Shown here in pieces: positions 1 through 64,000 of a stretch of DNA of 64,000 nucleotides. The notes under the pieces were generated by a model. It had not been told where the DNA came from. It was given only the letters and a program-made list of their open reading frames with translations, and made no database searches. A program made the position numbers and the translations under genes. Numbering within the stretch: the first letter of the stretch is position 1; every line of letters starts with the position of its first letter. The DNA lies in the sequence record NC_027356.1; one strand, given 5' to 3'. The stretch is from Escherichia phage DT57C.

Positions 1-70
1 GCTCACCGCCGGAGGCGAAAATACTTAGTCTGCTAACCGCCACCCCCCGTTACTATTACTCTGCTAACTA

Positions 71-98
71 TTTCACCTTGCAACCATTTTAATTGCAA
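71..98. other. 10-bp perfect inverted repeat (caccttgcaa / ttgcaaggtg) immediately 3' of dmp; possible RNA hairpin
   Basis: Perfect complementarity read directly; no clear U-tract so terminator role uncertain. Confidence 0.3.
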
Positions 99-123
99 GG
101 TGAAACAAATTCAACTGTAATTA

Positions 124-858
124 TTACGCTACTTTTAATTTCTCAATATATTGTTGTGGGCTGCAACTATATTCTGCGCGCTCCTCCTCGGTCATACCTT
201 CCCAACATAATTGCAAGCGGTCGGCTAGGAACTGATAATCATTATCATCTTCAAGAGATTCATCAATAAAGGTTTCGCCGATCAATGTGACGCCTATTGA
301 TAGAATATCGTTAACGGCTTGCGCGTCCAGCGTTTTAAATCCATATGCCGCCGCCGCTGATAATACGCCTTTATGATCATCAATCATCGTGAAATCAGCG
401 TTCGGATATAGCTGTTTGAATAGCTCAAAATAATGGCTTTTATATATAGCGTCTTTACTGTGGTATATTTCGCTAACCTTATCAGCCGTAAAATATTTGT
501 GAAGTGTATCGCGGGAAAATACGCGGATATTGCTATTCCCACGCCCTCGCAGACCTTGTTTGCGCAAATAATAATAATCCGACTTACTCATCAGGCGAGC
601 GGTGCAAATAATGTTTAACGTGTTGGCGTCATTCATGCATTGGCGCATATAGGTAACGAGCGGCAAAAGCGTATCCTGCATTATTAACTCATGTTTGCAC
701 GCTTCATTTTTATACTTATTTAAATCTAAATCGCCTTCAATATCAAAGCAAGGCGCTACACGGTGGGCGGAGTTAATGATCGTGCCGTCCAGATCCCAAA
801 TCATTACGCGGGAAATATGCGGGTAATTGCGGGAAATATTCTTTTTATCTTGATTCAT
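124..858 (-). CDS. dmp: 5'-deoxyribonucleotidase (HAD-superfamily phosphatase), T5 dmp-like
   Basis: 244-aa ORF; N-terminal HAD motif WDLDGTI; context upstream of A1-like gene as in T5 pre-early region. Confidence 0.75.
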   Translation of the reverse strand: MNQDKKNISRNYPHISRVMIWDLDGTIINSAHRVAPCFDIEGDLDLNKYKNEACKHELIMQDTLLPLVTYMRQCMNDANTLNIICTARLMSKSDYYYLRKQGLRGRGNSNIRVFSRDTLHKYFTADKVSEIYHSKDAIYKSHYFELFKQLYPNADFTMIDDHKGVLSAAAAYGFKTLDAQAVNDILSIGVTLIGETFIDESLEDDNDYQFLADRLQLCWEGMTEEERAEYSCSPQQYIEKLKVA

Positions 859-898
859 TTTGTTACGTTCTCCATTAAAGGGATTAAGTTAATTTAAT

Positions 899-921
899 CC
901 AGCCCATACAGTGGGCTGGAG
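899..921 (-). other. Perfect 8-bp stem hairpin (ccagccca tacag tgggctgg) between 133-aa ORF and dmp
   Basis: Inverted repeat read directly; could be attenuator or processing site; lacks strong U-tract. Confidence 0.35.
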
Positions 922-932
922 TATTTCAGTCA

Positions 933-1334
933 TTAAAATACCAGACCATAAGCCAAAGCATCAGCGATAACAGTAATATCCTCGCCAGATACACCGGAAC
1001 GAATACCGGCGCATGTAAATACCTTCGCGCTCATTAACTGATCATCAAGACAAGCGGGGCAAGGCGCGACAACTGCGAAAGCTAAACCAGCTTTTGCGGC
1101 GTCAATAATAGTCGTTTCTTGTTTCATCGTATCAATGTAAACGCCTTTCGCCTTGATGCGGCTAGATAGCTTGCCCGTGGTGTAGGCGAAAGTAGTGATC
1201 TGTAGCGCCTCATTAAATTCGATTAAGTCATCAACAACGTGCCCCGCCTCGACGTGATAGCGCTCACCGGTAGAATAAACTAGGACGATTGCAGACTGCG
1301 CGCGATCGAATGGGATACGGTTGTAAGTAGTCAT
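933..1334 (-). CDS. Pre-early hypothetical protein (possibly A2-like)
   Basis: 133-aa ORF directly downstream of A1-like gene on same strand; assignment to A2 by position/size only. Confidence 0.45.
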   Translation of the reverse strand: MTTYNRIPFDRAQSAIVLVYSTGERYHVEAGHVVDDLIEFNEALQITTFAYTTGKLSSRIKAKGVYIDTMKQETTIIDAAKAGLAFAVVAPCPACLDDQLMSAKVFTCAGIRSGVSGEDITVIADALAYGLVF

Positions 1335-1403
1335 GCGTATAACTCCAATTAATTTAATAAACTTTTATGGCGGCGGTATATTTCGCCCGCCCGCCTGATT
1401 TAT

Positions 1404-3068
1404 TTACGCGAAAAATTTGCCGTTTTTAAAGTCGATTAACGTGCGCTGCCCGTTTGCATATGTAATTACATGCGTTTGCGTCCAGCTTGATGCGCCGACG
1501 TTGTAGCCCATATCGAGGCTGCCCGATACGCCAGCAGTATATACGCCGCCGTAAATGCTGGCGGTATGGGTGTGCCCCGTGTTTAATTTGCCCAACTTTT
1601 TAAATTGCTTCGGATTGCCGCGGCTCCCGTTGATGCCGTTGTGACCGTGTACGCCGCACTCAATGCCTGCAATCTTGAATGATTGATCAGTCGTTAGGAA
1701 TATGGCGTTAAACTCACAGCCTGCAACCTTGCGCAGCGCATAATCCAGCACGTTGAAAGTATCGTCATTTTCTGCAATAGCTCCATAGATCGCGGCGTTG
1801 AGGCGGTGATATAGCTCTGCGTTTGCTGGATCGTCTTTAATGTTAGCGTTGCGATCATCCAGCCAACGGGATAACGCCAGATCGTGGTTTGACTCAACAA
1901 TGATTGTTTGCGAGAAATCGCGCTCCATTGATTCCAATACACGCCCCGTGTCGATAAGATCATCTAAAACCTTATCACGTCCGGCGGCGTACTGTTTTGC
2001 TAGGAATACGCCAGATGCGCGATTGTGGTGGTTGCGTGATGTAAAGTCATGCACATCATGCACGAACTGATATTTAGGTTTAAGAATATCAAGCAAACTA
2101 TTTTCGCCCGCCCATGACGCTTCAGCACACGCCTTATCTAATTTTTCAGCGTGCACGTCGCCATACTGTAAACCTAAAACATGCCCCGATGTTTCATAAC
2201 ATCCGGCGGGAGTGGCGCAAATATTCAAATCATAAAAAACGCCGGTTTCATCCATCGTCTCAAGCTGGCGAACAAAAAATGCCCCGTCCTCGTCAAACTC
2301 GACAATCAGCGCGCCAAAGTTATGTAACGCTTCGGCCTTTTGCCCTGCTTTCTGCTGAATGTAGTTTTTTAGCGTTGCCGCTCCCGTTGAGTACATACGG
2401 CGCACTACTTCACCTTTGAGCGCTGGAACGCTTTCTGCGGTGATTTTAGCTGCTCCAATTGCCAAACCTTCAAGATCAAGCGCTGTTGCAGTCTCAGCGA
2501 ATCCAGAAAGCGGGTAGTCTGCCGTTGGCAAAACATTAATCTCAGCCATGAAAGCAAAGCGGCGACTATTTAAAAACACGTTTTTATTACAGATATATTT
2601 ATCAAAAGCGGAATCATATTTGATCCCGTCCGCACCTTCTCCATTCTGGAATCCTTTTTTGTTATAAATGAACTTGCTAACCAGCAAATCAGCGCCGATA
2701 AATTGGGCGTAATGTTCAAGTGAGGCTAAAAAGTTTTTATGCGGGAACGTGTTGTTCTGGATTGATGTTATAATGAAGCGTTTGCCCTGCTTTACTTCCC
2801 ACTGTTCAACCGTGCTAGAAATAATTCCCGCCGCCTCTGGGCGCTCGTCGTTTTTAACGGCTTTTGATGCTTTCGCCTCTTTTGGTTTCGCTGGTTTGTT
2901 TGCTTCCAGCCAATCACAAATTGCGGTCGAATGTTTTGCCGTATCGTACACCGCTTTTGATATATCGTCGCAGACTTCCAATCTAGTAGCGCGCAGACGT
3001 TTACCGTAAAAATTAAAATCAGCGGCCAGCTTCAGGATAACGGTTTGTTTTTCTGCGGAAATAACCAT
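1404..3068 (-). CDS. A1: A1-like pre-early protein, calcineurin-like metallophosphoesterase
   Basis: 554-aa ORF; phosphoesterase-type motifs (GVHGHNG, NTGHTHTAS); size and position match T5 A1. Confidence 0.7.
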   Translation of the reverse strand: MVISAEKQTVILKLAADFNFYGKRLRATRLEVCDDISKAVYDTAKHSTAICDWLEANKPAKPKEAKASKAVKNDERPEAAGIISSTVEQWEVKQGKRFIITSIQNNTFPHKNFLASLEHYAQFIGADLLVSKFIYNKKGFQNGEGADGIKYDSAFDKYICNKNVFLNSRRFAFMAEINVLPTADYPLSGFAETATALDLEGLAIGAAKITAESVPALKGEVVRRMYSTGAATLKNYIQQKAGQKAEALHNFGALIVEFDEDGAFFVRQLETMDETGVFYDLNICATPAGCYETSGHVLGLQYGDVHAEKLDKACAEASWAGENSLLDILKPKYQFVHDVHDFTSRNHHNRASGVFLAKQYAAGRDKVLDDLIDTGRVLESMERDFSQTIIVESNHDLALSRWLDDRNANIKDDPANAELYHRLNAAIYGAIAENDDTFNVLDYALRKVAGCEFNAIFLTTDQSFKIAGIECGVHGHNGINGSRGNPKQFKKLGKLNTGHTHTASIYGGVYTAGVSGSLDMGYNVGASSWTQTHVITYANGQRTLIDFKNGKFFA

Positions 3069-3165
3069 AATATTAAAACTCCATTAAAGGGATTAAGAAC
3101 GTTTGTTATTGGCAAATATTGCCAAATATAACGCTGCTTATTAACAGCGTTATAATTTGCAATAC

Positions 3166-3411
3166 TTAACTGATCGGCATCAGGCTAGAACTAACACCAC
3201 AAACAACGGCGGTAATAAAACAAAATAAGCCTAAACGCTTTGCTAACTTTGATTTGCGTTTAAAGTAATATGAATCCAGATCATTCTGGAAATAAGCGAA
3301 CAATAATGAGGCCGCTACAATAAATAAACCTAGAATTAACGATTCAGTGGGATAAAAGATCATTTTAATAATTCCAGTTAAAGGGAAATTATAGTGGGGA
3401 ATATTCCCCAC
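3166..3411 (-). CDS. Small membrane protein (2 predicted TM helices)
   Basis: 81-aa ORF, hydrophobic segments; RBS GGAG 8 nt upstream of ATG. Confidence 0.5.
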   Translation of the reverse strand: MGNIPHYNFPLTGIIKMIFYPTESLILGLFIVAASLLFAYFQNDLDSYYFKRKSKLAKRLGLFCFITAVVCGVSSSLMPIS

Positions 3412-3420
3412 TAATTAAAT

Positions 3421-3837
3421 TTATTCACCTGCGGATTGTTTTACTTCATCTGCTACGCCTAGTAATTGCGCTACGGCGTCCAGCGTTTCTAATTTTGCGC
3501 TTTCCAGACTTGCCAGATCGTCGGCGTCTTTGATAATGCCGGAATCAATGGCATGTTTAGCAATAACGCGCACATAATGCGCCTTGCGGATTGAACTACC
3601 GCCGCCAACTTTGCGCGGTTTATCGCTTTTCTGATACGCTTTTGCGCTGGTCAATTTTGAGCGAACAGACACAGGGGAAGTAGCGCCCACTGTTTTGGCG
3701 ATCTCTTTCAGGCCGTCGCTGTTTGCGAACTCTAAACCGTTTTCATTGATTAATTGCTGATACATAGAAACGGCTTTTTGGGTATTTTCTTCATTCCATG
3801 CAAATTTTGCGGATTTTTCGGTTTTAACGTTAGTCAT
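3421..3837 (-). CDS. Hypothetical pre-early protein
   Basis: 138-aa ORF; conserved initiation region tggagtttataccATG shared with ORF 3938-4189. Confidence 0.55.
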   Translation of the reverse strand: MTNVKTEKSAKFAWNEENTQKAVSMYQQLINENGLEFANSDGLKEIAKTVGATSPVSVRSKLTSAKAYQKSDKPRKVGGGSSIRKAHYVRVIAKHAIDSGIIKDADDLASLESAKLETLDAVAQLLGVADEVKQSAGE

Positions 3838-3937
3838 GGTATAAACTCCAATTAATTTAATTTAAGGGATAAGATTAACATAATGTTAATCGTTATATTT
3901 CCCCAATAGTTCGGGGAAATATAAAGTTAACACTAAA

Positions 3938-4189
3938 CTATGCTACAGCTTCCAATTTTTCGTTACGTTGAACAACTTTTACAACGTCGCCAGATTTAAC
4001 GCGAACACTAAAAACGGTTTTTCCGTTGTTGCTACGTTCCGTTTCTGCATATACTGCATCAATTACATCGAACGGCATGAGCGCCGCGCCTTTGATGCGT
4101 TCGGCCTTTCCGGTTGCCTCGTCTGTTTTAGTAACGAAAGGGATGAAAACGGATTGACCAATTTTTGGCGCGGTGATAGCGTTTTTCAT
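3938..4189 (-). CDS. Hypothetical pre-early protein
   Basis: 83-aa ORF; same conserved RBS/start context as neighbour. Confidence 0.5.
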   Translation of the reverse strand: MKNAITAPKIGQSVFIPFVTKTDEATGKAERIKGAALMPFDVIDAVYAETERSNNGKTVFSVRVKSGDVVKVVQRNEKLEAVA

Positions 4190-4422
4190 GGTATAAACTC
4201 CAGTTATTTGATGGATTGTTCCGCATTACCTGCTAAAAAATAATAACAGGTAATAAGAAAAAATCCGCTCACCGTTAAAATCAATTTAAGGAACTCCACA
4301 CAGGCCGCTATATCCCGTTAGGGGGCGGGGCACATTATGGCAAGTACCGGCCGTCAAATTTTACCAAGTTATCGCTCTTGTTGAATCGGGTACATTTTAA
4401 AGCCTATCGGCTAGGGCGTCAA

Positions 4423-4593
4423 ATTATTTTTCGTTTTCTTTTAAATTAGAATTCTCCCAACTGAATTGCATCTCGCAAAATATTTTCCCATCTTTATGAT
4501 GGTAAGCGATCTCGCTCCCGTGGTTAGCACAGAAAGCGATCACTGCCTCAGCTTGTTCTACCGTGATATTGTTGGCCGTTTCTTTGATTTTCA
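4423..4593 (-). CDS. Small hypothetical protein (~56 aa), not in ORF track (below size cut-off)
   Basis: Read by eye: AAGGAGACGACGAT-ATG; translation MKIKETANNITVEQAEAVIAFCANHGSEIAYHHKDGKIFCEMQFSWENSNLKENEK; coordinates approximate. Confidence 0.3.
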
Positions 4594-5220
4594 TATCGTC
4601 GTCTCCTTATAAGGTTAATAAGTTTGCCGCCGATGGGCTTTAAAATGCACCTGATTTTTAAAGAGCGCGGCGGTAAACTTTCCGCCGTGTAGTTCGTCAT
4701 TGCCGCCCTACGAGATAAATAATAGGGAATACCCAAAAAAGGTGCAACCTTAATTTTGTAAAGAAATGTAAAGAAAGCAAATACCCGCACCGCGTCCGGC
4801 GATCGCCCAAGTTTAAAGGAAACAGGCGCGCGGATACCATAAAACCGAGCTGATTGGCAAGTAATTTTTTCATTTTTATTTGCCTTGCCCTACTTGACAA
4901 AACTTAAAAAGCTCGTGGTGACGATAAACGGGCTATCCCTTTATGATGGGATACCTGAAAAATTTACCGCGTTGTAGGACGTTTTAGGCCGCTTATCTTC
5001 GATTTAACAAATATTTAACAAAAGCAAAATTGAAAAATAGTTTGAGAAGGTATTGACTTTTTAAAATCAAGACTAAACGAGTTATTTTAAAAAATTAATT
5101 AATTGACTTTTATTTGTTGTTGTGTAGTAGAAAGATAGCAGACTAATAATTGCTAGAATGATAATCATGCTGGTGATTGTAACAGACTGAACTATTAGCA
5201 GACTACTGATCCCGGAAAAT

Positions 5221-5260
5221 CTCATTAGCCAACTAACTATCTCATTAGCCAACTAACTAT
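5221..5260. repeat. Direct repeat 2 x 20 bp (ctcattagccaactaactat)
   Basis: Identical tandem copies read directly. Confidence 0.8.
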
Positions 5261-5265
5261 TTCAT

Positions 5266-5450
5266 AAGTTATAATAACTATAAAAATAATCACCGTTAAA
5301 ATAATCACTATAAAAATAATCACCATTAAAATAATAACTATAGAAATAATCACCATTATAATAATCACCATTAAAATAATCACTATAAAAATAATCACCA
5401 TTAAAATAATCACTATAAAAATAATCACCATTATTATAATCACTATAAGA
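5266..5450. repeat. AT-rich tandem repeat block (units ~12/24 bp, aataatcac[ct]a[t]taaaa)
   Basis: ~8 reiterations visible; explains spurious I/V-rich ORF 5237-5443. Confidence 0.8.
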
Positions 5451-5486
5451 AACTATCGGCTTAAGTGAGAACCACTATCATTTAAG

Positions 5487-5568
5487 TTATCCACAACGTT
5501 ATCCACAGCACAAAATGATTTGACACGATAGGCGGCGATATAAAGATTTATCCACAGACTTATCCACA
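5487..5568 (+). promoter_or_regulatory. Cluster of four DnaA boxes (TTATCCACA) in direct orientation
   Basis: Exact 9-mers at 5487, 5499, 5548, 5560; followed by LexA-like half-site ctgtatatttatccag (5579-5594). Confidence 0.6.
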
Positions 5569-5872
5569 GGTTATCCTACTGTATATTTATCCAGGGTAAA
5601 AAGATAGTGTTTACAACTGCAATCAATTTTGAGCGGCCTAAAACGCTTTCTAACGAGCTGATCGCTGTAGGGTAATATTAAAGTAAAGCCTTTACCCGTC
5701 GGCCTAGAGGCTTCGCCGTGTTTTGCTCTTTACTGCACCGCTGCGCGGTTAGCATAAAACTAGGTGTTAGGCAAGAAAAATAAAAAGTAAAGTAAACGTT
5801 GCCCCTAGAAAGAAAATAATTTTACCGGTAACATCGAAAGCGGGTAATAATTAACCTAATGTAAAGTTTTGT

Positions 5873-5902
5873 AAGGCCCGCCATAATCAGCGGCCTTTTT
5901 TG
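5873..5902 (+). terminator. Rho-independent terminator-like hairpin with T6 tract
   Basis: aaggcccgcc...gcggcc stem followed by tttttt. Confidence 0.45.
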
Positions 5903-5965
5903 TTATACTGCCCTTACACCGTTTAAGGACGGTTAAAAATTTCCCGAAAAATTTGGAGGCTTAAA

Positions 5966-6145
5966 ATGGTTATTTTTCGATCTATTCTGGCGGGTATCTT
6001 GGGCGCTATTTTAACTCTATTTGCTACCGCTTACGGTATTCAAGATTCTTATTGCGGTTTAGTAAATACTAAACCTATGGTTATTATTGGCGCGGGTATC
6101 GCTGTTTTTTCTTATTTGCTGGGCTGCATGAATAAAGGAGAATAA
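5966..6145 (+). CDS. Small membrane protein (~59 aa), first gene of small plus-strand operon
   Basis: GGAGG RBS then ATG; hydrophobic translation MVIFRSILAGILGAILTLFATAYG...; not in ORF track (size). Confidence 0.35.
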   Translation: MVIFRSILAGILGAILTLFATAYGIQDSYCGLVNTKPMVIIGAGIAVFSYLLGCMNKGE

Positions 6146-6147
6146 AA

Positions 6148-6360
6148 ATGATCCGCAACGTTTCTCTTGCTCGTTCCAAAGGTTTTAAGCTGGTGGATGT
6201 AAACACGTTCGAGCGTCCTGGTTGTAAAATCGAATATATAGCGCGGAATAAAAACGCTTTCCGCGTTACAGAAAAGAGATTCGATAAACGCGGCAACGTG
6301 ATAGCTGAAACGGTTAAATATTTTGCCACCTTTTACGCGGCCTTTCGTGGGGTATTATGA
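6148..6360 (+). CDS. Hypothetical protein
   Basis: 70-aa ORF; AGGAG RBS; translationally coupled to neighbours. Confidence 0.45.
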   Translation: MIRNVSLARSKGFKLVDVNTFERPGCKIEYIARNKNAFRVTEKRFDKRGNVIAETVKYFATFYAAFRGVL

Positions 6361-6483
6361 AGAGCGTTGTTATTGTTATCCTTGCAATGGTTGGCGGTTT
6401 TACCACCACCTTGTTTAGAAATGATCCTCTTTTGCTAGGGATCTTTATGCTTTTATCTGGTTATCTGATCGGGAGGTTATAAA
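6358..6483 (+). CDS. Small membrane protein (~41 aa)
   Basis: ATG overlaps upstream stop (ATGA); hydrophobic; by-eye call. Confidence 0.25.
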
Positions 6484-6828
6484 ATGGTGATTTATGAAGG
6501 TGATCGCCTTGTTGCTGATTGCCGTCCGGCATTGTTAGCAAACTACTTAAACCAGCTTTCGCCAGTATATAAAGGCGTTATAAATATTTATGAAGGCGGG
6601 GCGCATTATAAGATTAATGCGGTCGTTGCCCGTGAACTAGCGTTTCAATTTTTAACCTTTTCATCTTGCAATATTCAGGTCATGGGTGAGGCGTTAATTG
6701 CAGAAAATGAAGATGATTTTATTAATATCTTTCGCAAGATATGCACCGAGCGCCTGATAATGAAAGGGGCATATATTCAATCCACTGCGGATAGTATTGA
6801 AACGGCTTTTCGAAAGGTGGCACAATGA
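6484..6828 (+). CDS. Hypothetical protein
   Basis: 114-aa ORF; GGAGG RBS 6 nt upstream. Confidence 0.5.
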   Translation: MVIYEGDRLVADCRPALLANYLNQLSPVYKGVINIYEGGAHYKINAVVARELAFQFLTFSSCNIQVMGEALIAENEDDFINIFRKICTERLIMKGAYIQSTADSIETAFRKVAQ

Positions 6829-6952
6829 AGCTATATATTTTCGCGGGTAATGTTGAGGCTGCAAATGATTCCGCTGGTGGCGATAGCGTTCGCCATTATT
6901 GGCAAAATTATATTTACTAGGCGTAATGATCACGGGGCACAACTATCAGGGA

Positions 6953-6979
6953 GTGCCCCTGATTCTCAAATGAGAATGA
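6953..6979 (+). terminator. Hairpin (ggggcac...gtgcccc) at end of small operon
   Basis: 7-bp GC stem read directly; weak U-tract. Confidence 0.3.
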
Positions 6980-7182
6980 TTCTCATTTGACCGCGCCCGC
7001 GATGGTTAGCACACTAATGATTAGGGTGTTACGTGTCGCCTTGTGTGATCGTTAGCGGGCTAACTAATTTTCAAGCCTCCTCCAGATTTGCCCTTGTTTT
7101 AGTATCCCCATCAAAATAAAACGCGTTAGAAAGCGATTCAGGGCGTTTTAGGCCTATATTAGAATTATCCACTGCGTAGGAA

Positions 7183-7202
7183 TACTGTATATTTATACAG
7201 TA
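7183..7202. promoter_or_regulatory. LexA (SOS) box-like palindrome TACTGTATATTTATACAGTA
   Basis: CTGT-N8-ACAG with AT-rich spacer, matches E. coli LexA consensus at nearly all positions. Confidence 0.5.
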
Positions 7203-7211
7203 GAATAACCT

Positions 7212-7292
7212 GGGGATAAGTCGGTGGATAACGCTTCAAAATGGCTAGAATTTTGTCAAGGCAAATCGTGCTGTTGATAAGTCTGTGGATAA
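7212..7292 (-). promoter_or_regulatory. DnaA-box cluster in inverse orientation (TGTGGATAA and variants)
   Basis: Perfect box at 7284-7292, 1-mismatch box at 7224-7232, partial ttatc-core boxes nearby. Confidence 0.5.
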
Positions 7293-7309
7293 CTTAAATA
7301 ACAGTGTTT

Positions 7310-7590
7310 CTCACTTCCGTTTTTAAATGCGAATCATTATCATTTGCATTCCACTTCTTAAATGAGAATCATTTCACTTCTTGAATAGTTCTCATTCCCT
7401 TTCTTAAATGAGAATCATTTCACTTCTTGAATAGTTCTCATTTCACTTCTTGAATAGTTCTCATTCCACTTCTTAAATGAGAATCATTCCACTTCTTAAA
7501 TGAGAATCATTCCACCTCTTAAATGAGAATGATTATCATTCGCATTCCACTTCTTAAATGCGAATGATAATCATTCTCATTCGCATTCCG
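7310..7590. repeat. Tandem array of ~22-bp repeats (cacttctt[a/g]aat[g]agaatcatt), ~10 units, flanked by palindromes
   Basis: Repeats read directly; iteron-like organisation next to DnaA boxes. Confidence 0.8.
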
Positions 7591-7594
7591 GCGA

Positions 7595-7612
7595 GCAGGG
7601 CAATTGCCCTGC
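7595..7612. repeat. Perfect 18-bp palindrome GCAGGGCAATTGCCCTGC
   Basis: Self-complementary sequence read directly. Confidence 0.8.
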
Positions 7613-7617
7613 GCTTA

Positions 7618-8361
7618 TGTGCAAATCCGACAATTGCTCCAAGGGTTACGCGAGGGCATGTATGTGCAAATCCGACCCATTTTTTGGTAGTGTGCAAATC
7701 CGACCCCAAAAATTTATAAATTCGTGAGAGTGACAAATCTGTCTCCCAAAAACTCCAGCAATCACGAACTGCGTTCGAATCCTGTGGGGTATGTGCAAAT
7801 CCGACACGGTTTTTCTAGGATTAAGATGTGCGAATCCGATGAAATTTTTGTGACTTCGATGAGAGGGTGTGTGATTGTATAGGTTTGAGGAGAAGATGAG
7901 AGAGCGAGAAAAATTTTGGGGCTAGAAGTGTATGGGCGCAGGATTGGTGCGGAGCACCTGATTTGCGGGGGTTTTGGGGGATAGTGGAGATAATTTGGGG
8001 AAATTTGAGATAGGTGCAGAAAAAGTAAAATTTTATTAGCTAAAGGGGGCAATATAGCTTGACAATTGAAAATTCTTGTGGCTCTAAAAACTCAGGCAAT
8101 CATGGGCCTTCGGCCCGAAATAATGCTGCTATTTTCAGGAGATTATATGTTCCTAAAAACTTAGGCGTTTGTGCAAATCCGACCATAAATTTCTAGAAAC
8201 ACAATGTGCAAATCCGACAGTAATTCCTGGAAATGTGTTTTCAAAAAATGTCTCCTAGAAATAACCGCCCTCCCTATAACCGCCCTCCCTATAACCGGCC
8301 TAGGTATGTAACGTTGGAGGGAAACTGCCCTAGAATATGTGCAAATCCGATTAATATTTTT
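7618..8361 (+). repeat. Dispersed array of 8 copies of 13-mer TGTGCAAATCCGA(C/T), most followed by N4-6 and a T-run; interleaved CCTAGAA motifs
   Basis: Copies at ~7618, 7663, 7692, 7792, 7827 (variant), 8169, 8206, 8347; a ninth inside CDS at ~10394. Confidence 0.75.
8261..8300. repeat. Direct repeat ataaccgccctccct x2 (+ partial third)
   Basis: Read directly. Confidence 0.7.
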
Positions 8362-8725
8362 GTGTGATCCCTAGAATTTGTGCTTATCAATTTCCTAGAA
8401 ACTTAGGAGTCTGCTAGAAAGTGTTGAGCCATCCTAGCAGATGAGCGGCAACCGGTGTATCATCTTGAACACAGATATTGCCTTTAAATTTTTATCAGTT
8501 ATTTAAAAGTAAATAGTCCCCCATTTCATGTGAGATTCCTCGTGGGGCGCGTGAGTATTACGGAAGACTTAGTAATTAGATCTATACTCGTGCTGTCGCA
8601 ACGTATAGACGTAATACTAAGTGTAATAATCATCGCCCCTAGAGTTCAAAACAAGAGTTGTTTTTAATCTATGAGATTATTATAACATGTTTGGGTATGA
8701 GAATGCAAGAACTTTTTGTTAACGT

Positions 8726-9082
8726 TTATACTTCCTCCTCGAGATTGGTATTAGGATCGTAAATTTTCTTGGCTCCTGTATTTAATAGGAATCGCTCTGC
8801 AAGTAGTGGGTGAATATCAAAGAACTCTGTGCATCCTTCGAATCCCTTTAAATTACAGCGGTATTTCTTAAAGTAGATATGAGCAGCGGCTTCTAGATCT
8901 CTAGGATTATGGGTTTCATAAATCCCATACACGTATAAATCGTCAAAACCACGATAAACTATATTATCTAAGTTTAGTGTTTGAATCCTATTATGTGGAT
9001 TCACACTGATACCGATCTTTGTTCTTTTAGGGATCTTCGTCAGATCCCTATTTGCAAGAATATATGCTTTATATAGTGACAT
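8726..9082 (-). CDS. Hypothetical protein; possible GIY-YIG/T5orf172-like motif (YKAYIL...KIGIS)
   Basis: 118-aa ORF; weak motif resemblance only. Confidence 0.45.
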   Translation of the reverse strand: MSLYKAYILANRDLTKIPKRTKIGISVNPHNRIQTLNLDNIVYRGFDDLYVYGIYETHNPRDLEAAAHIYFKKYRCNLKGFEGCTEFFDIHPLLAERFLLNTGAKKIYDPNTNLEEEV

Positions 9083-9809
9083 TCTTTCTAGCCTTTAGAT
9101 AGATTCCTTTAGATGCTAGATAGATATATGTAGCAAGGAATGAAGATGTAGATCCTGTTTCTTCAAGAGTAATAGATCCTTTTGCATAACGCTTAGTTCT
9201 AGGAGCCTGGTTAAGCACAAGTGCAGTGAGACTACCTAATCCTAGCGCATCCATTAAACGTTTGAAGGAGTCCTTTTCATCGTGGATAGCATATAGAATG
9301 TAATCTTCCGCTGTAGTTAGTTCTATATCGCGATGATGTGCCACTGCAATCCGTGCTACTACAGCTCCAATCGTTCTATAAATATCTTCAAACGTAATGC
9401 TAGTTTCAAAAGCTAATGCTGGAAGATGATCGAACTTACATTTCTTAGGCGGAATAAGAAGTTGTTCAGGATAAGCTTCTAGTGCCTGACGAACGTTTGC
9501 TTCTGGGTATGTTGGCAAAGGTTCATCTATAATAACATGTAAGAAATTAGCTCTGTGTCCTTTAGCAGTTGGATCTAAAGACTTCAATACTTTGTTCATA
9601 TCTACGTATGAATACGCTAGATCTGCTTGTGGGGCATTAATATCAAACTTAATCTTCTTACCCTCCCATTTAGCAGGGAACATCTCACAAACAAACATTA
9701 CTGCATGTTTAACCTCTGGCTCCAGCTCTGATAGACATTTGTGATCTGCTGTTACTGCTAGAGCGAGAATATTCTTAAATTTATTAGCTTCTTCAATCAT
9801 ATATCCCAT
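9069..9809 (-). CDS. Hypothetical protein
   Basis: 246-aa ORF, co-oriented, overlapping stop/start with neighbours. Confidence 0.55.
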   Translation of the reverse strand: MGYMIEEANKFKNILALAVTADHKCLSELEPEVKHAVMFVCEMFPAKWEGKKIKFDINAPQADLAYSYVDMNKVLKSLDPTAKGHRANFLHVIIDEPLPTYPEANVRQALEAYPEQLLIPPKKCKFDHLPALAFETSITFEDIYRTIGAVVARIAVAHHRDIELTTAEDYILYAIHDEKDSFKRLMDALGLGSLTALVLNQAPRTKRYAKGSITLEETGSTSSFLATYIYLASKGIYLKARKNVTI

Positions 9810-10138
9810 GCCTGCTGACTATTATCACTAACTTGTGTCTTTTTCTCTCTTCGTGGTTTAAAAGTTCCTGTAGTATTACTTTTACTAGGTTCTAATTTAT
9901 ACCACAGCATTCCTAGCTGGTTAACCATATGAGCAACATTTCTAGGGGTCAATGGCGGTAGGGATTCACAGTTTGATATCTCCCTTAATATATTAAATAG
10001 TTCTGCCTCTTTAGCTTTATTGTTTACTACCACCACGTACTCTAATGTTTCTACCTCAGAATCCTCATCCTTATAGTAGAGGCTAAGAGTAATTAAATTC
10101 TCCCCAGCAGGGGCTATTTTTGTTTTACCAAATATCAT
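9797..10138 (-). CDS. Hypothetical protein
   Basis: 113-aa ORF in operon context. Confidence 0.5.
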   Translation of the reverse strand: MIFGKTKIAPAGENLITLSLYYKDEDSEVETLEYVVVVNNKAKEAELFNILREISNCESLPPLTPRNVAHMVNQLGMLWYKLEPSKSNTTGTFKPRREKKTQVSDNSQQAWDI

Positions 10139-10734
10139 TAACTACCTCTCTTATCTTCGTTAAGAGCAGCTCCTAGTGCTTCCATAATTGCATCTTCTAT
10201 ACTTCCATGCTTACTAGGATTGCTTAAGTGAATAGTATATGAGTTCCTAGAAACTCCAGAGTCCACAGGTGCTGCGCTTTTCCTATCAGACTCAAAAGCT
10301 TCTTGGGTATGTTTCAACTGTACAGAAGGCCCATAGTCTTCCCCAACTCGATAGGACTGATTAGACGACAGCGTACCACCGCAGGGAACATTGTGCAAAT
10401 CCGATGGATTATTTAATAGTGCAATACCACCTCTTGGCCACGAGTCACTAACATGAGTACTAGGACGGTTAACCTCAGTCTTCACGAGTTTATAACCAGC
10501 ATCTATTAATGCATTAATAAGGTTATCAGCTGGAATGCGAGCCTTGCCAAAAATCTCACGAGCGTTGTTGAGCCTACCTTCAAAACCTTTACATGCTCTA
10601 ATATTAGTGTGTGCAAAGGTTAGCTTCATAGATTTGAATTGTACAGTAGCAGTTAAATCTTTAAAGCTATAATCCCACGTATTCAGTTCATGATCTGGTA
10701 CTACTTGAATAGATTGCTGTGCATATAAAGTCAT
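10138..10734 (-). CDS. Hypothetical protein
   Basis: 198-aa ORF; contains one copy of the 13-mer motif. Confidence 0.55.
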   Translation of the reverse strand: MTLYAQQSIQVVPDHELNTWDYSFKDLTATVQFKSMKLTFAHTNIRACKGFEGRLNNAREIFGKARIPADNLINALIDAGYKLVKTEVNRPSTHVSDSWPRGGIALLNNPSDLHNVPCGGTLSSNQSYRVGEDYGPSVQLKHTQEAFESDRKSAAPVDSGVSRNSYTIHLSNPSKHGSIEDAIMEALGAALNEDKRGS

Positions 10735-10919
10735 TATTTATTCTCCAGTTTGTCTAACAGCTTATGAGCTGCTAGATTATATTGTTTAAGCTCACGGTTA
10801 AGAATCTCATTCTCACTATTTAATTCTAAATTCTTAGTATTGAGGCGGCTGCACACAATTATCAAGCCTAGGATGGTTAAGAGTGAGCCACCTAGTAATA
10901 CAAGAAGTAATGTTCCCAT
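10734..10919 (-). CDS. Small membrane protein
   Basis: 61-aa ORF with N-terminal TM segment. Confidence 0.45.
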   Translation of the reverse strand: MGTLLLVLLGGSLLTILGLIIVCSRLNTKNLELNSENEILNRELKQYNLAAHKLLDKLENK

Positions 10920-11152
10920 TATTTGATTCCCATGTAACGTTTGAGATATACGATAAAGTCTTCCGCTTTATGTTCTAGGCTACCTTGAGCCACGAATAAC
11001 TTGAGAGCTTCACGCTGTTGTTTGAGATTAGTAACTTCGCTACGCAACTTCACGTTATCGTCAATAACCTGATTGGCTTCACGAGTCTTATGCACAGCAG
11101 TGCTAATAGCAAATACTAATGCAATTGCTAAGATAATTAATATATATTCCAT
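10919..11152 (-). CDS. Small membrane protein
   Basis: 77-aa ORF with N-terminal TM segment. Confidence 0.45.
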   Translation of the reverse strand: MEYILIILAIALVFAISTAVHKTREANQVIDDNVKLRSEVTNLKQQREALKLFVAQGSLEHKAEDFIVYLKRYMGIK

Positions 11153-11442
11153 TAGTTACTCCAAATTAACATCCAACTCTTATCAAGGTTAGATGCTCTA
11201 TTAATTAATTCGCCCATAGAAATGTTATTGTTGCCTATGGCTTCTTGTACAAACTCTTTACCGAAATCATCTACTAGGTATTCTGTATCATTTATAATAA
11301 TCTTGTAGAGAGCTGGGACTAAAGGATGTTGATGATTAAGAGGACTCTCGTTAACAATTATCTCATTCCTTCCCCACGTCGTCTTGAACATTTTGTGGGA
11401 GAGTAGAGCTAAGTGGTTTGACCATACAATATAGCTACTCAC
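11152..11442 (-). CDS. Hypothetical protein
   Basis: 96-aa ORF. Confidence 0.45.
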   Translation of the reverse strand: MSSYIVWSNHLALLSHKMFKTTWGRNEIIVNESPLNHQHPLVPALYKIIINDTEYLVDDFGKEFVQEAIGNNNISMGELINRASNLDKSWMLIWSN

Positions 11443-11983
11443 TACTTATCTCCATTCTTAACTTTGAGAACTTATTATACCAAACTATATGATTATCGTC
11501 AATTACAAATTTATGATAACATGCTGGTACGGTATAAGTTCCATAATCCGTGACACGCTGCACAACCTTGTGTGCACACAGTCGACATCCATGCCCTTCT
11601 AAATGAGATCTAGCAGTCTGCCAGTAATAACCATCGTGGTCTGGACAATAGATCTCAACTTGCTGTTGCATTGTTTTATAGTTTACACGCTCATACCCAA
11701 AGAAAGCCCCATGAGCTGCAATGGCTTTCTTGATAAATATAAGGTTTAGTGCTTCTTGTTGAAAGTCGGGGTGTAGCTGCTTAATCTTAGTTCTATTAAT
11801 AGACCCATCCGATTTGATGAACCTATTTATTGGAAAGTTATTAGCTTCCTCGATTAATAATTCATTTACTTTCTCTCTCATATTATATGCTCTCACAACT
11901 AAGGTGGAAACATTCGTAAGCATCCCCAGTAAACTCTTTACCCTGTAATAAACACTTAGCCTGGTCTTCTGGTACTCCAACAT
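11435..11983 (-). CDS. Hypothetical Cys/His-rich protein (possible Zn-binding); true start may be internal Met (~11881)
   Basis: 182-aa ORF; 5' end overlaps ORF 11883-12086 so an internal start is likely. Confidence 0.45.
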   Translation of the reverse strand: MLEYQKTRLSVYYRVKSLLGMLTNVSTLVVRAYNMREKVNELLIEEANNFPINRFIKSDGSINRTKIKQLHPDFQQEALNLIFIKKAIAAHGAFFGYERVNYKTMQQQVEIYCPDHDGYYWQTARSHLEGHGCRLCAHKVVQRVTDYGTYTVPACYHKFVIDDNHIVWYNKFSKLRMEISSE

Positions 11984-12086
11984 CTAATAATTGTTGTTTA
12001 CTTGGCTTTTCAGCAAATACCTTTACAAAATACTCACCATCCTGATTATATTCATTTATACCTCTAGTAAGGACATATACTTGCAT
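11883..12086 (-). CDS. Hypothetical protein
   Basis: 67-aa ORF. Confidence 0.4.
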   Translation of the reverse strand: MQVYVLTRGINEYNQDGEYFVKVFAEKPSKQQLLDVGVPEDQAKCLLQGKEFTGDAYECFHLSCESI

Positions 12087-12109
12087 TTGAAGTTCCTTGA
12101 AAACATAAA

Positions 12110-12135
12110 AGGCCAGAACAATTAAGTCCTGGCCT
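12110..12135 (-). terminator. Hairpin (aggccag...ctggcct) between ORFs
   Basis: 7-bp GC-rich stem; T-rich flank on minus strand. Confidence 0.4.
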
Positions 12136-12142
12136 CCTAAAA

Positions 12143-12580
12143 TTAATGAAGTTGTTTACCACTTCTTAACATAGTGGCCGTTTCCATAAGACCTAGCGTA
12201 GTATCACGCTTATTGATCTGTTTACCAAGTTCATCAGTACGTTTACTGATGTAAGCATTAATAGCCATATTCATAGCTGTAGCGAGATCTTCTTTGGTTA
12301 TCTCTTCATCATCTAAAGCTAGGTTAGCCAAAGAATCAAATGTGCTAGAGAGTCCTACAAGATCTGAGGTTTCTCCAGCCAAAATAGGATTAATATTATC
12401 TACTGTTACTTCTAGCATGGAGTTAACAATATCTTCACCGTCTATTAGACCAAATTCAATATTACTCTCCCACTCCTTCATCTGTTCCAGCAATGGATTT
12501 TTCTTTTCTGTCATGATAGAGGTTTCCTGTGTCAGTTGGTAAGAAGGATGATTGTGTCTTAGGAGGATGTTGCTTAGCAA
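12143..12580 (-). CDS. Hypothetical acidic protein (start probably internal)
   Basis: 145-aa ORF overlapping upstream ORF. Confidence 0.45.
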   Translation of the reverse strand: MLSNILLRHNHPSYQLTQETSIMTEKKNPLLEQMKEWESNIEFGLIDGEDIVNSMLEVTVDNINPILAGETSDLVGLSSTFDSLANLALDDEEITKEDLATAMNMAINAYISKRTDELGKQINKRDTTLGLMETATMLRSGKQLH

Positions 12581-12923
12581 TCCAGTTAAGAATCAGCACG
12601 CGACTAGGAACAATATCGGTATTATACCAAAAATCGTGAACCCATTGACGAGCATCTTCAAACTTACCAAATTTATACGCTTTCTTAAACAATTCAAATC
12701 CAAAACAATCTGGTGTAAAGTCTACTTCGCGATATTGAACTACTTTAGAGCCAGTTAGGTCTTGGATCGCTGCATTAATTTCTGTATGTGAGAATTTTGT
12801 TTCATGAAACTTATTAAAGAATCGGTAGTTGAAGCGTCCGTTCGTTTCGACAAATAACTGGATGAAGAGATCGTTAAATTGGTTATCAAACCAGTAATTC
12901 TGTAGTTGTTGTAGTGCTGTCAT
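12462..12923 (-). CDS. Hypothetical protein
   Basis: 153-aa ORF. Confidence 0.5.
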   Translation of the reverse strand: MTALQQLQNYWFDNQFNDLFIQLFVETNGRFNYRFFNKFHETKFSHTEINAAIQDLTGSKVVQYREVDFTPDCFGFELFKKAYKFGKFEDARQWVHDFWYNTDIVPSRVLILNWIAKQHPPKTQSSFLPTDTGNLYHDRKEKSIAGTDEGVGE

Positions 12924-13120
12924 TTACGAACCCCGTTAATTGCCACAATGATGCCTTCGTACATAAAAGGAAGTAACCCAGAAGTATAGAATATATTTTC
13001 CGTTATTCCTAGATGTCGAAAAAGTATATTAAATAATGCTGTTAGAAATACAATCTGAGGAAGTAATACAAAATACTCAGTTACAATCTTTGGTGCTTGA
13101 TAAACAAGACGTTTTATCAT
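12920..13120 (-). CDS. Small membrane protein
   Basis: 66-aa hydrophobic ORF. Confidence 0.4.
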   Translation of the reverse strand: MIKRLVYQAPKIVTEYFVLLPQIVFLTALFNILFRHLGITENIFYTSGLLPFMYEGIIVAINGVRK

Positions 13121-13219
13121 TGTTTTTAAGTCTCCTTATTACTTTGGCCTGCTCCACAATAATGAAAACTGCGAGCACTAATAGTGCTATTAGCCCCGCA
13201 GTAATTGGTACTAAATCAA

Positions 13220-13564
13220 TCATGGGAGACGCCATACGTAATTAGCTGTCTGTAGAACTTCGGAAACATCATCATGTTGCATCACTACAGACGTTGGAGA
13301 GTAACTATCCGCCAGTTCTGTACGAACCATCTCACGTTCTTCTCCAGTATCAATATTTTTAACAATCACTTTCATACTAAGAGGTGTTAATGCAGAAAGT
13401 GGTTTCCAAGAATCCTCAAGTTCAACCCCTACCTTTTTCTCGATTAACATGAGAACTTCTAGTGTATCATCTGGAATACTAATATTATTATTTACAAACT
13501 GTAACAGCTCATGCAAAGTATTTAACTCATTGAAATTAAGTTTCATCTTTAATAATATCCTCAA
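13220..13564 (-). CDS. Hypothetical protein
   Basis: 114-aa ORF. Confidence 0.5.
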   Translation of the reverse strand: MRILLKMKLNFNELNTLHELLQFVNNNISIPDDTLEVLMLIEKKVGVELEDSWKPLSALTPLSMKVIVKNIDTGEEREMVRTELADSYSPTSVVMQHDDVSEVLQTANYVWRLP

Positions 13565-13781
13565 TCATATCACAGGACTGTTGCAATTCGTCAGCAATGC
13601 GCTTAACATCGGTCTTCGTCACTTTACCAATTAACATCACCAGTAACATAGAAAGTATAATAAGTGGTACTGGGATAACAAATAATGCTACCTTAGCTAT
13701 ATTCTTTGGTGTCCAAGTGCGGTACTTAGTAACTAGAACTCCCACCACGACTAGATAAAATGCTAGAATAAACATTATCAT
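13536..13781 (-). CDS. Small membrane protein
   Basis: 81-aa ORF, two hydrophobic segments. Confidence 0.45.
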   Translation of the reverse strand: MIMFILAFYLVVVGVLVTKYRTWTPKNIAKVALFVIPVPLIILSMLLVMLIGKVTKTDVKRIADELQQSCDMIEDIIKDET

Positions 13782-14059
13782 TTTTTAATCTCCGTGATTA
13801 TCTGTGTACGCATTACTTTAGCAGGTAATTTATTATTCCCAACTATTGCTTCTATATTATTTAATTTTTCTTTAAGAATATCCGAGCGTCTTTGTGCTAT
13901 TTCAATATCTTGTTCTTGCTCTATTAACCGGTGGTGTAGTCCATCATTAGTAATAAGCATACTTTCCATGTTTTTCCGTGCGTTTACAATCCCAATAACT
14001 CCACCAATCGCTACTAGCGTAGTAAGGACCAGTAACCCAATAAGAATTTCAATCAACAT
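13778..14059 (-). CDS. Small membrane protein
   Basis: 93-aa ORF with N-terminal TM. Confidence 0.45.
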   Translation of the reverse strand: MLIEILIGLLVLTTLVAIGGVIGIVNARKNMESMLITNDGLHHRLIEQEQDIEIAQRRSDILKEKLNNIEAIVGNNKLPAKVMRTQIITEIKK

Positions 14060-14081
14060 TAATTATATACTCCCCTAGCCC

Positions 14082-14351
14082 TTATTTCTTACCTTTCAGT
14101 TGCTTAACTTCACGCTCAAAAGATGCTGCACGACGTTCGGCGGTTGCCTGATGCTCTTTAGCAAAACGTGCTTCTTGTTTTGCAAGGTTGAATGCCATAG
14201 CGTTCTTATTAAGAGAATCGTACATCTTTTTCATTGCTGGGATGGACATTTTCATCAGTTGCCCCTCAAATCCTTGCATATCGAGGAGAATTGCCAGAAC
14301 GTTAGCCATTTCATTTTTAGTCATGTTTTCCATTATAATTTCCTCTCTCAT
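14082..14351 (-). CDS. Hypothetical protein
   Basis: 89-aa ORF directly downstream of consensus early promoter. Confidence 0.55.
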   Translation of the reverse strand: MREEIIMENMTKNEMANVLAILLDMQGFEGQLMKMSIPAMKKMYDSLNKNAMAFNLAKQEARFAKEHQATAERRAASFEREVKQLKGKK

Positions 14352-14364
14352 TAATTTATGAACT

Positions 14365-14393
14365 TATTATACAGAATTTTGAGGTTTAAAGCA
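14365..14393 (-). promoter_or_regulatory. Sigma70-type early promoter (TTGCTT-17-TATAAT)
   Basis: -10 at 14365-14370 and -35 at 14388-14393 (plus-strand coords), AT-rich upstream, conserved downstream aaattaatgagagagg RBS region. Confidence 0.6.
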
Positions 14394-14411
14394 ACTGAAT
14401 TTTTTAATTAC

Positions 14412-14840
14412 TTACCAATCGTTAACGAAACCTGAGAACTCAGAAGTTAATACTTGTTCAAATTTCTCTGCAATTTCAGGATGATCTTTGCAGATCAGCT
14501 CAATACATGCTTCTGGAGTCATTCCTTCATCTTCAGGATCACCATAATACTTGTCCCAAAGATCATCAGGGATGATGTGCTCTGCCAAATCTTGGAAATA
14601 GACTGCCTGATAACGTGGGGCTTCTTCAGCAAAGAGTTCTTCGATCTCTTCATCTGCCTCACCTTTGTAATCTGCCATTAATAGGGCATCAGTTGCGTAA
14701 CACTCCCAAACCATCAAGCGTTCAGAAATAGGATTAGACTTATCCTGAACGTAAGACTGAAACAGGGTTCGGAAAGTTGCCTTAACTTGTTCAAATTTAT
14801 CTGCTGCTGCGAAAACTAGAGCTTTATCAACTTTGTTCAT
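14412..14840 (-). CDS. Hypothetical acidic protein
   Basis: 142-aa ORF. Confidence 0.55.
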   Translation of the reverse strand: MNKVDKALVFAAADKFEQVKATFRTLFQSYVQDKSNPISERLMVWECYATDALLMADYKGEADEEIEELFAEEAPRYQAVYFQDLAEHIIPDDLWDKYYGDPEDEGMTPEACIELICKDHPEIAEKFEQVLTSEFSGFVNDW

Positions 14841-14870
14841 TTTTATTCCTTCTCATCAATTTATAAAGTA

Positions 14871-14899
14871 ATTATACAGAAACTTAGGCATTTTAGCAA
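14871..14899 (-). promoter_or_regulatory. Sigma70-type early promoter (TTGCTA-17-TATAAT)
   Basis: -10 14871-14876, -35 14894-14899. Confidence 0.6.
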
Positions 14900-15007
14900 A
14901 TAAAACTTTTAATTAAAATGCCTAGTCCTGTACCAACAGCAATACAAATGATTATAAGTATTGCTACTGCTTGTATGATTCGTTTAATAATAACCTCAGC
15001 TATACAC

Positions 15008-15529
15008 TTAGACATTTAACATCCAGCTAGTTTTATCCTGAGAAGTATACTTACCACTCATGATGTCTTCCAGGCGTACTGGTGATTTTGCATACTCTAC
15101 ACAAACGTTAATATAACGAGGGTCTCCCATTAACTCAAAATGGGTATGCCCGTGTAAGTTCTTCTTGCCCCTTAGCTCTCCTGGATGTACTGGAGCGTGG
15201 GAAAGCCAAAAGTTTTTATACTTAACTAGGGATTGTACATTATCTACAATTCCCACTAAGTCTTTGAAAGATAACCCTTCTCGTTCTAAGTCGTGGTTCC
15301 CCAAAACTAATGTAGTTCTAACATTGCTAAAGAGTTTTTCGAACTTCTCCAAACCATTTCTAGATACAAATGCATCTCCTAAAATATAAAATACTGTACG
15401 CTTATCTTTCATGGATGTAATAGTATCCATGATAAATTCATCATGCTCTTCCATAGTAGAGAAGATTGGTCTGAATTTAGTAATATTTGCATGTCCTAAA
15501 TGGAGATCACTCCAAAAGCAGACTTTCAT
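15008..15529 (-). CDS. Calcineurin-like metallophosphoesterase
   Basis: 173-aa ORF; motifs DLHLGH, GDAF, GNHD, GHTH. Confidence 0.6.
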   Translation of the reverse strand: MKVCFWSDLHLGHANITKFRPIFSTMEEHDEFIMDTITSMKDKRTVFYILGDAFVSRNGLEKFEKLFSNVRTTLVLGNHDLEREGLSFKDLVGIVDNVQSLVKYKNFWLSHAPVHPGELRGKKNLHGHTHFELMGDPRYINVCVEYAKSPVRLEDIMSGKYTSQDKTSWMLNV

Positions 15530-16404
15530 TAAAGAATCCTCTGTATGCCACAGCTATCTTCTCGAAGCGTGGTAAATGTTGTGATTTTGCCAGTTTCATC
15601 ATTAACTTGCGCAACCGTCAACTGCCCGTTGAAGACACCGCCAGTATCTAGGTAAACACGATTCTGGTATAAAATAGGGTAAGGTACTCCAGTATGCCCA
15701 TGAAACACAAAGTCTACTCCATTAACTGGAGGTACTTCTACCATGTATTTTTCTTTAAATCCTGCATAACGCTGGAAGTACGGGTGTTCCTCACTATTTT
15801 TGGACAAATGGAAGCCTATTTCTTGTATTACATCTCGATCCCATAAGTATGGTTCAACATGGTATTCAGGATGGTCATGTGGGTCTTCCTTAGCTGCTTC
15901 TACTTGTGCAATAAGGCTATCCCATACTGGGGTTTCTACTTCGTTACCGCATTCTTTGTACGTAAAAGGTACACCACCATGAACAACACCATATTTCTTG
16001 CCACGATGCAGCACAGTCAGAAATACTGGAAGTTTTTCAGCCATGTCTTCGGCAATATTTTTAATGGTATCTGTATCTAGTTCATTCATAGCCCACATAC
16101 CACCGTTATACATCCAGTTAGTCCAATCTCCTCCAATCATAAACTGGTCGTGGTTTCCACGAACGCTACAGAAACGTGGATTATACAGGAATTTGGCTAA
16201 AACTTGCAGATTCTGTGTGCCTCGATCAATTAAATCTCCCACGCATACAACGCAATCTTTCTTGCCGTTATAGCCAGCTAATTGTAGTGCATCTTCTAGC
16301 AAATCGTTGCATCCATGAATATCACCAACAAAGAATAAGTTAACATCATCAGGTACTACTAGTGTTTTATGTACATTAAATTCTTTTTTCATAATTATTC
16401 CCAA
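15529..16404 (-). CDS. Serine/threonine protein phosphatase (PPP family)
   Basis: 291-aa ORF; GDIHG, GDLIDRG, GNHD motifs. Confidence 0.7.
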   Translation of the reverse strand: MGIIMKKEFNVHKTLVVPDDVNLFFVGDIHGCNDLLEDALQLAGYNGKKDCVVCVGDLIDRGTQNLQVLAKFLYNPRFCSVRGNHDQFMIGGDWTNWMYNGGMWAMNELDTDTIKNIAEDMAEKLPVFLTVLHRGKKYGVVHGGVPFTYKECGNEVETPVWDSLIAQVEAAKEDPHDHPEYHVEPYLWDRDVIQEIGFHLSKNSEEHPYFQRYAGFKEKYMVEVPPVNGVDFVFHGHTGVPYPILYQNRVYLDTGGVFNGQLTVAQVNDETGKITTFTTLREDSCGIQRIL

Positions 16405-16640
16405 ATAACATTTAAAATAGTTGTACCATAGTTATTAGATAGTTTGAGAGTATAACCCTCTTTATAAATGGCTTTCATAGCTTCATAACTAATTTCATCA
16501 CGGTTAAACTGCACATAAGAACCACCAATCTCCACAGAAGAAACTATTCTCTTTTTAACATACTTATATGGTTTCTTTCTACTCTTGAGAAGAGTAGCTC
16601 TATTAACCCTAGCTAAATGTTTTGCTTGTTCCGCTAACAT
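16395..16640 (-). CDS. Hypothetical protein
   Basis: 81-aa ORF downstream of early promoter. Confidence 0.5.
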   Translation of the reverse strand: MLAEQAKHLARVNRATLLKSRKKPYKYVKKRIVSSVEIGGSYVQFNRDEISYEAMKAIYKEGYTLKLSNNYGTTILNVIWE

Positions 16641-16667
16641 TTAATCCTCCTATCAATTTATATAAGT

Positions 16668-16696
16668 ATTATACCAAAATTTTTAGCTGAAAGCAA
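16668..16696 (-). promoter_or_regulatory. Sigma70-type early promoter
   Basis: -10 16668-16673, -35 16691-16696 (TTGCTT). Confidence 0.6.
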
Positions 16697-16705
16697 GTAA
16701 AATAA

Positions 16706-16731
16706 AAGCCTGATCCGCTAAGATCAGGCTT
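16706..16731 (-). terminator. Rho-independent terminator (aagcctgatc...gatcaggctt)
   Basis: 10-bp stem, T-rich tail on minus strand. Confidence 0.55.
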
Positions 16732-16737
16732 GATTTA

Positions 16738-17028
16738 TTAATCTTCTGGATTATCATCCAGGAAATTTTTAATGGCTTCGTGCATAGTTTCCTTACGAAG
16801 CTGACGTCCAATCAAAATATGATTAGCTTCTATTCGACCATTAGGTAAGCGATCTGCCAGAACTACTACAGGTACTTGGCGCACACCAAATTTCTGCATT
16901 AATTCTGCATTATCAGTCTCTTTATGGACTTCCAAATTATAGTCATTGACTACTTTATCAAATACTGGCTCAAACATTTTGCAAGGATTGCAAGTGGAAC
17001 CTTTTAATAGATATACTAATTTACTCAT
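16738..17028 (-). CDS. Thioredoxin/glutaredoxin-like redoxin
   Basis: 96-aa ORF; CNPC active-site motif. Confidence 0.55.
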   Translation of the reverse strand: MSKLVYLLKGSTCNPCKMFEPVFDKVVNDYNLEVHKETDNAELMQKFGVRQVPVVVLADRLPNGRIEANHILIGRQLRKETMHEAIKNFLDDNPED

Positions 17029-17452
17029 AGTTATTAATGGCCTCTAAGAAGTTTTTCATAGTTTTTACTGTTGCGGTGCTCAGATCAAGATTTACACCCA
17101 AACACTCGGTTAGTGCTTCCTGATAAGGAGCCTTTAATCTGCCTTCCGGGACTTCTACCTTTTTATATTCTTTATTTTTGACCTTTTTAATCATAGTCTC
17201 TAGTACAAGAAGTGGTAATTTAGCACCTTCAATATCAGTACCCAAAAGTTCAGTTAAAATTTTATTAAGATCAAGACGAGTTAACTTTTTGCCCTTAGAC
17301 ATAGATGCACCTACCTTTGTACCAATAGATTTTTCCGCTTTCTTTTCGAGCTTTTTGTACTCAGGAGAGTCATGATCACGGAGTGCAATGTTTAGCTCGT
17401 AATGTGGTATATGAAAATGTTCAGCCATTTGAGTGTAGAAACGATCAGACAT
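17021..17452 (-). CDS. Hypothetical protein
   Basis: 143-aa ORF. Confidence 0.5.
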   Translation of the reverse strand: MSDRFYTQMAEHFHIPHYELNIALRDHDSPEYKKLEKKAEKSIGTKVGASMSKGKKLTRLDLNKILTELLGTDIEGAKLPLLVLETMIKKVKNKEYKKVEVPEGRLKAPYQEALTECLGVNLDLSTATVKTMKNFLEAINNYE

Positions 17453-17485
17453 AATATATACCTCTCTTAACTAATTTATGTATAT

Positions 17486-17514
17486 ATTATATAATAACTA
17501 GGACTAAAAGTCAA
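17486..17514 (-). promoter_or_regulatory. Sigma70-type early promoter (TTGACT-17-TATAAT)
   Basis: -10 17486-17491, -35 17509-17514. Confidence 0.5.
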
Positions 17515-17527
17515 CTACTTTTTTATC

Positions 17528-17944
17528 TTAATCTACTGTATGTATACATCTTTTCCTAACTAGATACATAGTTATTGGGTAAATTGAGTACATAAGTATC
17601 GGGGAGAAAAGGGTGAAATATGCTGTAACTCCCCCAGCTAACATCAAAGGTATTAATGCTAGAGTAAGGGCCATAAGAATCATACCGAATGAAACAGCCA
17701 AAGCTATGGATATAGGATTCTCTAGTTCCACCCATAACCAACAATATTTCGAATCTCTGTGGCAATTGCATTTACAAACGCCGAATGAACCCATAATTAT
17801 ATACTCTAGTCCGTGAATAACCTTTATTAATAAGCTATTTCGGGTAGTTAATGCAATGATAGTAAAGACTACCATTAAAACGAATACTACTAGACTTATT
17901 TTCCAGATGCCTAGCAGCATCATAGTGAATATTTCTGCAAACAT
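17528..17944 (-). CDS. Integral membrane protein
   Basis: 138-aa ORF with several hydrophobic helices. Confidence 0.45.
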   Translation of the reverse strand: MFAEIFTMMLLGIWKISLVVFVLMVVFTIIALTTRNSLLIKVIHGLEYIIMGSFGVCKCNCHRDSKYCWLWVELENPISIALAVSFGMILMALTLALIPLMLAGGVTAYFTLFSPILMYSIYPITMYLVRKRCIHTVD

Positions 17945-18024
17945 GGCTTTCTCCTATCTTCAAGAAAAAATTATTAAAGCCCCCTTTGACTAAAGAGCGG
18001 GAATATTCCCGCCTAAGTTATTAA

Positions 18025-18438
18025 TTAAACTAGTTCGACATGACCGCCATCATAGGTACCACGTTTTATTTCGTCGTGATAGTCTCCTGAAGCATTCCAA
18101 TCAGCACCAAAACGAAGTTTAATGCCTAGTTCTTTACCAGCTTGTTCAAAAGCCTTTTTAATTGCCCAAAATGCTTCTAAGTCATTCCAATCAATTTTGC
18201 CATTAATATATGGAGCAAAATCGATAGCATCCCCGGTAATATGTTTGCTTTTACTAGGATCTTTTAGAAATGAAGTACCATTAGCAATGTTCTGGGCACT
18301 TTGTGCTACTGTACGAATACCTTGCACGATTGTGAAATCATATGGAGATAATTCTAAAGCCCTACGAGCTACTTTTTGTAGTTCAGGCTTAACGGTTGCT
18401 AATTGTTTTTCGCTATTTTTACCAAATTTAAAACTCAT
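18025..18438 (-). CDS. Endolysin, Zn-dependent L-alanyl-D-glutamate peptidase (EndoT5-like)
   Basis: 137-aa ORF; N-terminus MSFKFGKNSEKQL and size match T5 endolysin as recalled; overlaps upstream holin-like gene. Confidence 0.75.
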   Translation of the reverse strand: MSFKFGKNSEKQLATVKPELQKVARRALELSPYDFTIVQGIRTVAQSAQNIANGTSFLKDPSKSKHITGDAIDFAPYINGKIDWNDLEAFWAIKKAFEQAGKELGIKLRFGADWNASGDYHDEIKRGTYDGGHVELV

Positions 18439-19118
18439 ATTGACCTACCTAAAGATCTCTGTTGTGGGGAACAGAGCTTTGCTAAATATTCCTTGAACTG
18501 TTCAGAATCAGCTGTATCTACCGGATTATCTTTCCAAGCAATACCAATGTACCCAGCATAGATATTTTTTAGATTGAAGTATGGACAAGTGTATATGTAC
18601 TTAAAAGTAACGTTTTTAAACGCTGGTATATTTAACCCCATATATTTATTTACTCTTACCCTTAAATCCGATACGTAGTTAAAGCCCTCTAAATGACGTC
18701 TATATAATTCAGACGTTTTATTTACCGCTTTATCGGCCAAGTCAGCCCTATCTAATTGCGCATTACTTTCCCATGCAATAATATTGGAATAATCATTGAT
18801 AGCATCTGGTTTATACTTGACTACAAAAACAGCATCTGCACCCGTCTGAGAGAAGAGAACCATGCTCTTTTCCCTCGCCACATTAGGGAAGTTATCTATC
18901 CTCTGGGTTTGTAAATCTTGTAAAACTGCAGACGTGGAAAAAGTCTTTAAGAATGACATCACTTCACTGGTATGACTAACAAATAAGAAAATAATGACAG
19001 CAACTAAGATAGTTAGCAGACGTTTAAGAAGCGATGCTGGGTCTTTCGCTTCTTGGAGCAGTACTGTTAATAATTGTAAGAACTTTTCCAATTTGTAACC
19101 TCCTCTAACCATTACCAT
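18435..19118 (-). CDS. Putative holin / membrane protein upstream of endolysin
   Basis: 227-aa ORF with TM segment, position immediately 5' of endolysin. Confidence 0.5.
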   Translation of the reverse strand: MVMVRGGYKLEKFLQLLTVLLQEAKDPASLLKRLLTILVAVIIFLFVSHTSEVMSFLKTFSTSAVLQDLQTQRIDNFPNVAREKSMVLFSQTGADAVFVVKYKPDAINDYSNIIAWESNAQLDRADLADKAVNKTSELYRRHLEGFNYVSDLRVRVNKYMGLNIPAFKNVTFKYIYTCPYFNLKNIYAGYIGIAWKDNPVDTADSEQFKEYLAKLCSPQQRSLGRSI

Positions 19119-19248
19119 TATACTAATTTTGGAGGAAAATTACAATGTGTTTTTAAAGATTTTCTTTGGAGCACAAAATTATGTCGTTGTCAAGAAGAAT
19201 TTTAGATAAAAGAAAAGCCAGAGTCGTTAAACCCTGGCTTAAAATTAC

Positions 19249-19848
19249 TTACTCTTCGTTGTGCTCCTCGGATTGAGGTAACTGAGCTTTATTATATTGC
19301 TCAGATCGATATTTTGCCAAGATTTCAATACGCTTATGGATTTCCTCGCTATCTAGATAGATGTTTTTGTTGTCTTTTACCATCTCGTCGATTTCATCTA
19401 TTGAGAAGAACGGATAGTAGACATCTAGCATCATATCTTCTACGAACTTATTGTAAGATTCATAGGCTTTCTTGATTTCTTGACCTTTCTCACAGAACCC
19501 GCCAGAGAACGTGTGTCCCATTAGTGTAGCATGTGGATGTACTACCCATCCATGACAAGATAAGAAAATTGTGCAGTAAGCAGAAGCACTAGGACCAATC
19601 AGGTGTCCTATAACTGTTCCACGGCAATTAGCAATTAAGTTAGATAACTGTGCAGCGGTATCAACATAGCCACCAGGGCCATTAATCATCAGATTAATTT
19701 CGTCGTCCTCATTTGCCTGCATAAGTACCATTGATAAATCACGGTATTCATCCGGCGGACCTAGTTCTTCATCAAAGAAAAAGGTATACTCGTTAGATTG
19801 GCGAATGGAGTGAAACAGGTTAGTCTTTTCTTCTTTTTTATTAGTCAT
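19249..19848 (-). CDS. ClpP-like serine peptidase (S14 family)
   Basis: 199-aa ORF; GPSASA Ser-nucleophile-like motif and overall ClpP-like pattern. Confidence 0.45.
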   Translation of the reverse strand: MTNKKEEKTNLFHSIRQSNEYTFFFDEELGPPDEYRDLSMVLMQANEDDEINLMINGPGGYVDTAAQLSNLIANCRGTVIGHLIGPSASAYCTIFLSCHGWVVHPHATLMGHTFSGGFCEKGQEIKKAYESYNKFVEDMMLDVYYPFFSIDEIDEMVKDNKNIYLDSEEIHKRIEILAKYRSEQYNKAQLPQSEEHNEE

Positions 19849-19860
19849 AGCAATCCTTGA

Positions 19861-20613
19861 TTATCCAACTAGTGGTTCTAGCTCTAAGTCACAGAAGTTA
19901 TATACTTCTAGTTTAAGGTTATTGATACCATTGAATTTATTAACTAATTCGTGAGTAATATATTTTGCAGGAATACCACTTTCAGATGAATGATCTGATT
20001 TAATAGTGAACTTCTGCTCAGCGGGCACTATATTTACTAGTAAAGAATCCATATCTAAATGGTTCGTTTCTCTGAGTAACTCTCCTTCATTGGGGAATCT
20101 CACATCTGTTACTACGGCGACATCTGGGTCATCTTTAGCGATGGATTGCTCCAGAATTATAAGCCAAATGCGTTCATGTACCAGCTGCCTTCCTAGCTCT
20201 GTTCCTACGAGCTGTAACATTTTTCTTGGAGAAATAAATAAACTATAAAGTCCGTCTTCTTTATTCTCTGAGATAAGTTGTTGAGGATTAAGATATTTTT
20301 TCTCAAAAATCGGCCAAACGTACGAGAAGTCTTCAAACTTATCAATACCGTATTTAGACCATACATCTCTAGCTCGCTCCAATTGAGATTGTGTGATCGT
20401 AAACCATTGGTCAATCTCTTTTCCTCTGCGCTCTCCTAGAAACTCTGGAGTTACACCGAGGATTACGGATGCAAGTTCATAAACGGGCTTAGCAAAACTA
20501 TAACGACGGGGTAAACACGTTGGATACATATCATTACACCAGTCGATAATTAATTTTGCAACAGTGTCTTTTCCAGAACCAGCCCCGCCATGTAAACCTA
20601 CTAATACTGACAT
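19861..20613 (-). CDS. Deoxynucleoside monophosphate kinase
   Basis: 250-aa ORF; P-loop GGAGSGKDT at N-terminus. Confidence 0.6.
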   Translation of the reverse strand: MSVLVGLHGGAGSGKDTVAKLIIDWCNDMYPTCLPRRYSFAKPVYELASVILGVTPEFLGERRGKEIDQWFTITQSQLERARDVWSKYGIDKFEDFSYVWPIFEKKYLNPQQLISENKEDGLYSLFISPRKMLQLVGTELGRQLVHERIWLIILEQSIAKDDPDVAVVTDVRFPNEGELLRETNHLDMDSLLVNIVPAEQKFTIKSDHSSESGIPAKYITHELVNKFNGINNLKLEVYNFCDLELEPLVG

Positions 20614-20966
20614 TAATCTTTCCTATTGTTAATTGGTGGATAGTAAACTAAGCAACGTTTTTCTTGTAAATCTTGGCGGTAGAAGCAAACCATACTAGTT
20701 AATCGTGAGATATATGAATATTCTGCCTCCCGGCATTTTGCTAACATATTCCAATCTTTATAGGGTACAACAACTACTACGCCATCTTCGCCATTTGTAG
20801 CTAATTTCTTTTCGAATTTGAAATCAAAGCTACAAGGCTGAAGTCCTTTAGGCCAATCTACGTGAGCTGTTGGTAGCTCATGTGACGGCTCTGGTACTAC
20901 CGTTTCTGCACAGCCTGTGATTGTGATTGCGGCTGCGAGCAGTATTCCACGCTTCCAGAAAGACAT
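20613..20966 (-). CDS. Lipoprotein; candidate o-spanin
   Basis: 117-aa ORF; signal peptide with lipobox ITGC; 5' end overlaps preceding TM/coiled-coil ORF. Confidence 0.4.
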   Translation of the reverse strand: MSFWKRGILLAAAITITGCAETVVPEPSHELPTAHVDWPKGLQPCSFDFKFEKKLATNGEDGVVVVVPYKDWNMLAKCREAEYSYISRLTSMVCFYRQDLQEKRCLVYYPPINNRKD

Positions 20967-21340
20967 GCTAATCTCTCCTCAAATTCTTTACTCTGCTTTT
21001 TAGCAATTAATGTAACCAATCCAGGCTTTGCAGCGATAATATCTTGACGACTAAGTGCTTTATCAAGCTGACTAATTTTCTTGTCTAGATCTGCTTGCGA
21101 AACATTATTCATAGTGAAATACTGATTCATTCTAGTCTCACGAAGTTCACTCTCAGCCCTCACATTATTAAGGGAGGTTTCTAGAGTAGAGATCTTTTTA
21201 GTAGCTACTGCAAGATCACCTGATAGAGTCTCAACCTTATTAAGTAAGTGATAAGCACCGAATCCGATGCCTATCGCTAGACCTGCTCCCAGGATAAACC
21301 ATTTACCTTGCCATAGAGAACTAATAAAGTTTTTTATCAT
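20897..21340 (-). CDS. N-terminal TM + coiled-coil protein; candidate i-spanin
   Basis: 147-aa ORF; architecture and overlap with lipoprotein gene typical of spanin pairs. Confidence 0.4.
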   Translation of the reverse strand: MIKNFISSLWQGKWFILGAGLAIGIGFGAYHLLNKVETLSGDLAVATKKISTLETSLNNVRAESELRETRMNQYFTMNNVSQADLDKKISQLDKALSRQDIIAAKPGLVTLIAKKQSKEFEERLACLSGSVEYCSQPQSQSQAVQKR

Positions 21341-22017
21341 CTTTTCATATTCCTAAAAGAAGTAACAGTATCAAATCCATGTGCTGCTAGGCGGTCTTTA
21401 TCTGATACAGTAATCATATCAGGCTCACCAGTACCTAGTACTCCCCAAATATACTGTTCTATAACCTGATGTAAACGGTATAGGTTAGGTTCCACACTCT
21501 GCCACGGAATACCTGATAGGTGTAGACGCGGATTAGTTATAACCTTGAAGTATTTATTGTTATCTTTATCATTTGGAACTAATGAATCTAGAATCGCTAA
21601 CGGTACTCTTATCTCAGATAATGCTTCTTTAGCTTTCGGGGTAACTTCCTCTTGCCATGCTAGGATAGACTCTTTTGGCTTCTCCCTATTTATGTCTAGT
21701 AAAGAAAATCCTGCTGACCATCCATTCTCCTCCAGAATTTCTAATGCTTCATCCAGACTGAAGGTTTTTACTTGGGTATCCAGTACATCAATGTGGTATA
21801 ACCAGTAAATCTCTCCAGCTAGGAAGAAAGGCAAAATTTTAAAGTAGCCAATCTTTCCCTCAATACGAGCGACCATACGTTCCTGCATGATCATATAGTT
21901 GCCATCATCTGGGGCTTTTATTGTTAGCTCTTCAGTTTTACGCTCCCAAACACGATCTGAGTCAAATAAACTGTTCTGCAAATCATACACATCTGCAAAT
22001 TTAGAAATGATTCTCAT
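21337..22017 (-). CDS. Hypothetical protein
   Basis: 226-aa ORF directly downstream of early promoter. Confidence 0.55.
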   Translation of the reverse strand: MRIISKFADVYDLQNSLFDSDRVWERKTEELTIKAPDDGNYMIMQERMVARIEGKIGYFKILPFFLAGEIYWLYHIDVLDTQVKTFSLDEALEILEENGWSAGFSLLDINREKPKESILAWQEEVTPKAKEALSEIRVPLAILDSLVPNDKDNNKYFKVITNPRLHLSGIPWQSVEPNLYRLHQVIEQYIWGVLGTGEPDMITVSDKDRLAAHGFDTVTSFRNMKR

Positions 22018-22048
22018 ATTTAATCCTCTTGCCTCAATCTATGAATAT

Positions 22049-22077
22049 ATTATACAAAAGTTTGGGCATCTATGCAA
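22049..22077 (-). promoter_or_regulatory. Sigma70-type early promoter (TTGCAT-17-TATAAT)
   Basis: -10 22049-22054, -35 22072-22077. Confidence 0.55.
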
Positions 22078-22098
22078 CTAAAATTTTATCACAAAAAT

Positions 22099-22127
22099 AG
22101 CCCAGTCGCAAAAGTGCAAGCTGGGCT
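22099..22127 (-). terminator. Rho-independent terminator (agcccag...ctgggct)
   Basis: 7-bp stem, T-rich tail on minus strand. Confidence 0.5.
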
Positions 22128-22171
22128 TTGTCATTATTTGCTTTTGCTAGTAAGTTGACTTAGAGTCAATC

Positions 22172-22552
22172 TTATGTAATATTAGTTTCTCTAGCTTTGC
22201 GTAGTACCCCTGCATTTCTCCATAATTTGATATTAGCAACTGTTTCTTTATACGGAGCAATAGTAGAACCAATTGGGCCAGCAATTAATAACCCCAAGAA
22301 CCCTATAATACGTAGGTAGAATAAACATTCTTTGGCTGTCAGTTTCTCTATTGCCTTTTTCTGTTTTTCATCCTTAAATTCACGTTCCTGATCATCAATA
22401 CGAAGGTGTTTAATGAACCATTCAGCAGAATATTCATCTAAGTGTCTAAGTATGGCTACTGCATACCCAGCACCAATTAAAAACCAGGTGGTAATAAGAA
22501 TTAATACTATAGTCATATCATCTCCAGTTAGGGCTAGCAGCCACCTCACCAC
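22172..22552 (-). CDS. Membrane protein
   Basis: 126-aa ORF with TM helices. Confidence 0.5.
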   Translation of the reverse strand: MVRWLLALTGDDMTIVLILITTWFLIGAGYAVAILRHLDEYSAEWFIKHLRIDDQEREFKDEKQKKAIEKLTAKECLFYLRIIGFLGLLIAGPIGSTIAPYKETVANIKLWRNAGVLRKARETNIT

Positions 22553-22626
22553 TCACCGCACTAAGGGGCACGACTCCCTTATCCGTAACAGTTGCAGGTG
22601 ACGCAACTCGGTCCTACGCGAGTTCT

Positions 22627-22911
22627 TTACTTCCCAAAGTATTTAGCTTTGAGTTGTTTCATCTTGCGGGTTTTACGATAGAATCCGTAGAGAGCTACTG
22701 GCCCCAATAATGTGTCAATTATAATAAACATCGCTAGGGCGATCTTGTATCCCTTTTCCGCACCAAAGAAGATTAAGGTATCTGGGGAAGTTCGCCACAG
22801 ATGCTCTAATAATACAGCCTTGTTTTTCGAGAAGAACACATCGTCAACACAGCTGTAAATCGCAACGACTGCACCAATGACGAACCAAAGAGCAAATGGA
22901 GAGATAATCAT
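22627..22911 (-). CDS. Membrane protein
   Basis: 94-aa ORF with TM helices. Confidence 0.45.
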   Translation of the reverse strand: MIISPFALWFVIGAVVAIYSCVDDVFFSKNKAVLLEHLWRTSPDTLIFFGAEKGYKIALAMFIIIDTLLGPVALYGFYRKTRKMKQLKAKYFGK

Positions 22912-23064
22912 CTCAGATCCTTTTCATTAATTAGAATATCAGTAAACAGAGGGGCAAATTCTAAACTCATAGTAGGTCCAAATGTTTTCATAACTACAGA
23001 GTAATCATGCCATCTTTAATTTCTAGATCATATATCAGCAATTCTTTTAACCTTTCTTGTGTAA

Positions 23065-23472
23065 TCATTCTTCCACCTCAATATCACAATCGTAACGACA
23101 AGTAAAAGAACTAGAGCTATTAGTACGTTGAGTAGTTATCTCACCACGTTTGCTAACAGTAACAGCCGGAGTAGAGAAGTTTTTGTTAGTATATATCTCT
23201 ACTTTACCATTACGTTCTTTAACATCACGAACTTTACCATATTCGGTAATAATGCCGTTCTGTTGTATCCTAACACTACCGTTTTTCATAAAAACTTTGG
23301 TAGATGCTAGAGAACCGAAACTAACTGCGGAGATCATCAGTGCAATAATAAACTTATTCATCTTCATCCCCCCCACTACAATCACGACATACATCATAAT
23401 CGTTGAAGGAATGTTCGTGAGCTTCACACCACCAGGAGCAGGAATCACAGAGGAATATTTCTGTTTTCTCAA
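23065..23472 (-). CDS. Secreted/periplasmic protein (signal peptide after internal Met)
   Basis: 135-aa ORF; MNKFIIALMISAVSFGSLAST signal-like segment. Confidence 0.45.
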   Translation of the reverse strand: MRKQKYSSVIPAPGGVKLTNIPSTIMMYVVIVVGGMKMNKFIIALMISAVSFGSLASTKVFMKNGSVRIQQNGIITEYGKVRDVKERNGKVEIYTNKNFSTPAVTVSKRGEITTQRTNSSSSFTCRYDCDIEVEE

Positions 23473-23635
23473 GTGCTTGACCTAAAAGATCATCAGCTTC
23501 ATCAGCAGTAATCTTCAATCCACATACATCTGCCACACGTTCTTTGATTAAGCGACCTGCTTCATGGTAAGACATACAGGTTCCAACAACACTATGCTCG
23601 ACAACGTGAATAGCACAGTCTAGACGATTTTTCAT
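23354..23635 (-). CDS. Cys-rich acidic protein (putative Zn-binding)
   Basis: 93-aa ORF; CxxC-type Cys pairs; downstream of early promoter. Confidence 0.5.
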   Translation of the reverse strand: MKNRLDCAIHVVEHSVVGTCMSYHEAGRLIKERVADVCGLKITADEADDLLGQALEKTEIFLCDSCSWWCEAHEHSFNDYDVCRDCSGGDEDE

Positions 23636-23664
23636 TTCAAACCCCTCTCATCAATTTATATAAA

Positions 23665-23693
23665 TATTATAACAAGAAAAGAGAGGTTTAGCA
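23665..23693 (-). promoter_or_regulatory. Sigma70-type early promoter (TTGCTA-17-TATAAT)
   Basis: -10 23665-23670, -35 23688-23693. Confidence 0.6.
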
Positions 23694-23711
23694 AATGAAT
23701 TATTTCAGAAG

Positions 23712-24059
23712 TTAATCATATGCCCACCATAACCCACGCTTACGCATGTCATGATCGCGATTATAGTCGTAATTTTCTGGATCTTTCATCACGCGGTGGA
23801 GTTCTTGACGATTCCCTTGACGAACCATTTTATTAGAATGCCACTTAACATTCTTACTAACAGAATTCCAGTTATAACCATCCTTTTTCTCATTACGAAT
23901 GGTTGCTTCTTCCATTTCCTGTTCTACCACATCCCAGGATTTAGCATAAGTAACACGAATCCAGCAGCCACTTGCTTTGAGGAAAGTATATCCCTGGGTG
24001 TAATTAGCTTTAGACTTCCACCACTGATCACCAGATTGTTTGCGATAAGTACGGCTCAT
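23712..24059 (-). CDS. Hypothetical Trp-rich protein
   Basis: 115-aa ORF. Confidence 0.5.
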   Translation of the reverse strand: MSRTYRKQSGDQWWKSKANYTQGYTFLKASGCWIRVTYAKSWDVVEQEMEEATIRNEKKDGYNWNSVSKNVKWHSNKMVRQGNRQELHRVMKDPENYDYNRDHDMRKRGLWWAYD

Positions 24060-24138
24060 ATTACCTCCATTAAGTCTTTTGAATTAACCTAATGTGGATG
24101 AATTTTATTATACATAAATTATTTACCTGTATACAGAA

Positions 24139-24172
24139 AAACCCCAGACTACTTATTCAATAGCTGGGGTTT
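24139..24172 (-). terminator. Rho-independent terminator (aaaccccag...ctggggttt)
   Basis: GC stem with T-rich tail on minus strand. Confidence 0.5.
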
Positions 24173-24180
24173 GTTATTAA

Positions 24181-24495
24181 TCACAGATCGGGGTACTTAT
24201 CTTCTAAACAGTCCGAGCTAATATATTCTTCGAGTCCTACAAAGCCATCAAATTCATCATTTGAAATATCCGTAATCAGTGCTTCCATTTTCCTAATTTC
24301 CGAGGTTTTCATGCCTGCTTTACTATTCTTAAAGTATTTGCGAGGATTCCCGCACATCCAACAAGAACAGATGCAAGGAGTAGTAGCGATAATACCTAAC
24401 CGCGTAGGACTTTCTTCATGAGGGAAGACTGTCCAATACTTCTTGCGGTTGTTCTTTACACGTTGCCGGTGATGACGTCTTAATGCTCGATCCAC
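24181..24495 (-). CDS. Cys-rich basic protein
   Basis: 104-aa ORF. Confidence 0.45.
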   Translation of the reverse strand: MDRALRRHHRQRVKNNRKKYWTVFPHEESPTRLGIIATTPCICSCWMCGNPRKYFKNSKAGMKTSEIRKMEALITDISNDEFDGFVGLEEYISSDCLEDKYPDL

Positions 24496-24576
24496 ACATT
24501 TCTCCTAAAACTTGGGAGATAAATGGAGTTTGCTCGACTACCTTACGTAGTTCGTAGAAACCGTATCCAAGCCCCA

Positions 24577-25020
24577 TTACATCGCCTGAGTAAATGTACG
24601 ACTAATAACATCGTTCTGCTGTTCACGCGTCAGTGCGTTAAAACGTACAGCGTACCCTGAAACACGGATAGTTAATTGAGGGTATTTTTCAGGATGTTTC
24701 TGTGCATCCAAAAGCTGATCACGACTTAACACATTGACATTTAGGTGTTGACCCCCTTCAATTTGAGGGGCGACTTCCACCTTGACTTCACGAAAGGATT
24801 CAGAGTCAAAGTGAGGTGTGATACCTTCTAGATCTTCAACTAGAACTTTCTGCTTAAGTTCGCCATCTTTAGAGTACAGTTGAATAATCTGATTATTATG
24901 AACAATATTAATCACGCCAGATTTAAGATTTTGATATGCTTTCATTAGCTCTCCTGTTTGGTAGTTAGTATTGGATTTGAACCACTGTAGTCGCTCCGTA
25001 TGAAGGAGGTGCATAACCAC
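24577..25020 (-). CDS. Autonomous glycyl radical cofactor (GrcA/YfiD-like)
   Basis: 147-aa ORF; C-terminus [29 protein letters not shown] closely matches the glycyl-radical domain of E. coli GrcA/PflB as recalled. Confidence 0.8.
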
Positions 25021-25220
25021 TATGCCAACTAACTATTATGTTTTACTAGACTAAGTAAGTATTCTTTATACTCTTTAGACCAGCTAGCTTTTTTAAACTT
25101 TCCTGGACGCATAGTCTTAATTCCTAGATTTGGTACTCCGGGAGGGATTTAACCCTGATCTCTCGGTTATCCGCCGAGTGCTTTGGATCGCTAAGCTACC
25201 GAAGCATTAAAATATTTACA

Positions 25221-25511
25221 TCACACACTGTCTAAGTAAGAAGTATAATGGAATTTAGTTTCTCCAGTCTTATCTACTTCTACCTCAGTTCGTGGTACTT
25301 GACGAACCACACCATGAATCATCTTATAGCGAATGCCTTTAGCTGGTTCATGATCTTTTGGAAATACTTGTTTAACCGTTACTACTTTATATCCTTCACG
25401 CGGTGTTAACACTACTACTTGATCCCCCTCTTTGATTTTCCAAGAGGGTGGAAATTCATAGGTGTATCTTTGGCCACCAATTTGTAATACTACAGAAAGA
25501 TAACGTTTCAT
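25221..25511 (-). CDS. Hypothetical protein
   Basis: 96-aa ORF directly downstream of early promoter. Confidence 0.5.
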   Translation of the reverse strand: MKRYLSVVLQIGGQRYTYEFPPSWKIKEGDQVVVLTPREGYKVVTVKQVFPKDHEPAKGIRYKMIHGVVRQVPRTEVEVDKTGETKFHYTSYLDSV

Positions 25512-25541
25512 TTGGTTTCCCTCTCATTAATTTATATAAAT

Positions 25542-25570
25542 ATTATAGCAATAAATAAGAGAGAAAGCAA
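25542..25570 (-). promoter_or_regulatory. Sigma70-type early promoter
   Basis: -10 25542-25547, -35 25565-25570 (TTGCTT). Confidence 0.6.
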
Positions 25571-25585
25571 ATGAATTTTTAAATT

Positions 25586-25660
25586 TGGTGCGGGATACGA
25601 GAGTCGAACTCGTGTCTACTGGTTGGAAGCCAGTTATTCTAGCCGCTGAACTAATCACGC
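25586..25660 (-). tRNA. tRNA, probable tRNA-Gly (anticodon UCC)
   Basis: By-eye cloverleaf: T-arm ACGAG-TTCGACT-CTCGT, acceptor with 1 mismatch, 3' CCA encoded. Confidence 0.45.
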
Positions 25661-25671
25661 ATTAATTTGGC

Positions 25672-25749
25672 TGGCAGGGGATATTGGATTTGAACCAATG
25701 ATCTCGACTTCAAATGCCGTAGCTTTAGGCCAAGCTAAGCTAATCCCCA
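25672..25749 (-). tRNA. tRNA, probable tRNA-Gln (anticodon UUG)
   Basis: T-loop TTCAAAT, U8, U33; 1:72 U-U mismatch. Confidence 0.45.
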
Positions 25750-25755
25750 ATTGTT

Positions 25756-25831
25756 TGGCAGAAGGTAGTGGATTTGAACCACTGATCAGGATTTCAGAGA
25801 CCCCGGCCTTAACCGACTTGGCTCAGGTTCT
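25756..25831 (-). tRNA. tRNA-like, possibly tRNA-Gln (CUG); acceptor stem imperfect
   Basis: Good T-arm and anticodon arm (CU-CUG-AA), two C-C mismatches in acceptor; overlaps 3' end of ORF 25786-25995. Confidence 0.3.
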
Positions 25832-25995
25832 TCAAGGCGCTTACCTTCATGATCTACTCGAATGACTCCGCATCCTTCGCAAACCACAACTGCACCATAA
25901 CCTTCTTTGACTTCGGCTTCTGTAATTAGACCAGATAAGTCACCAGTATCTCTGCCCCACATATCAATGGAGCATTGTTTGCAGAAATCAGCCAT
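25786..25995 (-). CDS. Small Zn-ribbon protein (CxxC...CxxC)
   Basis: 69-aa ORF; two CxxC pairs; C-terminal codons overlap tRNA-like sequence. Confidence 0.4.
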   Translation of the reverse strand: MADFCKQCSIDMWGRDTGDLSGLITEAEVKEGYGAVVVCEGCGVIRVDHEGKRLEEPEPSRLRPGSLKS

Positions 25996-25997
25996 AA

Positions 25998-26225
25998 TTA
26001 ATCCTTATTACAAGTGGTAGAGAGGATGGTACGATCGGAGATCCAACCGCCAGTGTAAGCACCATTGACTTTATATTCAGTCAAAGTACCGTGACCACGA
26101 ATAGCGAAAACTGTTAGGGTTTTCGTGCCCCCATAACCATCTTTAACAGTTACGGTACAATCTAATGATGTGCCGATAGTGCAGCCAGCTAAAGTCAGAG
26201 CAGCAATCAATACTAAGTATTTCAT
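25998..26225 (-). CDS. Small lipoprotein
   Basis: 75-aa ORF; signal peptide with lipobox LAGC. Confidence 0.45.
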   Translation of the reverse strand: MKYLVLIAALTLAGCTIGTSLDCTVTVKDGYGGTKTLTVFAIRGHGTLTEYKVNGAYTGGWISDRTILSTTCNKD

Positions 26226-26248
26226 GTTGTTATCCTTGTTAAGTTAAT

Positions 26249-26323
26249 TGGTGCATCCTCAGGGAATCGAACCCCAATCGTAAAGTTCGTGGCTTTACAT
26301 TCTTTCCATTGAAATAAGGACGC
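26249..26323 (-). tRNA. tRNA, probable tRNA-Arg (anticodon ACG)
   Basis: Acceptor 7/7 (with G-U), T-loop TTCGATT, anticodon loop CC-ACG-AA, CCA encoded. Confidence 0.5.
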
Positions 26324-26329
26324 AATATT

Positions 26330-26406
26330 TGGGGTGGCTAGTGGAATTCGAATCCACATAGGCCTGATTCACAATCAGGATCATTAACCAATTATGATAT
26401 AGCCAC
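26330..26406 (-). tRNA. tRNA, probable tRNA-His (anticodon GUG)
   Basis: Perfect acceptor GTGGCTA/TAGCCAC, T-loop TTCGAAT, anticodon loop TT-GTG-AA. Confidence 0.55.
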
Positions 26407-26630
26407 AATTGAAAACTCGCAGGGTTAGCGAAACCATCCTCAATTAGCATGTTCTAGAATACTAATCAAGTTATCTACTATTGCACGCAGCTCAAGACGA
26501 GTACGAATTTTCAATTGTGGCGGCTCTCAGAAACTCTTCTACTCTAGTCTTAGCAGCTTACTCCCGAACGCATGTCGGGGAAGTCTTACCAAGAGCATCA
26601 AATAGCACCGTTACACTTTGAGCCATTATT

Positions 26631-26725
26631 TGGAGGTAGGTAAGGGGATCGAACCCTTACACCGTATCACTACGATCAACCGATTTCAAGTCGGAGTCCA
26701 GCGCCAGCCGTTGGATTGACTTACC
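26631..26725 (-). tRNA. Long tRNA, probable tRNA-Ser (anticodon UGA)
   Basis: T-arm AAGGG-TTCGATC-CCCTT, long variable region, anticodon loop CU-UGA-AA. Confidence 0.4.
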
Positions 26726-26737
26726 ATATAAGTTGTT

Positions 26738-26829
26738 TGGCGGAAGAGGAGAGATTTGAACTCTCAAGCCGTTTTACCAGTCAGCCACTTTCCAAGCGGT
26801 TTTCGTCGCCAATTCGATTTGCTCTTCCA
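26738..26829 (-). tRNA. Long tRNA, probable tRNA-Ser (anticodon GGA)
   Basis: Perfect acceptor GGAAGAG/CTCTTCC, T-arm GAGAG-TTCAAAT-CTCTC, long variable arm. Confidence 0.5.
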
Positions 26830-26940
26830 ATAATAAGATGATGCCTCTATCACGCCAGGCAGTTACGCCTCGCTGGGATTCGAACCCATTAAAACAGCTC
26901 AACCGAGATAGTAGGTTTAATTTACTCTGACCATCAAATT

Positions 26941-27017
26941 TGGTGCGTGACAAGGGATTCGAACCCTCAAAACCCGACTTCTAGGGACGGTATGTATGCC
27001 AATTCCATCAATCACGC
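26941..27017 (-). tRNA. tRNA (anticodon uncertain, possibly UAG)
   Basis: Acceptor GCGTGAT/GTCACGC, T-loop TTCGAAT, CCA encoded. Confidence 0.45.
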
Positions 27018-27022
27018 GTATT

Positions 27023-27096
27023 TGGTGGAGAAAGAGGGAGTTGAACCCTCGTCTTCTGCGTGCAAAGCAGATGTTCTACCATTAAACTATATCCCC
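27023..27096 (-). tRNA. tRNA, probable tRNA-Ala (anticodon UGC)
   Basis: Perfect anticodon stem TCTGC/GCAGA with loop TT-TGC-AC, T-loop TTCAACT. Confidence 0.5.
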
Positions 27097-27334
27097 AAAT
27101 TCTTTAGTTTACTAAGGCTATTAGCTCGGCGTAACTATAGCACCTTCGCTTCGAGCGGAAGGAACTACGTCATCTCGCAAACCCGATACACTATTCAGTT
27201 GCCGCTGAATCTAGTGGACTAATCTAGAACCTCTCCCGAGTCATAGGGATCGTGCTTTTTGGCAGCCAGTCCTAGGTCGAGCTAATACCTTAGTGAACTA
27301 TGATGAGGATTTCTCCCCATCAATTTATATAAAT

Positions 27335-27363
27335 ATTATAACAAGAAATTAAGCATTAAGCAA
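27335..27363 (-). promoter_or_regulatory. Sigma70-type early promoter driving an ORF-free stretch
   Basis: -10 27335-27340, -35 27358-27363; downstream minus-strand sequence has only a 12-codon ORF. Confidence 0.55.
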
Positions 27364-27383
27364 ATGAGTTTTTTCTTGAAATT

Positions 27384-27460
27384 GGTAGCGGGTTCCAGTA
27401 CTGCCCTGGACTTACTTAGCTTATGAGACTAAGAAGAACTCTATGCCTTCCACCCGCAAT
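27384..27460 (-). tRNA. tRNA-like, possibly CAU anticodon (Met/Ile2); non-canonical T-loop
   Basis: Anticodon loop CU-CAU-AA with stem TTAGT/GCTAA; T-loop GGCAGTA atypical. Confidence 0.35.
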
Positions 27461-27463
27461 TAT

Positions 27464-27540
27464 TTGGTCAGTGCGGCAGGACTCGAACCTGCGACCCGCA
27501 TCATCCGAGGGTCCCACGCTACCAACTGCGCTACACACTG
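27464..27540 (-). tRNA. tRNA (anticodon not resolved)
   Basis: Acceptor CAGTGTG/CGCACTG, T-arm GCAGG-TTCGAGT-CCTGC, D-loop AGTTGGTA, CCA encoded. Confidence 0.45.
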
Positions 27541-27548
27541 AAATTTTA

Positions 27549-27896
27549 TTAGTTTAACCGTAAAGTATTATCTACTTCACCATTAATTGTTCGGCATTCC
27601 TCTGGGATTGCTGGGGTGGCCTTGTATTCCCACCACTCAGCACCATCATATTCCCCACGTTCTAGCCAAGTTCCATCGGCAAACCATATATTACCATAAA
27701 GTAATTGTCCACCGTACCCAGAATCATATTCAAAGTCTAGGTTATTAAGAAAATCCTCAATATCTTCTTCTGTATAACCTAAAGGTAGTACCCAAACTTT
27801 TTTATCCCCATAATACCCGAATTCTATTTTAATACACTTAACTTCAGAATTAATATTTTTTAAGGCGAGTAACAGCTCTTCTTTAGCATTACGCAT
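27549..27896 (-). CDS. Hypothetical acidic protein
   Basis: 115-aa ORF. Confidence 0.5.
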   Translation of the reverse strand: MRNAKEELLLALKNINSEVKCIKIEFGYYGDKKVWVLPLGYTEEDIEDFLNNLDFEYDSGYGGQLLYGNIWFADGTWLERGEYDGAEWWEYKATPAIPEECRTINGEVDNTLRLN

Positions 27897-27921
27897 AGTA
27901 TATTCTCATACTGAGTTAATT

Positions 27922-27996
27922 TGGCGCGACCGATGGGATTTGAACCCACATTCCCCGTGACAGGGGAGTACCATTACCAAGCCAGCCCCTGTCGCA
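27922..27996 (-). tRNA. tRNA (anticodon not resolved)
   Basis: Acceptor GCGACAG/CGGTCGC (1 mismatch), T-arm GTGGG-TTCAAAT-CCCAT, CCA encoded. Confidence 0.45.
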
Positions 27997-28004
27997 TAAT
28001 TCAT

Positions 28005-28190
28005 TTACTCATATTTGAGTTTTTCAATAGCTGCATTAAGTTCTTTTAGAGCTTCACGACGTTCTACCTGACCTTGAAGTTCTTCAAGAAGTTCCGCTTT
28101 CAGAGTCTCAATAATTTTACCACGAACCTTGATATTATTAATCAGATTATCACGATCAGCTTCTAGTCGAGCAATTGCATGAGTTGTCAT
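28005..28190 (-). CDS. Small coiled-coil protein
   Basis: 61-aa ORF. Confidence 0.4.
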   Translation of the reverse strand: MTTHAIARLEADRDNLINNIKVRGKIIETLKAELLEELQGQVERREALKELNAAIEKLKYE

Positions 28191-28292
28191 ATCTATTTCC
28201 TCAGTTATTAATGAAAATGGTATCTGTGGCTGAATTCGATGTCAGCAATGATAGCTGGTTGGCTACCGGTTTACTTAACTCTACACAGAATT

Positions 28293-28372
28293 TGGCGGGC
28301 CGTGTAGGATTCGAACCACCAACCCCGAAGGGCACGGATTTACAGACCGCTGCAATAGCCATTCTGCCAACG
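28293..28372 (-). tRNA. tRNA-like element (possible tRNA-Tyr-like anticodon loop CU-GUA-AA); stems imperfect
   Basis: T-loop TTCGAAT and variable-arm hairpin CCC-TTCG-GGG present, but acceptor/T stems do not pair cleanly. Confidence 0.25.
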
Positions 28373-28448
28373 ATGTATATTTAAAAGTATTCAAATACTT
28401 GTTTAAACACTTTTAAATATGTTTCCAACTTAGATAACTATTATATCT

Positions 28449-28487
28449 AGTTTTAAGGCACTGAGCAAGTCAGATTTTGAAGAATTT
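28449..28487. other. 10-bp perfect inverted repeat (cactgagcaa...ttgctcagtg) in promoter-proximal leader
   Basis: Read directly; lies between promoter at 28572-28601 and the tRNA-like element. Confidence 0.6.
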
Positions 28488-28571
28488 GCTCAGTGCTATA
28501 TTAGTTAGTCGAACTTAGGAGTAACAATTAAAGAGAATGGGAGTTCGAAAACTTCATCAATTTATATAACT

Positions 28572-28601
28572 ATTATATCAGAAATTTAAAGCAAAAGGCA
28601 A
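28572..28601 (-). promoter_or_regulatory. Sigma70-type early promoter (TTGCCT-18-TATAAT)
   Basis: -10 28572-28577, -35 28596-28601. Confidence 0.45.
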
Positions 28602-28631
28602 GTACTTTTTTAAAAATTCTGTTTGGAGGAG

Positions 28632-28838
28632 CTAAACTCCAGATTCTTCAGCCAAGTCTAGACTAATAAGAGTTATAGCCATAATTGCCGCACCGTGTTC
28701 TTTTTCTCCGGTGTTTTTAGCAGAGTCTATAATACCCTTAATCTGTTCGTAATAACTTTTTACTTCTTGTTCAATGCCGGCCTCGGCTATCATGCCTTTA
28801 GTCATGAGTCGTTGCATGGTAATTTCACGGTTAGCCAT
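28632..28838 (-). CDS. Hypothetical protein
   Basis: 68-aa ORF. Confidence 0.45.
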   Translation of the reverse strand: MANREITMQRLMTKGMIAEAGIEQEVKSYYEQIKGIIDSAKNTGEKEHGAAIMAITLISLDLAEESGV

Positions 28839-29013
28839 GATGTTTCTCCAGTTTCATCTTTAATAGTTTACAAATGAAGTCAATATCTTCATCCGTGCCT
28901 AGATCTCTATCTTCAAGAGTTGCCTTGAAGTTTTTAGTCAACTCCATAAGGATGACTTCCCTAGAACGACGTGTTGGCGGAGGTGGATGTCTATACATCT
29001 TATTTCCTTAATT

Positions 29014-29088
29014 TGGTGGGTCGGAGGAGAATCTAACTCCTACTCGTTAGCTTATGAGGCCACCGCTTTAACTTTAAGCTACCGACCC
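29014..29088 (-). tRNA. tRNA, probable CAU anticodon (Met or Ile2)
   Basis: Perfect acceptor GGGTCGG/CCGACCC, T-arm AGGAG-TTAGATT-CTCCT, loop CU-CAU-AA. Confidence 0.5.
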
Positions 29089-29094
29089 TATGTT

Positions 29095-29183
29095 TGGCGG
29101 AAGAAGCGGGAATCGAACCCACAAGGCTATATTTCAAACCGACAGATTAGCAATCTGCTGCAATACCGTTATGCTATTCTTCC
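29095..29183 (-). tRNA. Long tRNA, probable tRNA-Ser (anticodon GCU)
   Basis: Perfect acceptor GGAAGAA/TTCTTCC, T-arm GTGGG-TTCGATT-CCCGC, loop TT-GCT-AA, long variable arm. Confidence 0.5.
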
Positions 29184-29204
29184 GAATTTATAAGATATAT
29201 TATA

Positions 29205-29741
29205 TTAGAAATTTAGCTTCATAGCAAGAAAATTTTTCAAGTTTTCGGTAGACATCTCATCCACATCTACAGGAGAAACAAACCCATCTAATTGTCTAGC
29301 AAATTTTTCACCGGCAGGATCATTATCCCCAACAGCTACCAATTTAAAAGGTAGTAATTTCAATTGCTTTAACAACGCTTTTCCGGGGGAAGAACCCAAC
29401 ATTGCTAGGGCAGGATAACCAGCATTATGTAATGCTACAGCCTTAAATACAGATTCAGCAATCAATACTACTTTTTCATCCCCATTGAGAGTTTCTAGCC
29501 CCCATACACACTGTGTGGTAGAATAAGTAAAATATCTAGCTTCAGAGGGGCACTTACCATGACCTTTTGGAGCAGAAGGATTATAAATCTGATAGCCTCT
29601 CAGCATCCCAGAGAAGTCGTACAATGGGACTGTTAGCCATCCCTCCGGGCTTAACCAGCAATGATATTTATCTGTATCAAACCCTCTGGATAAGAGATGT
29701 TCTGTTAGTTCATCAACAGTCATATTAGATTCCTCTCTCAA
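29205..29741 (-). CDS. Hypothetical protein with TOPRIM-like motifs
   Basis: 178-aa ORF; LIAESVFKA and VAVGDNDPAG resemble TOPRIM E / DxD motifs. Confidence 0.4.
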   Translation of the reverse strand: MREESNMTVDELTEHLLSRGFDTDKYHCWLSPEGWLTVPLYDFSGMLRGYQIYNPSAPKGHGKCPSEARYFTYSTTQCVWGLETLNGDEKVVLIAESVFKAVALHNAGYPALAMLGSSPGKALLKQLKLLPFKLVAVGDNDPAGEKFARQLDGFVSPVDVDEMSTENLKNFLAMKLNF

Positions 29742-29761
29742 ATTATAAATATATTATACAG

Positions 29762-29790
29762 AGAATTTAGCATTCAAGCAATTGAATTTT
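29762..29790 (-). promoter_or_regulatory. Sigma70-type early promoter
   Basis: -10 29762-29767, -35 29785-29790 (TTGCTT). Confidence 0.6.
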
Positions 29791-29867
29791 TAAACTTTTT
29801 AGTGGAAAATCTCAAGACATTTAATGGCAGCACGTTGTTGCTGTAATAAGAGTATATGGTTCTAAAG

Positions 29868-29910
29868 AACCAAACAATAAAGCCCTGCGCTCTCCAGGGA
29901 ACGCAGGGCT
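29868..29910 (-). terminator. Rho-independent terminator (agccctgcg...cgcagggct)
   Basis: 9-bp stem followed on minus strand by T-rich tract. Confidence 0.55.
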
Positions 29911-29934
29911 TACTTCAGAGATTACATGCGGGTG

Positions 29935-30882
29935 TTATTTGTTACGCATGTCCATGATCATCTGGCCATCGTAACCAGTTCCCACAACTGTTTGCGGTAC
30001 ACCACCTTGATACTTCTGAGCACGAATCATTTCAACTTCTAGTTGTTTCCAACGAATCATCTCAGGAGTAATGGTACGTTGCAGAGCGGCGTTAGCCTCA
30101 GCTTCTTTCTTAGCTGCGTACAGTTTAGCATCTGCATCACGTTCGTTTGCAATAGCTTGGTTGTTACGAGCTTCACGATCTGCTTCTGCTTGTTTAACCT
30201 TCTGCTGTGCTTCTTGTTCAACACGAGCCAACTCAGCTTTCGCAGCATTAACTTGTTCTTCACGAACTTTGGTATTCTGTACCTGTTCCATGATTACAGG
30301 CGGCAAAGTAATATCCTGAAGGAACACTTGCTTAACTGTGTAACCATAAGGGCGTGCATACTCTTCAACTTCCTGTTGAATTGCAGTTTGTAATTGAGCC
30401 TGAATTTTAGCATCAAACAAATCTTGTGCTTTAGGAACAGACTTGCCGAACTCACGAATAGTAGACAGTAATTTTTCAGTTACATATTTGTCTAACGCTT
30501 GATCCTGAGTACCTGCATTAATACGGTTAATCGGTGCCTTAGAACCATCAAATTGTAACATAACAGTCAGGTCAACAGTGGATTTAAACTTATCCTGACT
30601 AGGAACCTGAAGTTTATCTAATTTTACAGCAATATCTTTTGTACTAAAAGTATCGAAAGATGCAAAGGGGTTTACAAGATGGAAGCCAGGTAATACTGGG
30701 TTAGGATCTACTTTACCAAGAAATGTTTGGGTTTTAACCGTACCATCGGAAACAATAGTATATGAATTAAAAGCTAGGATTAAACCTGCTAAACCAACTA
30801 CAGCACCAATACCCCAACGTTTAATAGTGCGCATTACTTTTTGCTCAGAAGTCAGTTCTTTCATATTTTTAGTATTAAACAT
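29935..30882 (-). CDS. SPFH/band-7 family membrane protein (HflC/prohibitin-like)
   Basis: 315-aa ORF; N-terminal TM helix, long Ala/Glu/Gln-rich coiled-coil C-terminus typical of SPFH proteins. Confidence 0.55.
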   Translation of the reverse strand: MFNTKNMKELTSEQKVMRTIKRWGIGAVVGLAGLILAFNSYTIVSDGTVKTQTFLGKVDPNPVLPGFHLVNPFASFDTFSTKDIAVKLDKLQVPSQDKFKSTVDLTVMLQFDGSKAPINRINAGTQDQALDKYVTEKLLSTIREFGKSVPKAQDLFDAKIQAQLQTAIQQEVEEYARPYGYTVKQVFLQDITLPPVIMEQVQNTKVREEQVNAAKAELARVEQEAQQKVKQAEADREARNNQAIANERDADAKLYAAKKEAEANAALQRTITPEMIRWKQLEVEMIRAQKYQGGVPQTVVGTGYDGQMIMDMRNK

Positions 30883-30916
30883 GTATTTCCTTTGTTTTAG
30901 TTACAGTTAATAAAAT

Positions 30917-30991
30917 TGGCCGAGGTGACAGGATTCGAACCTGCATAAAGGAATTTAGAAGACTCCTGCCTCTCCCTTAGACTACACCCCG
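30917..30991 (-). tRNA. tRNA, probable tRNA-Arg (anticodon UCU)
   Basis: Acceptor CGGGGTG/CACCTCG, T-arm GCAGG-TTCGAAT-CCTGT, loop CU-UCU-AA. Confidence 0.5.
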
Positions 30992-31492
30992 TTTAAGTAT
31001 TTTTAAGAACTCTCGTAAAAACTCTTAAAAATACAGACGATACCGGGAGAGTCATAAGTCTCACTCATTAAGTATTTCAAGACAAAATACAGTAACGTCT
31101 ATTATTTTCCAGTTTAAGTCAAGGTGACTTAGTGGTTATGCCCTGCGGTATACTGAGGACTCGGTTAGGCTAGGGTCATGACTCCCCGCTTTTTGCTGCT
31201 ACTCAACAGGAATTATCGCGAATTACCTGTGCTATTGTGCACCATTAGTGGCATCTCTCATGCCAGCATTTCCCACTTTGTGGATAGTTTGAAAAACTAC
31301 TCCGATATGGAGGGAGAACTTCACTATCCTAGAATACCTTCTAAAGTTCTTCTTTAGCCTGGACATAGTTAAATCGTAATAAAACTATTCAGCAGACTGG
31401 TTGATTAGCCTGGAACCAACTACCGCGTGGTTTAGGCAGTGCGCAACTAACCTCGGAAGCTTTTACGTTAAAAGCACCAGTTATCCAGCTCT

Positions 31493-31562
31493 TACCGATC
31501 GTAGGATTCGAACCTACATCTTCCACCAGTTACGGCTTGATAATACCGTTTATACTAGATCG
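31493..31562 (-). tRNA. tRNA-like (anticodon not resolved; no encoded CCA)
   Basis: Perfect T-arm GTAGG-TTCGAAT-CCTAC and acceptor GCCGATC/GATCGGT. Confidence 0.35.
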
Positions 31563-31640
31563 GCAGTGTTACTACATAAGTGATTTCCACACCCCACCAT
31601 CAATAAATTAGGGAAGAATTACTCTCTAATTTATGAATAT

Positions 31641-31669
31641 ATTATACAGAATTTATAAGCATTTAGCAA
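31641..31669 (-). promoter_or_regulatory. Sigma70-type early promoter (TTGCTA-17-TATAAT)
   Basis: -10 31641-31646, -35 31664-31669; transcribes toward tRNA-like gene and ORF-free 31000-31490. Confidence 0.55.
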
Positions 31670-31677
31670 ATGAATTT

Positions 31678-32112
31678 TTAGAAAAATTCACTAGCAATCA
31701 GAGCGGCTGTTTTACCATCATAACGCCCTGGAAACTCTGCCTTAATAGTTTTCATTAAGAGAGCTTTGGTAATACCTGGGTTTAGCTTAACCAATTCTGC
31801 AAAATATTTACGAATTTCGGTTTCAGTCAGTTGACTTGGCTGATACTCTTGCAGCATGAAATAAAGCAGTTGCTCGTAGTCTACATCAGTAGGAACTTTC
31901 GTACCAACTTTAATAGCACGCTGCTTTGCAGTTTCTAGAGCTTTAATCTGGGCTTTCAGATAAGCTACGAACTCGGTTCGAGTAACAACGTCTTTATTAA
32001 TGCGTTGCAAGTCACCAATCATAGTCTGGAGATTGATTGCCCGCTCTTTGTCACCGTGGATACGTGCTAGACTAAGCAGTCCACGAAGGGTCATTAGAAT
32101 ATTTTCACCCAT
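31678..32112 (-). CDS. Hypothetical protein
   Basis: 144-aa ORF; start overlaps stop of upstream small ORF. Confidence 0.5.
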   Translation of the reverse strand: MGENILMTLRGLLSLARIHGDKERAINLQTMIGDLQRINKDVVTRTEFVAYLKAQIKALETAKQRAIKVGTKVPTDVDYEQLLYFMLQEYQPSQLTETEIRKYFAELVKLNPGITKALLMKTIKAEFPGRYDGKTAALIASEFF

Positions 32113-32282
32113 TATTTCATCCCCAATGCTTGGTTGAAAGATTGTTCTGTCATAACTGCTGAGACTTTGGCGAAATCAAACTTTTTAGGGTTCGTAGTGA
32201 TCTCAGCAACGTTGGAAGTTTTAACAGTTTTCGTAGTACGAATACCGCGAGTGTTAACACCAATAATTACAACTGATTTCAT
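32112..32282 (-). CDS. Small hypothetical protein (~56 aa), not in ORF track
   Basis: By-eye: GGAAGCGAAAT-ATG context; MKSVVIIGVNTRGIRTTKTVKTSNVAEITTNPKKFDFAKVSAVMTEQSFNQALGMK; downstream of promoter. Confidence 0.35.
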   Translation of the reverse strand: MKSVVIIGVNTRGIRTTKTVKTSNVAEITTNPKKFDFAKVSAVMTEQSFNQALGMK

Positions 32283-32313
32283 ATTTCGCTTCCTCTCATT
32301 AATTTATGAAAGT

Positions 32314-32342
32314 ATTATACAGAAGTTTAAGTATTTAAGCAA
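32314..32342 (-). promoter_or_regulatory. Sigma70-type early promoter
   Basis: -10 32314-32319, -35 32337-32342 (TTGCTT). Confidence 0.6.
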
Positions 32343-32350
32343 ATAAATTT

Positions 32351-32818
32351 TTAAGTTTTAGTGACAGCAGGCTTATAAAATGTATGTCCCTTAATCTTGG
32401 TTGTTTTCTTAAACTTCTTTGTCCAGTATGGTTTATCTTTACCACTATGGAAGTATAAGGCCCCATGTGTAGGATCTTGTGGTAAATCAACGTAGTATAT
32501 CACTCTAGCTAAATTCTTGGCGGTTTGCCAAGCCTCATCGGTTTTATCAACTTTTGGTCTCTTAGATACCCAAGAGAACTGGTTAGACTGATATACTACT
32601 TTACAGTAGGAATCTGGGAATTTACCGGAGTTTACACGGTTTTTAGTAACGTGTGCAATCGCCGTCATTCCCTTTATGCCCTCACCACGACTTTCGAAAT
32701 AGATATTTTTAGCAATGCAATCTATTTCTTTTGCATCGTGCGATGCTTGACTACTAAAGCTGAAGGTAAGGGCAGCTACTAAAAGCAAAGCTGCCTTCAT
32801 TCTTTTTACTCCTGCCAA
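32351..32818 (-). CDS. Cell wall hydrolase (SleB/CwlJ-like) with signal peptide
   Basis: 155-aa ORF; signal peptide, motif CIAKNIYFESRGEG. Confidence 0.55.
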   Translation of the reverse strand: MAGVKRMKAALLLVAALTFSFSSQASHDAKEIDCIAKNIYFESRGEGIKGMTAIAHVTKNRVNSGKFPDSYCKVVYQSNQFSWVSKRPKVDKTDEAWQTAKNLARVIYYVDLPQDPTHGALYFHSGKDKPYWTKKFKKTTKIKGHTFYKPAVTKT

Positions 32819-33123
32819 TCGTATTCAATACGATTGGGGTTTTCTTTGTATCCCAAGTCAAGCAAATCATTACGCATAGTTTGCTTAGCTACGGGATTCG
32901 AGGTTACTAGTACCACTTTCTTTGGTCTCTGCCCAAATTCTAAGAGTAAACGAAGAATTTGATAACCTTCCATACCATCTACAGCCAAATCGTTGTCGAA
33001 ATAAACAAAATGGCCAGTGGTATCAGTCTTATTCAGAAACTCAACAGCGGCTTCTGGGGTTCGAATGATAATGTCCATTCCGTGAAGATTACGCACATCA
33101 TCAATCAAAATATGAAAAGTCAT
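32806..33123 (-). CDS. Hypothetical protein
   Basis: 105-aa ORF downstream of promoter. Confidence 0.5.
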   Translation of the reverse strand: MTFHILIDDVRNLHGMDIIIRTPEAAVEFLNKTDTTGHFVYFDNDLAVDGMEGYQILRLLLEFGQRPKKVVLVTSNPVAKQTMRNDLLDLGYKENPNRIEYDWQE

Positions 33124-33153
33124 AATAGCCTCGTTTCATCAATTTAAAAATAT

Positions 33154-33182
33154 ATTATACAGAGAACTTAATAAATTAGCAA
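33154..33182 (-). promoter_or_regulatory. Sigma70-type early promoter (TTGCTA-17-TATAAT)
   Basis: -10 33154-33159, -35 33177-33182. Confidence 0.6.
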
Positions 33183-33565
33183 ATACATTTTTAAATTGTG
33201 AAACTAGTAAACCGATAAACAGCCTAGGGGCGCCACAGGCCATATCTTACGAGCCATGTACCTTTGATCTAGGGTTTGAATCATCAACGAATACTTTGCA
33301 TCTTTTAGCTTTAGAAGTTTAGAAGTTTGAGTTCTTTAAACTTTTCAGCTTTCATACTTAAATGTTGATCTTTGAAGTTGTGTCGGTAATATCAACGACT
33401 CTTTGTTTTTACGTGTCAGATTAAATGTCCGATGTAATAAACATAATCTCCAATAGATTATACTTTATAGTATGGTCAGCGGTCTTATTTAACCTCGTAT
33501 TTCAACCGCTGCTGCGAGGTAAGATGCTTGGGCTTTCGTCTACCGATTTACTAGCTTTTAAATTA

Positions 33566-34204
33566 TTACTCTACTTCAATGAAAGTAGAGGCGTTAGACT
33601 CGGACAGAACAAAGTCAACATTAGTTGCAAAGTCCTGATATTCCTCGTCATGTTGTTTAATCAGCTTCTCCAGTTCCAGCGGATCAATCAAGAATGGGGT
33701 ATTCTTGAGTTCCAACAGGTTGAGCTGCATTTTAACTTCATCTTCGGAAGTTTTCTTATCGCGGGTAGCCATGCTATCCTGCAAACGCTCATATTTAGCA
33801 TCAAACTGTGCTTTCTGCGTATTAAACTTAACCGTAGCGGCATGGAACTGCTTACGCATATTAGCCAGCAACTGAGCTTTAAGCTCCATAGAACGCTTAG
33901 CTTCAATTGCTTCTGCAACAGTCATTTTACGAGAGCCAATCTCAACGATTGTTTCCGCATTGCTCTTAATCAATGCTGCTTTGATACGATCACGCTGGGA
34001 CATCATATCCAGCAGAGACTGGAAATCTGTCTTAATACGATTAGACAGATCTTCTACTTCGATTGCAGCGCCAACTACAACCTTATTTTTATCCTTACCT
34101 TCACCAACAGCGATCAGAAGCTGTTGTTCAGTAGCTTTACGGATTTTAGCTTCCAGAGATTTGATGGTTGCCAGAGCACGAGTTTTAGAGATACGAGCGG
34201 GCAT
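33566..34204 (-). CDS. Hypothetical coiled-coil protein (host-optimal codon usage)
   Basis: 212-aa ORF; codons dominated by ctg/cgt/gct/ggt; plus-strand 265-aa ORF on opposite strand judged antisense artefact. Confidence 0.6.
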   Translation of the reverse strand: MPARISKTRALATIKSLEAKIRKATEQQLLIAVGEGKDKNKVVVGAAIEVEDLSNRIKTDFQSLLDMMSQRDRIKAALIKSNAETIVEIGSRKMTVAEAIEAKRSMELKAQLLANMRKQFHAATVKFNTQKAQFDAKYERLQDSMATRDKKTSEDEVKMQLNLLELKNTPFLIDPLELEKLIKQHDEEYQDFATNVDFVLSESNASTFIEVE

Positions 34205-34256
34205 TGTTTATTCCTTACATGAAGTTTAAGATTTGAATTTGTTTAAAGTTGGTCTA

Positions 34257-34439
34257 TTACAGACCCATTGCCAGTAAGGTACGCAGAACAGTATCTTTAC
34301 TGTTATCAATTTTAGGATTAACACGATTTAGCAGATCAAAGATTTTCTGGACACCTGATTGACGTTCAGCCATACGACGGATACCCAGATTACGAGTAGC
34401 TTTCTTACCATTTTTACGGACATTTTTAGATACTGGCAT
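34257..34439 (-). CDS. Small basic protein
   Basis: 60-aa ORF downstream of promoter. Confidence 0.45.
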   Translation of the reverse strand: MPVSKNVRKNGKKATRNLGIRRMAERQSGVQKIFDLLNRVNPKIDNSKDTVLRTLLAMGL

Positions 34440-34467
34440 ATTTGTTTTCCTTTTGTTGTTTTCTCAA

Positions 34468-34511
34468 ATTTATGAATATATTATACAGAATTTATGAATA
34501 TATTATACAGA
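34468..34511. repeat. Tandem duplication of 22-bp promoter -10 region (tttatgaatatattatacagaa x2)
   Basis: Identical tandem copies read directly. Confidence 0.8.
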
Positions 34512-34530
34512 ATTTTGGAGCCGGAAGCAA
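34502..34530 (-). promoter_or_regulatory. Sigma70-type early promoter
   Basis: -10 34502-34507 (second copy), -35 34525-34530 (TTGCTT). Confidence 0.55.
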
Positions 34531-34531
34531 A

Positions 34532-35233
34532 TCAAATTTTCATTTTTTCGATCATAGCTGCAACACAATAGCTCTCAACTAAGGCATCGAATGCTGGGTC
34601 GTGCTTAACCGGATATATCCCGTAACGAATGGTGTCCATCTTCTCCATCTTGGCTTTTGCCCAGCTAATACCTTCGGTCTCTAGAGCCTTATAACTGTAT
34701 CCAGCTTGCATCCAGAGATTACGAAGAGATCGAACATTACCCAAATTCCAGAATTTCCACGGAACTATTTCTTCATTGGTTCCAGCATGGAAAGTGTTTG
34801 CAGAGTAGATAGTCATATCAAACTCTGGGCCATTGCCGTAATATAAAGCATTTTCGCCTAGAGCCAACTCCATAATATTTTGGGTCATAGAGAAGGCAGC
34901 ATGGTTAGAGCCGAGCTTATTAGTACAGTGATGTTTACCATCTCGAAAAGCAATCAGCTTTGGATTATGCTCATTCATAGCTTCCATAATGTGGAGAGCA
35001 GACGGACTATTTTTAGCTTGATCCATCCAGAATGCTAGAGTAGATGCCGTAACTTTAGCTCCAGAATTAAGCTGGTCTTGCACATCCAAAGTAACAAACA
35101 CTAGATCAGGGTCTTTATCAATTCCATGCATAGCCACAAAAGCGAAGGAAGGCATTGCGATATGAGTAGTACCACAATCTCCTGGAGTTCCTAGAGATTC
35201 AATATCTAACATACCAAATGGTTTTACTTTCAT
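34532..35233 (-). CDS. Putative 3'-5' exonuclease (DEDDh/DnaQ-like)
   Basis: 233-aa ORF; MLDIESLG (Exo I-like), HDPAFD (Exo III-like H-x4-D). Confidence 0.4.
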   Translation of the reverse strand: MKVKPFGMLDIESLGTPGDCGTTHIAMPSFAFVAMHGIDKDPDLVFVTLDVQDQLNSGAKVTASTLAFWMDQAKNSPSALHIMEAMNEHNPKLIAFRDGKHHCTNKLGSNHAAFSMTQNIMELALGENALYYGNGPEFDMTIYSANTFHAGTNEEIVPWKFWNLGNVRSLRNLWMQAGYSYKALETEGISWAKAKMEKMDTIRYGIYPVKHDPAFDALVESYCVAAMIEKMKI

Positions 35234-35261
35234 AACTTATCCTTTATTGTGTAGAAAACTA

Positions 35262-35498
35262 TTAAAGAGCTGTCTCTTTAATAGACTCCCACTTCTTGGG
35301 GTCTTTAAAACCAGGAAGCATATCTTCACTAACATCCCAGTTTTCTTCCGTAGAAAAGTCTGGCCATTCATTCCAGTTACCTTCCAGCTCTTCATACCAG
35401 GTATCCATTACCTCGCGATTAGAAAGTCGTGTATAGTCTCTAGCGGACTTATGAGTGCTAGCACGGTTAAAATCATTCTTTGCTACAAAATTACGCAT
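35262..35498 (-). CDS. Hypothetical acidic protein
   Basis: 78-aa ORF. Confidence 0.45.
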   Translation of the reverse strand: MRNFVAKNDFNRASTHKSARDYTRLSNREVMDTWYEELEGNWNEWPDFSTEENWDVSEDMLPGFKDPKKWESIKETAL

Positions 35499-35514
35499 AG
35501 TTTCTCCAAAAATA

Positions 35515-35532
35515 TGAGGGGCTTTCGCCCCT
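35515..35532 (-). terminator. Rho-independent terminator (gaggggc tttc gcccctc)
   Basis: 7-bp GC stem, tetraloop, T-rich tail on minus strand. Confidence 0.55.
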
Positions 35533-35540
35533 CTTATCTA

Positions 35541-36056
35541 TTACTTCGCTTTACGTTTACGAGCTGGTTTAGCAGATTTACGAGCAGAATCACCCGTAAA
35601 TTTAATACCCACACCATAGCACAGAGCACGAACGTTATCTTTGCTATATTCTACGCCGAAGATATTTGGCTTAACAGAACCAAACTGGCCACGAGTATCA
35701 CGCAGTACATCTGCCGTTGGTTTACGCTTCTGGTTAACTGCTTTTTCGTAATCTTTCATGGCCATGCCATTACGAGGGAACAATTCAGCTCCAGCATTGA
35801 AACTCAGTGTTACTGGAACAGATTTGTGACCGTAACCCTGTACATAGGTTACGAGGCGGACTACAGAACGAGTAGCATTCTTAGCCTTCGGCTTTTGACG
35901 AATCGGAGCCGGACGATTCAGTGCCTGTGCAGCTTGAGCATCAGTAGGATGCTTGCGCAGGTGGCGTTCCAGACGAGCTTTGCGGTTAGCCTCAGTCTGT
36001 GGGAAAGTTTTAACTGCCGGAGCTGCTTGAGTTTTTGCGTTTTTCTGCTTAGCCAT
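35541..36056 (-). CDS. Basic hypothetical protein (host-optimal codon usage)
   Basis: 171-aa ORF; plus-strand 280-aa ORF opposite judged antisense artefact. Confidence 0.55.
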   Translation of the reverse strand: MAKQKNAKTQAAPAVKTFPQTEANRKARLERHLRKHPTDAQAAQALNRPAPIRQKPKAKNATRSVVRLVTYVQGYGHKSVPVTLSFNAGAELFPRNGMAMKDYEKAVNQKRKPTADVLRDTRGQFGSVKPNIFGVEYSKDNVRALCYGVGIKFTGDSARKSAKPARKRKAK

Positions 36057-36094
36057 TATTTGTTTTCCTTTTTGTTTATCAATTTATGAAGTAT

Positions 36095-36123
36095 ATTATA
36101 CGAGAATTTGAAGCGTTCAGCAA
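36095..36123 (-). promoter_or_regulatory. Sigma70-type early promoter (TTGCTG-17-TATAAT)
   Basis: -10 36095-36100, -35 36118-36123. Confidence 0.55.
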
Positions 36124-36139
36124 ATGAATTTTTTAAAAA

Positions 36140-36418
36140 TTATCTGCCAACCATCTTAGCTTGTTCGGCATCTGAGACATATTGATACGCTCCTTTATTA
36201 TACGCTGGAGCAGTACACATTTTCTTACGCTCAATCTCTTCTTGAGCTTTTCTTTCGCGTTCAGCTAATTCTTCATCCAGATAAACTAAACGTTGTTCTG
36301 GAGGAGGTGGAAGACGTGTTTCTGGCTCACCAATATTAGCCTTTCTTATTTGACGAGGTGATTGTGCACGTTTTCTCAACGGTTTAAATCCTAATGAATT
36401 TGAGTTATAAATTCGCAT
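36140..36418 (-). CDS. Hypothetical protein
   Basis: 92-aa ORF. Confidence 0.5.
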   Translation of the reverse strand: MRIYNSNSLGFKPLRKRAQSPRQIRKANIGEPETRLPPPPEQRLVYLDEELAERERKAQEEIERKKMCTAPAYNKGAYQYVSDAEQAKMVGR

Positions 36419-36445
36419 AAAGCCCTCCTCACTTTCAATACGAAT

Positions 36446-36474
36446 ATTATACTAAATTAGAGGGCTTTAAGCAA
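36446..36474 (-). promoter_or_regulatory. Sigma70-type early promoter enclosed by 8-bp inverted repeat (aagccctc...gagggctt)
   Basis: -10 36446-36451, -35 36469-36474. Confidence 0.55.
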
Positions 36475-36494
36475 CTGAATTTTTAAATTATTTA

Positions 36495-36971
36495 TTACAT
36501 CTCCGCAAGTTCTTGCTCAGTAATAACTGTATTACACAGTGCATCTACAGCTTCATTACCACTAATACCAGAATGTCCTTTAACCTTAATAAAGGTAGGA
36601 TTAGTATTGTGAAAGTTGATATACTGCTGTGTTAATTTAAATGCTTCCTGCCAAAGTTCTAGATTAAGAGGAACCTCACCATCTGCTTTCTTCCAGCCTT
36701 TCCTTTGCCAAGAAAACATCCAGCTTTCCATGCCATTTTTGCAATAAGCAGAGTCAGTATAGATAACAATTGGTCTATTATCCTTTTTAACGGACCAACG
36801 TAGAGCTTCTACAATAGCTGTGAGTTCCATCTCATTATTTGTAGTTTTAGGACTATAGCCAGATTTAGAGCCTAGACGATCGTCATTATCATCATAGACA
36901 ATAAAACCCCAAGCACCGGGACCTGGGTTGGACTTACAAGCACCATCTGTGTAAATGTGGAAAACCGACAT
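36495..36971 (-). CDS. rnh: Ribonuclease H (RNase HI)
   Basis: Motif DGACKSNPGPGAWG; start set at ATG 36971 (GGAG RBS) rather than upstream TTG of track ORF 36495-36983. Confidence 0.75.
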   Translation of the reverse strand: MSVFHIYTDGACKSNPGPGAWGFIVYDDNDDRLGSKSGYSPKTTNNEMELTAIVEALRWSVKKDNRPIVIYTDSAYCKNGMESWMFSWQRKGWKKADGEVPLNLELWQEAFKLTQQYINFHNTNPTFIKVKGHSGISGNEAVDALCNTVITEQELAEM

Positions 36972-37032
36972 TATTTGCTCCAATTAATAGTTACCCAATA
37001 GCCTTCACGCTAATTACGATCAAGTAAAATAT

Positions 37033-37062
37033 ATTATATTTGAAATTATACCTAATAAGCAA
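37033..37062 (-). promoter_or_regulatory. Sigma70-type promoter embedded in ~20-bp inverted repeat
   Basis: -35 TTGCTT (37057-37062), -10 TATAAT (37033-37038); flanking IR atattatatttgaaattatac / gtataatttcaaatataat. Confidence 0.45.
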
Positions 37063-37080
37063 GTATAATTTCAAATATAA

Positions 37081-37096
37081 TAGCCCCGAAGGGCTA
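37081..37096 (-). terminator. Rho-independent terminator (tagccc cgaa gggcta)
   Basis: Hairpin after thyA stop with T-rich tail on minus strand. Confidence 0.5.
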
Positions 37097-37102
37097 TTTA
37101 AG

Positions 37103-37942
37103 TTAAGAGGACATTTTAGCTTTAAGAGCTGGATGAGGATCGTACCCCTCTAAGTGGAATGACCAGGCTGCTGTATTATTTTCTAATAAGTCGTAAAGAT
37201 CTACAAATTCTGGCATTACTAGAGTTGGTAAAGAACGAGGTTTACGTTTTACCTGTTCTTCTACCTGTTCCATGTGGTCATTATAGATATGAGTATCACC
37301 GCCACTAAAGATAAGATAACGAGGTTTTAATCCTGTCAGTTTTGCTAATATATGCGTTAATAAAGCATAACTAGCGATATTGAAAGGTAAACCGAGGAAA
37401 CAATCCACAGAGCGTTGTGTCCATTTAAGATCTAAGTACCCATCATTACTTACATAGCACTGGAAGCCGTAGTGACAGGGTGGTAATGCCATTTTATCAA
37501 GTTCAGCTACGTTCCATGCAGAAACTAGATGTCTGCGGCCATGTGGATTATTCTTGAGTCCTTCAATAAGTTCTAGAATCTGATCTCGCCCACCAAAGTT
37601 ACGCCACTGTTTACCATATACTGGTCCTAGATTACCATTATCATATCCCATACTTATAGCTTGGTCTTCATAATTTGGAGTCCAGATGGTCCACTGTCCT
37701 TCGTCACGACCAAATGTGAATACACGTAGATCATGAAGATTTGTGGAACCAGACAAGAACCATAAAAGTTCTCCAACTACCGATTTCCAAGCTAGACGTT
37801 TAGTAGTTACAGCCGGGAACCCGTCACGTAGATCGAACTTAGCATAGGAATCAAAAATTGAAACTGTGCCTGTTCCTGTACGGTCATTACGGGGTTCACC
37901 TAGTAAAATTACATCTGTCAAAATTTTTAAGTATTGTTGCAT
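37103..37942 (-). CDS. thyA: Thymidylate synthase
   Basis: 279-aa ORF; active-site motif LPPCHYGFQCYV. Confidence 0.8.
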   Translation of the reverse strand: MQQYLKILTDVILLGEPRNDRTGTGTVSIFDSYAKFDLRDGFPAVTTKRLAWKSVVGELLWFLSGSTNLHDLRVFTFGRDEGQWTIWTPNYEDQAISMGYDNGNLGPVYGKQWRNFGGRDQILELIEGLKNNPHGRRHLVSAWNVAELDKMALPPCHYGFQCYVSNDGYLDLKWTQRSVDCFLGLPFNIASYALLTHILAKLTGLKPRYLIFSGGDTHIYNDHMEQVEEQVKRKPRSLPTLVMPEFVDLYDLLENNTAAWSFHLEGYDPHPALKAKMSS

Positions 37943-38475
37943 TAATAAGTAACCAATTCCTGTACAAATCGCAGGCTGTTATCACTGTTTGCGCCAGTTG
38001 CGTAAACTAATCGAGTAGATTCATAGTTGTAATCTAGAATCGTATTATCCAGATGTACATCTGCCTCTAGCTTCTGTTCGCTAAAGATTGTAGATACAAA
38101 AGCACTTTCTATATGCCCATGTTGGTACATCTCTAGAAGAAGATTAGCTCCGCCTAGAACTACTGTTTGCTGATCTTTTAAGAACGTGGGCAATGTATCC
38201 CCAATCTTAGAAATTGGGGTGTAAATATCATGTGTAATATCGTCTGGCAATGGACGATCAGCACGAATAAATAGGTCAGAAGTTCCAATCATACGTTCCC
38301 TAACGGCGTATGGAAGAGCTAAATAAGTACCAGCACCAATAATAATATTATTAGGATTTAGTACATCTAATTGTGAATAAAAAGCACCTAGTTCTTCTTT
38401 AAAAGAACCCCAGGGAAGCTTACCTCGGAGGCCGAACTCCCCATTCGGCCCAACTGCATACATTGCTGTAATCAC
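37942..38475 (-). CDS. frd: Dihydrofolate reductase
   Basis: 177-aa ORF; size, position next to thyA, DHFR-like N-terminus. Confidence 0.6.
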   Translation of the reverse strand: MITAMYAVGPNGEFGLRGKLPWGSFKEELGAFYSQLDVLNPNNIIIGAGTYLALPYAVRERMIGTSDLFIRADRPLPDDITHDIYTPISKIGDTLPTFLKDQQTVVLGGANLLLEMYQHGHIESAFVSTIFSEQKLEADVHLDNTILDYNYESTRLVYATGANSDNSLRFVQELVTY

Positions 38476-39617
38476 AGGAAATCTCCAAATTCATTGCCCA
38501 GATCTTTCAGAGTATCAGTAGAAGTCTCAGTTACCTGACCTACACGATAGGCTGCACCAATCTGGATTTCTTGTGGAGCAGGCTGTAGAGAAGTAGTATC
38601 CAACCAGTTCATGATCCACGGAATAGGGTTTTTAGTGATTACTGGTAAGTGACTAGGCCATTCTACGCCAATGTGCATAAACGCGTTGCGTCCTACAAAG
38701 TACAGGTACTCTTCTAACAGTTCTGCATTCAAACCAATCAGGCTACGACCGTTGAAAATGAAATGACCCCATTCAATTTCAGTTTTCAGAGTTTTCAGGA
38801 GCTGTGCTGGTGCTTTAGCCACTGCTTCATCTACCAGATCTTTGTCAAACTGCTGGAACATAATCTGGATGATTGTTTTAGACATCTGAGTATGTAAGGC
38901 TTCATCTTTAGCAATCAATTGCAGATTTTTAGCAATACCTTGCAGAATATCGTTCTCTGCTAACGCAAAGGTACATGCAAAGGATGCGTAAAACTGCATT
39001 GCTTCCAGACCGTAGATTGCAAAATAAGCATCTAACAGTTTAGCCTGAGTTTCACGCTTAACTTCAGGGAACTCAGTTTCTGGATACGTATTGTCACCAC
39101 GATGATCACGTACTGCGATGAAATACTGACCTAACTGGTACAGTTCATCAAACAGTTCAACAGAATCTGCGATACGTGCGAATGCTTCTTGGTTTTTGGT
39201 TACAGAATCAATAAATTCTGCTGGATCAGTCAGCACATTACGAATAATATTACTATATGCACGGCTATGCAGATCTTCGAAGTAGCTCCACTGCTTGAGC
39301 ATACCTTCCAATTCTGGACGGCTTACCAGCGGCATAATAGCTGCTTCAGGCGCTCGACTGATAAAGGAATCAGTTTGAGTCTGCCATGCTAAGTTCAGGA
39401 GTGTGATTTCCTGAATTTCACGTGGGAGATTGGGCCATTGTTTCTTATCGGCTTCTAAACTGATTTCTGTCTCAGTCCAAAATTGAGAGCGAGCTAATAA
39501 CGCCAGCCTTTCCAGCTCTGGATGGGCTACTCGTACATAATCTGCGATACCTAGAGAATCACCGAGAAATAGATCTTTATTGGTATGATCCCAGTTTAAG
39601 TTAAGTAAAGTTGTCAT
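38472..39617 (-). CDS. nrdB: Ribonucleotide reductase class Ia small subunit
   Basis: 381-aa ORF downstream of nrdA; ferritin-like pattern. Confidence 0.7.
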   Translation of the reverse strand: MTTLLNLNWDHTNKDLFLGDSLGIADYVRVAHPELERLALLARSQFWTETEISLEADKKQWPNLPREIQEITLLNLAWQTQTDSFISRAPEAAIMPLVSRPELEGMLKQWSYFEDLHSRAYSNIIRNVLTDPAEFIDSVTKNQEAFARIADSVELFDELYQLGQYFIAVRDHRGDNTYPETEFPEVKRETQAKLLDAYFAIYGLEAMQFYASFACTFALAENDILQGIAKNLQLIAKDEALHTQMSKTIIQIMFQQFDKDLVDEAVAKAPAQLLKTLKTEIEWGHFIFNGRSLIGLNAELLEEYLYFVGRNAFMHIGVEWPSHLPVITKNPIPWIMNWLDTTSLQPAPQEIQIGAAYRVGQVTETSTDTLKDLGNEFGDFL

Positions 39618-39625
39618 TAGTTCTC

Positions 39626-40141
39626 CTATTTATCTGTGTTTCTAAGTAGTGTTGGATCTTTGGTTATAGAGAGGATTAAAGAATCTCGATACTCTATCGC
39701 CTCTTCTAGAGTTGGAAGAGTTTTCACGTATTCTTTTCCGTTAATGGATTTTCTAACTTGAAATCCAGACCCTTTCTTCCGAATATTCTTAGTACCCAAT
39801 ATATTGTTTTTACTGGTTTTTCTATTTTGACTATTTAACTGCCAGTCTGCTTCTCTTAGATTAGTCCACTTATAGTTTAGTGGATCTCCATCTATATGGT
39901 CAACCATAACTTTGGGTAAGTTTCCTGTCATGTACAGAAAAGCAATATTTTGTGCAGGGTACTTCTTACCCTTGATTTGTATTACTAAGTCTTTTCGGTT
40001 AGGATCTACTGAGTGTGGTTTTAAACAACCAGCAGGTAGTCCTCTTACTTTATTGTGTACTTCTTGGTTATTTAACCAAGTAAATGTTCCTTCATCTGGA
40101 TTATACTCCAGAATCCTTTTTAATTCATCTTGTGTTATCAA
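39626..40141 (-). CDS. HNH homing endonuclease (AP2-like C-terminal domain), TTG start
   Basis: 171-aa ORF between nrdA and nrdB; HIDGDPLNY HNH-like motif; own promoter and AAGGAG RBS. Confidence 0.6.
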   Translation of the reverse strand: MITQDELKRILEYNPDEGTFTWLNNQEVHNKVRGLPAGCLKPHSVDPNRKDLVIQIKGKKYPAQNIAFLYMTGNLPKVMVDHIDGDPLNYKWTNLREADWQLNSQNRKTSKNNILGTKNIRKKGSGFQVRKSINGKEYVKTLPTLEEAIEYRDSLILSITKDPTLLRNTDK

Positions 40142-40167
40142 AACTAATCTCCTTAACTAATAGAGAT

Positions 40168-40196
40168 ATTATAGCAAATCAGATAGCGATTAGCAA
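40168..40196 (-). promoter_or_regulatory. Consensus sigma70 promoter for HNH endonuclease gene (TTGCTA-17-TATAAT)
   Basis: -10 40168-40173, -35 40191-40196. Confidence 0.6.
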
Positions 40197-40213
40197 GTAA
40201 AATTTCAAAGAAA

Positions 40214-40243
40214 AAGGAGACCCGAAGATCTCCTTGTTTTTAT
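40214..40243. terminator. Hairpin terminator (aaggaga cccgaag tctcctt) with T-runs on both sides
   Basis: 7-bp stem; candidate bidirectional terminator after nrdA. Confidence 0.5.
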
Positions 40244-42573
40244 TAAATAGTACAACCGCCTGATGCACAACCGGCTGCTTCTTCACCAGCCCCACCACCA
40301 TTTGCAGTGTTGAAGTTAGCATAATACCAAGTTTTCCACCCGTATTTAACAGCAGTCATGAAATCACGAACTACTACTGGGCCAGGAATAATTTCATTCT
40401 CAAACTTGGTGTAGTCATAGTACATATTCGTACTGATAGACTGACTGAAGAATTTCTGCATAGTTGCTACCCATTTGATCCATTCAATACGATCCACATC
40501 GTAAGCCAGTTTATAGCTCATGAGAGTATCCCAATCAGTTGCACCTGGAGCGATTGCAATTACTTTATTCACTGCACTACCCTTAATAGATACAATCTTA
40601 CGGGGTGGTTCAATAGAGTTAGTAACCCCTAACAGAACGGAAGAACTTTCTCCTGGCATCTGAGCAGTCAGAACAGAGTTACGCATACCGTATTTCAGAA
40701 TATCTGCACGCAGAGATTCCCAATCCATTTCTAGACCTACTGATACCAGCTCATCAACAGTTTTCTTGTACGTGTCGATTACCAGAGTTCCTTTGGATGG
40801 TTTAGTACGATTAAACCATTCACATGCACCTTGCTCTTTGGCTAGACGTACAGAGGCTTTATGCAGGAAGTAAGACAGTTTTTCAGCTTCACGATGAATC
40901 CAGTTACGTGCTTCAACGCCTTCATAAGCCAAACCTTCCGCCGCCATTGCACCTGCTGCGTTCATCAGACCAATACCAACGTTACGACGTTTCTTAGCTG
41001 TATATTCCATAGTTGGGAACGGATAATCCTGAATTTCAATAATTGTATCAACGAATTTCAGGAGGATGTAGCAAGTTTTTTCCCACTCAGCCAGAGATTC
41101 CATGCGTCCAAGTACAACACCACCTAAGTTACACAGAGATACTTCACCAATATCCTCCGGCTTCATTTGATCAAGTTGTTCTTTTGTTTTATACAGCTCT
41201 GTAATGTGGTGGAATGGGCGTGTAGGCTGATTAATTTCAAGGCATAAATTACTCATACGGATTGGATCAAGGAAGTTACCGTGACGATTAGATTCCCCGA
41301 TGTGGTGCGCATACATACGTCCTGTTTCCATTCTGATACGTAGCCAAGTATCTAGGATTTCTTTTGCAGAGACTTTAGGAGCTGCTGGAACTGTTTTTCC
41401 TTCATGGTCGATCTTTGTAAGAGATGCCACACGTTTCTCCGCTGCCACATAGATTTCTTCAAATTTAGCCTCGTCATCACTATAAAACGCTTCATGAACT
41501 TCTGGAGCATAGAAGTATGACATTAGCGTAATATCTTCATTTTTCAGATAACGTTTTAACAAAAGATTATTAAAGTTCAGAGAATAATCCATCTTATCGA
41601 TTTTATTCTCGTCTGTAGCACGTTGCTGCTTAACCTGCATCAATTGGATGATTTCAGGGTCAAAGTAAGGATAGGATACAGTAGCAGAACCACCACGAGT
41701 TTGCTGAGTATTAGCCTTTACTGATCGGTCAATGTGTCGATAATATGGCAGTTTTCCGGAATGCGGGAATGCCCCGTTTCGCACCGGATCAGCAATTGAT
41801 CGGCTTTCAAGATGATACCCGATTCCCGCTCTGGCTGCAACCATTTTGAAGACGATGTGTTCGGCTGTGTCGATTGAATCCAATGTGTCAGTGGAATCAA
41901 CGAGGCAACAACTAGCAAATCCACGGTCACTAGAGCGCAAGCCAACCAATGGCGGCGTAGGAACGTTGATCTTGTGGAGCGACATTGCATTGTAGAGATC
42001 GATTGCATCTAGAATTGTCCAATTAGGTTGAGATAACATCGCCATTGCCATACCCATATAGGCAAATTGCGGGGTTTCGTAAATTTCGCCAGTTGCGATA
42101 TTACGACGGGAATACTTATCAAAGAATTGTTTCAGTCCTCCACTAGTGAAAAGACGGTCGCGATCATGGTCGATAACCTGATTCAGAGCTTCAAATTGCT
42201 CATCGGTAATCCATGCACTCATGTCTTCCCATGCACCTACACTAACCATATGATCGTGGAAGAAGCGTAGGGAAGGTGGTTCGAAGGAATCATAAAGACG
42301 TTTACGCATCTGCGCAAGACGTAATTCCTTTGCGGGCACGTCGTATGCTGGGTTATCTTTGATAAGACTTTCAGCAGCTTTAATTAACGCATCCATCAGA
42401 GTATCGGAATCTACAACCCCTTTAGGTAGAGTTTTTTGAGCAGCCATAGTAATGGCTGACCAACTTACATCAACTGTTTTGCAACCATACTCTGCCCAAC
42501 CATTGAGTTTTTCAGGAGCAAAGTCTTCTACAGTACCGTCACGTTTAATTACTTTTTCAATGCGATGGCTCAT
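40243..42573 (-). CDS. nrdA: Ribonucleotide reductase class Ia large subunit
   Basis: Motifs incl. SNLCLEINQPTRP; start moved to ATG at 42573 (MSHRIEK..., AAGGAAA RBS) from track ORF 40243-42678. Confidence 0.8.
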   Translation of the reverse strand: MSHRIEKVIKRDGTVEDFAPEKLNGWAEYGCKTVDVSWSAITMAAQKTLPKGVVDSDTLMDALIKAAESLIKDNPAYDVPAKELRLAQMRKRLYDSFEPPSLRFFHDHMVSVGAWEDMSAWITDEQFEALNQVIDHDRDRLFTSGGLKQFFDKYSRRNIATGEIYETPQFAYMGMAMAMLSQPNWTILDAIDLYNAMSLHKINVPTPPLVGLRSSDRGFASCCLVDSTDTLDSIDTAEHIVFKMVAARAGIGYHLESRSIADPVRNGAFPHSGKLPYYRHIDRSVKANTQQTRGGSATVSYPYFDPEIIQLMQVKQQRATDENKIDKMDYSLNFNNLLLKRYLKNEDITLMSYFYAPEVHEAFYSDDEAKFEEIYVAAEKRVASLTKIDHEGKTVPAAPKVSAKEILDTWLRIRMETGRMYAHHIGESNRHGNFLDPIRMSNLCLEINQPTRPFHHITELYKTKEQLDQMKPEDIGEVSLCNLGGVVLGRMESLAEWEKTCYILLKFVDTIIEIQDYPFPTMEYTAKKRRNVGIGLMNAAGAMAAEGLAYEGVEARNWIHREAEKLSYFLHKASVRLAKEQGACEWFNRTKPSKGTLVIDTYKKTVDELVSVGLEMDWESLRADILKYGMRNSVLTAQMPGESSSVLLGVTNSIEPPRKIVSIKGSAVNKVIAIAPGATDWDTLMSYKLAYDVDRIEWIKWVATMQKFFSQSISTNMYYDYTKFENEIIPGPVVVRDFMTAVKYGWKTWYYANFNTANGGGAGEEAAGCASGGCTI

Positions 42574-42611
42574 TTGGTTTTCCTTTTTATGGTTATCAGA
42601 ATTTAGGAAAT

Positions 42612-42640
42612 AGTTTACTTTATTCTCAGTCATTTGGCAA
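42612..42640 (-). promoter_or_regulatory. Putative promoter for nrdA (TTGCCA-17-TAAACT)
   Basis: By-eye match; weaker -10. Confidence 0.35.
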
Positions 42641-42660
42641 ATAAAATTTTCTGATAGAAA

Positions 42661-42689
42661 AGGCCTGGGTATTTTCATACCCAGGCCTT
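42661..42689 (-). terminator. Rho-independent terminator (aggcctgggta...tacccaggcct)
   Basis: 11-bp perfect stem, T-rich tail on minus strand. Confidence 0.6.
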
Positions 42690-42717
42690 CTGTGTTGTCA
42701 GTCTAGTTTTTGGCCAC

Positions 42718-42915
42718 TTAAGTTCTCAGCAGAATATCTATTGAGGTACTTAGTTCATTATAATTGAAGGGCCGATTTGGATTTGAGGTTACAATTTTCC
42801 ACGCTAGGGTAGTCTTAGGACTATCTTCCCCTTCCTTACGTGTAATCATATTAGCAGCACTCAATGAGGTATGATGAATTTTAGTTTTTCGGCGTAGATG
42901 TACAACGTTTCCCAT
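42718..42915 (-). CDS. Hypothetical protein (start at internal Met of track ORF 42718-42984)
   Basis: ATG overlaps phoH stop; ~65 aa. Confidence 0.35.
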   Translation of the reverse strand: MGNVVHLRRKTKIHHTSLSAANMITRKEGEDSPKTTLAWKIVTSNPNRPFNYNELSTSIDILLRT

Positions 42916-42916
42916 A

Positions 42917-43678
42917 CTACACCTTCCCCATGTCTTTAAAAATATCGTAGAATGCTTTAGACTCAGCAGAACGAACGTTATCAATCAATTCGATCATTGA
43001 GAATGGGGCATTTTCATACTTCTCATAAACTTCCATAAGAAGTGCTAGACCTGAGTCACCTTTAATGTCTTTTTGGGCTATATCTCCACAGATAATTAAA
43101 CGGCAGTCTTGTCCTACACGAGTTAGGAGACAAACCATTGCCTCAACGGAAATATTCTGAGCTTCATCGACAATTACATAGGAGTTGTTGAAAGTTCTGC
43201 CACGAGCATGTTCTATAGCCAAAAATTTAATTTTCTGACGTTCGACATATCCCTTATAGGCGTGATCACCGATGGCCCATTTCATACCATCAGCTATTGG
43301 CTCCAACCAAGGCTCTAGCTTTTCTGCTAGATCACCAGGAAGCATACCAAGAGACTTACCTAGAGGTTCATTAGGACGGACGAGAATCACTTGCTCAATA
43401 TCTGAGTGAATGTCTACGAGTTCCTGAGCTGCAAGAACGGACGGAATAAAGGTTTTGCCAGTACCTGGCTCACCGATACCCACAGTCACTGTGTTGTTCT
43501 TGATCATATTGATATATGATTTTTGCTCGCGGTTTTTACCTACTAGGGATTTAGCAACTGGGTTGACGTAATCATTAGAAAAATCAGCCTGAATTACGTT
43601 ACTCTCATATTTGTTGCCACGCTTTCTTGAACCATTGCGGTTCTCTCTTTTTTGACGTGCTTTTCCCATAAATAACAC
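42917..43678 (-). CDS. phoH: PhoH-like ATPase
   Basis: 253-aa ORF; Walker A GEPGTGKTF. Confidence 0.75.
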   Translation of the reverse strand: MLFMGKARQKRENRNGSRKRGNKYESNVIQADFSNDYVNPVAKSLVGKNREQKSYINMIKNNTVTVGIGEPGTGKTFIPSVLAAQELVDIHSDIEQVILVRPNEPLGKSLGMLPGDLAEKLEPWLEPIADGMKWAIGDHAYKGYVERQKIKFLAIEHARGRTFNNSYVIVDEAQNISVEAMVCLLTRVGQDCRLIICGDIAQKDIKGDSGLALLMEVYEKYENAPFSMIELIDNVRSAESKAFYDIFKDMGKV

Positions 43679-43744
43679 TCCTATAGTGTACTTTGCTTCT
43701 AACAGAGGATCAACAAAAGATCTTGTTTATCAACTTACAAATAT

Positions 43745-43773
43745 ATTATACCAGTATATACAGTAAAAAGCAA
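43745..43773 (-). promoter_or_regulatory. Sigma70 promoter for phoH operon (TTGCTT-17-TATAAT)
   Basis: -10 43745-43750, -35 43768-43773. Confidence 0.55.
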
Positions 43774-43818
43774 CTACAATTTTAAATAAGCCTATGATAT
43801 TGCATTTAAATAAAAAAT

Positions 43819-43847
43819 TTGCTTGCTTATAAAGGTAAAAGTATGAT
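43819..43847 (+). promoter_or_regulatory. Sigma70 promoter (TTGCTT-17-TATGAT), rightward
   Basis: Read directly in divergent intergenic region. Confidence 0.45.
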
Positions 43848-43910
43848 ACTAGATAATCATTTATTTATACGCGAAATATTACAGTATTAGATGGCGAAAG
43901 AAAAATTTAA

Positions 43911-43939
43911 TTGACATAGTGGGTAATATTTAGTATAAT
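43911..43939 (+). promoter_or_regulatory. Consensus sigma70 promoter (TTGACA-17-TATAAT), rightward, upstream of nrdD
   Basis: Perfect -35 and -10 hexamers with 17-bp spacer. Confidence 0.65.
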
Positions 43940-44073
43940 AAGTGTAAAAATTCTGAGGAGAAAACTAATCCACAGTAACTACTGTAAAGAGTAGAACTGT
44001 CAGTACAGAAGTTTTAACGGGGGTATAGAGGTCCTCGGTACTGTAGCTACAAAATTTATAGAGGAAATAATTA

Positions 44074-45900
44074 ATGACAGAGAATGAATTAATTGAGAAT
44101 TGCAAAGGTCTGCTCACTCTAACTGCGGATAAAGACTTACAACATAATAATGCTAATAAGCCTAGTGAGATGTTCCATACTCAAAGAGACTTATTGGCCG
44201 GAGAAATCAACAAGTATCTAGTATCGCAGGAATTACCCAAACATCTATTAGACGCCCATAATCTAGGTAAGATACACATTCATGATATGGATTACAGAGC
44301 GCAGGGGTACACTAACTGTTGCTTAGTAGACCTTGGTGGCATGCTGAAGAATGGTACTAAAATTGGTAATGCAAATATTGAAACTCCTAAATCCATAACT
44401 ACTGCGTGTGCAATCACTGCTCAGATTATTGCCCAAGTATCTGGTGCTCAGTATGGTGGCACTTCTATTGATCGTATCGATGAGGTTCTAGCACCATATG
44501 TCAGAAAGTCTTACAATAAACACCTGGGTCGTGGTCTACGTTGGCTCAAGGATGAAAGAAAAGCTGCTGTGTACGCTACTGAGCTTACTGAAAAAGAGTG
44601 TTATGATGCATTCCAAGCCCTAGAGTATGAAACTAATTCATTATTTAACTCTAACGGACAGACTCCTTTTGTTACGCTTGGCTTTGGGCTAGGACAGGGG
44701 TGGGAGGAAAGGATGATTCAGAAAGCCATCCTCCAAAACCGTATTAAAGGTTTAGGTGCTGCTGAGTCAACCCCTATCTTCCCTAAACTAGTATTCTCAG
44801 TTAAAGAAGGATTAAATAAAAATCCAGGCGATCCTAACTACGATATAAAACAGCTAGCACTTGAGTGTTCTGCTACCCGTATGTACCCGGACTATTTAAG
44901 TTACGAGAAAGTTGTAGCTGTTACTGGTGATTTTAAAGCCCCTATGGGTTGTCGTAGTTTTTTATCTGCCATCCCCTCTGGAGAAACCGCAGGGCGTAAT
45001 AATTTAGGTGTTGTGTCTATCAATCTACCTATGGTTGCTGCTGAGGCAGATGGAGTTTTTGAAGATTTCTGGGATATTCTAGACAAATATGTGGATGAGG
45101 CTTTTGAAGCGCATGACTTCTTCTTAAACAGACTGAAGAAAGTTAAGGCTAAACAAGCCCCTATTCTTTATATGCACGGTGGTTTTGGTGTGCGTTTAGA
45201 TGGGGAAGAGTATGTATGGCCTATTTTTGAAGGTAGATCTTCTGTATCTCTTGGGTACATTGGGGTCTATGAGATGTGCCAAATAATGTTTAGTCTACCA
45301 CAAACTCATAGGGACTGTATTGAATTTACAGAGGAAGTTCTCACTCACCTAAAAAATCGTTGCGAAGTTAAAGCTAATGAGACTAATCTTGGGTTTAGCT
45401 TGTATGCTACTCCTAGTGAGTCTCTATGTAATCGCTTTAATAAACTACTGGAACGTAGATTCCCAGAGTATTCTTGGTTAACAGATAAAGGCTATCTTAC
45501 TAATAGTCACCATTTGGACGTAAGAGAGAAGGTAGCTCCAGATACTAAATTTGAGTATGAAGCTCATTTCACCAAAATAGCTAATGGTGGTAATATATCA
45601 TTTGTGGAACTACCACAAATGAAAAAGTTCCATAAAGCTCTTGAATACGTAGTAGATAAGGGACTAGAATGTAGCCATTATATTGGTGTTAATATACCGA
45701 TTGATGAGTGCTTCAACTGTGGGTATATGGGTGAATCTGTTGCCTCTGAACGTGGGTTTGTATGTCCGAGTTGTGGATCTGAAGAAATAGAGGTTACACG
45801 TAGGGTTTGCGGGTACCTGGGGTCCCCGGGCAGTAGGCCTTTCAATTCTGGGAAACAAAAAGAAGTGCTTGGTAGAGTAAAACACTTAAATCTTAAGTAA
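44074..45900 (+). CDS. nrdD: Anaerobic ribonucleoside-triphosphate reductase
   Basis: 608-aa ORF; C-terminal Zn-ribbon CxxC...CxxC and glycyl-radical motif RVCGYLGS. Confidence 0.8.
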   Translation: MTENELIENCKGLLTLTADKDLQHNNANKPSEMFHTQRDLLAGEINKYLVSQELPKHLLDAHNLGKIHIHDMDYRAQGYTNCCLVDLGGMLKNGTKIGNANIETPKSITTACAITAQIIAQVSGAQYGGTSIDRIDEVLAPYVRKSYNKHLGRGLRWLKDERKAAVYATELTEKECYDAFQALEYETNSLFNSNGQTPFVTLGFGLGQGWEERMIQKAILQNRIKGLGAAESTPIFPKLVFSVKEGLNKNPGDPNYDIKQLALECSATRMYPDYLSYEKVVAVTGDFKAPMGCRSFLSAIPSGETAGRNNLGVVSINLPMVAAEADGVFEDFWDILDKYVDEAFEAHDFFLNRLKKVKAKQAPILYMHGGFGVRLDGEEYVWPIFEGRSSVSLGYIGVYEMCQIMFSLPQTHRDCIEFTEEVLTHLKNRCEVKANETNLGFSLYATPSESLCNRFNKLLERRFPEYSWLTDKGYLTNSHHLDVREKVAPDTKFEYEAHFTKIANGGNISFVELPQMKKFHKALEYVVDKGLECSHYIGVNIPIDECFNCGYMGESVASERGFVCPSCGSEEIEVTRRVCGYLGSPGSRPFNSGKQKEVLGRVKHLNLK

Positions 45901-45909
45901 GCTAATCAG

Positions 45910-45940
45910 CCAGGTTGCTAGTCGACCTGGCTTTTATTTT
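45910..45940 (+). terminator. Rho-independent terminator after nrdD
   Basis: ccaggt...acctgg hairpin followed by cttttatttt. Confidence 0.5.
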
Positions 45941-45942
45941 AT

Positions 45943-45971
45943 TTGCTTTCAGCCAAAAATTTATATATAAT
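45943..45971 (+). promoter_or_regulatory. Sigma70-type promoter (TTGCTT-17-TATAAT)
   Basis: Followed by aaatttgagaggag RBS region and ATG at 46000. Confidence 0.6.
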
Positions 45972-45999
45972 AGATTTGTAAATTTGAGAGGAGAAAGCT

Positions 46000-46212
46000 A
46001 TGAGGATTCATAAGGTAGATAAAGATCGTATCTATTTTGTTATGGACTCCGGAGCATATGGATCTATTCTAAGAGAAGATGTTACTAAATTTTGCTTAGT
46101 AAATACTTGGATGGATAAGGAGAAGATTGACCCTAGATCAGGCATATGCTTATCGGAACCAGCTCTTTTAATTGCAAATGCAGAAATTGAATTGTTTGAG
46201 GACATAGAATGA
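46000..46212 (+). CDS. Hypothetical protein
   Basis: 70-aa ORF with GAGGAG RBS. Confidence 0.5.
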   Translation: MRIHKVDKDRIYFVMDSGAYGSILREDVTKFCLVNTWMDKEKIDPRSGICLSEPALLIANAEIELFEDIE

Positions 46213-46439
46213 AAAACGTAAAACACCTTAAATATCGTTTAATCTATAACGGACGTATGGAAACTGAAGAGCTAGCTCAATTAGCTATTAACTCTAATGA
46301 GGTTATGGTGCGTGCGCTAGCAATTGAAAAGTTGCGGGCTTCTTATGAAAGTCATATTATGGAACTAGAGGAGAAACTTTATGGACTTCTCGAAGCCGAA
46401 GCTAGAAGCAATCCAGAGGACAGGCCTACTAAGCAATAG
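46209..46439 (+). CDS. Hypothetical protein
   Basis: 76-aa ORF, ATGA overlap with upstream gene. Confidence 0.5.
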   Translation: MKNVKHLKYRLIYNGRMETEELAQLAINSNEVMVRALAIEKLRASYESHIMELEEKLYGLLEAEARSNPEDRPTKQ

Positions 46440-46492
46440 AAGGTATGTATATGGGGAGTAATTTTACCTCAAAACATTATCGAAGGATTTAA

Positions 46493-46765
46493 GTGAGGGA
46501 TTGTACAGTGTTTTTGACTGGTAATACCAGTCAAGATATGATTATTGTGGTTGGTTGCTCTAACCAAGTAATTAACTTCTACTGGGAATTATTCCCTGTT
46601 CTTAACCGTACTGCTGCGAAACTTATGGTAGTTAACTACTATGATGTATCAGTATCCAACGGTAGAACTGGAATAAATCTTCAAGATTTAAGAGCTGTTA
46701 GCTATATGCTAGAATTTAGTCCAGATCTTGAAATGTGTAAAGCCCTACAACAATTTAAGGTGTAA
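46493..46765 (+). CDS. Hypothetical protein (start codon uncertain, GTG or internal ATG)
   Basis: 90-aa ORF. Confidence 0.4.
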   Translation: MRDCTVFLTGNTSQDMIIVVGCSNQVINFYWELFPVLNRTAAKLMVVNYYDVSVSNGRTGINLQDLRAVSYMLEFSPDLEMCKALQQFKV

Positions 46766-46767
46766 AT

Positions 46768-47196
46768 ATGTTTAATAATGTATTCTCTAAAGAAGCTAAC
46801 CCAATATTGGTTAATTTTTGGCGTACTCTTCCAGACAACCTGTACAATGAGGCTATTAATGCTCTGAAAATATGGTGTGAGAATAATGAAATCTCCTTTG
46901 CTTTTAAGGGTGAGATTGAAGAAGCTCCCTGTATTGGTTTAATTGTGCAGGTAGAGGATGATCTGGAAGAGATTGTCGGATGGAAAGAGTTGGATGAAAT
47001 GGGATTGGTTTTTGCATTAAACTATAAGCTGTTTATGCCTAATAAACACCGTATTGTTGTTAATTATAAAACCAGTGAATCTCCGGGCTTTCAAGTTAAT
47101 GAACATTACGGTTGGTCTTACTCACCGGAAGAAGTAAATGATGGTATCCAAAGACTTCGTCGTTTTGGTTATCAAATTCCGGGTTTAACCGCCTAA
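46768..47196 (+). CDS. Hypothetical protein, paralog of 47206-47598
   Basis: 142-aa ORF; shared blocks (C[IV]G..., W.EL..MGL[IV].ALN..LF.P) with neighbour. Confidence 0.55.
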   Translation: MFNNVFSKEANPILVNFWRTLPDNLYNEAINALKIWCENNEISFAFKGEIEEAPCIGLIVQVEDDLEEIVGWKELDEMGLVFALNYKLFMPNKHRIVVNYKTSESPGFQVNEHYGWSYSPEEVNDGIQRLRRFGYQIPGLTA

Positions 47197-47205
47197 GGGG
47201 GCACA

Positions 47206-47598
47206 ATGGAACAAGTATATTGGCGTCAGATTGATCCTAGTTTGGTGAAGCGTGCGGAGAAGCTGCTACAACGTTGGTTGGGGGTAAGACAAGCCTCCTT
47301 CACTTTTCCGGAGCAGCAAATAGACGATCCCTGTGTTGGTGTTTTCCTATCAGGCTACGCTAGGGAAGTGGAATTGGATTGGAATGAATTGTCTGCTATG
47401 GGTTTAATTGTTGCACTAAATTTCTCTTTGTTCCATCCACGTGGCTTGGCCATAAGTCGTGTGCCTGATGACGGTTGTTCGCCCCATCTTTTACAGGTGG
47501 AAGATGATATTTGGGAGTACCCTCCAGATATTCTCAAAGAAGCTAAAGAACAATTAAATCGTGTTGGGATTTATGTTCTAGGCCTGAATGATGAATGA
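47206..47598 (+). CDS. Hypothetical protein, paralog of 46768-47196
   Basis: 130-aa ORF. Confidence 0.55.
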   Translation: MEQVYWRQIDPSLVKRAEKLLQRWLGVRQASFTFPEQQIDDPCVGVFLSGYAREVELDWNELSAMGLIVALNFSLFHPRGLAISRVPDDGCSPHLLQVEDDIWEYPPDILKEAKEQLNRVGIYVLGLNDE

Positions 47599-47619
47599 TT
47601 TTTATTAGCTGAACTCTAA

Positions 47620-47648
47620 TTACCGAGTCATTTTGGCTCGGTTTTCTC
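47620..47648 (+). terminator. Terminator-like hairpin (ccgag...ctcgg) with T-run
   Basis: Read directly after 47598 stop. Confidence 0.4.
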
Positions 47649-47689
47649 TATGTTCAAAGACACTGGTAGCAGCCCCTGGAAAAATTTAC

Positions 47690-47718
47690 TTGCTTGATGC
47701 TCAAAATCTTGATATAAT
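47690..47718 (+). promoter_or_regulatory. Sigma70-type promoter (TTGCTT-17-TATAAT) followed by ~600 nt without ORF
   Basis: Exact hexamers with 17-bp spacer; no start codon/ORF until ~48315. Confidence 0.55.
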
Positions 47719-48314
47719 ATTTATATTGAATTGAGAGACATTAGTAAAAATTGATTTTGCTAATTTTTCTTAGTGAAGCTGACAAGGGATTTACGGCGAG
47801 AGGAATCGATGACCCGTAAATAGCTGCATAAGGTACGTTGCTAGAGCTTTACGAAAAAGTTTTTTCTTGTTTACAATCCGCGATACGGAACAGTTAGGCT
47901 GCCCCATTAAGGGTTGTTTTAACTGTTACGTGTTAGTTTTTAAACAAATAGTTAATAGAATACTTAGCGATCTACACCCCGTAGGAACCCTGGTAAGGCC
48001 TCGAAGCAACCTAGTGTGAGGTGGTTGTGAAGTGAGACGGGAAGAGTGAAAAACTCTGAGAAGTGATGACGTAAGGTATACTGCATCTAGTATGAGCTAG
48101 TACATGAAGCATTAGGTGAGCAAATCTGGCTTAGCGGCCATCCTCAAGGATTTGTGCGGTATAGTGAAGCGGCAGTGTAGCGTGAAAGTGGAAGTTGCCA
48201 CCCCACTTCAGTATTTGCGATTAATTTGTTGAGAAATTGACAGTAACAGTTGTTCTATTCTTTCTGAATAGTCCTAAAGAAAACTTATTTCATTTCCAAC
48301 ACAGGAGTATTGTT

Positions 48315-51104
48315 GTGTTTTCAATCCTACAAGGTCATGCAGGATTTCATCGCGATTTAGCCACAGGCAATTGGCGAGAAGTTAAAGCAGAAGATTATCT
48401 TTTTGCTAAAAGATTTTCCTCAAAGCATCCTGAAGGTAAACCAGCTTCAATGCCCTTCAAGTTTGATGTAATTGATGAAGTTGATCCTCAAACCCTAGTA
48501 GAAATGCTCCCTCTTATGAGACGTTTAACGTCTGATCCTCATATCGTTGCGGTACGAGGTCGATGTCTTGCACCTAAAAATAATGTGCGGCGTAAGAAGG
48601 GCAACTTTAATGTATCTAATCCTAGTAGTATTATTGCTATGGACGTGGATGGTATTGTAGATACAGGTGGTTGTAACAAGTTTGATCTTGTTGGCATGGC
48701 TCGTCATATTATTAGGATGTTAAATAGTATTAGTGAGGATATGTTTCCTCTTGATGCAGGGTTTATTGCTCATGCATCGTCTTCGGCTGGGCTAAAACCA
48801 GGTATCCGAATGCACTTAATACTAGAATCTAATGTTAAAGTAACTCAGGGTCAAATCAAGTTCTTATTTACATCTATCAACGAAAGTAGTAGACAAAAGT
48901 ATGGCTTTGATATTGCCGACTTAGCTTATTACTCTTCCGTACAGCTCCATTACTTTGCAGATCCTTTATTTACCGATGGTATAGTTGATCCGTTTAAAGC
49001 GGAGGGTGCTTCACGTCTGGTATTTGTTAAAGGCTCAAAAGTAAATTTACCTAATAATCTAGTTGACTATGAAACAACTAGAGGGGAGTTTAAAGAGGAA
49101 TTCTATTCTTTACTCGACCAAATTAAAGGTAAAAAAGCTGCTTCTGATAAAGTAGAGGAAACTATCAGTGAGCTAGAAGAGGCTGATGATGGGGTATACT
49201 TACGTATTATTCCAAAGCTATATCACCGAGCGTTAGAGGATGGGGTAGATTTTGGTTGGCTAGAAAAAGAAATCCGCCCAGCTTTATCAGAATATATTGC
49301 AACTAAAGATAATAGCCGTAATATTCAAGACTACTTTAACAACGGTCGAAAACAGGCTCTGAAAGCATTTGTTAATAATTCTAAACGTGATATACCCGAT
49401 GTTTTAAAAGGTATTCCGCTTAAAAAGCTAGAAACTAATTCACTAGAGACCGACAACTTCTTGAAATTAAATACTGTACCACCAGAAGGCTATATGACTT
49501 TTGTAAAAGCAAGTCTAGGTACAGGTAAAACCACGGCTGTTGTGCGTTGGTTAGATTCAGGAGTTATTAAAGGTAATTTCTTAGCAATTACCAACACTAG
49601 AGCACTGGTATCTTCAAATGCTAAGAAATTTAGTGCAGGACAATACGATAAGTCTGTAGATATGCTTAATTTTAAGCGTGGTGCTATTGACCGTATGTCC
49701 ACAACCATTCACTCTTTGCATAAGTTTAAGAGTTTTATTGGTCAAATTGATGCAATCTTTATAGACGAATGTGATGCAGTAATGAATGACCTATTATTCG
49801 CCCCCGTTGTTAAACAACGTCGTGAGTGTATTCAGGTTCTTCGTGATATTCTTGCAACTGCAAAAATCATTATACTATCCGATGGTGACATTAGTTCTGA
49901 GACGATTGAAGCATATGGTTCTTTGATTGAGTTCGATAAACCAGTTGCATTCTATAATCACCACCGTAAAATGCTGTCAAAAGCTCATGCTTATGAGTTC
50001 CCTGATGAGTCCAGTATTTGGGTTGCACTTCAGACCTCTCTAGAGATGGGTGAGAAATCTATTCTAGTATCTGATTGTGGCCCAGATGAGCTGAATGAGA
50101 AGGGTATGGCACTACGTCGTAATACTGGTGCATTAGTTAAAGAAATCCATTCAAACTCCACTTCAGATGTGGATATTCGACGTATTCTGGATTATACAAC
50201 TAATGAGCTAATTGATCAACAAATTGATTGCTTATTATGTAGTCCATCCGTAACGAGTGGAGTTGACTTTAACTATTTTGATAACGTATTTGTTATTACT
50301 AGAACCAGTAATCAGGCGCCAAACATGCGTTTCCAAGCAATCAGGCGCGACCGTGGTGCTCAGAATATCTATTATTTTATTGATAAATCCACTAGTGGAT
50401 TCTCTGCAGGTTCTGAACAATATAATATTGATGAAGGTTGGCTGGAGTTAGCGCAGCAATTATATGCACGTCGCAGGGAGCTGGAATCTAGAAACTATAC
50501 TAGTACTTTACGTTATTACTTGCTTGATCAAGGTGCAACTATTGATATTTTCAGTGAAAGCTGGGGAACTATTGAAGGTGCTGGTAAAGAATACACAGAA
50601 GAGCGAATCAAAGCTATTCTGCACTCAACTCCTGATTATTGTGCTCCACGTCATGCGGATGCGTATGAGGCTAAACTACTTATTGTTCGCTATTATCATC
50701 TTGAGTCTATTAAAGATGTAACAGTTGAGCATGTTGAACAATATATCAAAGATAAGCCGAATGATCGAGCTGCATTCTTCCATAAGATGCACGAGATGTT
50801 CTGGGAAGATATTAAGAAGTGTTCAAATGTGACCATTAAACCATTCATAGAAGCTCTGAAAGGTAAGAAGAAAGATTTCTTCCTTAAAACGGGTCAGAGT
50901 GCTAACCCAAAATATGCTAGAATGTATCTTGGTATGATGGGTATTGGTAAAGATATGAACACGGAGAATATCGTAGACTGGTACAGAACCTATTGTAAAA
51001 TCGAGTGTATGCCAATTCCTTTCAAATTTATGACAGAGGAAGAGAAGGCTATGGCAGAAGAAGCAATGTCAGAGCTAGGTGCTAGAAATGACAGTGAAGA
51101 ATAA
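48315..51104 (+). CDS. Large P-loop ATPase / helicase-like protein (possible replication initiator)
   Basis: Track ORF 48237-51104; start proposed at GTG 48315 (AGGAG RBS 7 nt upstream); Walker A GTGKTT, Walker B-like IFIDECD. Confidence 0.5.
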   Translation: MFSILQGHAGFHRDLATGNWREVKAEDYLFAKRFSSKHPEGKPASMPFKFDVIDEVDPQTLVEMLPLMRRLTSDPHIVAVRGRCLAPKNNVRRKKGNFNVSNPSSIIAMDVDGIVDTGGCNKFDLVGMARHIIRMLNSISEDMFPLDAGFIAHASSSAGLKPGIRMHLILESNVKVTQGQIKFLFTSINESSRQKYGFDIADLAYYSSVQLHYFADPLFTDGIVDPFKAEGASRLVFVKGSKVNLPNNLVDYETTRGEFKEEFYSLLDQIKGKKAASDKVEETISELEEADDGVYLRIIPKLYHRALEDGVDFGWLEKEIRPALSEYIATKDNSRNIQDYFNNGRKQALKAFVNNSKRDIPDVLKGIPLKKLETNSLETDNFLKLNTVPPEGYMTFVKASLGTGKTTAVVRWLDSGVIKGNFLAITNTRALVSSNAKKFSAGQYDKSVDMLNFKRGAIDRMSTTIHSLHKFKSFIGQIDAIFIDECDAVMNDLLFAPVVKQRRECIQVLRDILATAKIIILSDGDISSETIEAYGSLIEFDKPVAFYNHHRKMLSKAHAYEFPDESSIWVALQTSLEMGEKSILVSDCGPDELNEKGMALRRNTGALVKEIHSNSTSDVDIRRILDYTTNELIDQQIDCLLCSPSVTSGVDFNYFDNVFVITRTSNQAPNMRFQAIRRDRGAQNIYYFIDKSTSGFSAGSEQYNIDEGWLELAQQLYARRRELESRNYTSTLRYYLLDQGATIDIFSESWGTIEGAGKEYTEERIKAILHSTPDYCAPRHADAYEAKLLIVRYYHLESIKDVTVEHVEQYIKDKPNDRAAFFHKMHEMFWEDIKKCSNVTIKPFIEALKGKKKDFFLKTGQSANPKYARMYLGMMGIGKDMNTENIVDWYRTYCKIECMPIPFKFMTEEEKAMAEEAMSELGARNDSEE

Positions 51105-51330
51105 AAAATGGGAAACAAGGAAGTTTCCAGTAAAAGAACGTAAAGTTCCTGTTTACGATACTTCGGAAAAGCTATGTAGGGTGGTACCACCTAGATTAGC
51201 TGGCATCCCTAACATATCCGAGTGGTTACTTAAACAACGGAGGACTAGCGTATCCCTTCGCATAGGGTTTGAGTTAGATAAAGTATATGCTGAACTTTCT
51301 TCTTTGCTCAAAGAATCATAAAAAATTTAT

Positions 51331-51359
51331 TTGCTTTCAGGAAAATTTTTCTGTATAAT
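51331..51359 (+). promoter_or_regulatory. Strong early promoter resembling T5 PN25 as recalled (TTGCTT-17-TATAAT with A-rich upstream element)
   Basis: Sequence tcataaaaaatttatttgctttcaggaaaatttttctgtataatagattcataaatttgagagaggag read directly; identity to PN25 is from memory, not a search. Confidence 0.65.
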
Positions 51360-51390
51360 AGATTCATAAATTTGAGAGAGGAGTTTAAAT

Positions 51391-52095
51391 ATGGCTGGTT
51401 CTCGCAGAAAGAAACATATCCATGAAATCCCGGATGAAGTCTTTAAAAAGGTTATAGAGCATCTGGAGAACGGTGGTACTAAGAAAGCAGCATGTGAAAT
51501 GCTCGGCGTATCATCCAATCCGACTATGGAAAGGATGATAGAAGAGTGGCAAGATCGCCAAATTCAAGTTGCCGAGATGAAGAAAAAGAAACGTGGCACA
51601 CTCATTGAAGGCATCGAGTTAGCTAACGTTATTGAACAGTATTTATCTGGTGATTCTTTTGAAGAGATTGCCGATCGTAATTACCGCTCTGTAGCAATGG
51701 TTAAATCTGTTCTGGAACGATATGGTGCTCTACTTCGTTTAAACGATATTGTAGACCCGTTGAATCCACCAATTATTCCTGATGATGCTGTAGCAGAAGA
51801 ATTTGAAGTAGGTGAGCTAGTTTGGGTTCCTGGATACCAGTGTATCGGTGAAATCAAAAAAGCAATGGATAATCCTGTTGGTTGTTACCGTGTATGGCTT
51901 CTATCAGAAGGCAAACAACAGAACGTTCATTATATGAATTACGAGCTGGCTTCTGTTAAACATCTGGAAAAGCTAGGGGTTGACGTAAAATCTCTGGGGT
52001 ATAAATGGTCCCGGGAAGAAGTTATCACACTGATTAACGAAGCTGTTAAGGCTGCCTTGAAACTTGATAAAGAAAAAGGAAAACGCCGTGAGTAA
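51391..52095 (+). CDS. Hypothetical early protein
   Basis: 234-aa ORF immediately downstream of PN25-like promoter with GAGAGGAG RBS. Confidence 0.6.
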   Translation: MAGSRRKKHIHEIPDEVFKKVIEHLENGGTKKAACEMLGVSSNPTMERMIEEWQDRQIQVAEMKKKKRGTLIEGIELANVIEQYLSGDSFEEIADRNYRSVAMVKSVLERYGALLRLNDIVDPLNPPIIPDDAVAEEFEVGELVWVPGYQCIGEIKKAMDNPVGCYRVWLLSEGKQQNVHYMNYELASVKHLEKLGVDVKSLGYKWSREEVITLINEAVKAALKLDKEKGKRRE

Positions 52096-52339
52096 ACTAA
52101 CTGATTTGCTTAAAGATGGGGAAGTAAAAACACTATATCGTAGAAGCTGGGATAACGATAATAACGGCTTAGTGTTACTAACTTTAGATGCTGACTCGGA
52201 TGTAGTTACTCAACATACTTGGGTAGCCGGTAACTATCCATATAGTGAGATTGTTTCATTAACAGTATGCGAAGCTGTTGCAGACGATTGGGAGATTGCC
52301 AGCATTGATGATATGCTCGCTGTTGGCCTGGTGGAGTAA
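52088..52339 (+). CDS. Hypothetical protein (GTG start overlapping upstream stop)
   Basis: Track ORF 52064-52339; AAGGA RBS 7 nt upstream of GTG. Confidence 0.4.
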   Translation: MSKLTDLLKDGEVKTLYRRSWDNDNNGLVLLTLDADSDVVTQHTWVAGNYPYSEIVSLTVCEAVADDWEIASIDDMLAVGLVE

Positions 52340-52356
52340 CTACTTAAAAATTTCAG

Positions 52357-52385
52357 TTGCTTAATCCTACAATTCTTGATATAAT
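52357..52385 (+). promoter_or_regulatory. Sigma70-type promoter (TTGCTT-17-TATAAT)
   Basis: Read directly. Confidence 0.6.
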
Positions 52386-52442
52386 ATTCTCATAGTTTGA
52401 AAGAACTATTCTGTTTAATTCTTAATTAAGGAAATATAAAAT

Positions 52443-52853
52443 ATGACTACTCCAACTCAGTGGACTGATGAACTGTTCGAAAAAATGTCTTCCGAATACG
52501 TTGCTCGTATGGAGCAATTCCCAGAGGATGAACGTCCGAGTGTTAGCATGGAAATTGTTAGTGAAATTGCCCAGGAAAATGGTGTAACTCCGAACGGTTT
52601 TCGTATGAAGCTGACTAAAGCAGGTTTGTATATTAAGAAAGCTGCTGGCTCTGCTTCTAAATCTAGTGCATCTACTGGAGAAAAAGCTTCCGGTGGTTCT
52701 CGTACCTCCAAAGCCCAGGCTCATGCCGACCTTCGTTCAGCGTTCTCTGATGCTGGCTTAGCACCAGATTTTCTGGATGATGCAATTATCGACAAACTGA
52801 CCGGTAAAGCGGCTGCTCATCTGGCAGAAGCAATCCGAGCTATCACTAAGTAA
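52443..52853 (+). CDS. Hypothetical protein (host-optimal codon usage)
   Basis: 136-aa ORF; antisense track ORFs 52422-52724 and 52457-52711 rejected. Confidence 0.6.
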   Translation: MTTPTQWTDELFEKMSSEYVARMEQFPEDERPSVSMEIVSEIAQENGVTPNGFRMKLTKAGLYIKKAAGSASKSSASTGEKASGGSRTSKAQAHADLRSAFSDAGLAPDFLDDAIIDKLTGKAAAHLAEAIRAITK

Positions 52854-52867
52854 TAGGGAGATTATAC

Positions 52868-53155
52868 ATGAATAAACAAGAAATTATCTCCGCATGTGAA
52901 GCCCATAATGAGTTCTACCTTCATTATGAGAAACTACGCCAAAAGGGTACTACATACCTTCAGGGTACTATGGATTTTTCTGATAAGTACCTAAGTAAAC
53001 GTTTTGCTCAGGAGCGTATCCGTCAACCAAAAGATGACGAAATTCTAGTGTTTAGTCGCACTAATGACAGCTTCCGATTTATTCCTGTTGCGAAAGTTCG
53101 TCGCATTACGAGCCTTCAGTCAGAGTTAGATCGTGCTTCTCCAGTAGGCCGATAA
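52868..53155 (+). CDS. Hypothetical protein
   Basis: 95-aa ORF with GGGAG RBS. Confidence 0.5.
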   Translation: MNKQEIISACEAHNEFYLHYEKLRQKGTTYLQGTMDFSDKYLSKRFAQERIRQPKDDEILVFSRTNDSFRFIPVAKVRRITSLQSELDRASPVGR

Positions 53156-53164
53156 GAAACCAAT

Positions 53165-53188
53165 TAGCCCCTATATGGGGCTTTTTGT
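53165..53188 (+). terminator. Rho-independent terminator (agcccc tatat ggggct ttttt)
   Basis: Read directly. Confidence 0.6.
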
Positions 53189-53205
53189 GTATTTGAGAAA
53201 CGTAA

Positions 53206-53514
53206 ATGAGCGATCAGGTAAACCAAAACTATGAAGGACACGTTGATGATCAGTCAATCCTTCTATGGGAAAAAGAAGGGGAACAAGTAAGATTGACAGT
53301 ATCTGAATTTCGTGGGAATCTATACATGGGAATTAGGTATTGGCTCCAGGATATTACTGGAGAATGGTTTCCAACGAAATCCGGCTTCTCTTTTCCGTAC
53401 ACTCTAGAAACTACTTCGCAGCTATTCTATGCTTTTACGCAAATCCTTAGTGAATCTGAGGTTTTACATGAAGTACAGAAACGAGCTGAAGAACTCAAAG
53501 CCAAGAATGCCTAG
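53206..53514 (+). CDS. Hypothetical protein
   Basis: 102-aa ORF. Confidence 0.5.
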   Translation: MSDQVNQNYEGHVDDQSILLWEKEGEQVRLTVSEFRGNLYMGIRYWLQDITGEWFPTKSGFSFPYTLETTSQLFYAFTQILSESEVLHEVQKRAEELKAKNA

Positions 53515-53528
53515 TTCTTGGCTTTTTC
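53500..53528 (+). terminator. Rho-independent terminator (gccaagaa...ttcttggc ttttt)
   Basis: 8-bp stem plus T-run, overlaps 3' end of CDS. Confidence 0.55.
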
Positions 53529-53541
53529 TTTATAAATGTAT

Positions 53542-53570
53542 TTGCTTTCAACTCAGTTTTGATATATAAT
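53542..53570 (+). promoter_or_regulatory. Sigma70-type promoter (TTGCTT-17-TATAAT)
   Basis: Read directly. Confidence 0.6.
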
Positions 53571-53599
53571 ATTTATATAAATTAATGAGAGGATCAATC

Positions 53600-53800
53600 A
53601 TGGCAATGACAGTAACACTTCCCAAGATTCAAGCAAAACTTAATCTGCTTTCCACAGCACGCATTAATTATCAAGATAACATAGGCACAGTAAATCAAAA
53701 GGCGTACAAAGATGCGTTTCTGAAAGAATCTGCTGATTTGATGGATATGGTTACACAATATAATAAAGAACTCAAGATGGAAATCGCCGATGATGAATAA
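53600..53800 (+). CDS. Small hypothetical protein (start at ATG 53600)
   Basis: Track ORF 53585-53800; GAGAGGA RBS favours internal ATG. Confidence 0.45.
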   Translation: MAMTVTLPKIQAKLNLLSTARINYQDNIGTVNQKAYKDAFLKESADLMDMVTQYNKELKMEIADDE

Positions 53801-54764
53801 TGTAAAAGGCTTTATTAAGCGTTGTCAAGAAGCATATTATCAAGGCATGTCTTTAATCTCTGATGAAGAATATGATCGCCTAGTAAAACGCTTCCCGTTA
53901 GAGGAAGAGATCGGGCCTAAGGGTGATATTCCACATCTGTACCGTATGTATTCTTTACAGAAAGTTTATTATAATCGTGGAGATAAACCCCCATTTAACC
54001 CATTAGGTCAAGTAGAAACTGATAAGTTAGATGGTTGTGCAATTTCCTTATTATATATTAATGGCGAATTTGTTCAAGCATTAACTCGTGGTAACGGTAT
54101 TCTAGGTAATGATGTCACAAGCAACGTAAGATTGCTGAACATCCCTAAAAAGATTTCTCAAAAAGTACCTACTCAAATCACTGGTGAAGTTCTAATTACA
54201 AAAGAAGTAGAAAATAAACGTAACTTTGCCTCTGGTGCTATTAACCTCAAAGATAGTGATGATTTCGTACAGCGTATCGGGGAAGGTGGTTTAATCTTCG
54301 TTGCATACGGTATCCAGTGTTCTGCTGAATCTGTAGGTATTACAGAAGCGTATTTAAAAGATATGCTTTGGCTAGAGAATGAGAACTTCTTAACAGTTGT
54401 TAATGTACGTTCCTTCTTTAAATGGATTCCAACGGACGGTAAAGTTGTTCGTATTAATGATAACAACAAATTCTTCCGTGAAGGCTGGACTAATAAATTT
54501 CCTCGCGGTGCATTTGCTATTAAAGAGGATGAAGAAGGTGAGACTACAACTCTTACTAAAGTTGAATGGAATGTAGGGGCTTCTGGTAAAGTAACTCCAG
54601 TCGGTTATTTTGAACCAGTAATTATTGATGATGCTACAATTGTTAAAGCGACTCTTAATAACGTTGATTATATTAACTCTCTCGATCTAGAGATCGGTTG
54701 CCAGATTCGAGTGATTCGTGCTGGTGGTGTAATCCCGTGCATAGTAGAGCGAGTTTACGATTAA
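53790..54764 (+). CDS. lig: NAD-dependent DNA ligase, N-terminal (adenylation/OB) part
   Basis: 324-aa ORF; adenylation motif KLDG (ETDKLDGCAISL). Confidence 0.7.
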   Translation: MMNNVKGFIKRCQEAYYQGMSLISDEEYDRLVKRFPLEEEIGPKGDIPHLYRMYSLQKVYYNRGDKPPFNPLGQVETDKLDGCAISLLYINGEFVQALTRGNGILGNDVTSNVRLLNIPKKISQKVPTQITGEVLITKEVENKRNFASGAINLKDSDDFVQRIGEGGLIFVAYGIQCSAESVGITEAYLKDMLWLENENFLTVVNVRSFFKWIPTDGKVVRINDNNKFFREGWTNKFPRGAFAIKEDEEGETTTLTKVEWNVGASGKVTPVGYFEPVIIDDATIVKATLNNVDYINSLDLEIGCQIRVIRAGGVIPCIVERVYD

Positions 54765-54907
54765 TACATAACCCTTTGCTACCCCTCTACCATATCGGAA
54801 TTATAAAGTGGTTATTGACATTTTCGCCGCTTAGGTATATACTATTATCATTCAGTTGAGGGATAGAAAGTTATGGCGAGGGTAAGCAAAGTTAGTTAAA
54901 ATTGTAG

Positions 54908-54936
54908 TTGCTAAATGCTTAAATACTTGCTATAAT
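54908..54936 (+). promoter_or_regulatory. Sigma70-type promoter (TTGCTA-17-TATAAT) between the two ligase ORFs
   Basis: Read directly. Confidence 0.55.
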
Positions 54937-54966
54937 ATTTATATAAATTGATAAGGAAGAAATTTG

Positions 54967-55746
54967 ATGAAAATCGAAATTCCAACACAATGTCCCTCTT
55001 GTGGTTCTAAGCTAGATCTTGTCAACGGACAATTATTCTGTCGTAATAAGTCCAACTGTCCAGCGCAATCAAGTAAGTTAATTGAGAACTTCTGTTCAAA
55101 AATGAAGTTAAAGGGCTTTGGCCCGAAAACTATTGAGAAGCTGGAGCTGACGAAGATTTCAGAACTATTTTACCTAACCGAAGAAGATTTGGTTAGAGCC
55201 GTGGGTAGCAAGGTTGCCGCTAAGTTAATTAGCGAATTAAATACTAAAGTTCGCGGAGACATTGACTTTGGTTCAGTTCTCGGTTCTTTAGGAATCCCTC
55301 TAATTGGAGAGGTTGCAGCAAAGAAATTATCCCAAAATTGCACTAGCTTCCACGATGTGAAGGCTGACGGCAAGGCTGGAGAAAACTATAAAGCCTGGCT
55401 AAATTCCCCACAAGGCAAGGATGTTATCGAATTACCGTGGAAATTCTCAAATGGTATTAAAGGTGCTAAAGCTGACATCATCATTACAGATGAATTAGTT
55501 GCCCCGCCAAATGGAATCACGGTGTGTATTACCGGATCTTTGCAAGATTTTGCAAATCGAACGGATGCAACAAACTATCTAGAAGGTCTAGGGTATACTG
55601 TTAAAAAATCAGTTACCAAAGACGTTAAATACCTCATCTGTGAGGATGAATCTAAGCGTTCTTCCTCATCTTATAAGAAAGCCGAAACGAATGGGATAGA
55701 AATCCTGTCGATTAAAGAACTATTGGAGAAAAATAATAATGTCTAA
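54967..55746 (+). CDS. lig: NAD-dependent DNA ligase, C-terminal (Zn-finger/HhH/BRCT) part
   Basis: Cys4 Zn finger CPSCGSKL...CRNKSNC; ATG 54967 with AGGAAG RBS. Confidence 0.65.
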   Translation: MKIEIPTQCPSCGSKLDLVNGQLFCRNKSNCPAQSSKLIENFCSKMKLKGFGPKTIEKLELTKISELFYLTEEDLVRAVGSKVAAKLISELNTKVRGDIDFGSVLGSLGIPLIGEVAAKKLSQNCTSFHDVKADGKAGENYKAWLNSPQGKDVIELPWKFSNGIKGAKADIIITDELVAPPNGITVCITGSLQDFANRTDATNYLEGLGYTVKKSVTKDVKYLICEDESKRSSSSYKKAETNGIEILSIKELLEKNNNV

Positions 55747-56506
55747 ACTGAACTGGAACGTAGAAGGTGTAACCGAGTCTCTGAAAGCAAAAGCCACTGC
55801 TCTGGGTGTTGCTGTAATCTCTCAAGAACAAGTAGCTGCTATCGCTGCTGAACTGGCTGCTGAAACTGGCAAAGACGTTACCGCTCGCTCTGTTGGCTCT
55901 AAGCTGCGTAAAGAAGGTTTCGAAGTACAGAAAGCTAACGAAGTACAGAAATCCCCGTGGACTCCTGAGCAGGAAGCTGAACTGGTTGATTTCCTGAACT
56001 CTCATGCTGGTCAGTATACTTATGCTGAAATCGCTGCTGCTGTAGCTGGTGGTCAGTTCGGTGCTAAACAGGTACAGGGTAAGATCCTGAGTCTGGAAAT
56101 GACCGCCTCTGTTAAACCAACTGAAAAAGCTGCTGCTGTTCGTTCCTTCACTCCGGATGAAGAAACTGATTTTGTTAATCAGGTTGTTGCTGGTGCTACT
56201 ATTGAAGCTATCGCTGCCCACTTCGGTCGCAATATTAAGCAGATCCGTGGTAAAGCTCTGAGTCTGCTTCGTGAAGGTCGTATCGCCGCTATGCCGGTAC
56301 AGGAAACTTCAAGTGCTAAAACTCGTGAAGATCTGCTAGAAGGTCTGGATCTGGCTAACATGACTGTTGCTGAGATCGCTGAGAAAACTGGTAAGTCTGA
56401 GCGCGGTGTTAAATCTATGCTGTCTCGTCGTGGTCTGGTTGCTAAGGACTATGATGGTGCCGCTAAGCGTGCTAAACTGGATGCAAAAGCTGCGGCTGCT
56501 GAATAA
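55739..56506 (+). CDS. Abundant early protein with host-optimal codons (possibly D5-like DNA-binding protein)
   Basis: 255-aa ORF; Ala-rich; codon usage ctg/gct/ggt/cgt; strong terminator downstream. Confidence 0.4.
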   Translation: MSKLNWNVEGVTESLKAKATALGVAVISQEQVAAIAAELAAETGKDVTARSVGSKLRKEGFEVQKANEVQKSPWTPEQEAELVDFLNSHAGQYTYAEIAAAVAGGQFGAKQVQGKILSLEMTASVKPTEKAAAVRSFTPDEETDFVNQVVAGATIEAIAAHFGRNIKQIRGKALSLLREGRIAAMPVQETSSAKTREDLLEGLDLANMTVAEIAEKTGKSERGVKSMLSRRGLVAKDYDGAAKRAKLDAKAAAAE

Positions 56507-56523
56507 TCTGGTAAATTAAACCT

Positions 56524-56557
56524 AAGGGGAGGGGGCTATGCTCCTTCCCCTTTTTGC
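56524..56557 (+). terminator. Strong rho-independent terminator (aaggggagg...cctccttcccc ttttt)
   Basis: GC-rich stem plus T5. Confidence 0.6.
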
Positions 56558-56588
56558 ATTTAGAAGGCACGAAAGCGTGCAAAGGAGA

Positions 56589-58061
56589 ATGACCTTGTTT
56601 AACGTGCAAGCTGTAGTGTTGAAGATGCTTCTAGCTTCCGAACAGAAGCAAATAGCATTGGAAACATTCTCAAAACTGCATAAAGATCATTTTAATGACG
56701 CTTTCTCCTCAATTTACCAAGCCGTCCAGAATTATTATAAAAAGTATAACACAATGCCGTCCATTGACGCACTGATGCTTGAGGCTAATAGGAACGCCCG
56801 CCTTTCTCAAGCTCTAGTCGTTTTAGCTAACACTCAAATTCCAGAAGTTAGCATGGAACAGGCACTTGAAGTCCTAGAGGCCGAGTATACACAGGATTTA
56901 TTCCTGAAGCTTCTAGAAACAGACGTGCTTCAAGATTTAACAATGCTGGATCAGGGAGAAATTCTTAACCGAGTTGCCTCCCTTCACTTAAAATTAGAAG
57001 AGAAAGTAACGAATACTGGAAAAGTATTCAACGCAGATAACATGCGTATTTTCCAGAGAGAAGAAGATACCAAACTGAACTTAATCGCTCTTGGTATTTG
57101 TAATGAGTTCGACGCTCAAATTGGTTTAGCTCGCACAGAAACGTTACTGCTTGGTGGTTGGCGTGGTACTGGTAAATCCATTATCTGTTCAAACATACAG
57201 GTTCAGCAATATTTGAATGGAGATATTGCTCCATACTTCTCAATTGAGATGAAAGAACATGAAGTATTTAGACGTAATCTAGCTATGTTAGCTGGTGTAT
57301 CAGCACTAGCAATGCGTAATAATACTCTAGAAGGTGCAGCTCTGTTGAGATTAGCCAGAACTAGAGCTAGGATGTTTAACGGTGGTGAAGAGCTTTTCGA
57401 TAACTTCGTTAAACAGTATACAATGGCTAAGATGTGTGATTTCTACGATATGGAAAGTAAGCTAATAGAAGGGTATGAGCTACATACTCCTATGATTATT
57501 GTTTATGATCCTGAGCTGTCTATTACAACAGTTGACGTAGAATTAAATAAATTAGTTGCTAGATATGGGGATAAAGTTACAGTAGCTTTACTAGACTATA
57601 TTAACCAAACCCGACTTCCAGACTCTAAAACCATTGATATGTATGACTGGAAAGAACAGATGGTTGTTAGCTCGTCTTTCAAATCTATCTGCCAGAAACA
57701 TAACGTGGCTGGTGTAGCTCCTTACCAGATCGATCAAGATGGTAGAACACGTATGTCGAAGGGGATTCTTGATTCCGCAGACATGGCTGCTAATCTTAAT
57801 GCTGCAAAAGCTGATAATGGTCAAGGTGCTATTATGTTTGACTTCGTTAAGACTCGGTCTTCTGATAGCGTGAAGTTTATGCCTAAAATGAACTGGGAAA
57901 CCCTGCGGATGGATAACACTACCAACCTAGCAATGGAAGATATATCTCAAATGGAAGCTGAGTTCGTTATCCCTATTGAGAAGGATAAGCCGGCTCAATC
58001 TAAACGTGCTAAGAAAGACAAAGCTGAAAATTCAACAGGTGAACAGGCCAGCGATATATGA
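56589..58061 (+). CDS. Replicative helicase-like ATPase (DnaB/RecA-fold)
   Basis: Track ORF 56538-58061 begins inside the terminator; start moved to ATG 56589 (AAGGAG RBS); Walker A GGWRGTGKS. Confidence 0.5.
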   Translation: MTLFNVQAVVLKMLLASEQKQIALETFSKLHKDHFNDAFSSIYQAVQNYYKKYNTMPSIDALMLEANRNARLSQALVVLANTQIPEVSMEQALEVLEAEYTQDLFLKLLETDVLQDLTMLDQGEILNRVASLHLKLEEKVTNTGKVFNADNMRIFQREEDTKLNLIALGICNEFDAQIGLARTETLLLGGWRGTGKSIICSNIQVQQYLNGDIAPYFSIEMKEHEVFRRNLAMLAGVSALAMRNNTLEGAALLRLARTRARMFNGGEELFDNFVKQYTMAKMCDFYDMESKLIEGYELHTPMIIVYDPELSITTVDVELNKLVARYGDKVTVALLDYINQTRLPDSKTIDMYDWKEQMVVSSSFKSICQKHNVAGVAPYQIDQDGRTRMSKGILDSADMAANLNAAKADNGQGAIMFDFVKTRSSDSVKFMPKMNWETLRMDNTTNLAMEDISQMEAEFVIPIEKDKPAQSKRAKKDKAENSTGEQASDI

Positions 58062-58948
58062 GTAGAATAACAGAACTACTTGATCTGAAAGGCATTGAGT
58101 ATAAAGACACAGGTGGGGACATCCTCATCTGTTGTCTCAACCCAGATCATGACGATAAACACCCAAGTTTGCGTATTGACCCTGAAACAGGTATTATGCA
58201 CTGCTTGAGTTGTGGCTTCGGTAAAGGTATACCGAGCATTTACCATTATTTTAATGAGACTCAGTACCGACAGTCCCCAAGACTATCCCAAGTACGTAAA
58301 AAGATTTCAGAGATTAGAAATGGATCTACAAATCTTGCAATCCCAGAATCTGCTTTTCTTTTTGAAGGTGATTTCCGGGGTATCAGTTCTAAGACCTTAA
58401 AGAAATATTTTGCTTTCCAACACCAAGAGGACTGGGAGGGCAGAATTGTATTCCCAATCACAGATGCTGTTGGACGCAATATCCTATTTTTGGGTCGTTC
58501 TATAAACAGTTCTGCCCCTCCTAAATACTTAGTAAAACCAAAACAAGTTTCACCACCAATTTTCCCTGTACGATATAATACTCCAGTTCTTATTCTAGTT
58601 GAAGGCATCTTTGATATGCTGAAGCTAGAGGATAATGGTATAGACTATGCTTCCTGCTGCTTTGGTACACATCAGTTTACTTCTGATAACATTGCAGATA
58701 AGTTCAGTCCTTATATTATTGCCGGCGTAAAAGTTGTTGTTATCTTACTAGATAATGATGCTTCTGGTAATAAAGCTGCACAAGCACTGGCCAAGCTAAT
58801 TCGTACAAAAACACGTTTAACACCTGTAGTTGCTAACTTTCTTCTGCCTGAAGGTAAAGACCCTGGTGACTTAAATAAAGAAGAAGTCGATACGTTAGCA
58901 AAACGTATTGAAATTTTAGTTGCTGAATCACTTAAAGATTTGGTATAA
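58058..58948 (+). CDS. DNA primase (Zn-ribbon + TOPRIM)
   Basis: 296-aa ORF; CCLNPDHDDKHPSL...CLSCGF Zn-ribbon; TOPRIM-like VEGIFD and LDNDASG. Confidence 0.65.
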   Translation: MSRITELLDLKGIEYKDTGGDILICCLNPDHDDKHPSLRIDPETGIMHCLSCGFGKGIPSIYHYFNETQYRQSPRLSQVRKKISEIRNGSTNLAIPESAFLFEGDFRGISSKTLKKYFAFQHQEDWEGRIVFPITDAVGRNILFLGRSINSSAPPKYLVKPKQVSPPIFPVRYNTPVLILVEGIFDMLKLEDNGIDYASCCFGTHQFTSDNIADKFSPYIIAGVKVVVILLDNDASGNKAAQALAKLIRTKTRLTPVVANFLLPEGKDPGDLNKEEVDTLAKRIEILVAESLKDLV

Positions 58949-59010
58949 TATATTGGTAAGTTAGAGAAGAAACACTGAAGTTATACTTACTTACCAAGAG
59001 GAGATTAAAT

Positions 59011-61578
59011 TTGAAAATCGCAGTAGTTGATAAAGCTCTAAACAACACTCGTTACGATAAACATTTCCAGCTATACGGCGAGGAAGTTGATGTATTCCAT
59101 ATGTGTAACGAGAAGTTGTCCGGTCGTTTGCTCAAAAAGCATATTACTATCGGGACCCCGGAAAACCCATTTGACCCGAATGATTATGATTTTGTTATAC
59201 TGGTAGGTGCCGAACCTTTCCTGTACTTTGCGGGTAAGAAAGGTATTGGTGATTATACTGGTAAACGTGTAGAGTATAATGGATATGCTAACTGGATTGC
59301 TAGTATCAGCCCAGCCCAGCTACACTTTAAACCTGAAATGAAACCAGTTTTTGATGCAACAGTAGAGAATATCCACGATATTATCAATGGTCGTGAGAAG
59401 ATTGCAAAAGCTGGTGATTACCGTCCTATTACTGACCCTGACAAGGCAGAAGAATATATCAAGATGGTGTATAATATGGTTATCGGACCTGTCGCATTCG
59501 ACTCCGAAACCTCAGCACTATACTGTCGAGATGGTTATCTGCTTGGTGTTTCTATGTCTCACCAAGAGTATCAGGGTGTATATATCGATTCTGATTGTCT
59601 CACAGAAGTTGCAGTATATTATCTCCAGAAAATTCTGGATAGTGAAAACCATACTATTGTTTTTCACAACTTGAAGTTTGATATGCACTTTTATAAGTAC
59701 CATCTGGGACTTACTTTTGATAAAGCACATAAAGAACACAGGCTCCATGATACCATGTTGCAGCATTATGTTCTAGATGAACGTCGTGGTACTCATGGCT
59801 TGAAATCTCTAGCAATGAAGTATACCGATATGGGTGACTATGACTTCGAACTAGATAAGTTCAAAGATGATTACTGCAAAGCACATAAAATCAAGAAAGA
59901 AGATTTCACCTATGATTTGATTCCATTTGATATTATGTGGCCTTACGCTGCAAAGGATACAGATGCTACCCTACGTTTACACAACTTCTTTTTACCAAAA
60001 ATTGAGAAGAATGAAAAACTTTGCAGTCTGTATTACGATGTTCTAATGCCTGGTTGTGTATTCCTACAGCGTGTCGAAGATCGTGGCGCACCTATCTCTA
60101 TTGATCGTTTGAAAGAAGCTCAGTATCAATTGACTCATAATTTGAATAAAGCCCGTGAGAAACTGTACACTTATCCAGAAGTTAAACAGCTAGAACAAGA
60201 TCAGAATGAAGCATTTAACCCGAACTCTGTTAAACAACTTCGTGTTCTTCTATTCGATTATGTTGGTTTGACTCCAACTGGTAAGTTAACGGATACTGGT
60301 GCAGATTCTACAAACGCAGAAGCTCTGAATGAACTGGCAACCCAGCATCCGATTGCTAAAACTCTTCTAGAGATTCGTAAGCTGACTAAGCTGATCTCTA
60401 CTTATGTTGAGAAGATTCTACTGAGTATTGATGCAGATGGTTGCATTCGTACTGGTTTCCATGAACATATGACTACTTCTGGTCGTCTGAGTTCTTCTGG
60501 TAAACTGAACCTGCAACAGTTACCACGTGATGAATCTATCATTAAGGGTTGTGTAGTTGCACCACCTGGATACCGTGTAATCGCATGGGACTTAACAACT
60601 GCGGAAGTTTATTATGCTGCTGTTCTATCTGGTGATAGAAATATGCAACAAGTATTTATTAATATGAGAAATGAACCTGATAAATACCCTGACTTCCACT
60701 CTAACATCGCTCACATGGTATTTAAATTGCAATGTGAACCTCGTGATGTTAAAAAGTTATTCCCAGCTCTGCGTCAAGCAGCTAAGGCAATTACCTTTGG
60801 TATTTTGTACGGTTCTGGCCCGGCTAAAGTAGCACATTCTGTTAACGAAGCATTGCTAGAACAAGCAGCCAAAACTGGGGAACCATTTGTTGAATGTACT
60901 GTTGCAGATGCTAAAGAGTACATTGAGACTTACTTTGGTCAATTCCCACAGCTTAAGCGTTGGATTGATAAGTGCCACGATCAGATCAAGAATCATGGAT
61001 TTATCTATAGTCACTTTGGTCGTAAACGTCGTCTGCATAATATCCACTCCGAAGACCGTGGTGTTCAGGGTGAAGAAATCCGTTCTGGATTTAACGCAAT
61101 CATTCAGTCTGCTTCTTCTGATAGTCTCCTTTTAGGTGCTGTAGATGCAGATAATGAGATCATTTCTCTTGGCCTAGAACAAGAGATGAAGATTGTTATG
61201 CTGGTTCATGACTCCGTAGTTGCTATTGTTCGTGAAGACTTGATTGATCAATACAATGAAATCCTGATTCGTAATATTCAGAAAGACCGTGGTATCAGTA
61301 TTCCTGGCTGTCCGATTGGTATTGATTCAGATTCTGAAGCTGGAGGTTCTCGTGACTATTCTTGTGGTAAGATGAAGAAACAGCACCCATCAATCGCTTG
61401 TATTGATGATGACGAATATACTCGTTACGTTAAAGAAATGCTTCTTGATTCTGAATTCGAGTATAAGAAATTAGCTGCAATGGATAAAGAGCATCCAGAC
61501 CACAGCAAGTACAAGGATGATAAGTTTATTGCTGTATGTAAAGATCTGGATAACGTGAAAAGGGTTCTCGGTGCTTAA
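59011..61578 (+). CDS. DNA polymerase, family A, with 3'-5' exonuclease domain (T5-type, TTG start)
   Basis: 855-aa ORF; Pol A motifs (RLSSSGKLNLQQLPR, KAITFGILYG, VHDSVV); size matches T5 DNA polymerase as recalled. Confidence 0.85.
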   Translation: MKIAVVDKALNNTRYDKHFQLYGEEVDVFHMCNEKLSGRLLKKHITIGTPENPFDPNDYDFVILVGAEPFLYFAGKKGIGDYTGKRVEYNGYANWIASISPAQLHFKPEMKPVFDATVENIHDIINGREKIAKAGDYRPITDPDKAEEYIKMVYNMVIGPVAFDSETSALYCRDGYLLGVSMSHQEYQGVYIDSDCLTEVAVYYLQKILDSENHTIVFHNLKFDMHFYKYHLGLTFDKAHKEHRLHDTMLQHYVLDERRGTHGLKSLAMKYTDMGDYDFELDKFKDDYCKAHKIKKEDFTYDLIPFDIMWPYAAKDTDATLRLHNFFLPKIEKNEKLCSLYYDVLMPGCVFLQRVEDRGAPISIDRLKEAQYQLTHNLNKAREKLYTYPEVKQLEQDQNEAFNPNSVKQLRVLLFDYVGLTPTGKLTDTGADSTNAEALNELATQHPIAKTLLEIRKLTKLISTYVEKILLSIDADGCIRTGFHEHMTTSGRLSSSGKLNLQQLPRDESIIKGCVVAPPGYRVIAWDLTTAEVYYAAVLSGDRNMQQVFINMRNEPDKYPDFHSNIAHMVFKLQCEPRDVKKLFPALRQAAKAITFGILYGSGPAKVAHSVNEALLEQAAKTGEPFVECTVADAKEYIETYFGQFPQLKRWIDKCHDQIKNHGFIYSHFGRKRRLHNIHSEDRGVQGEEIRSGFNAIIQSASSDSLLLGAVDADNEIISLGLEQEMKIVMLVHDSVVAIVREDLIDQYNEILIRNIQKDRGISIPGCPIGIDSDSEAGGSRDYSCGKMKKQHPSIACIDDDEYTRYVKEMLLDSEFEYKKLAAMDKEHPDHSKYKDDKFIAVCKDLDNVKRVLGA

Positions 61579-62068
61579 TTTCAAATTGCCCGTCTATGCG
61601 TTACGGGCGTTTGTATCAATTGAGCAAGAAGGTGATTATTCCGTAATTACAACAAGATATAATAAATATGTGCTAGATAACAGGAAGTTGCCTGGCACGT
61701 TTTCTCAACGTAGGCTTATTCTATTTGAGAAACGGAAAGAATTACCATATAAGCTCTATCCTATTAGAGGTAGAATATCAATGTTGTCTCAATTAGTTGG
61801 GTCAAAGCGTAACCAATTTGTAGATTCTGATGGAAATCTTATTAATTGGAAGAAAACTACGTTCTATGATGTTGTCACCTCTAAAGTTTTGCATTCAGCT
61901 AGAATTTACAATGGAAAATACCAATGCTATGTGGCTAAAGTCCCTTATCCATTTGTATTATCCTATGTTCCAGCTTATATAAGCTATATTCTGGTAAATA
62001 ATAGCCCTGTTATTTATCAAGTCCATCAAGAGGAGCCTGAAATTCCTAGACTTAGAATAAAATTATGA
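61571..62068 (+). CDS. Hypothetical protein
   Basis: 165-aa ORF overlapping pol stop. Confidence 0.45.
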   Translation: MLNFKLPVYALRAFVSIEQEGDYSVITTRYNKYVLDNRKLPGTFSQRRLILFEKRKELPYKLYPIRGRISMLSQLVGSKRNQFVDSDGNLINWKKTTFYDVVTSKVLHSARIYNGKYQCYVAKVPYPFVLSYVPAYISYILVNNSPVIYQVHQEEPEIPRLRIKL

Positions 62069-63417
62069 AGGTTGTTATATCTAATAAAGCCTATTTCAAG
62101 CCCGATGATGAACTTTGGGATTATTGTAGTAAGCAAACCACTTACCACATAGAGACAATGACTAGTAAATACCCTATTATGTATAAGAATAGTGGTGTTG
62201 TTGCCAAAGAGATTAAGTGGATTCCTATTACACGTCTGGATTTACTAGATGCTAAAGGAATAAAATACGAATTAGTTGATAAACGCACGTTAGCTCCGGT
62301 AGATATACCAAAACCGTCGTTTAAACTGCGTGAAGAAGATCAGCTTCCAATATATGAAGAATGCGATGATACCTGCATTATTAATGGTAAGCCTGGGTTT
62401 GGTAAAACTATCCTAGCCCTTGCACTTGCGTATAAATTTGGCCAGAAAACTTTGGTAATCTGTACGAATACATCCATTCGTGAAATGTGGGCAGCAGAAG
62501 TTCGTAAATGGTTTGGGTTTGAACCGGGCATCATAGGTTCTGGGAAATACAATATCGATCCACCAATTGTAGTCAGTAATATTCAAACAGTGAATAAACA
62601 TGCGAATAATCTTTCTAAAGTATTCGGTACTGTTATAGTTGATGAAGTTCACCATTGTGTGGCTACAACTTTCACTAACTTCCTAGAAATATCATGTGCT
62701 CGCTATAAAATTGGACTATCTGGTACGTTAAAACGTAAGGATGGCTTGCAAGTTATGTTCAAAGATTTCTTTGGATATAAAATATTTAGCCCGCCGGTTA
62801 ATAATACTGTTGCACCTACAATCCATAGGTACTCCGTACCAGTTGAATTGTCTGGAAACCAAAACGTACCGTGGGCATTACGTGCTAACGATGTGTATAA
62901 CCACCCTGAATATCGAGGAGCTATTATAAACCTAGCACATTTATATGTGAATATGGGACATAAAGTACTCATTGTAAGTGATAGAACAGAGTTAATCCAA
63001 ACAGTACTAGAAGCTCTTACGCAGCGGGGTGTCACAACATATGAAATTATAGGGGCAACCCACTTAGATGACCGATTAAAAATTCAGGAAGATATAGCAA
63101 AAGGTGGGCCTTGTGTACTTGCAGCAGCTCAAAGTATCTTCTCTGAGGGTATTTCCCTTAATGAGCTATCTTGTTTAATAATGGGAAGCCTCATTAATAA
63201 TGAATCTCTCATTGAACAGCTTGCAGGCCGTGTTCAACGTATTGTCGAGGGTAAACTCGACCCTATTGTTGTAGATCTAATTATGAAGGGTGGCACTGGG
63301 CTAAGACAGGCTTCTGGACGTATGGCAGTATATCGTAACAACGGGTGGAAAACTATTACTATGACTCCAGAGAAAGCAGTTCAATTAGCTAAAATTGCAT
63401 TTGGCAACAGCTCATAA
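62065..63417 (+). CDS. SF2 DNA helicase (DEAH-type)
   Basis: 450-aa ORF; Walker A GKPGFGKT, Walker B VDEVHH. Confidence 0.65.
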   Translation: MKVVISNKAYFKPDDELWDYCSKQTTYHIETMTSKYPIMYKNSGVVAKEIKWIPITRLDLLDAKGIKYELVDKRTLAPVDIPKPSFKLREEDQLPIYEECDDTCIINGKPGFGKTILALALAYKFGQKTLVICTNTSIREMWAAEVRKWFGFEPGIIGSGKYNIDPPIVVSNIQTVNKHANNLSKVFGTVIVDEVHHCVATTFTNFLEISCARYKIGLSGTLKRKDGLQVMFKDFFGYKIFSPPVNNTVAPTIHRYSVPVELSGNQNVPWALRANDVYNHPEYRGAIINLAHLYVNMGHKVLIVSDRTELIQTVLEALTQRGVTTYEIIGATHLDDRLKIQEDIAKGGPCVLAAAQSIFSEGISLNELSCLIMGSLINNESLIEQLAGRVQRIVEGKLDPIVVDLIMKGGTGLRQASGRMAVYRNNGWKTITMTPEKAVQLAKIAFGNSS

Positions 63418-63429
63418 ATGATGTATAAT
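63401..63429 (+). promoter_or_regulatory. Sigma70-type promoter (TTGGCA-17-TATAAT)
   Basis: Read directly; followed by small hairpin tttcgga...tccgaa. Confidence 0.45.
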
Positions 63430-63500
63430 ATATACATAAATTTGAGAGAGAAAGTTTCGGATTGATAAGAAAGTCCGAAGCAGAAAAATAAAAATTTTAG

Positions 63501-63530
63501 TTGCTAAATTCTCTCGAAATCTAGTATAAT
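63501..63530 (+). promoter_or_regulatory. Sigma70-type promoter (TTGCTA-18-TATAAT)
   Basis: Read directly. Confidence 0.5.
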
Positions 63531-63637
63531 ATATACATAAATTCGAGGAGAAAACAAAAATTAAATTCTTCGATTATGAAAGGCTATATTTACTAGCTAG
63601 AGGAAATTCCGACCTAATTATTAAGCTATTCAAAAGA

Positions 63638-63922
63638 ATGCTTACAGAGCCTGATGCTCACCAATTATTGGTCGGTTCCTCATTCATTTTGAATGAATCA
63701 ACAATAGTTGATAATCCAAATAAATTGTCTAATAGACAACTGGCAGAATATCTAGGAATTTTAAGTCTACGAAATTATGCCGAATACAAGTTTACAAACG
63801 ATCCTAGTTTGGACATACAATATGTTCCAGTATGGATACCACGTTTAGTAATCGACACTAACCCACTAATCGCAATTAACAAATCGAAATTAATCTTTAA
63901 AGAGGAAATAAAATATGGCTAA
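63638..63922 (+). CDS. Hypothetical protein (weak start context)
   Basis: 94-aa ORF; no clear RBS. Confidence 0.3.
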   Translation: MLTEPDAHQLLVGSSFILNESTIVDNPNKLSNRQLAEYLGILSLRNYAEYKFTNDPSLDIQYVPVWIPRLVIDTNPLIAINKSKLIFKEEIKYG

Positions 63923-64000
63923 GTCTTGGGGCGAAACTACTGGCGGTTCTAACGATAAAATCGAATTCCTGAAGTTCAACAACGGTATCACTCGTGTTCG
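63916..64000 (+). CDS. Hypothetical protein, 5' partial (continues beyond window)
   Basis: AGAGGAAA RBS then ATG; MAKSWGETTGGSNDKIEFLKFNNGITRV... Confidence 0.45.

What the first reader, a model, noticed from the sequence alone, without database searches (positions are those of the whole stretch)
25586..31562. tRNA cluster with several non-canonical members
At least 17 minus-strand tRNA or tRNA-like genes were found by eye. Several show position 1:72 mismatches, C-C pairs in the acceptor stem, an atypical T-loop (27384-27460), or stems that do not close (28293-28372); one overlaps the 3' end of a Zn-ribbon ORF (25756-25831 vs 25786-25995). These could be pseudo-tRNAs, processing substrates, or tRNA-like regulatory RNAs.
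Basis: partly seen in the sequence, partly recalled or inferred. Interest (0 to 1): 0.45.

Follow-up and report, generated by a model that had tools for sequence, protein, structure and literature searches.

The report
Partly decayed T5-phage tRNA cluster
This is the long-known tRNA gene block of a T5-like coliphage, in a lineage where deletions and point mutations have broken several of the tRNAs; one of the 17 elements is a conserved tRNA-shaped RNA module that is not a tRNA.

Summary
The window is a Tequintavirus (T5-like phage), 98.4% identical here to Escherichia phage DT571/2. The public T5 and DT571/2 records already annotate this block as tRNAs plus 'stable RNAs of unknown function'.

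Comparison with 20 T5-like loci explains most oddities as derived damage:
- 28293-28376 is a tRNA-Tyr 5' part fused to a tRNA-Asn 3' end, with the crossover in the shared T-loop.
- Gln(CUG), with its C.C pairs and ORF overlap, is a roughly 600-bp deletion that fused the T5.062 ORF to a 5'-truncated tRNA.
- Asp, Pro(CGG), Ser(UGA) and Leu(UAG) carry lineage-specific lesions.

Other oddities are shared across a whole allele and are compatible with function: Gln(UUG) U1.U72, Gly U4.C69 and Ala U6.U67.

Two elements are conserved and non-canonical:
- A variant of the T5 'fMet' tRNA has replaced D and T arms.
- The call 'tRNA-Ser(ACU)' is a tRNA-like domain with no decoding loop and no CCA. It is clamped by a covarying leader-trailer helix at the 5' end of RNAX and is conserved across Demerecviridae.

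Verdict: a known system and mostly ordinary. The RNAX module is a modest new lead.

The parts
25586..25660 (-). tRNA-Gly(UCC). Has a U4.C69 mismatch that is shared by every copy of this allele. Probably functional.
   Evidence: ARAGORN. Rfam 63.9 bits. Cloverleaf drawing. The same allele is in L006, L010, L013 and L016. 100% identical to DT571/2.
25672..25749 (-). tRNA-Gln(UUG) with U1.U72 and discriminator G73. Probably functional.
   Evidence: (46.2 bits). The T5 homologue is 97% identical, keeps U1.U72 and is annotated as converting to an effective amber suppressor.
25756..25831 (-). Pseudo-tRNA-Gln(CUG). The true 5' end (about 9 nt) is lost. What looks like the 5' acceptor strand is the 3' part of ORF T5.062, which gives two C.C pairs.
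   Evidence: The junction GAAGAACCTGAGCCAA|GTCGG lies at 25813-25833. The T5 homologue is flagged as a pseudogene.
25786..25995 (-). ORF, homologue of T5.062 (69 aa, CxxC...CxxC). Its last 9-10 codons read through into the tRNA remnant.
   Evidence: BLASTP against T5.062 gives 94% identity, with conservation ending at residue 59, EEPEP. No Pfam hit.
26249..26323 (-). tRNA-Arg(ACG), canonical.
   Evidence: (47.0 bits). Among the 20 loci it is found only in DT571/2 and, at 80% identity, in L010.
26330..26407 (-). tRNA-His(GUG), canonical and nearly invariant among T5-like phages.
   Evidence: (59.9 bits).
26408..26513 (-). RNAIII, a T5 'stable RNA with unknown functions'.
   Evidence: Mapped from the DT571/2 annotation at 99.1% identity. 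Also annotated in T5.
26518..26624 (-). RNAI, a T5 'stable RNA with unknown functions'. Its ends can pair (GGCTC/GAGCC) and it ends in GCCA.
   Evidence: 93.5% identity to DT571/2. The end pairing was read directly from the sequence.
26631..26725 (-). tRNA-Ser(UGA), type II (long variable arm). Carries a window-only G5-to-A change that gives A5.C68.
   Evidence: (33.2 bits on the tRNA-Sec model). All other copies of this allele have G5.
26738..26828 (-). tRNA-Ser(GGA), type II and low-scoring, but identical in 13 of the sequences compared.
   Evidence: (19.7 bits). The T5 record notes that its Ser(GGA) does not convert to a suppressor.
26829..26940 (-). Spacer containing a T-arm-like remnant (TGGGTTCGAATCCCA). 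It travels with the short Leu allele and sits where T5 has the HNH gene hegC.
   Evidence: T5 layout.
26941..27017 (-). tRNA-Leu(UAG), short allele: 77 nt, no long variable arm, U.U in the anticodon stem. In this lineage U33 has become C.
   Evidence: The short allele is in 12 of 20 loci, but C33 occurs only in the window and DT571/2. Rfam gives 42.6 bits here against 47.7 for the U33 copy.
27023..27096 (-). tRNA-Ala(UGC) with G3.U70 and an allele-wide U6.U67. Best-scoring tRNA in the cluster.
   Evidence: (72.3 bits).
27116..27287 (-). RNA2H, a T5 'stable RNA with unknown functions'.
   Evidence: 94.8% identity to DT571/2.
27383..27458 (-). Type-B allele of the T5 'initiator tRNA-fMet' locus. 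The acceptor stem (U1.U72) and the CAU anticodon arm are kept. The D arm and T arm are replaced (T loop GGCAGUA, no GG in the D loop).
   Evidence: Not reported by Rfam even at E<=10. The Pro plus type-B pair occurs in at least 31 phage records, and none of those listed annotates type B as a tRNA.
27465..27540 (-). tRNA-Pro(CGG). Compared with the common Pro(UGG) allele it carries G30C, U34C, C40A and U42G, which leave G.G and C.A in the anticodon stem.
   Evidence: Rfam gives 45.6 bits against 62.7 and 55.4 for intact copies. The arm sequence was found nowhere else.
27922..27995 (-). Probable pseudo-tRNA-Asp(GUC). C6 has become A (A6.G67) and 3 nt are deleted at the anticodon-stem/variable-loop boundary.
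   Evidence: Rfam gives 27.9 bits (below the gathering score of 29) against 46.7-49.0 for intact copies. The lesions are shared only with DT571/2.
28218..28290 (-). RNA3, annotated in T5 as a 'putative tRNA-like RNA'. It has a 6-bp terminal stem, two hairpins and ends in ACCA.
   Evidence: Fold z-score -3.0.
28293..28376 (-). Chimeric pseudo-tRNA. The tRNA-Tyr(GUA) 5' part (28376-28313) is fused to the tRNA-Asn 3' end (28317-28293). The crossover lies in the shared GGTTC of the T loop.
   Evidence: Rfam gives 25.1 bits against 50.2 (Tyr) and 58.4 (Asn). No cloverleaf forms.
29014..29088 (-). tRNA with a CAU anticodon, annotated Ile(CAU) in DT571/2. High-scoring.
   Evidence: (60.6 bits).
29095..29183 (-). 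tRNA-Ser(GCU), type II, canonical.
   Evidence: (57.9 bits).
30917..30991 (-). tRNA-Arg(UCU), canonical. It lies at the 3' end of RNAX.
   Evidence: (49.3 bits).
30992..31627 (-). RNAX, a 636-nt 'stable RNA with unknown functions' that runs from the P16-17 promoter to tRNA-Arg(UCU).
   Evidence: 99.5% identity to DT571/2. Some blocks are conserved in distant Demerecviridae.
31493..31565 (-). tRNA-like domain (TLS), which ARAGORN calls 'tRNA-Ser(ACU)'. The acceptor, D and T arms are conserved. The fourth arm is variable and non-decoding (6-nt loop). No CCA is encoded.
   Evidence: (39.0 bits).
31571..31584 (-). P0 helix, 5' strand (AUCACUUAUGUAGU). It is followed by the invariant AACAC.
   Evidence: Coordinates.
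31476..31489 (-). P0 helix, 3' strand (GCUGGAUAACUGGU).
31459..31475 (-). Conserved hairpin just downstream of P0 (GCUUUU-AACGU-AAAAGC).
   Evidence: Two pairs covary. Coordinates.
31641..31669 (-). Sigma-70-type promoter match (TTGCTA, 17 nt, TATAAT), at the position of T5 promoter P16-17.
   Evidence: This is only a consensus match, and the region as a whole is not enriched over shuffles. T5 annotation.

Best explanation
This is the tRNA-rich early region of a T5-like phage (Tequintavirus, close to DT571/2). The tRNAs, small ORFs and 'stable RNAs' sit on one strand. In T5 they are transcribed from repeated early promoters, presumably as multi-gene precursors that host enzymes such as RNase P cut into individual RNAs (inferred).

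In this lineage the region has shrunk from the usual 20-26 tRNAs to about 13 intact-looking ones. The non-canonical members fall into four groups.

1. Deletion scars.
- A deletion of about 0.85 kb, measured on the L014-type arrangement, had its crossover in the shared T-loop sequence GGTTC. It fused the 5' part of tRNA-Tyr to the 3' end of tRNA-Asn and removed tRNA-Cys. Phe, Trp and Glu are also missing in this lineage.
- A deletion of about 0.6 kb through the microhomology GAAGAA..AGCCAA removed the end of ORF T5.062, the HNH endonuclease gene hegD and the first 9 or so nt of tRNA-Gln(CUG). The ORF now reads into the tRNA remnant.

2. Point decay. Asp, Pro(CGG), Ser(UGA), Leu(UAG) and, just outside the interval, Ile(GAU) carry substitutions or small deletions that break pairs or change U33. 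These changes are absent from orthologues in other T5-like phages.

3. Allele-wide quirks compatible with function: Gln(UUG) U1.U72, Gly U4.C69, Ala U6.U67, and possibly Ser(GGA) and the short-arm Leu.

4. Conserved tRNA-like RNAs that do not decode.
- The type-B 'fMet' variant.
- The RNAX 5' module. This is a tRNA-like domain held inside a leader-trailer helix. It most likely acts as a fold-defined processing or stability element, or as a protein-binding element, for the stable RNA.

Shown here: the homology, the deletion junctions, the direction of the changes by parsimony, and the covariation. Inferred: loss of function, the processing pathway and the role of the RNAX module.
For: Identity of the region. 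It is 98.4% identical over 98% of 7.5 kb to DT571/2, and 578 T5-like phage records match. The DT571/2 and T5 annotations list the same tRNAs plus RNAI, RNAIII, RNA2H, RNA3 and RNAX, and T5 flags Gln(CUG) as a pseudogene.

Reduced set. Most of the 20 T5-like loci show 20-26 tRNAs. The window has 13, and DT571/2, L014, L004 and L018 have 9-12.

Chimera. Nucleotides 1-66 are 97% identical to the L014 tRNA-Tyr, and nucleotides 56-80 are 100% identical to the L014 tRNA-Asn 3' end, which lies about 880 bp downstream.

Gln(CUG) fusion. The window reads ...CTTGAAGAACCTGAGCCAAGTCGG. In T5...GAAGAACCTGAGCCAATCGCC (the T5.062 end) and ...GAAGAAGGTTAGCCAAGTCGG (the tRNA start) lie about 600 bp apart with hegD between them. 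The T5 acceptor strands AGAAGGT and ACCTTCT pair perfectly.

Recurrence. DT571/2 carries a separate Ile(GAU)::Met fusion where the window still has both genes.

Point lesions and score drops. Pro falls from 62.7/55.4 to 45.6 bits, Asp from 49.0/46.7 to 27.9, Ile(GAU) from 65.5 to 43.5, and short Leu from 47.7 to 42.6.

RNAX module. It is found in 488 phage records. On the tested structure 89-92% of cells pair, against 32-52% for slid controls. Between 11 and 15 pairs have changes on both sides, against 1-4 in the controls. RNAalifold recovers the P0 helix independently. Rfam aligns the element without an anticodon arm.

Literature. Spontaneous deletions of about 8 kb in this tRNA-rich region are documented in T5 and SP15 (PMC11555353).
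Against: - There are no expression, processing or aminoacylation data, so 'pseudo' rests on structure and on comparison with orthologues.
- The Rfam score of the window's Gln(CUG) (39.8 bits) is no lower than that of the T5 copy (39.1). Score alone therefore does not show extra damage.
- The direction of change was inferred by parsimony from 20 loci plus BLAST summaries, not from a phylogeny.
- The four clustered changes in the Pro anticodon arm and the two U33 changes could be selected rather than neutral.
- Divergence from DT571/2 is patchy (RNAI 93.5%, RNA2H 94.8%, Pro 89%). Recombination, not only mutation, therefore shaped some alleles.
- The promoter scan is not enriched over shuffles.
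Confidence: 0.85

Rival explanations
1. The anticodon-arm changes are adaptive rather than decay. These are Leu U33-to-C, Ile(GAU) U33-to-G, and in Pro U34-to-C plus three stem changes. They would let the phage tRNAs escape host anticodon nucleases while still decoding.
For: The changes cluster in anticodon loops and stems. Pro has 4 of its 5 unique substitutions within 17 nt. Published work proposes that phage tRNAs evade tRNA-targeting defences through anticodon-loop mutations (PMC10264068), and T5 tRNA-Tyr counters retron-Eco7 (PMC11555353).
Against: U33 is almost universally conserved (established knowledge). The Pro changes break two of the five anticodon-stem pairs. The Ile(GAU) copy also has a 2-nt deletion in the T loop. 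Each change is confined to the window, or to the window plus DT571/2, and is not seen in other records. The same lineage has lost many tRNAs outright, which points to relaxed selection.
Confidence: 0.1
2. The element at 27383-27458 (type-B 'fMet') is a working methionine or initiator tRNA with an unusual elbow, not a tRNA-like RNA or pseudogene.
For: The acceptor stem with U1.U72 and the whole CAU anticodon loop match the T5 gene that is annotated as initiator tRNA-fMet. All five T-stem pairs differ from type A and yet all still pair. The first anticodon-stem pair changed from C-G to U-A. CCA is encoded. The allele is kept at 95-100% identity in at least 31 records, including a locus (L018) that still has the neighbouring Lys and Val genes.
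Against: The T loop GGCAGUA lacks the T54/psi55 consensus and the D loop lacks GG, so the normal elbow contacts cannot form (read from the sequence). Rfam reports no match even at E<=10. The fold z-score is only -0.88, against -2.76 for type A. The anticodon stem lacks the three G-C pairs typical of bacterial initiators. No annotation pipeline calls it a tRNA in the records listed.
Confidence: 0.2
3. The element at 31493-31565 is a genuine decoding tRNA of unusual type, as some genome records annotate it (Ser(ACU), Sec, Gln or Pro).
For: ARAGORN and Rfam both call it. Other records label it tRNA-Ser, tRNA-Sec, tRNA-Gln, tRNA-Pro or tRNA-OTHER.
Against: The 'anticodon' arm is not conserved. Its loop is the 6-nt GUAACU, UUCACC or UGUGGU, a GAGA tetraloop in phage AAS21, or an arm 14 nt longer in Klebsiella phages. 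There is no U33. No CCA is encoded, whereas the other 16 elements in the interval encode it. Rfam aligns it with the anticodon arm skipped. The leader and trailer pair with each other.
Confidence: 0.04
4. All members are canonical, and the mismatches are errors from folding by hand.
For: About half of the 17 score 45-72 bits and fold normally.
Against: Software reproduces every reported anomaly.
Confidence: 0.01

Closest known systems
tRNA gene region of bacteriophage T5 (NC_005859) and of Escherichia phage DT571/2 (KM979355)
   Same: The gene order, strand, small ORFs and stable RNA genes (RNAIII, RNAI, RNA2H, RNA3, RNAX) are the same. Identity is 98.4% to DT571/2 and about 88-98% to T5 in the shared blocks. 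T5 already flags Gln(CUG) as a pseudogene and RNA1/2/3 as tRNA-like.
   Different: Compared with T5, the window lacks Thr, Val, Lys, Asn, Cys, Phe, Trp, Glu, an intact Tyr, RNA1, RNAIV, RNA2 and the HNH genes hegA, hegC and hegD. It has Arg(ACG), which T5 lacks at that position. Compared with DT571/2, it keeps Met and Ile(GAU), keeps a full-length Pro (5'-truncated in DT571/2, but with a mutated anticodon arm here), and has a Ser(UGA) G5A change. The chimera and the type-B element are not annotated in DT571/2.
Spontaneous deletions of the tRNA-rich region in T5n and SP15m (Azam et al. 2024, PMC11555353)
   Same: The same genomic region is involved, and loss of blocks of tRNA genes is tolerated in the laboratory. 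tRNA-Tyr lies within the lost set.
   Different: Those were single deletions of about 8 kb. Here there are several smaller deletions, and their endpoints were mapped to the nucleotide inside tRNA genes or at an ORF/tRNA microhomology.
Stable RNAs 'species 1 and 2' in the phage T4 tRNA cluster (from my own knowledge)
   Same: They are small, stable, structured RNAs of unknown function, encoded among phage tRNA genes and released from the same precursors.
   Different: No sequence relation was tested. T4 is a different phage family.
Bacterial Y-RNA-like YrlA RNAs, which are tRNA mimics (from my own knowledge: Chen et al. 2014)
   Same: A tRNA-like domain with canonical T and D arms is embedded in a larger RNA. 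The ends of that RNA form a conserved helix containing non-paired positions.
   Different: No Rfam match other than tRNA was found. As I recall it, the long stem in YrlA leaves from the anticodon-stem side, whereas here it extends the acceptor stem. No Ro60/Rsr gene was seen among the ORFs of 23500-33000 that were examined.
Rfam RF00005 tRNA
   Same: The acceptor, D and T arms of the RNAX domain match, with a score of 39 bits against a gathering score of 29.
   Different: The anticodon arm is skipped in the alignment, there is no CCA, and the leader and trailer are paired.

Membership tests
T5-type tRNA-rich early region (Tequintavirus) | Nucleotide homology and shared gene order with the T5 and DT571/2 region | tested here: met
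   98.4% identity over 98% of 7.5 kb to DT571/2. Collinear blocks with T5.
T5-type tRNA-rich early region (Tequintavirus) | Same-strand tRNA genes interspersed with small ORFs and with the stable-RNA genes RNAI, RNAIII, RNA2H, RNA3 and RNAX | tested here: met
T5-type tRNA-rich early region (Tequintavirus) | Near-complete tRNA set (about 20-26 genes) | tested here: not met
   ARAGORN finds 13 tRNAs in the window, against 20-26 in most of the 20 T5-like loci. This is a reduced variant, like DT571/2.
Canonical decoding tRNA (RF00005), applied to 28293-28376, 27922-27995 and 27383-27458 | Score at or above the Rfam gathering score (29 bits) | tested here: not met
   25.1 bits, 27.9 bits, and not reported at E<=10, respectively.
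Canonical decoding tRNA, applied to 31493-31565 | 7-nt anticodon loop with U33, conserved within the family, and a 3' CCA | tested here: not met
   The loop is 6 nt, 4 nt or part of a long arm, and its sequence is not conserved. No CCA is encoded.
Bacterial initiator tRNA-fMet, applied to 27383-27458 | Unpaired 1:72 and a CAU anticodon | tested here: met
   U1.U72 and CAU, as in the T5 gene annotated as fMet. E. coli has C1.A72 (established knowledge).
Bacterial initiator tRNA-fMet, applied to 27383-27458 | Three consecutive G-C pairs at the bottom of the anticodon stem | tested here: not met
   The stem reads UUAGU/GCUAA. The T5 type-A gene lacks them too.
Bacterial initiator tRNA-fMet, applied to 27383-27458 | Canonical T loop and GG in the D loop (the elbow) | tested here: not met
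   The T loop is GGCAGUA and the D loop is GCAUAGAGUU.
Bacterial type II tRNA-Leu, applied to 26941-27017 | Long variable arm | tested here: not met
   The gene is 77 nt with a variable region of about 5 nt. T5 and four other loci have 85-87-nt alleles with the arm.
Hybrid (chimeric) pseudo-tRNA produced by deletion between two tRNA genes | The 5' part is collinear with one intact tRNA and the 3' part with another, both found separately in a relative, with a crossover in a shared sequence | tested here: met
   L014 tRNA-Tyr at 8690-8773 and tRNA-Asn at 9519-9601. Crossover in GGTTC.
tmRNA | Detected by ARAGORN, with a tag reading frame | tested here: not met
   No tmRNA was found in the window.
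YrlA / bacterial Y RNA | Match to a described covariance model | tested here: not met
   No family other than tRNA scores near its threshold on 31400-31650 or on 24000-33000.
YrlA / bacterial Y RNA | Binding to Ro60/Rsr | not testable with these tools
   Needs biochemistry.

The most novel reading that the evidence does not exclude
The 137-nt module at the 5' end of RNAX (31459-31595) may be a distinct functional RNA class of Demerecviridae rather than a tRNA gene or a passive processing signal.

It consists of a tRNA-like domain with a normal acceptor/T-arm/D-arm elbow but a non-decoding fourth arm. The domain is clamped by a 13-14-bp leader-trailer helix with invariant C.C and G.G non-pairs and an invariant internal loop. 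A covarying hairpin follows.

It could be a tRNA mimic that recruits or titrates a tRNA-binding factor, such as RNase P, a modification or CCA-adding enzyme, a host tRNA-directed defence nuclease, or the neighbouring weakly YqeY-like protein. That would give a first handle on what the 'stable RNAs' of phage tRNA clusters do.
Probability: 0.3. Interest if true: 0.6.

Novelty: already known. Interest (0 to 1): 0.28.

Why it matters
As a whole this is the textbook T5 tRNA region, so it changes little. Three points have some practical value.

1. Annotation. Gene finders label the deletion scars and the RNAX tRNA-like domain as tRNA-Gln, tRNA-Ser, tRNA-Sec or tRNA-OTHER. This inflates or confuses phage tRNA repertoires.

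2. Mechanism of genome reduction. Deletions in this region end inside tRNA genes, at the shared T-loop, or at short ORF/tRNA microhomologies. They leave recognisable chimeras.

3. Biology.
- This phage lacks an intact tRNA-Tyr, which protects T5-like phages from retron-Eco7 (PMC11555353). It also lacks tRNA-Lys. From my own knowledge, T5 tRNA-Lys counters the PARIS defence system. The phage is therefore predicted to be more sensitive to those defences.
- The RNAX module offers a defined, conserved target for testing what phage 'stable RNAs' are for.

Tried and rejected
1. I first tested whether 28293-28372 is a hybrid of T5's own Tyr and Asn genes. The T5 alleles do not match the 5' part. The hybrid was confirmed only with the Tyr allele of locus L014.

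2. I tested whether 27383-27458 is an fMet/Val or fMet/Lys deletion hybrid. This was rejected. It aligns with fMet at both ends and not with Val or Lys. The same allele occurs in L018 with Lys and Val still present.

3. I looked for a donor for the mutated Pro anticodon arm, as would be expected for gene conversion. None was found in the 125 loci held at the time, in IMG/VR viral contigs, or in the phage collection, where the best identity is 96.2%.

4. I looked for a described RNA family for the RNAX module. Only tRNA passes threshold. SpF41 sRNA scores 25.6 bits against a gathering score of 52, which is not significant.

5. The pattern AACACTGCCG...GGTTCRANTCC picked up nine metagenomic viral contigs that turned out to be unrelated ordinary tRNAs. 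The genome-collection scan gave only a chance hit, and seven of the 18 metagenome loci were also chance matches.

6. The promoter and terminator scan of the region is not enriched over shuffles, so promoter positions rest on the T5 annotation.

7. Pfam gave no domain for T5.058, T5.062, the Cor-like lipoprotein or T5.067. The ORF upstream of RNAX hits YqeY only weakly (20.6 bits, below the cut-off of 27).

8. Locus L002, fetched by accession, was not available in the scripting sandbox. The T5 copy in L003 was used instead.

Full report
**What the window is.** The 7.5 kb around the finding matches 578 phage records. The best match is Escherichia phage DT571/2, a Tequintavirus in the Demerecviridae, at 98.4% identity over 98% of the query.
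- The DT571/2 record annotates this stretch as a run of minus-strand tRNA genes and small ORFs. It also lists five 'stable RNAs with unknown functions': RNAIII, RNAI, RNA2H, RNA3 and RNAX.
- The T5 reference record annotates 25 tRNAs here. It flags tRNA-Gln(CUG) as a pseudogene and calls RNA1, RNA2 and RNA3 'tRNA-like'. It also notes for each tRNA whether an anticodon swap turns it into an amber suppressor.
- The finding is therefore the T5 tRNA-rich region, a system studied since the 1970s (reference list of PMC4810235; PMC10644984).

**Checking the observation.** The count of 17 is reproduced.
- ARAGORN at default settings finds 13 tRNAs in the window, 12 of them inside the interval.
- Rfam finds 14 at or above its gathering score.
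- A permissive Rfam search adds four sub-threshold hits at 26635-26725, 26742-26828, 27925-27995 and 28301-28372.
- ARAGORN at 80% threshold adds Asp(GUC), Ser(UGA), Ser(GGA) and a CAU element next to Pro.
  - U1.U72 in Gln(UUG) and in the CAU element;
  - two C.C pairs in Gln(CUG);
  - the T loop GGCAGUA at 27383-27458;
  - no cloverleaf at 28293-28372;
  - the 46-nt overlap of ORF 25786-25995 with Gln(CUG).

**Comparison set.** A search with the small ORF T5.067 returned 20 T5-like loci from IMG/VR, L003-L022. L003 is T5 and L011 is DT571/2. Most carry 20-26 tRNAs in this region. The window has 13. DT571/2, L014, L004 (a truncated locus) and L018 have 9-12. Many isoacceptors exist as deeply divergent alleles at the same position, including Gln, Gly, Leu, Ala and Ser.

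**Deletion scars.**
- *The element whose stems do not close.* Its nucleotides 1-66 match the tRNA-Tyr(GUA) of L014 at 97%. Its nucleotides 56-80 match the 3' end of the L014 tRNA-Asn at 100%, about 880 bp downstream. The overlap is the shared T-loop sequence. The three-way alignment puts the switch at GGTTC. The hybrid combines a Tyr 5' acceptor strand with an Asn 3' strand, and a Tyr 5' T-stem strand with an Asn 3' strand, so neither stem closes. It scores 25.1 bits, against 50.2 for Tyr and 58.4 for Asn.
- *Gln(CUG).* In T5 the ORF T5.062 ends ...GAAGAACCTGAGCCAATCGCC.... About 600 bp further on, after the HNH gene hegD, the tRNA starts ...GAAGAAGGTTAGCCAAGTCGG.... The window reads ...GAAGAACCTGAGCCAAGTCGG.... 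Conservation with the T5.062 protein stops at residue 59, EEPEP. The apparent 5' acceptor strand is therefore ORF sequence. This explains both the C.C pairs and the ORF overlap. T5's own strands AGAAGGT and ACCTTCT pair perfectly.
- *Recurrence.* The same kind of event has happened independently in DT571/2. There the window's Ile(GAU) and Met genes are fused into one Ile-5'::Met-3' hybrid.
- *Other endpoints.* In L014 another deletion ends in two copies of the repeated early promoter.

**Point decay.** Each lesion below is set against intact orthologues.
- *Asp* has C6-to-A (A6.G67) and a 3-nt deletion. Both are shared only with DT571/2. Its score falls from 46.7-49.0 to 27.9 bits.
- *Pro* has G30C, U34C, C40A and U42G. 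The anticodon becomes CGG, and G.G and C.A are left in the stem. Its score falls from 62.7/55.4 to 45.6 bits. The arm sequence occurs nowhere else that I could search.
- *Ser(UGA)* has a window-only G5A change.
- *Leu(UAG)* belongs to a 77-nt allele without the long variable arm. That allele is present in 12 of 20 loci, but only the window and DT571/2 have C33 in place of U33.
It has U33-to-G and a 2-nt deletion in the T loop, and drops from 65.5 to 43.5 bits.
- Overall divergence from DT571/2 is patchy rather than concentrated in tRNAs. I therefore read these changes as relaxed constraint in a lineage that is shedding tRNAs, not as accelerated change.

**Quirks that are probably harmless.**
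- Gln(UUG) U1.U72 is shared with the T5 gene, which is annotated as an effective suppressor after an anticodon change.
- Gly U4.C69 and Ala U6.U67 are present in every copy of their alleles.
- Ser(GGA) scores poorly but is identical in 13 of the sequences compared.

**The type-B 'fMet' element.**
- At the position of T5's 'initiator tRNA-fMet' there are two alleles.
- Type B is in the window, DT571/2, L004, L014 and L018. It keeps the acceptor stem (U1.U72) and the CAU loop.
- Its D and T arms are different, and all five T-stem pairs have changed yet still pair.
- Its T loop is GGCAGUA and its D loop has no GG.
- Rfam does not report it.
- The Pro plus type-B pair is in at least 31 phage records, and none of those listed annotates type B as a tRNA.
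- It is not a scar of the Lys/Val deletion, because L018 keeps those genes.
- Its function is open. I give 0.2 to its being a working Met tRNA.

**The RNAX tRNA-like module.**
- *Distribution.* The call 'tRNA-Ser(ACU)' at 31493-31565 lies inside RNAX. Homologues occur in 488 records across Tequintavirus, Epseptimavirus, Sugarlandvirus and a Pantoea phage. They are annotated variously as tRNA-Ser, OTHER, Sec, Gln, Pro or nothing.
- *Arms.* The acceptor, D and T arms are conserved. The fourth arm is not. It is a 3-5-bp stem with a 6-nt loop of varying sequence, a GAGA tetraloop, or an arm 14 nt longer. No CCA is encoded. Rfam's alignment simply skips the anticodon arm.
- *Clamping helix.* The conserved flanks pair with each other. 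A helix of 13-14 bp (P0; 31571-31584 with 31476-31489) encloses the cloverleaf. It has two invariant non-pairs, C.C and G.G, and an invariant internal loop. A covarying hairpin follows at 31459-31475.
- *Covariation.* On 11-16 distinct sequences, 89-92% of cells pair, against 32-52% when partners are slid by 1-3 columns. Between 11 and 15 pairs show changes on both sides, against 1-4 in the slid controls. No shuffle reaches the observed covariation score. I derived this structure partly by eye from these same sequences, which favours it in such controls. However, RNAalifold predicts P0, the acceptor, the T arm and the hairpin on its own, with 12 compensated pairs out of 30.
- *Where it occurs.* Scans of bacterial genomes and metagenomes found the module only in T5-like contexts.

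**How it most likely works (inferred).**
- The block is transcribed from T5 early promoters. The one upstream of RNAX matches the consensus at 31669-31641 and corresponds to T5 promoter P16-17.
- Host RNase P and 3' processing enzymes release the tRNAs. The segments between them with paired ends persist as the 'stable RNAs'.
- The RNAX domain has everything RNase P reads: a 7-bp acceptor stacked on a 5-bp T stem, a canonical T loop, GG in the D loop, and U at -1. It is therefore a plausible cleavage or binding site. The paired leader and trailer and the invariant non-pairs suggest something more specific, but that cannot be decided here.

**Consequences (inferred).** The phage has no intact tRNA-Tyr, which rescues T5-like phages from retron-Eco7 (PMC11555353). 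It also has no tRNA-Lys.

**Verdict.** The system is already known and annotated in close relatives. The nucleotide-level account of the scars and the clamped RNAX module are small additions. Interest is 0.28.

Noticed in passing
ARAGORN misses the Ile copy at default settings. That copy carries U33-to-G and a 2-nt T-loop deletion relative to 16 other loci.
   Followed up: yes
L011 (DT571/2) 12660-12770, equivalent to window 24999-25173: DT571/2 lacks 175 bp that the window has. In their place it carries an Ile(GAU)-5'::Met-3' hybrid tRNA. This is a second, independent tRNA-to-tRNA deletion, and it is not annotated in the record.
   Followed up: yes
window 31103-31277 and 31283-31355 (inside RNAX): Further blocks of RNAX are conserved at 75-86% identity in Salmonella, Klebsiella and Pantoea Demerecviridae, while the sequence between them is not. 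RNAX may contain more structured modules than the 5' one studied here.
   Followed up: partly
window 25506-25591, 27310-27387, 28554-28620, 29712-29804, 31618-31680, 32279-32363: Copies of a T5 early-promoter repeat of about 60-90 bp, 76-87% identical to one another. In L014, one deletion joins the copies equivalent to 27318-27386 and 25521-25580. The repeats therefore also serve as deletion endpoints.
   Followed up: partly
L003-L022, whole tRNA region: The same isoacceptor at the same position often exists as alleles only about 60-80% identical (Gln, Gly, Leu, Ala, Ser(UGA), CAU tRNAs), although the flanks are 93-98% identical. This looks like replacement of genes by foreign versions rather than gradual divergence.
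   Followed up: partly
window 26829-26940: A 112-nt spacer containing a T-arm-like remnant (TGGGTTCGAATCCCA) always accompanies the short 77-nt Leu(UAG) allele. Loci with the 85-nt Leu have Leu directly next to Ser(GGA), or in T5 the HNH gene hegC. The short Leu allele may itself descend from a rearrangement.
   Followed up: partly
window 26518-26624 (RNAI) and 26408-26513 (RNAIII): RNAI has pairing ends (GGCTC/GAGCC) and a 3' GCCA like a tRNA acceptor end. RNAIII has a 9-bp terminal stem (AATTGAAAA/TTTTCAATT). Both were read from the sequence and not analysed further.
   Followed up: no
window 31678-32112 (minus strand): The ORF directly upstream of the RNAX promoter (T5.081, annotated 'tRNA amidotransferase' in T5) hits Pfam YqeY only weakly (20.6 bits, cut-off 27). 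In Pantoea phage AAS21 a 'YqeY-like protein' gene also lies upstream of the tRNA-like element.
   Followed up: partly
window 31465-31566: Sub-threshold resemblance to Rfam SpF41 sRNA of Streptococcus (25.6 bits, gathering score 52). That family's consensus also contains UAGUAUA...GGUUCGAAUCC followed by a hairpin. Probably just shared tRNA-like features.
   Followed up: no
window about 44000: GC skew changes sign: negative up to about 44 kb and positive after, with the cumulative minimum at 42-44 kb. This is consistent with a switch in the direction of transcription or replication in the phage genome.
   Followed up: no
window 24577-25020: The longest ORF for the GrcA-like glycyl-radical protein starts at a GTG inside tRNA-Met. 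The real start is probably the ATG at 24945 that follows a GGAG. The Pfam Gly_radical hit is clear (66.6 bits).
   Followed up: partly

Follow-up and report, generated by a model that had tools for sequence, protein, structure and literature searches.

A probable orthologue of the T5 stable-RNA gene rna2H in the tRNA cluster of Escherichia phage DT57C: covariation-backed secondary structure and a proposed route of release

In the tRNA cluster of Escherichia phage DT57C a leftward promoter reads into about 230 nt that the initial annotation of the sequence described as ORF-free and rich in hairpins. Two readings were offered there, a small structured RNA and a highly divergent tRNA, together with the suggestion to search the interval with Rfam and to analyze covariation across T5-like phages. 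Which molecule, then, is made from positions 27097–27334 of the window, i.e. the complete 64,000-nucleotide stretch of NC_027356.1 analyzed here? We conclude, with a probability of roughly 85%, that T5 rna2H has its orthologue in this interval, which encodes, on the minus strand, a promoter-driven, structured and processed non-coding RNA of about 172 nt.

The interval lies within a tRNA cluster transcribed from the minus strand, in which ARAGORN counted 13 and Rfam 14 tRNA genes. A megablast search with positions 27000–27560 matched 495 phage records. The top hits were Gostya9 (97.7%) and DT571/2 (96.8%), both members of Tequintavirus. T5 rna2H aligned with positions 27287..27116 (minus strand) over 172 of 172 nt at 94.8% identity, and the two copies differ within the RNA by point substitutions only. 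By homology to T5, the mature RNA2H of the window thus comprises these 172 nt, 5' UAUUAGCUCG ... CGAGCUAAUAGCC 3'. The T5 reference genome (NC_005859) lists rna2H at 31808..31979 (complement), with promoter P13b at 32001..32075. At the corresponding site of DT571/2 (KM979355), positions 26424..26595 (complement), the record has a misc_RNA named "rna2H: RNA2H, stable RNA with unknown functions". The record of the BF23 tRNA region (NC_042564) lists rna2H at 4056..4227 (complement) and also has P13b annotated. Synteny with the T5 family is complete in the immediate surroundings, with P13b directly upstream and tRNA-Ala and tRNA-Leu downstream on the same strand. A covariance model built on 23 homologues detected a single copy in the window (27106–27299, 231.5 bits) and one in T5; it found no second copy in either. 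Gene and promoter have been annotated before, in the GenBank records of T5, BF23 and DT571/2, so RNA2H means little as a discovery. The label "stable RNA" appears to go back to GenBank notes only, and no paper discussing RNA2H was found in the literature searched. What is new here is the secondary structure, the strand call, the geometry of the terminal helix and the modularity of the hairpins.

A blastn search with the conserved 194-nt block against 50,697 phage records gave matches at 427 places in 425 records, nearly all of them with a single copy. According to the organism labels the carriers are mainly Salmonella phages (265) and Escherichia phages (123), and among the matches listed all are T5-like. 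In almost every record the matched region holds either no feature or a "hypothetical protein"; these protein calls are spurious. The gene is hence present in more than 400 sequenced T5-like phages, nearly always once, mostly unannotated and missing from Rfam. It was found neither in 5,426 complete E. coli genomes (blastn, E ≤ 10) nor in the PLSDB plasmids (blastn), which argues against an origin from the host or from a plasmid. The covariance model gave no match in a Sugarlandvirus or a Priunavirus segment, and matches in Klebsiella and Providencia phages turned out to be merely promoter look-alikes in the replication region. A 16-mer scan of IMG/VR returned mostly chance matches and already known isolate genomes, and a scan of metagenomes returned seven contigs, all of the T5 type. 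Neither scan added a new sequence kind of rna2H.

The promoter is a T5-type sigma-70 early promoter at 27363..27335 (minus strand), identified as the P13b orthologue by its sequence, its conservation and the annotation of T5 and BF23. Its −35 hexamer TTGCTT (27363..27358) and its −10 hexamer TATAAT (27340..27335) are separated by a 17-nt spacer and lie exactly where the initial annotation had placed a leftward consensus early promoter. An A-rich tract (27364–27380) precedes them. In the window 23 copies of the motif TTGCT-N18-TATAAT were counted, compared to 0.17 expected by chance from shuffles, and the orientation of these sites follows the transcription units (leftward up to ~44 kb, rightward beyond). 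Since TTGCTT agrees with TTGACA at only three of six positions, a generic sigma-70 scan missed the P13b site. In the aligned homologues the site is invariant from the −35 hexamer to about +20. We take the transcription start to be A27328 (minus strand), 7 nt past the −10 hexamer, judging from the spacing and by analogy with the T5 promoter PN25. The 5' leader is predicted to fold into a 20-nt hairpin (27321..27302, minus strand; GAUGGGGAG-AAAU-CCUCAUC), which contains an ATG-initiated ORF of 12 codons. In four Epseptimavirus relatives this hairpin is swapped for an insert of ~115 nt and the ORF is reduced to ATG-TGA. The leader is therefore outside the conserved RNA, and it is non-coding. The insert was also considered as a separate RNA and rejected (fold z = −1.06, no Rfam match).

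Conservation has sharp edges. It starts exactly at AGUUCAC (27299) and stops exactly at AAACU (27106), and these two ends pair with each other. Beyond 27106 the sequence varies among phages. The conserved unit thus defined (27299..27106, minus strand) is 194 nt long and is contained in the interval 27100–27334. Comparison with 200 dinucleotide shuffles showed that the native sequence folds more stably than all of them, with z = −4.5 for 27097–27329 and z = −3.5 for 27106–27299. The comparative analysis draws on two alignments, one of 29 distinct loci that spans promoter to trailer and one of 23 distinct cores (A2). The refined model contains 60 base pairs. In the 23 homologues 99.8% of its cells are paired, compared to 94.0% in column shuffles and 26–45% with slid partners. 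Double changes occur in 13 of the pairs, a number matched by none of 500 shuffles, and the RNAalifold consensus contains 10 covarying pairs. Much of this covariation stems from two or three block-swapped haplotypes, and the number of independent events is consequently small. The covariation analysis suggested for T5-like phages supports the structure. Compensatory changes, hairpin swaps that preserve pairing and the annotation as a stable RNA in T5, BF23 and DT571/2 all bear out the first of the two original readings, a small structured RNA transcribed leftward.

The two ends of the unit form a long terminal helix, P1. The 5' strand of its outer part (27299..27288, minus strand; AGUUCACUAAGG) pairs with 27117..27106 at 11 of 12 positions and would be removed from the mature RNA. 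The corresponding 3' strand (27117..27106, minus strand; CCUUAGUAAACU) would provide the 3' overhang of the mature molecule with positions 27117 and 27116, and the rest is trailer. In the inner part the 3' strand (27118..27128, minus strand; CGAGCUAAUAG) pairs with 27287..27278 over 10–11 bp. Taken together, P1 has 21 pairs (27299–27278 with 27128–27106), interrupted by one mismatch and one bulge, and 99.8% of its cells are paired in the 23 homologues. Sequence changes in P1 comprise one double change from G-C to A-U (phage STyj5-1) and two changes from A-U to G·U; the double change and one of the changes to G·U lie in the inner part.

Two hairpins, Hvar and H5, are exchanged between phages as whole modules, always with pairing kept, while the core is invariant. 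Hvar (27249..27234, minus strand; UCCC-loop-GGGA) is present in the window in a short form. In Epseptimavirus relatives this junction carries longer hairpins instead, of three different kinds, and two pairs show double changes. The long variants (CCCC...GCGGGGGAUA) presumably bear a partial resemblance to the type I-E CRISPR repeat; this resemblance is absent from the short form of the window. The H5 arm (27178..27129, minus strand) consists of a 3-bp base GCG/CGC (27178..27176 with 27131..27129), which is able to stack on P1, and a long hairpin. Three sequence versions of H5 exist across the phages; all of them are paired, and eight pairs show double changes. The pair bounding the swapped H5 module (columns 149–197) is C-G, U-A or A-U. 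The tip of H5 is the hairpin ccttcgc/ttcga/gcggaagg. It is one of the two hairpins quoted in the initial annotation, and both were recovered, on the plus strand at 27143–27162 (H5 tip) and 27193–27210 (H4).

The remaining hairpins belong to the core. H3 (27228..27210, minus strand; UCUAG-AUUAGUCCA-CUAGA) has two compensatory pairs in phage SE7. Its loop sequence AGUCC (27220..27216) could form a pseudoknot with GGACU (27272..27268), as suggested by invariant bases and two wobble-compatible changes, with one break. H4 (27209..27194, minus strand; UUCAG-CGGCAA-CUGAA) is invariant, and since its pairs never vary, the alignment neither supports nor refutes it. A short helix P2' between ACCU (27277..27274) and GGGU (27184..27181), both on the minus strand, is weakly indicated and would close the central domain. 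It is paired in 92 of 92 cells, and two one-sided changes (C-G to U·G and U·G to C-G) keep the pairing, with no double change. The interior of the core also holds a short GCU/AGC stem. Because much of the core is invariant, the pairings of H4, of the pseudoknot and of P2' are to be read as predicted. For the central region RNAalifold proposed an alternative (25–32/95–102 and 110–114/133–137 in columns of A2). The sequences of SE7 and 100268_sal2 break this pairing, and we therefore prefer H3 together with the possible pseudoknot. SE7 is the sole phage that discriminates between the two central folds; as the region hardly varies, the central fold is weakly determined.

How would such an RNA be released? 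Downstream of RNA2H a spacer of 19 nt without a terminator (27115..27097, minus strand) leads to tRNA-Ala (27096..27023), followed by tRNA-Leu, two tRNA-Ser genes and further members of the cluster. Given the lack of a terminator and the proximity of tRNA-Ala, the polycistronic tRNA precursor begins with RNA2H as its first cistron, and the release of RNA2H must consequently come about by processing. Nowhere in 27097–27334 was a terminator-like site found, and without a rho-independent terminator RNA2H is not an sRNA of the Hfq type. The ends annotated for T5 read 5' UAUUAG... and ...AAUAGCC 3'. On the 5' strand the boundary follows column 12, on the 3' strand column 211. Since columns 11–12 pair with columns 210–211, the ends are staggered by 2 bp in the middle of the 21-bp duplex and leave a 3' overhang of 2 nt. 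This stagger makes RNase III the most likely enzyme. Its requirement for a duplex of ~20 bp or more around the cut sites compares with the 21 pairs of P1.

Based on these data we propose the following sequence of events. Host RNA polymerase would start at about 27328 and produce the polycistronic precursor. RNA2H would then be cut from the precursor inside the long terminal helix, at the annotated ends, and the compact excised RNA would accumulate. We give release by RNase III, a proposal that depends on annotated ends of uncertain provenance, an even chance. In phage T4, RNase III is reported to take part in tRNA maturation (PMC4810235).

Maturation might instead follow a tRNA-like route, in which RNase P cuts 5' of U27287 and P1 with the stacked H5 base mimics an acceptor/T-stem. 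The pair U27287-A27119 would then correspond to 1:72, G27118 to the discriminator and C27117 and C27116 to positions 74 and 75; RNase E cleavage in the spacer and subsequent exonuclease trimming would produce the 3' end. Several features speak for such a route. The ends read N73-C74-C75 after a 10-bp helix, the 3' strand of P1 continues unbroken into the 3-bp base of H5 to give 13 stacked pairs compared to 12 in tRNA, stable RNAs encoded nearby in T5 terminate in GCCA or ACCA, and the spacer (UUAGUAAACUAAAGAAUUU) is AU-rich. We nevertheless regard it as less likely than release by RNase III. Leader and trailer remain paired for another 12 bp, and exactly this segment is conserved. With such pairing RNase P would find neither the 5' leader nor the CC accessible, and the conservation of the pairing counts against this enzyme. 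Moreover, T-loop and D-loop are absent, and position −1 is a G and position +1 a U, the opposite of what RNase P usually prefers.

With regard to function, two T5 mutants are informative. T5Mos (deletion 30661–38625) and T5-123 (deletion 29191–32442) have been described, with the deletions being non-essential (PMC11464382). The coordinates of that paper match NC_005859, and both deletions span rna2H (31808..31979). Both mutants are viable without the gene, and RNA2H is therefore accessory. We tentatively propose, at somewhat less than even odds, that RNA2H has an accessory role in trans, as a scaffold or decoy bound by protein. The protein-binding surface could then be formed by the invariant core, which comprises the H4 loop, the junction strands and possibly a GGACU/AGUCC pseudoknot. 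A core that does not vary, surrounded by arms that can be exchanged, would be expected of a folded particle with a binding partner more than of a mere processing signal. As T5 mutants without RNA2H grow in laboratory E. coli, a role in trans would matter only in some hosts. Base pairing with an mRNA was considered as well. The longest perfect complement to RNA2H in the window is 14 nt long (RNA2H nt 62–75 with minus-strand mRNA 39857–39870, inside an ORF of 171 aa). Because one of 30 shuffles did equally well or better, we take this match as chance.

A purely cis-acting structure is the main rival to this proposal and in our view less likely. The RNA would then serve only the leader and its processing: the long helix would admit RNase III, stabilize the 5' end and so govern how much of the downstream tRNAs is obtained, with excised RNA2H as a by-product without a function of its own. 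In line with this, transcription from the promoter reaches RNA2H as the first cistron and meets no terminator ahead of the tRNAs, the 21-bp flanking helix is like the processing stems of rRNA operons, and RNA2H is dispensable in laboratory T5 mutants that are also missing downstream tRNAs. For a processing helix, however, an interior of ~150 nt would be superfluous. Two genera share loops and junction strands that show no variation, whereas the adjacent upstream leader is freely replaced. The swapped hairpins retain their position and their pairing, which suggests that a folded particle is under selection, and the "stable" of the GenBank label denotes an RNA that accumulates.

A more specific version of the trans-acting scaffold is, in our view, quite improbable. 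RNA2H might be a modular counter-defense decoy or scaffold of an undescribed kind, with Hvar and H5 adapted to host-specific factors; its targets could be RNA-guided or RNA-cleaving defense proteins. The T5 tRNA region is known for counter-defense, with tRNA-Lys directed against PARIS and tRNA-Tyr against Retron-Eco7. The stable RNAs co-transcribed in this region are therefore reasonable next candidates, and the covariation-backed structure and the processing model make targeted experiments on RNA2H easier. Module swaps between E. coli- and Salmonella-adapted lineages fit a counter-defense role. The same holds for the dispensability of the RNA in laboratory strains and for its location among anti-defense tRNAs.

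RNA2H was compared with several known systems. The small stable RNAs of T5 were first described decades ago. RNAI, RNAIII, RNAIV, RNA1, RNA2, RNA3 and RNAX are encoded in the same neighborhood and direction as RNA2H, and RNAI, RNAIII, RNA3 and RNAX also occur in the window. None of them is similar to RNA2H in sequence or by model, and RNA2H is the only one directly behind a promoter. RNA1, RNA2 and RNA3 bear the annotation tRNA-like; a canonical T arm is present in RNA2 but not in RNA2H. The similarity of names hints at a relationship with RNA2, which was not borne out, as the best patch of 21 nt scores no better than those with other T5 RNAs and the covariance model gives no RNA2 match.

In phage T4, species 1 and 2 (rnaC and rnaD) are stable RNAs other than tRNAs. 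They are co-transcribed with the tRNA cluster, can be lost under laboratory conditions and have no assigned function. They resemble RNA2H in kind only: a blastn search (word size 11, 50,697 phage records) listed T5-like phages only and gave no homology to rnaC or rnaD. A parallel for release is provided by the RNase III stems of rRNA operons, where, as in RNA2H, a flanking duplex of about two helical turns encloses the mature RNA (16S and 23S precursors). By this analogy RNA2H is probably released much as rRNAs are excised by RNase III. Here the enclosed RNA has 172 nt and stands at the head of a tRNA operon, and its cleavage is predicted. Bacterial Y RNAs of the YrlA type offer another analogy, being 100–200 nt long protein scaffolds with a long end stem and a structured module. 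RNA2H differs from them in having no Rfam match (E ≤ 10) and no tRNA-like T arm, and E. coli K-12 hosts are not known to have Ro/Rsr.

The second of the original readings, a highly divergent tRNA, did not hold up, and we consider it, like a tandem of decayed tRNA genes, very improbable. No tRNA was detected in 27097–27334 by ARAGORN at default settings or at thresholds of 95, 90, 85 and 80%, nor by Rfam at gathering scores or at E ≤ 10. At 80% ARAGORN did recover a degenerate tRNA-Met and two tRNA-Ser genes outside the interval. The statement that a canonical tRNA T-loop is missing was thereby confirmed even under relaxed conditions with both ARAGORN and the Rfam tRNA models. On the minus strand of the interval no family of Rfam 15 matched at E ≤ 10, including the tRNA and tRNA-like models as well as Y RNA, 6S, tmRNA, ribozymes, riboswitches and sRNAs, and the variant forms of RNA2H from Stitch, EPS7 and STyj5-1 had no Rfam match either. 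The sole Rfam match touching the interval is HPnc0260 on the plus strand (27325–27503; 26 bits compared to a gathering score of 59, E = 4.8), which we read as noise. The proposed Rfam search thus turned up no ordinary tRNA, consistent with a non-tRNA RNA. A tRNA origin might be suspected from the position inside the tRNA cluster, from a genuinely degenerate tRNA-fMet-like gene just upstream (27378–27461) and from the label tRNA-like that T5 annotators gave to some neighboring RNAs. Yet the covariation-backed fold is multi-branched with a closing helix of 21 bp and is not a cloverleaf, and significant similarity to RNA2 or other small RNAs of T5 is absent.

Equally remote is the reading that what is conserved is an element of the DNA and not an RNA, for example a site of replication or recombination or the target of a homing endonuclease. 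Several relatives have genes for homing endonucleases inserted close by, the module swaps indicate recombination at this place, and both strands fold equally well energetically (−67.8 and −68.0 kcal/mol). With folding energy being uninformative, the strand was settled by the asymmetry between G·U and A·C. The helix cells of the minus strand contain 92 G·U and 1 A·C, a count that is somewhat biased as the model was built on this strand. All but one of the one-sided substitutions leave a wobble pair on the minus strand where the plus strand would have mismatches. Such an asymmetry is not expected for double-stranded DNA or a cruciform, and a strong promoter reads straight into the conserved block. 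The folded molecule is the minus-strand transcript, in agreement with the direction of the promoter.

As to coding potential, the description of the interval as ORF-free proved right in substance for the sense strand. No ORF of 20 aa or more was found on the minus strand in 27097–27415, and the sole sense-strand ORF has 12 codons, starting with the ATG at 27320. Taken literally the description fails on the plus strand, where a mechanically called GTG ORF (26947..27222, 91 aa) extends into the interval. This ORF is antisense to tRNA-Leu and tRNA-Ala and lacks a counterpart in both T5 and Stitch. That the 12-codon ORF (MGRNPHHSSLRY), present as it is in the transcript, encodes a micropeptide deserves almost no credence, as its ATG lacks an upstream Shine-Dalgarno sequence and is buried in the leader hairpin, and as all downstream sequence is conserved in the four relatives in which the ORF has shrunk to two codons.

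T5 and DT57C differ upstream of the promoter. In T5, P13b is preceded by tRNA-Val, tRNA-Lys and ORF T5.065, all of which are absent in DT57C, Gostya9 and DT571/2. In DT57C the degenerate tRNA-fMet-like gene abuts the promoter in place of these genes.

A degenerate tRNA-fMet-like gene with the anticodon CAU lies on the minus strand at 27378-27461, between tRNA-Pro and P13b, the T5-type early promoter that reads into RNA2H. ARAGORN matched this gene at 80% thresholds only, and the Rfam tRNA model yielded no match. The acceptor stem and the anticodon arm are shared with T5 tRNA-fMet, whereas the D arm and the T arm differ; the T loop reads GGCAGUA and is non-canonical. Five relatives, Gostya9 and DT571/2 among them, keep the gene at 96-100%. 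It carries no annotation in the records of Gostya9 and DT571/2, the two annotated ones that we compared.

Two long-arm tRNA-Ser genes (UGA and GGA; 26635-26725 and 26738-26828, minus strand) are annotated in DT571/2 and T5. Neither was matched by ARAGORN at default settings or by Rfam at gathering scores, and both were seen only as sub-threshold tRNA-Sec matches and by ARAGORN at thresholds of 80-90%. A further minus-strand interval, 25134-25205, gave an Rfam tRNA match of 43.5 bits and was not reported by ARAGORN. At the corresponding position a tRNA-Ile is annotated in Gostya9.

Four homologues of T5/BF23 RNAs annotated as 'stable RNA with unknown functions' were found, all on the minus strand: RNAIII (26408-26513, 99%), RNAI (26518-26624, 92%), RNA3 (28218-28290, 100%) and the long RNAX (30992-31620, 96.5% over 630 nt). 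An odd ARAGORN call, 'tRNA-Ser(act)' at 31492-31565, falls within the RNAX homologue. For T5 RNA1, RNAIV and RNA2 no homologue was found in the window. Among the records inspected, the structured non-coding RNA2H is named only in those of T5, BF23 and DT571/2. Most phage records with an RNA2H match have no feature annotated there, and some, e.g. GEC_vB_N5 and CECAV_FGS017, place a 'hypothetical protein' over the locus.

In STyj5-1, poul149, PHZ191 and KKP_3831 (L092-L095 of the alignment of homologous loci) an insert of ~115 nt takes the place of the 20-nt leader hairpin. It is located between the -10 element of P13b and RNA2H, inside the same GAUG...CAUC stem halves. The fold of this insert was not significant (z = -1.06), and a search of Rfam gave no match to it. 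Within RNA2H, the variable peripheral hairpin Hvar is long in the Epseptimavirus forms L005, L009, L043, L090 and L094, where it includes CCCC-loop-GCGGGGGAUA. To us this recalls what we take to be the type I-E CRISPR repeat hairpin, CCCCGCGCCAGCGGGGAUA, although the likeness is partial. The short Hvar of the window (27249..27234), in contrast, lacks it.

Nucleotides 62-75 of RNA2H (27226-27213, the loop region of hairpin H3) have a perfect 14-nt complement at 39857-39870 in minus-strand mRNA. This complement is part of the coding sequence of a minus-strand ORF of 171 aa (39626..40141). Judged by its sequence, the product of this ORF resembles an HNH homing endonuclease. Since 1 of 30 shuffles gave a complement of 14 nt or more, the match is probably due to chance.

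The T5 promoter motif TTGCT-N18-TATAAT occurs at 23 sites in the window, against 0.17 expected by chance. One of these sites, on the plus strand at 51331-51359, has the sequence TTGCTTTCAGGAAAATTTTTCTGTATAAT, which is presumably identical to the core of the T5 PN25 promoter. PN25 is a classic T5 promoter that is in use in expression vectors.
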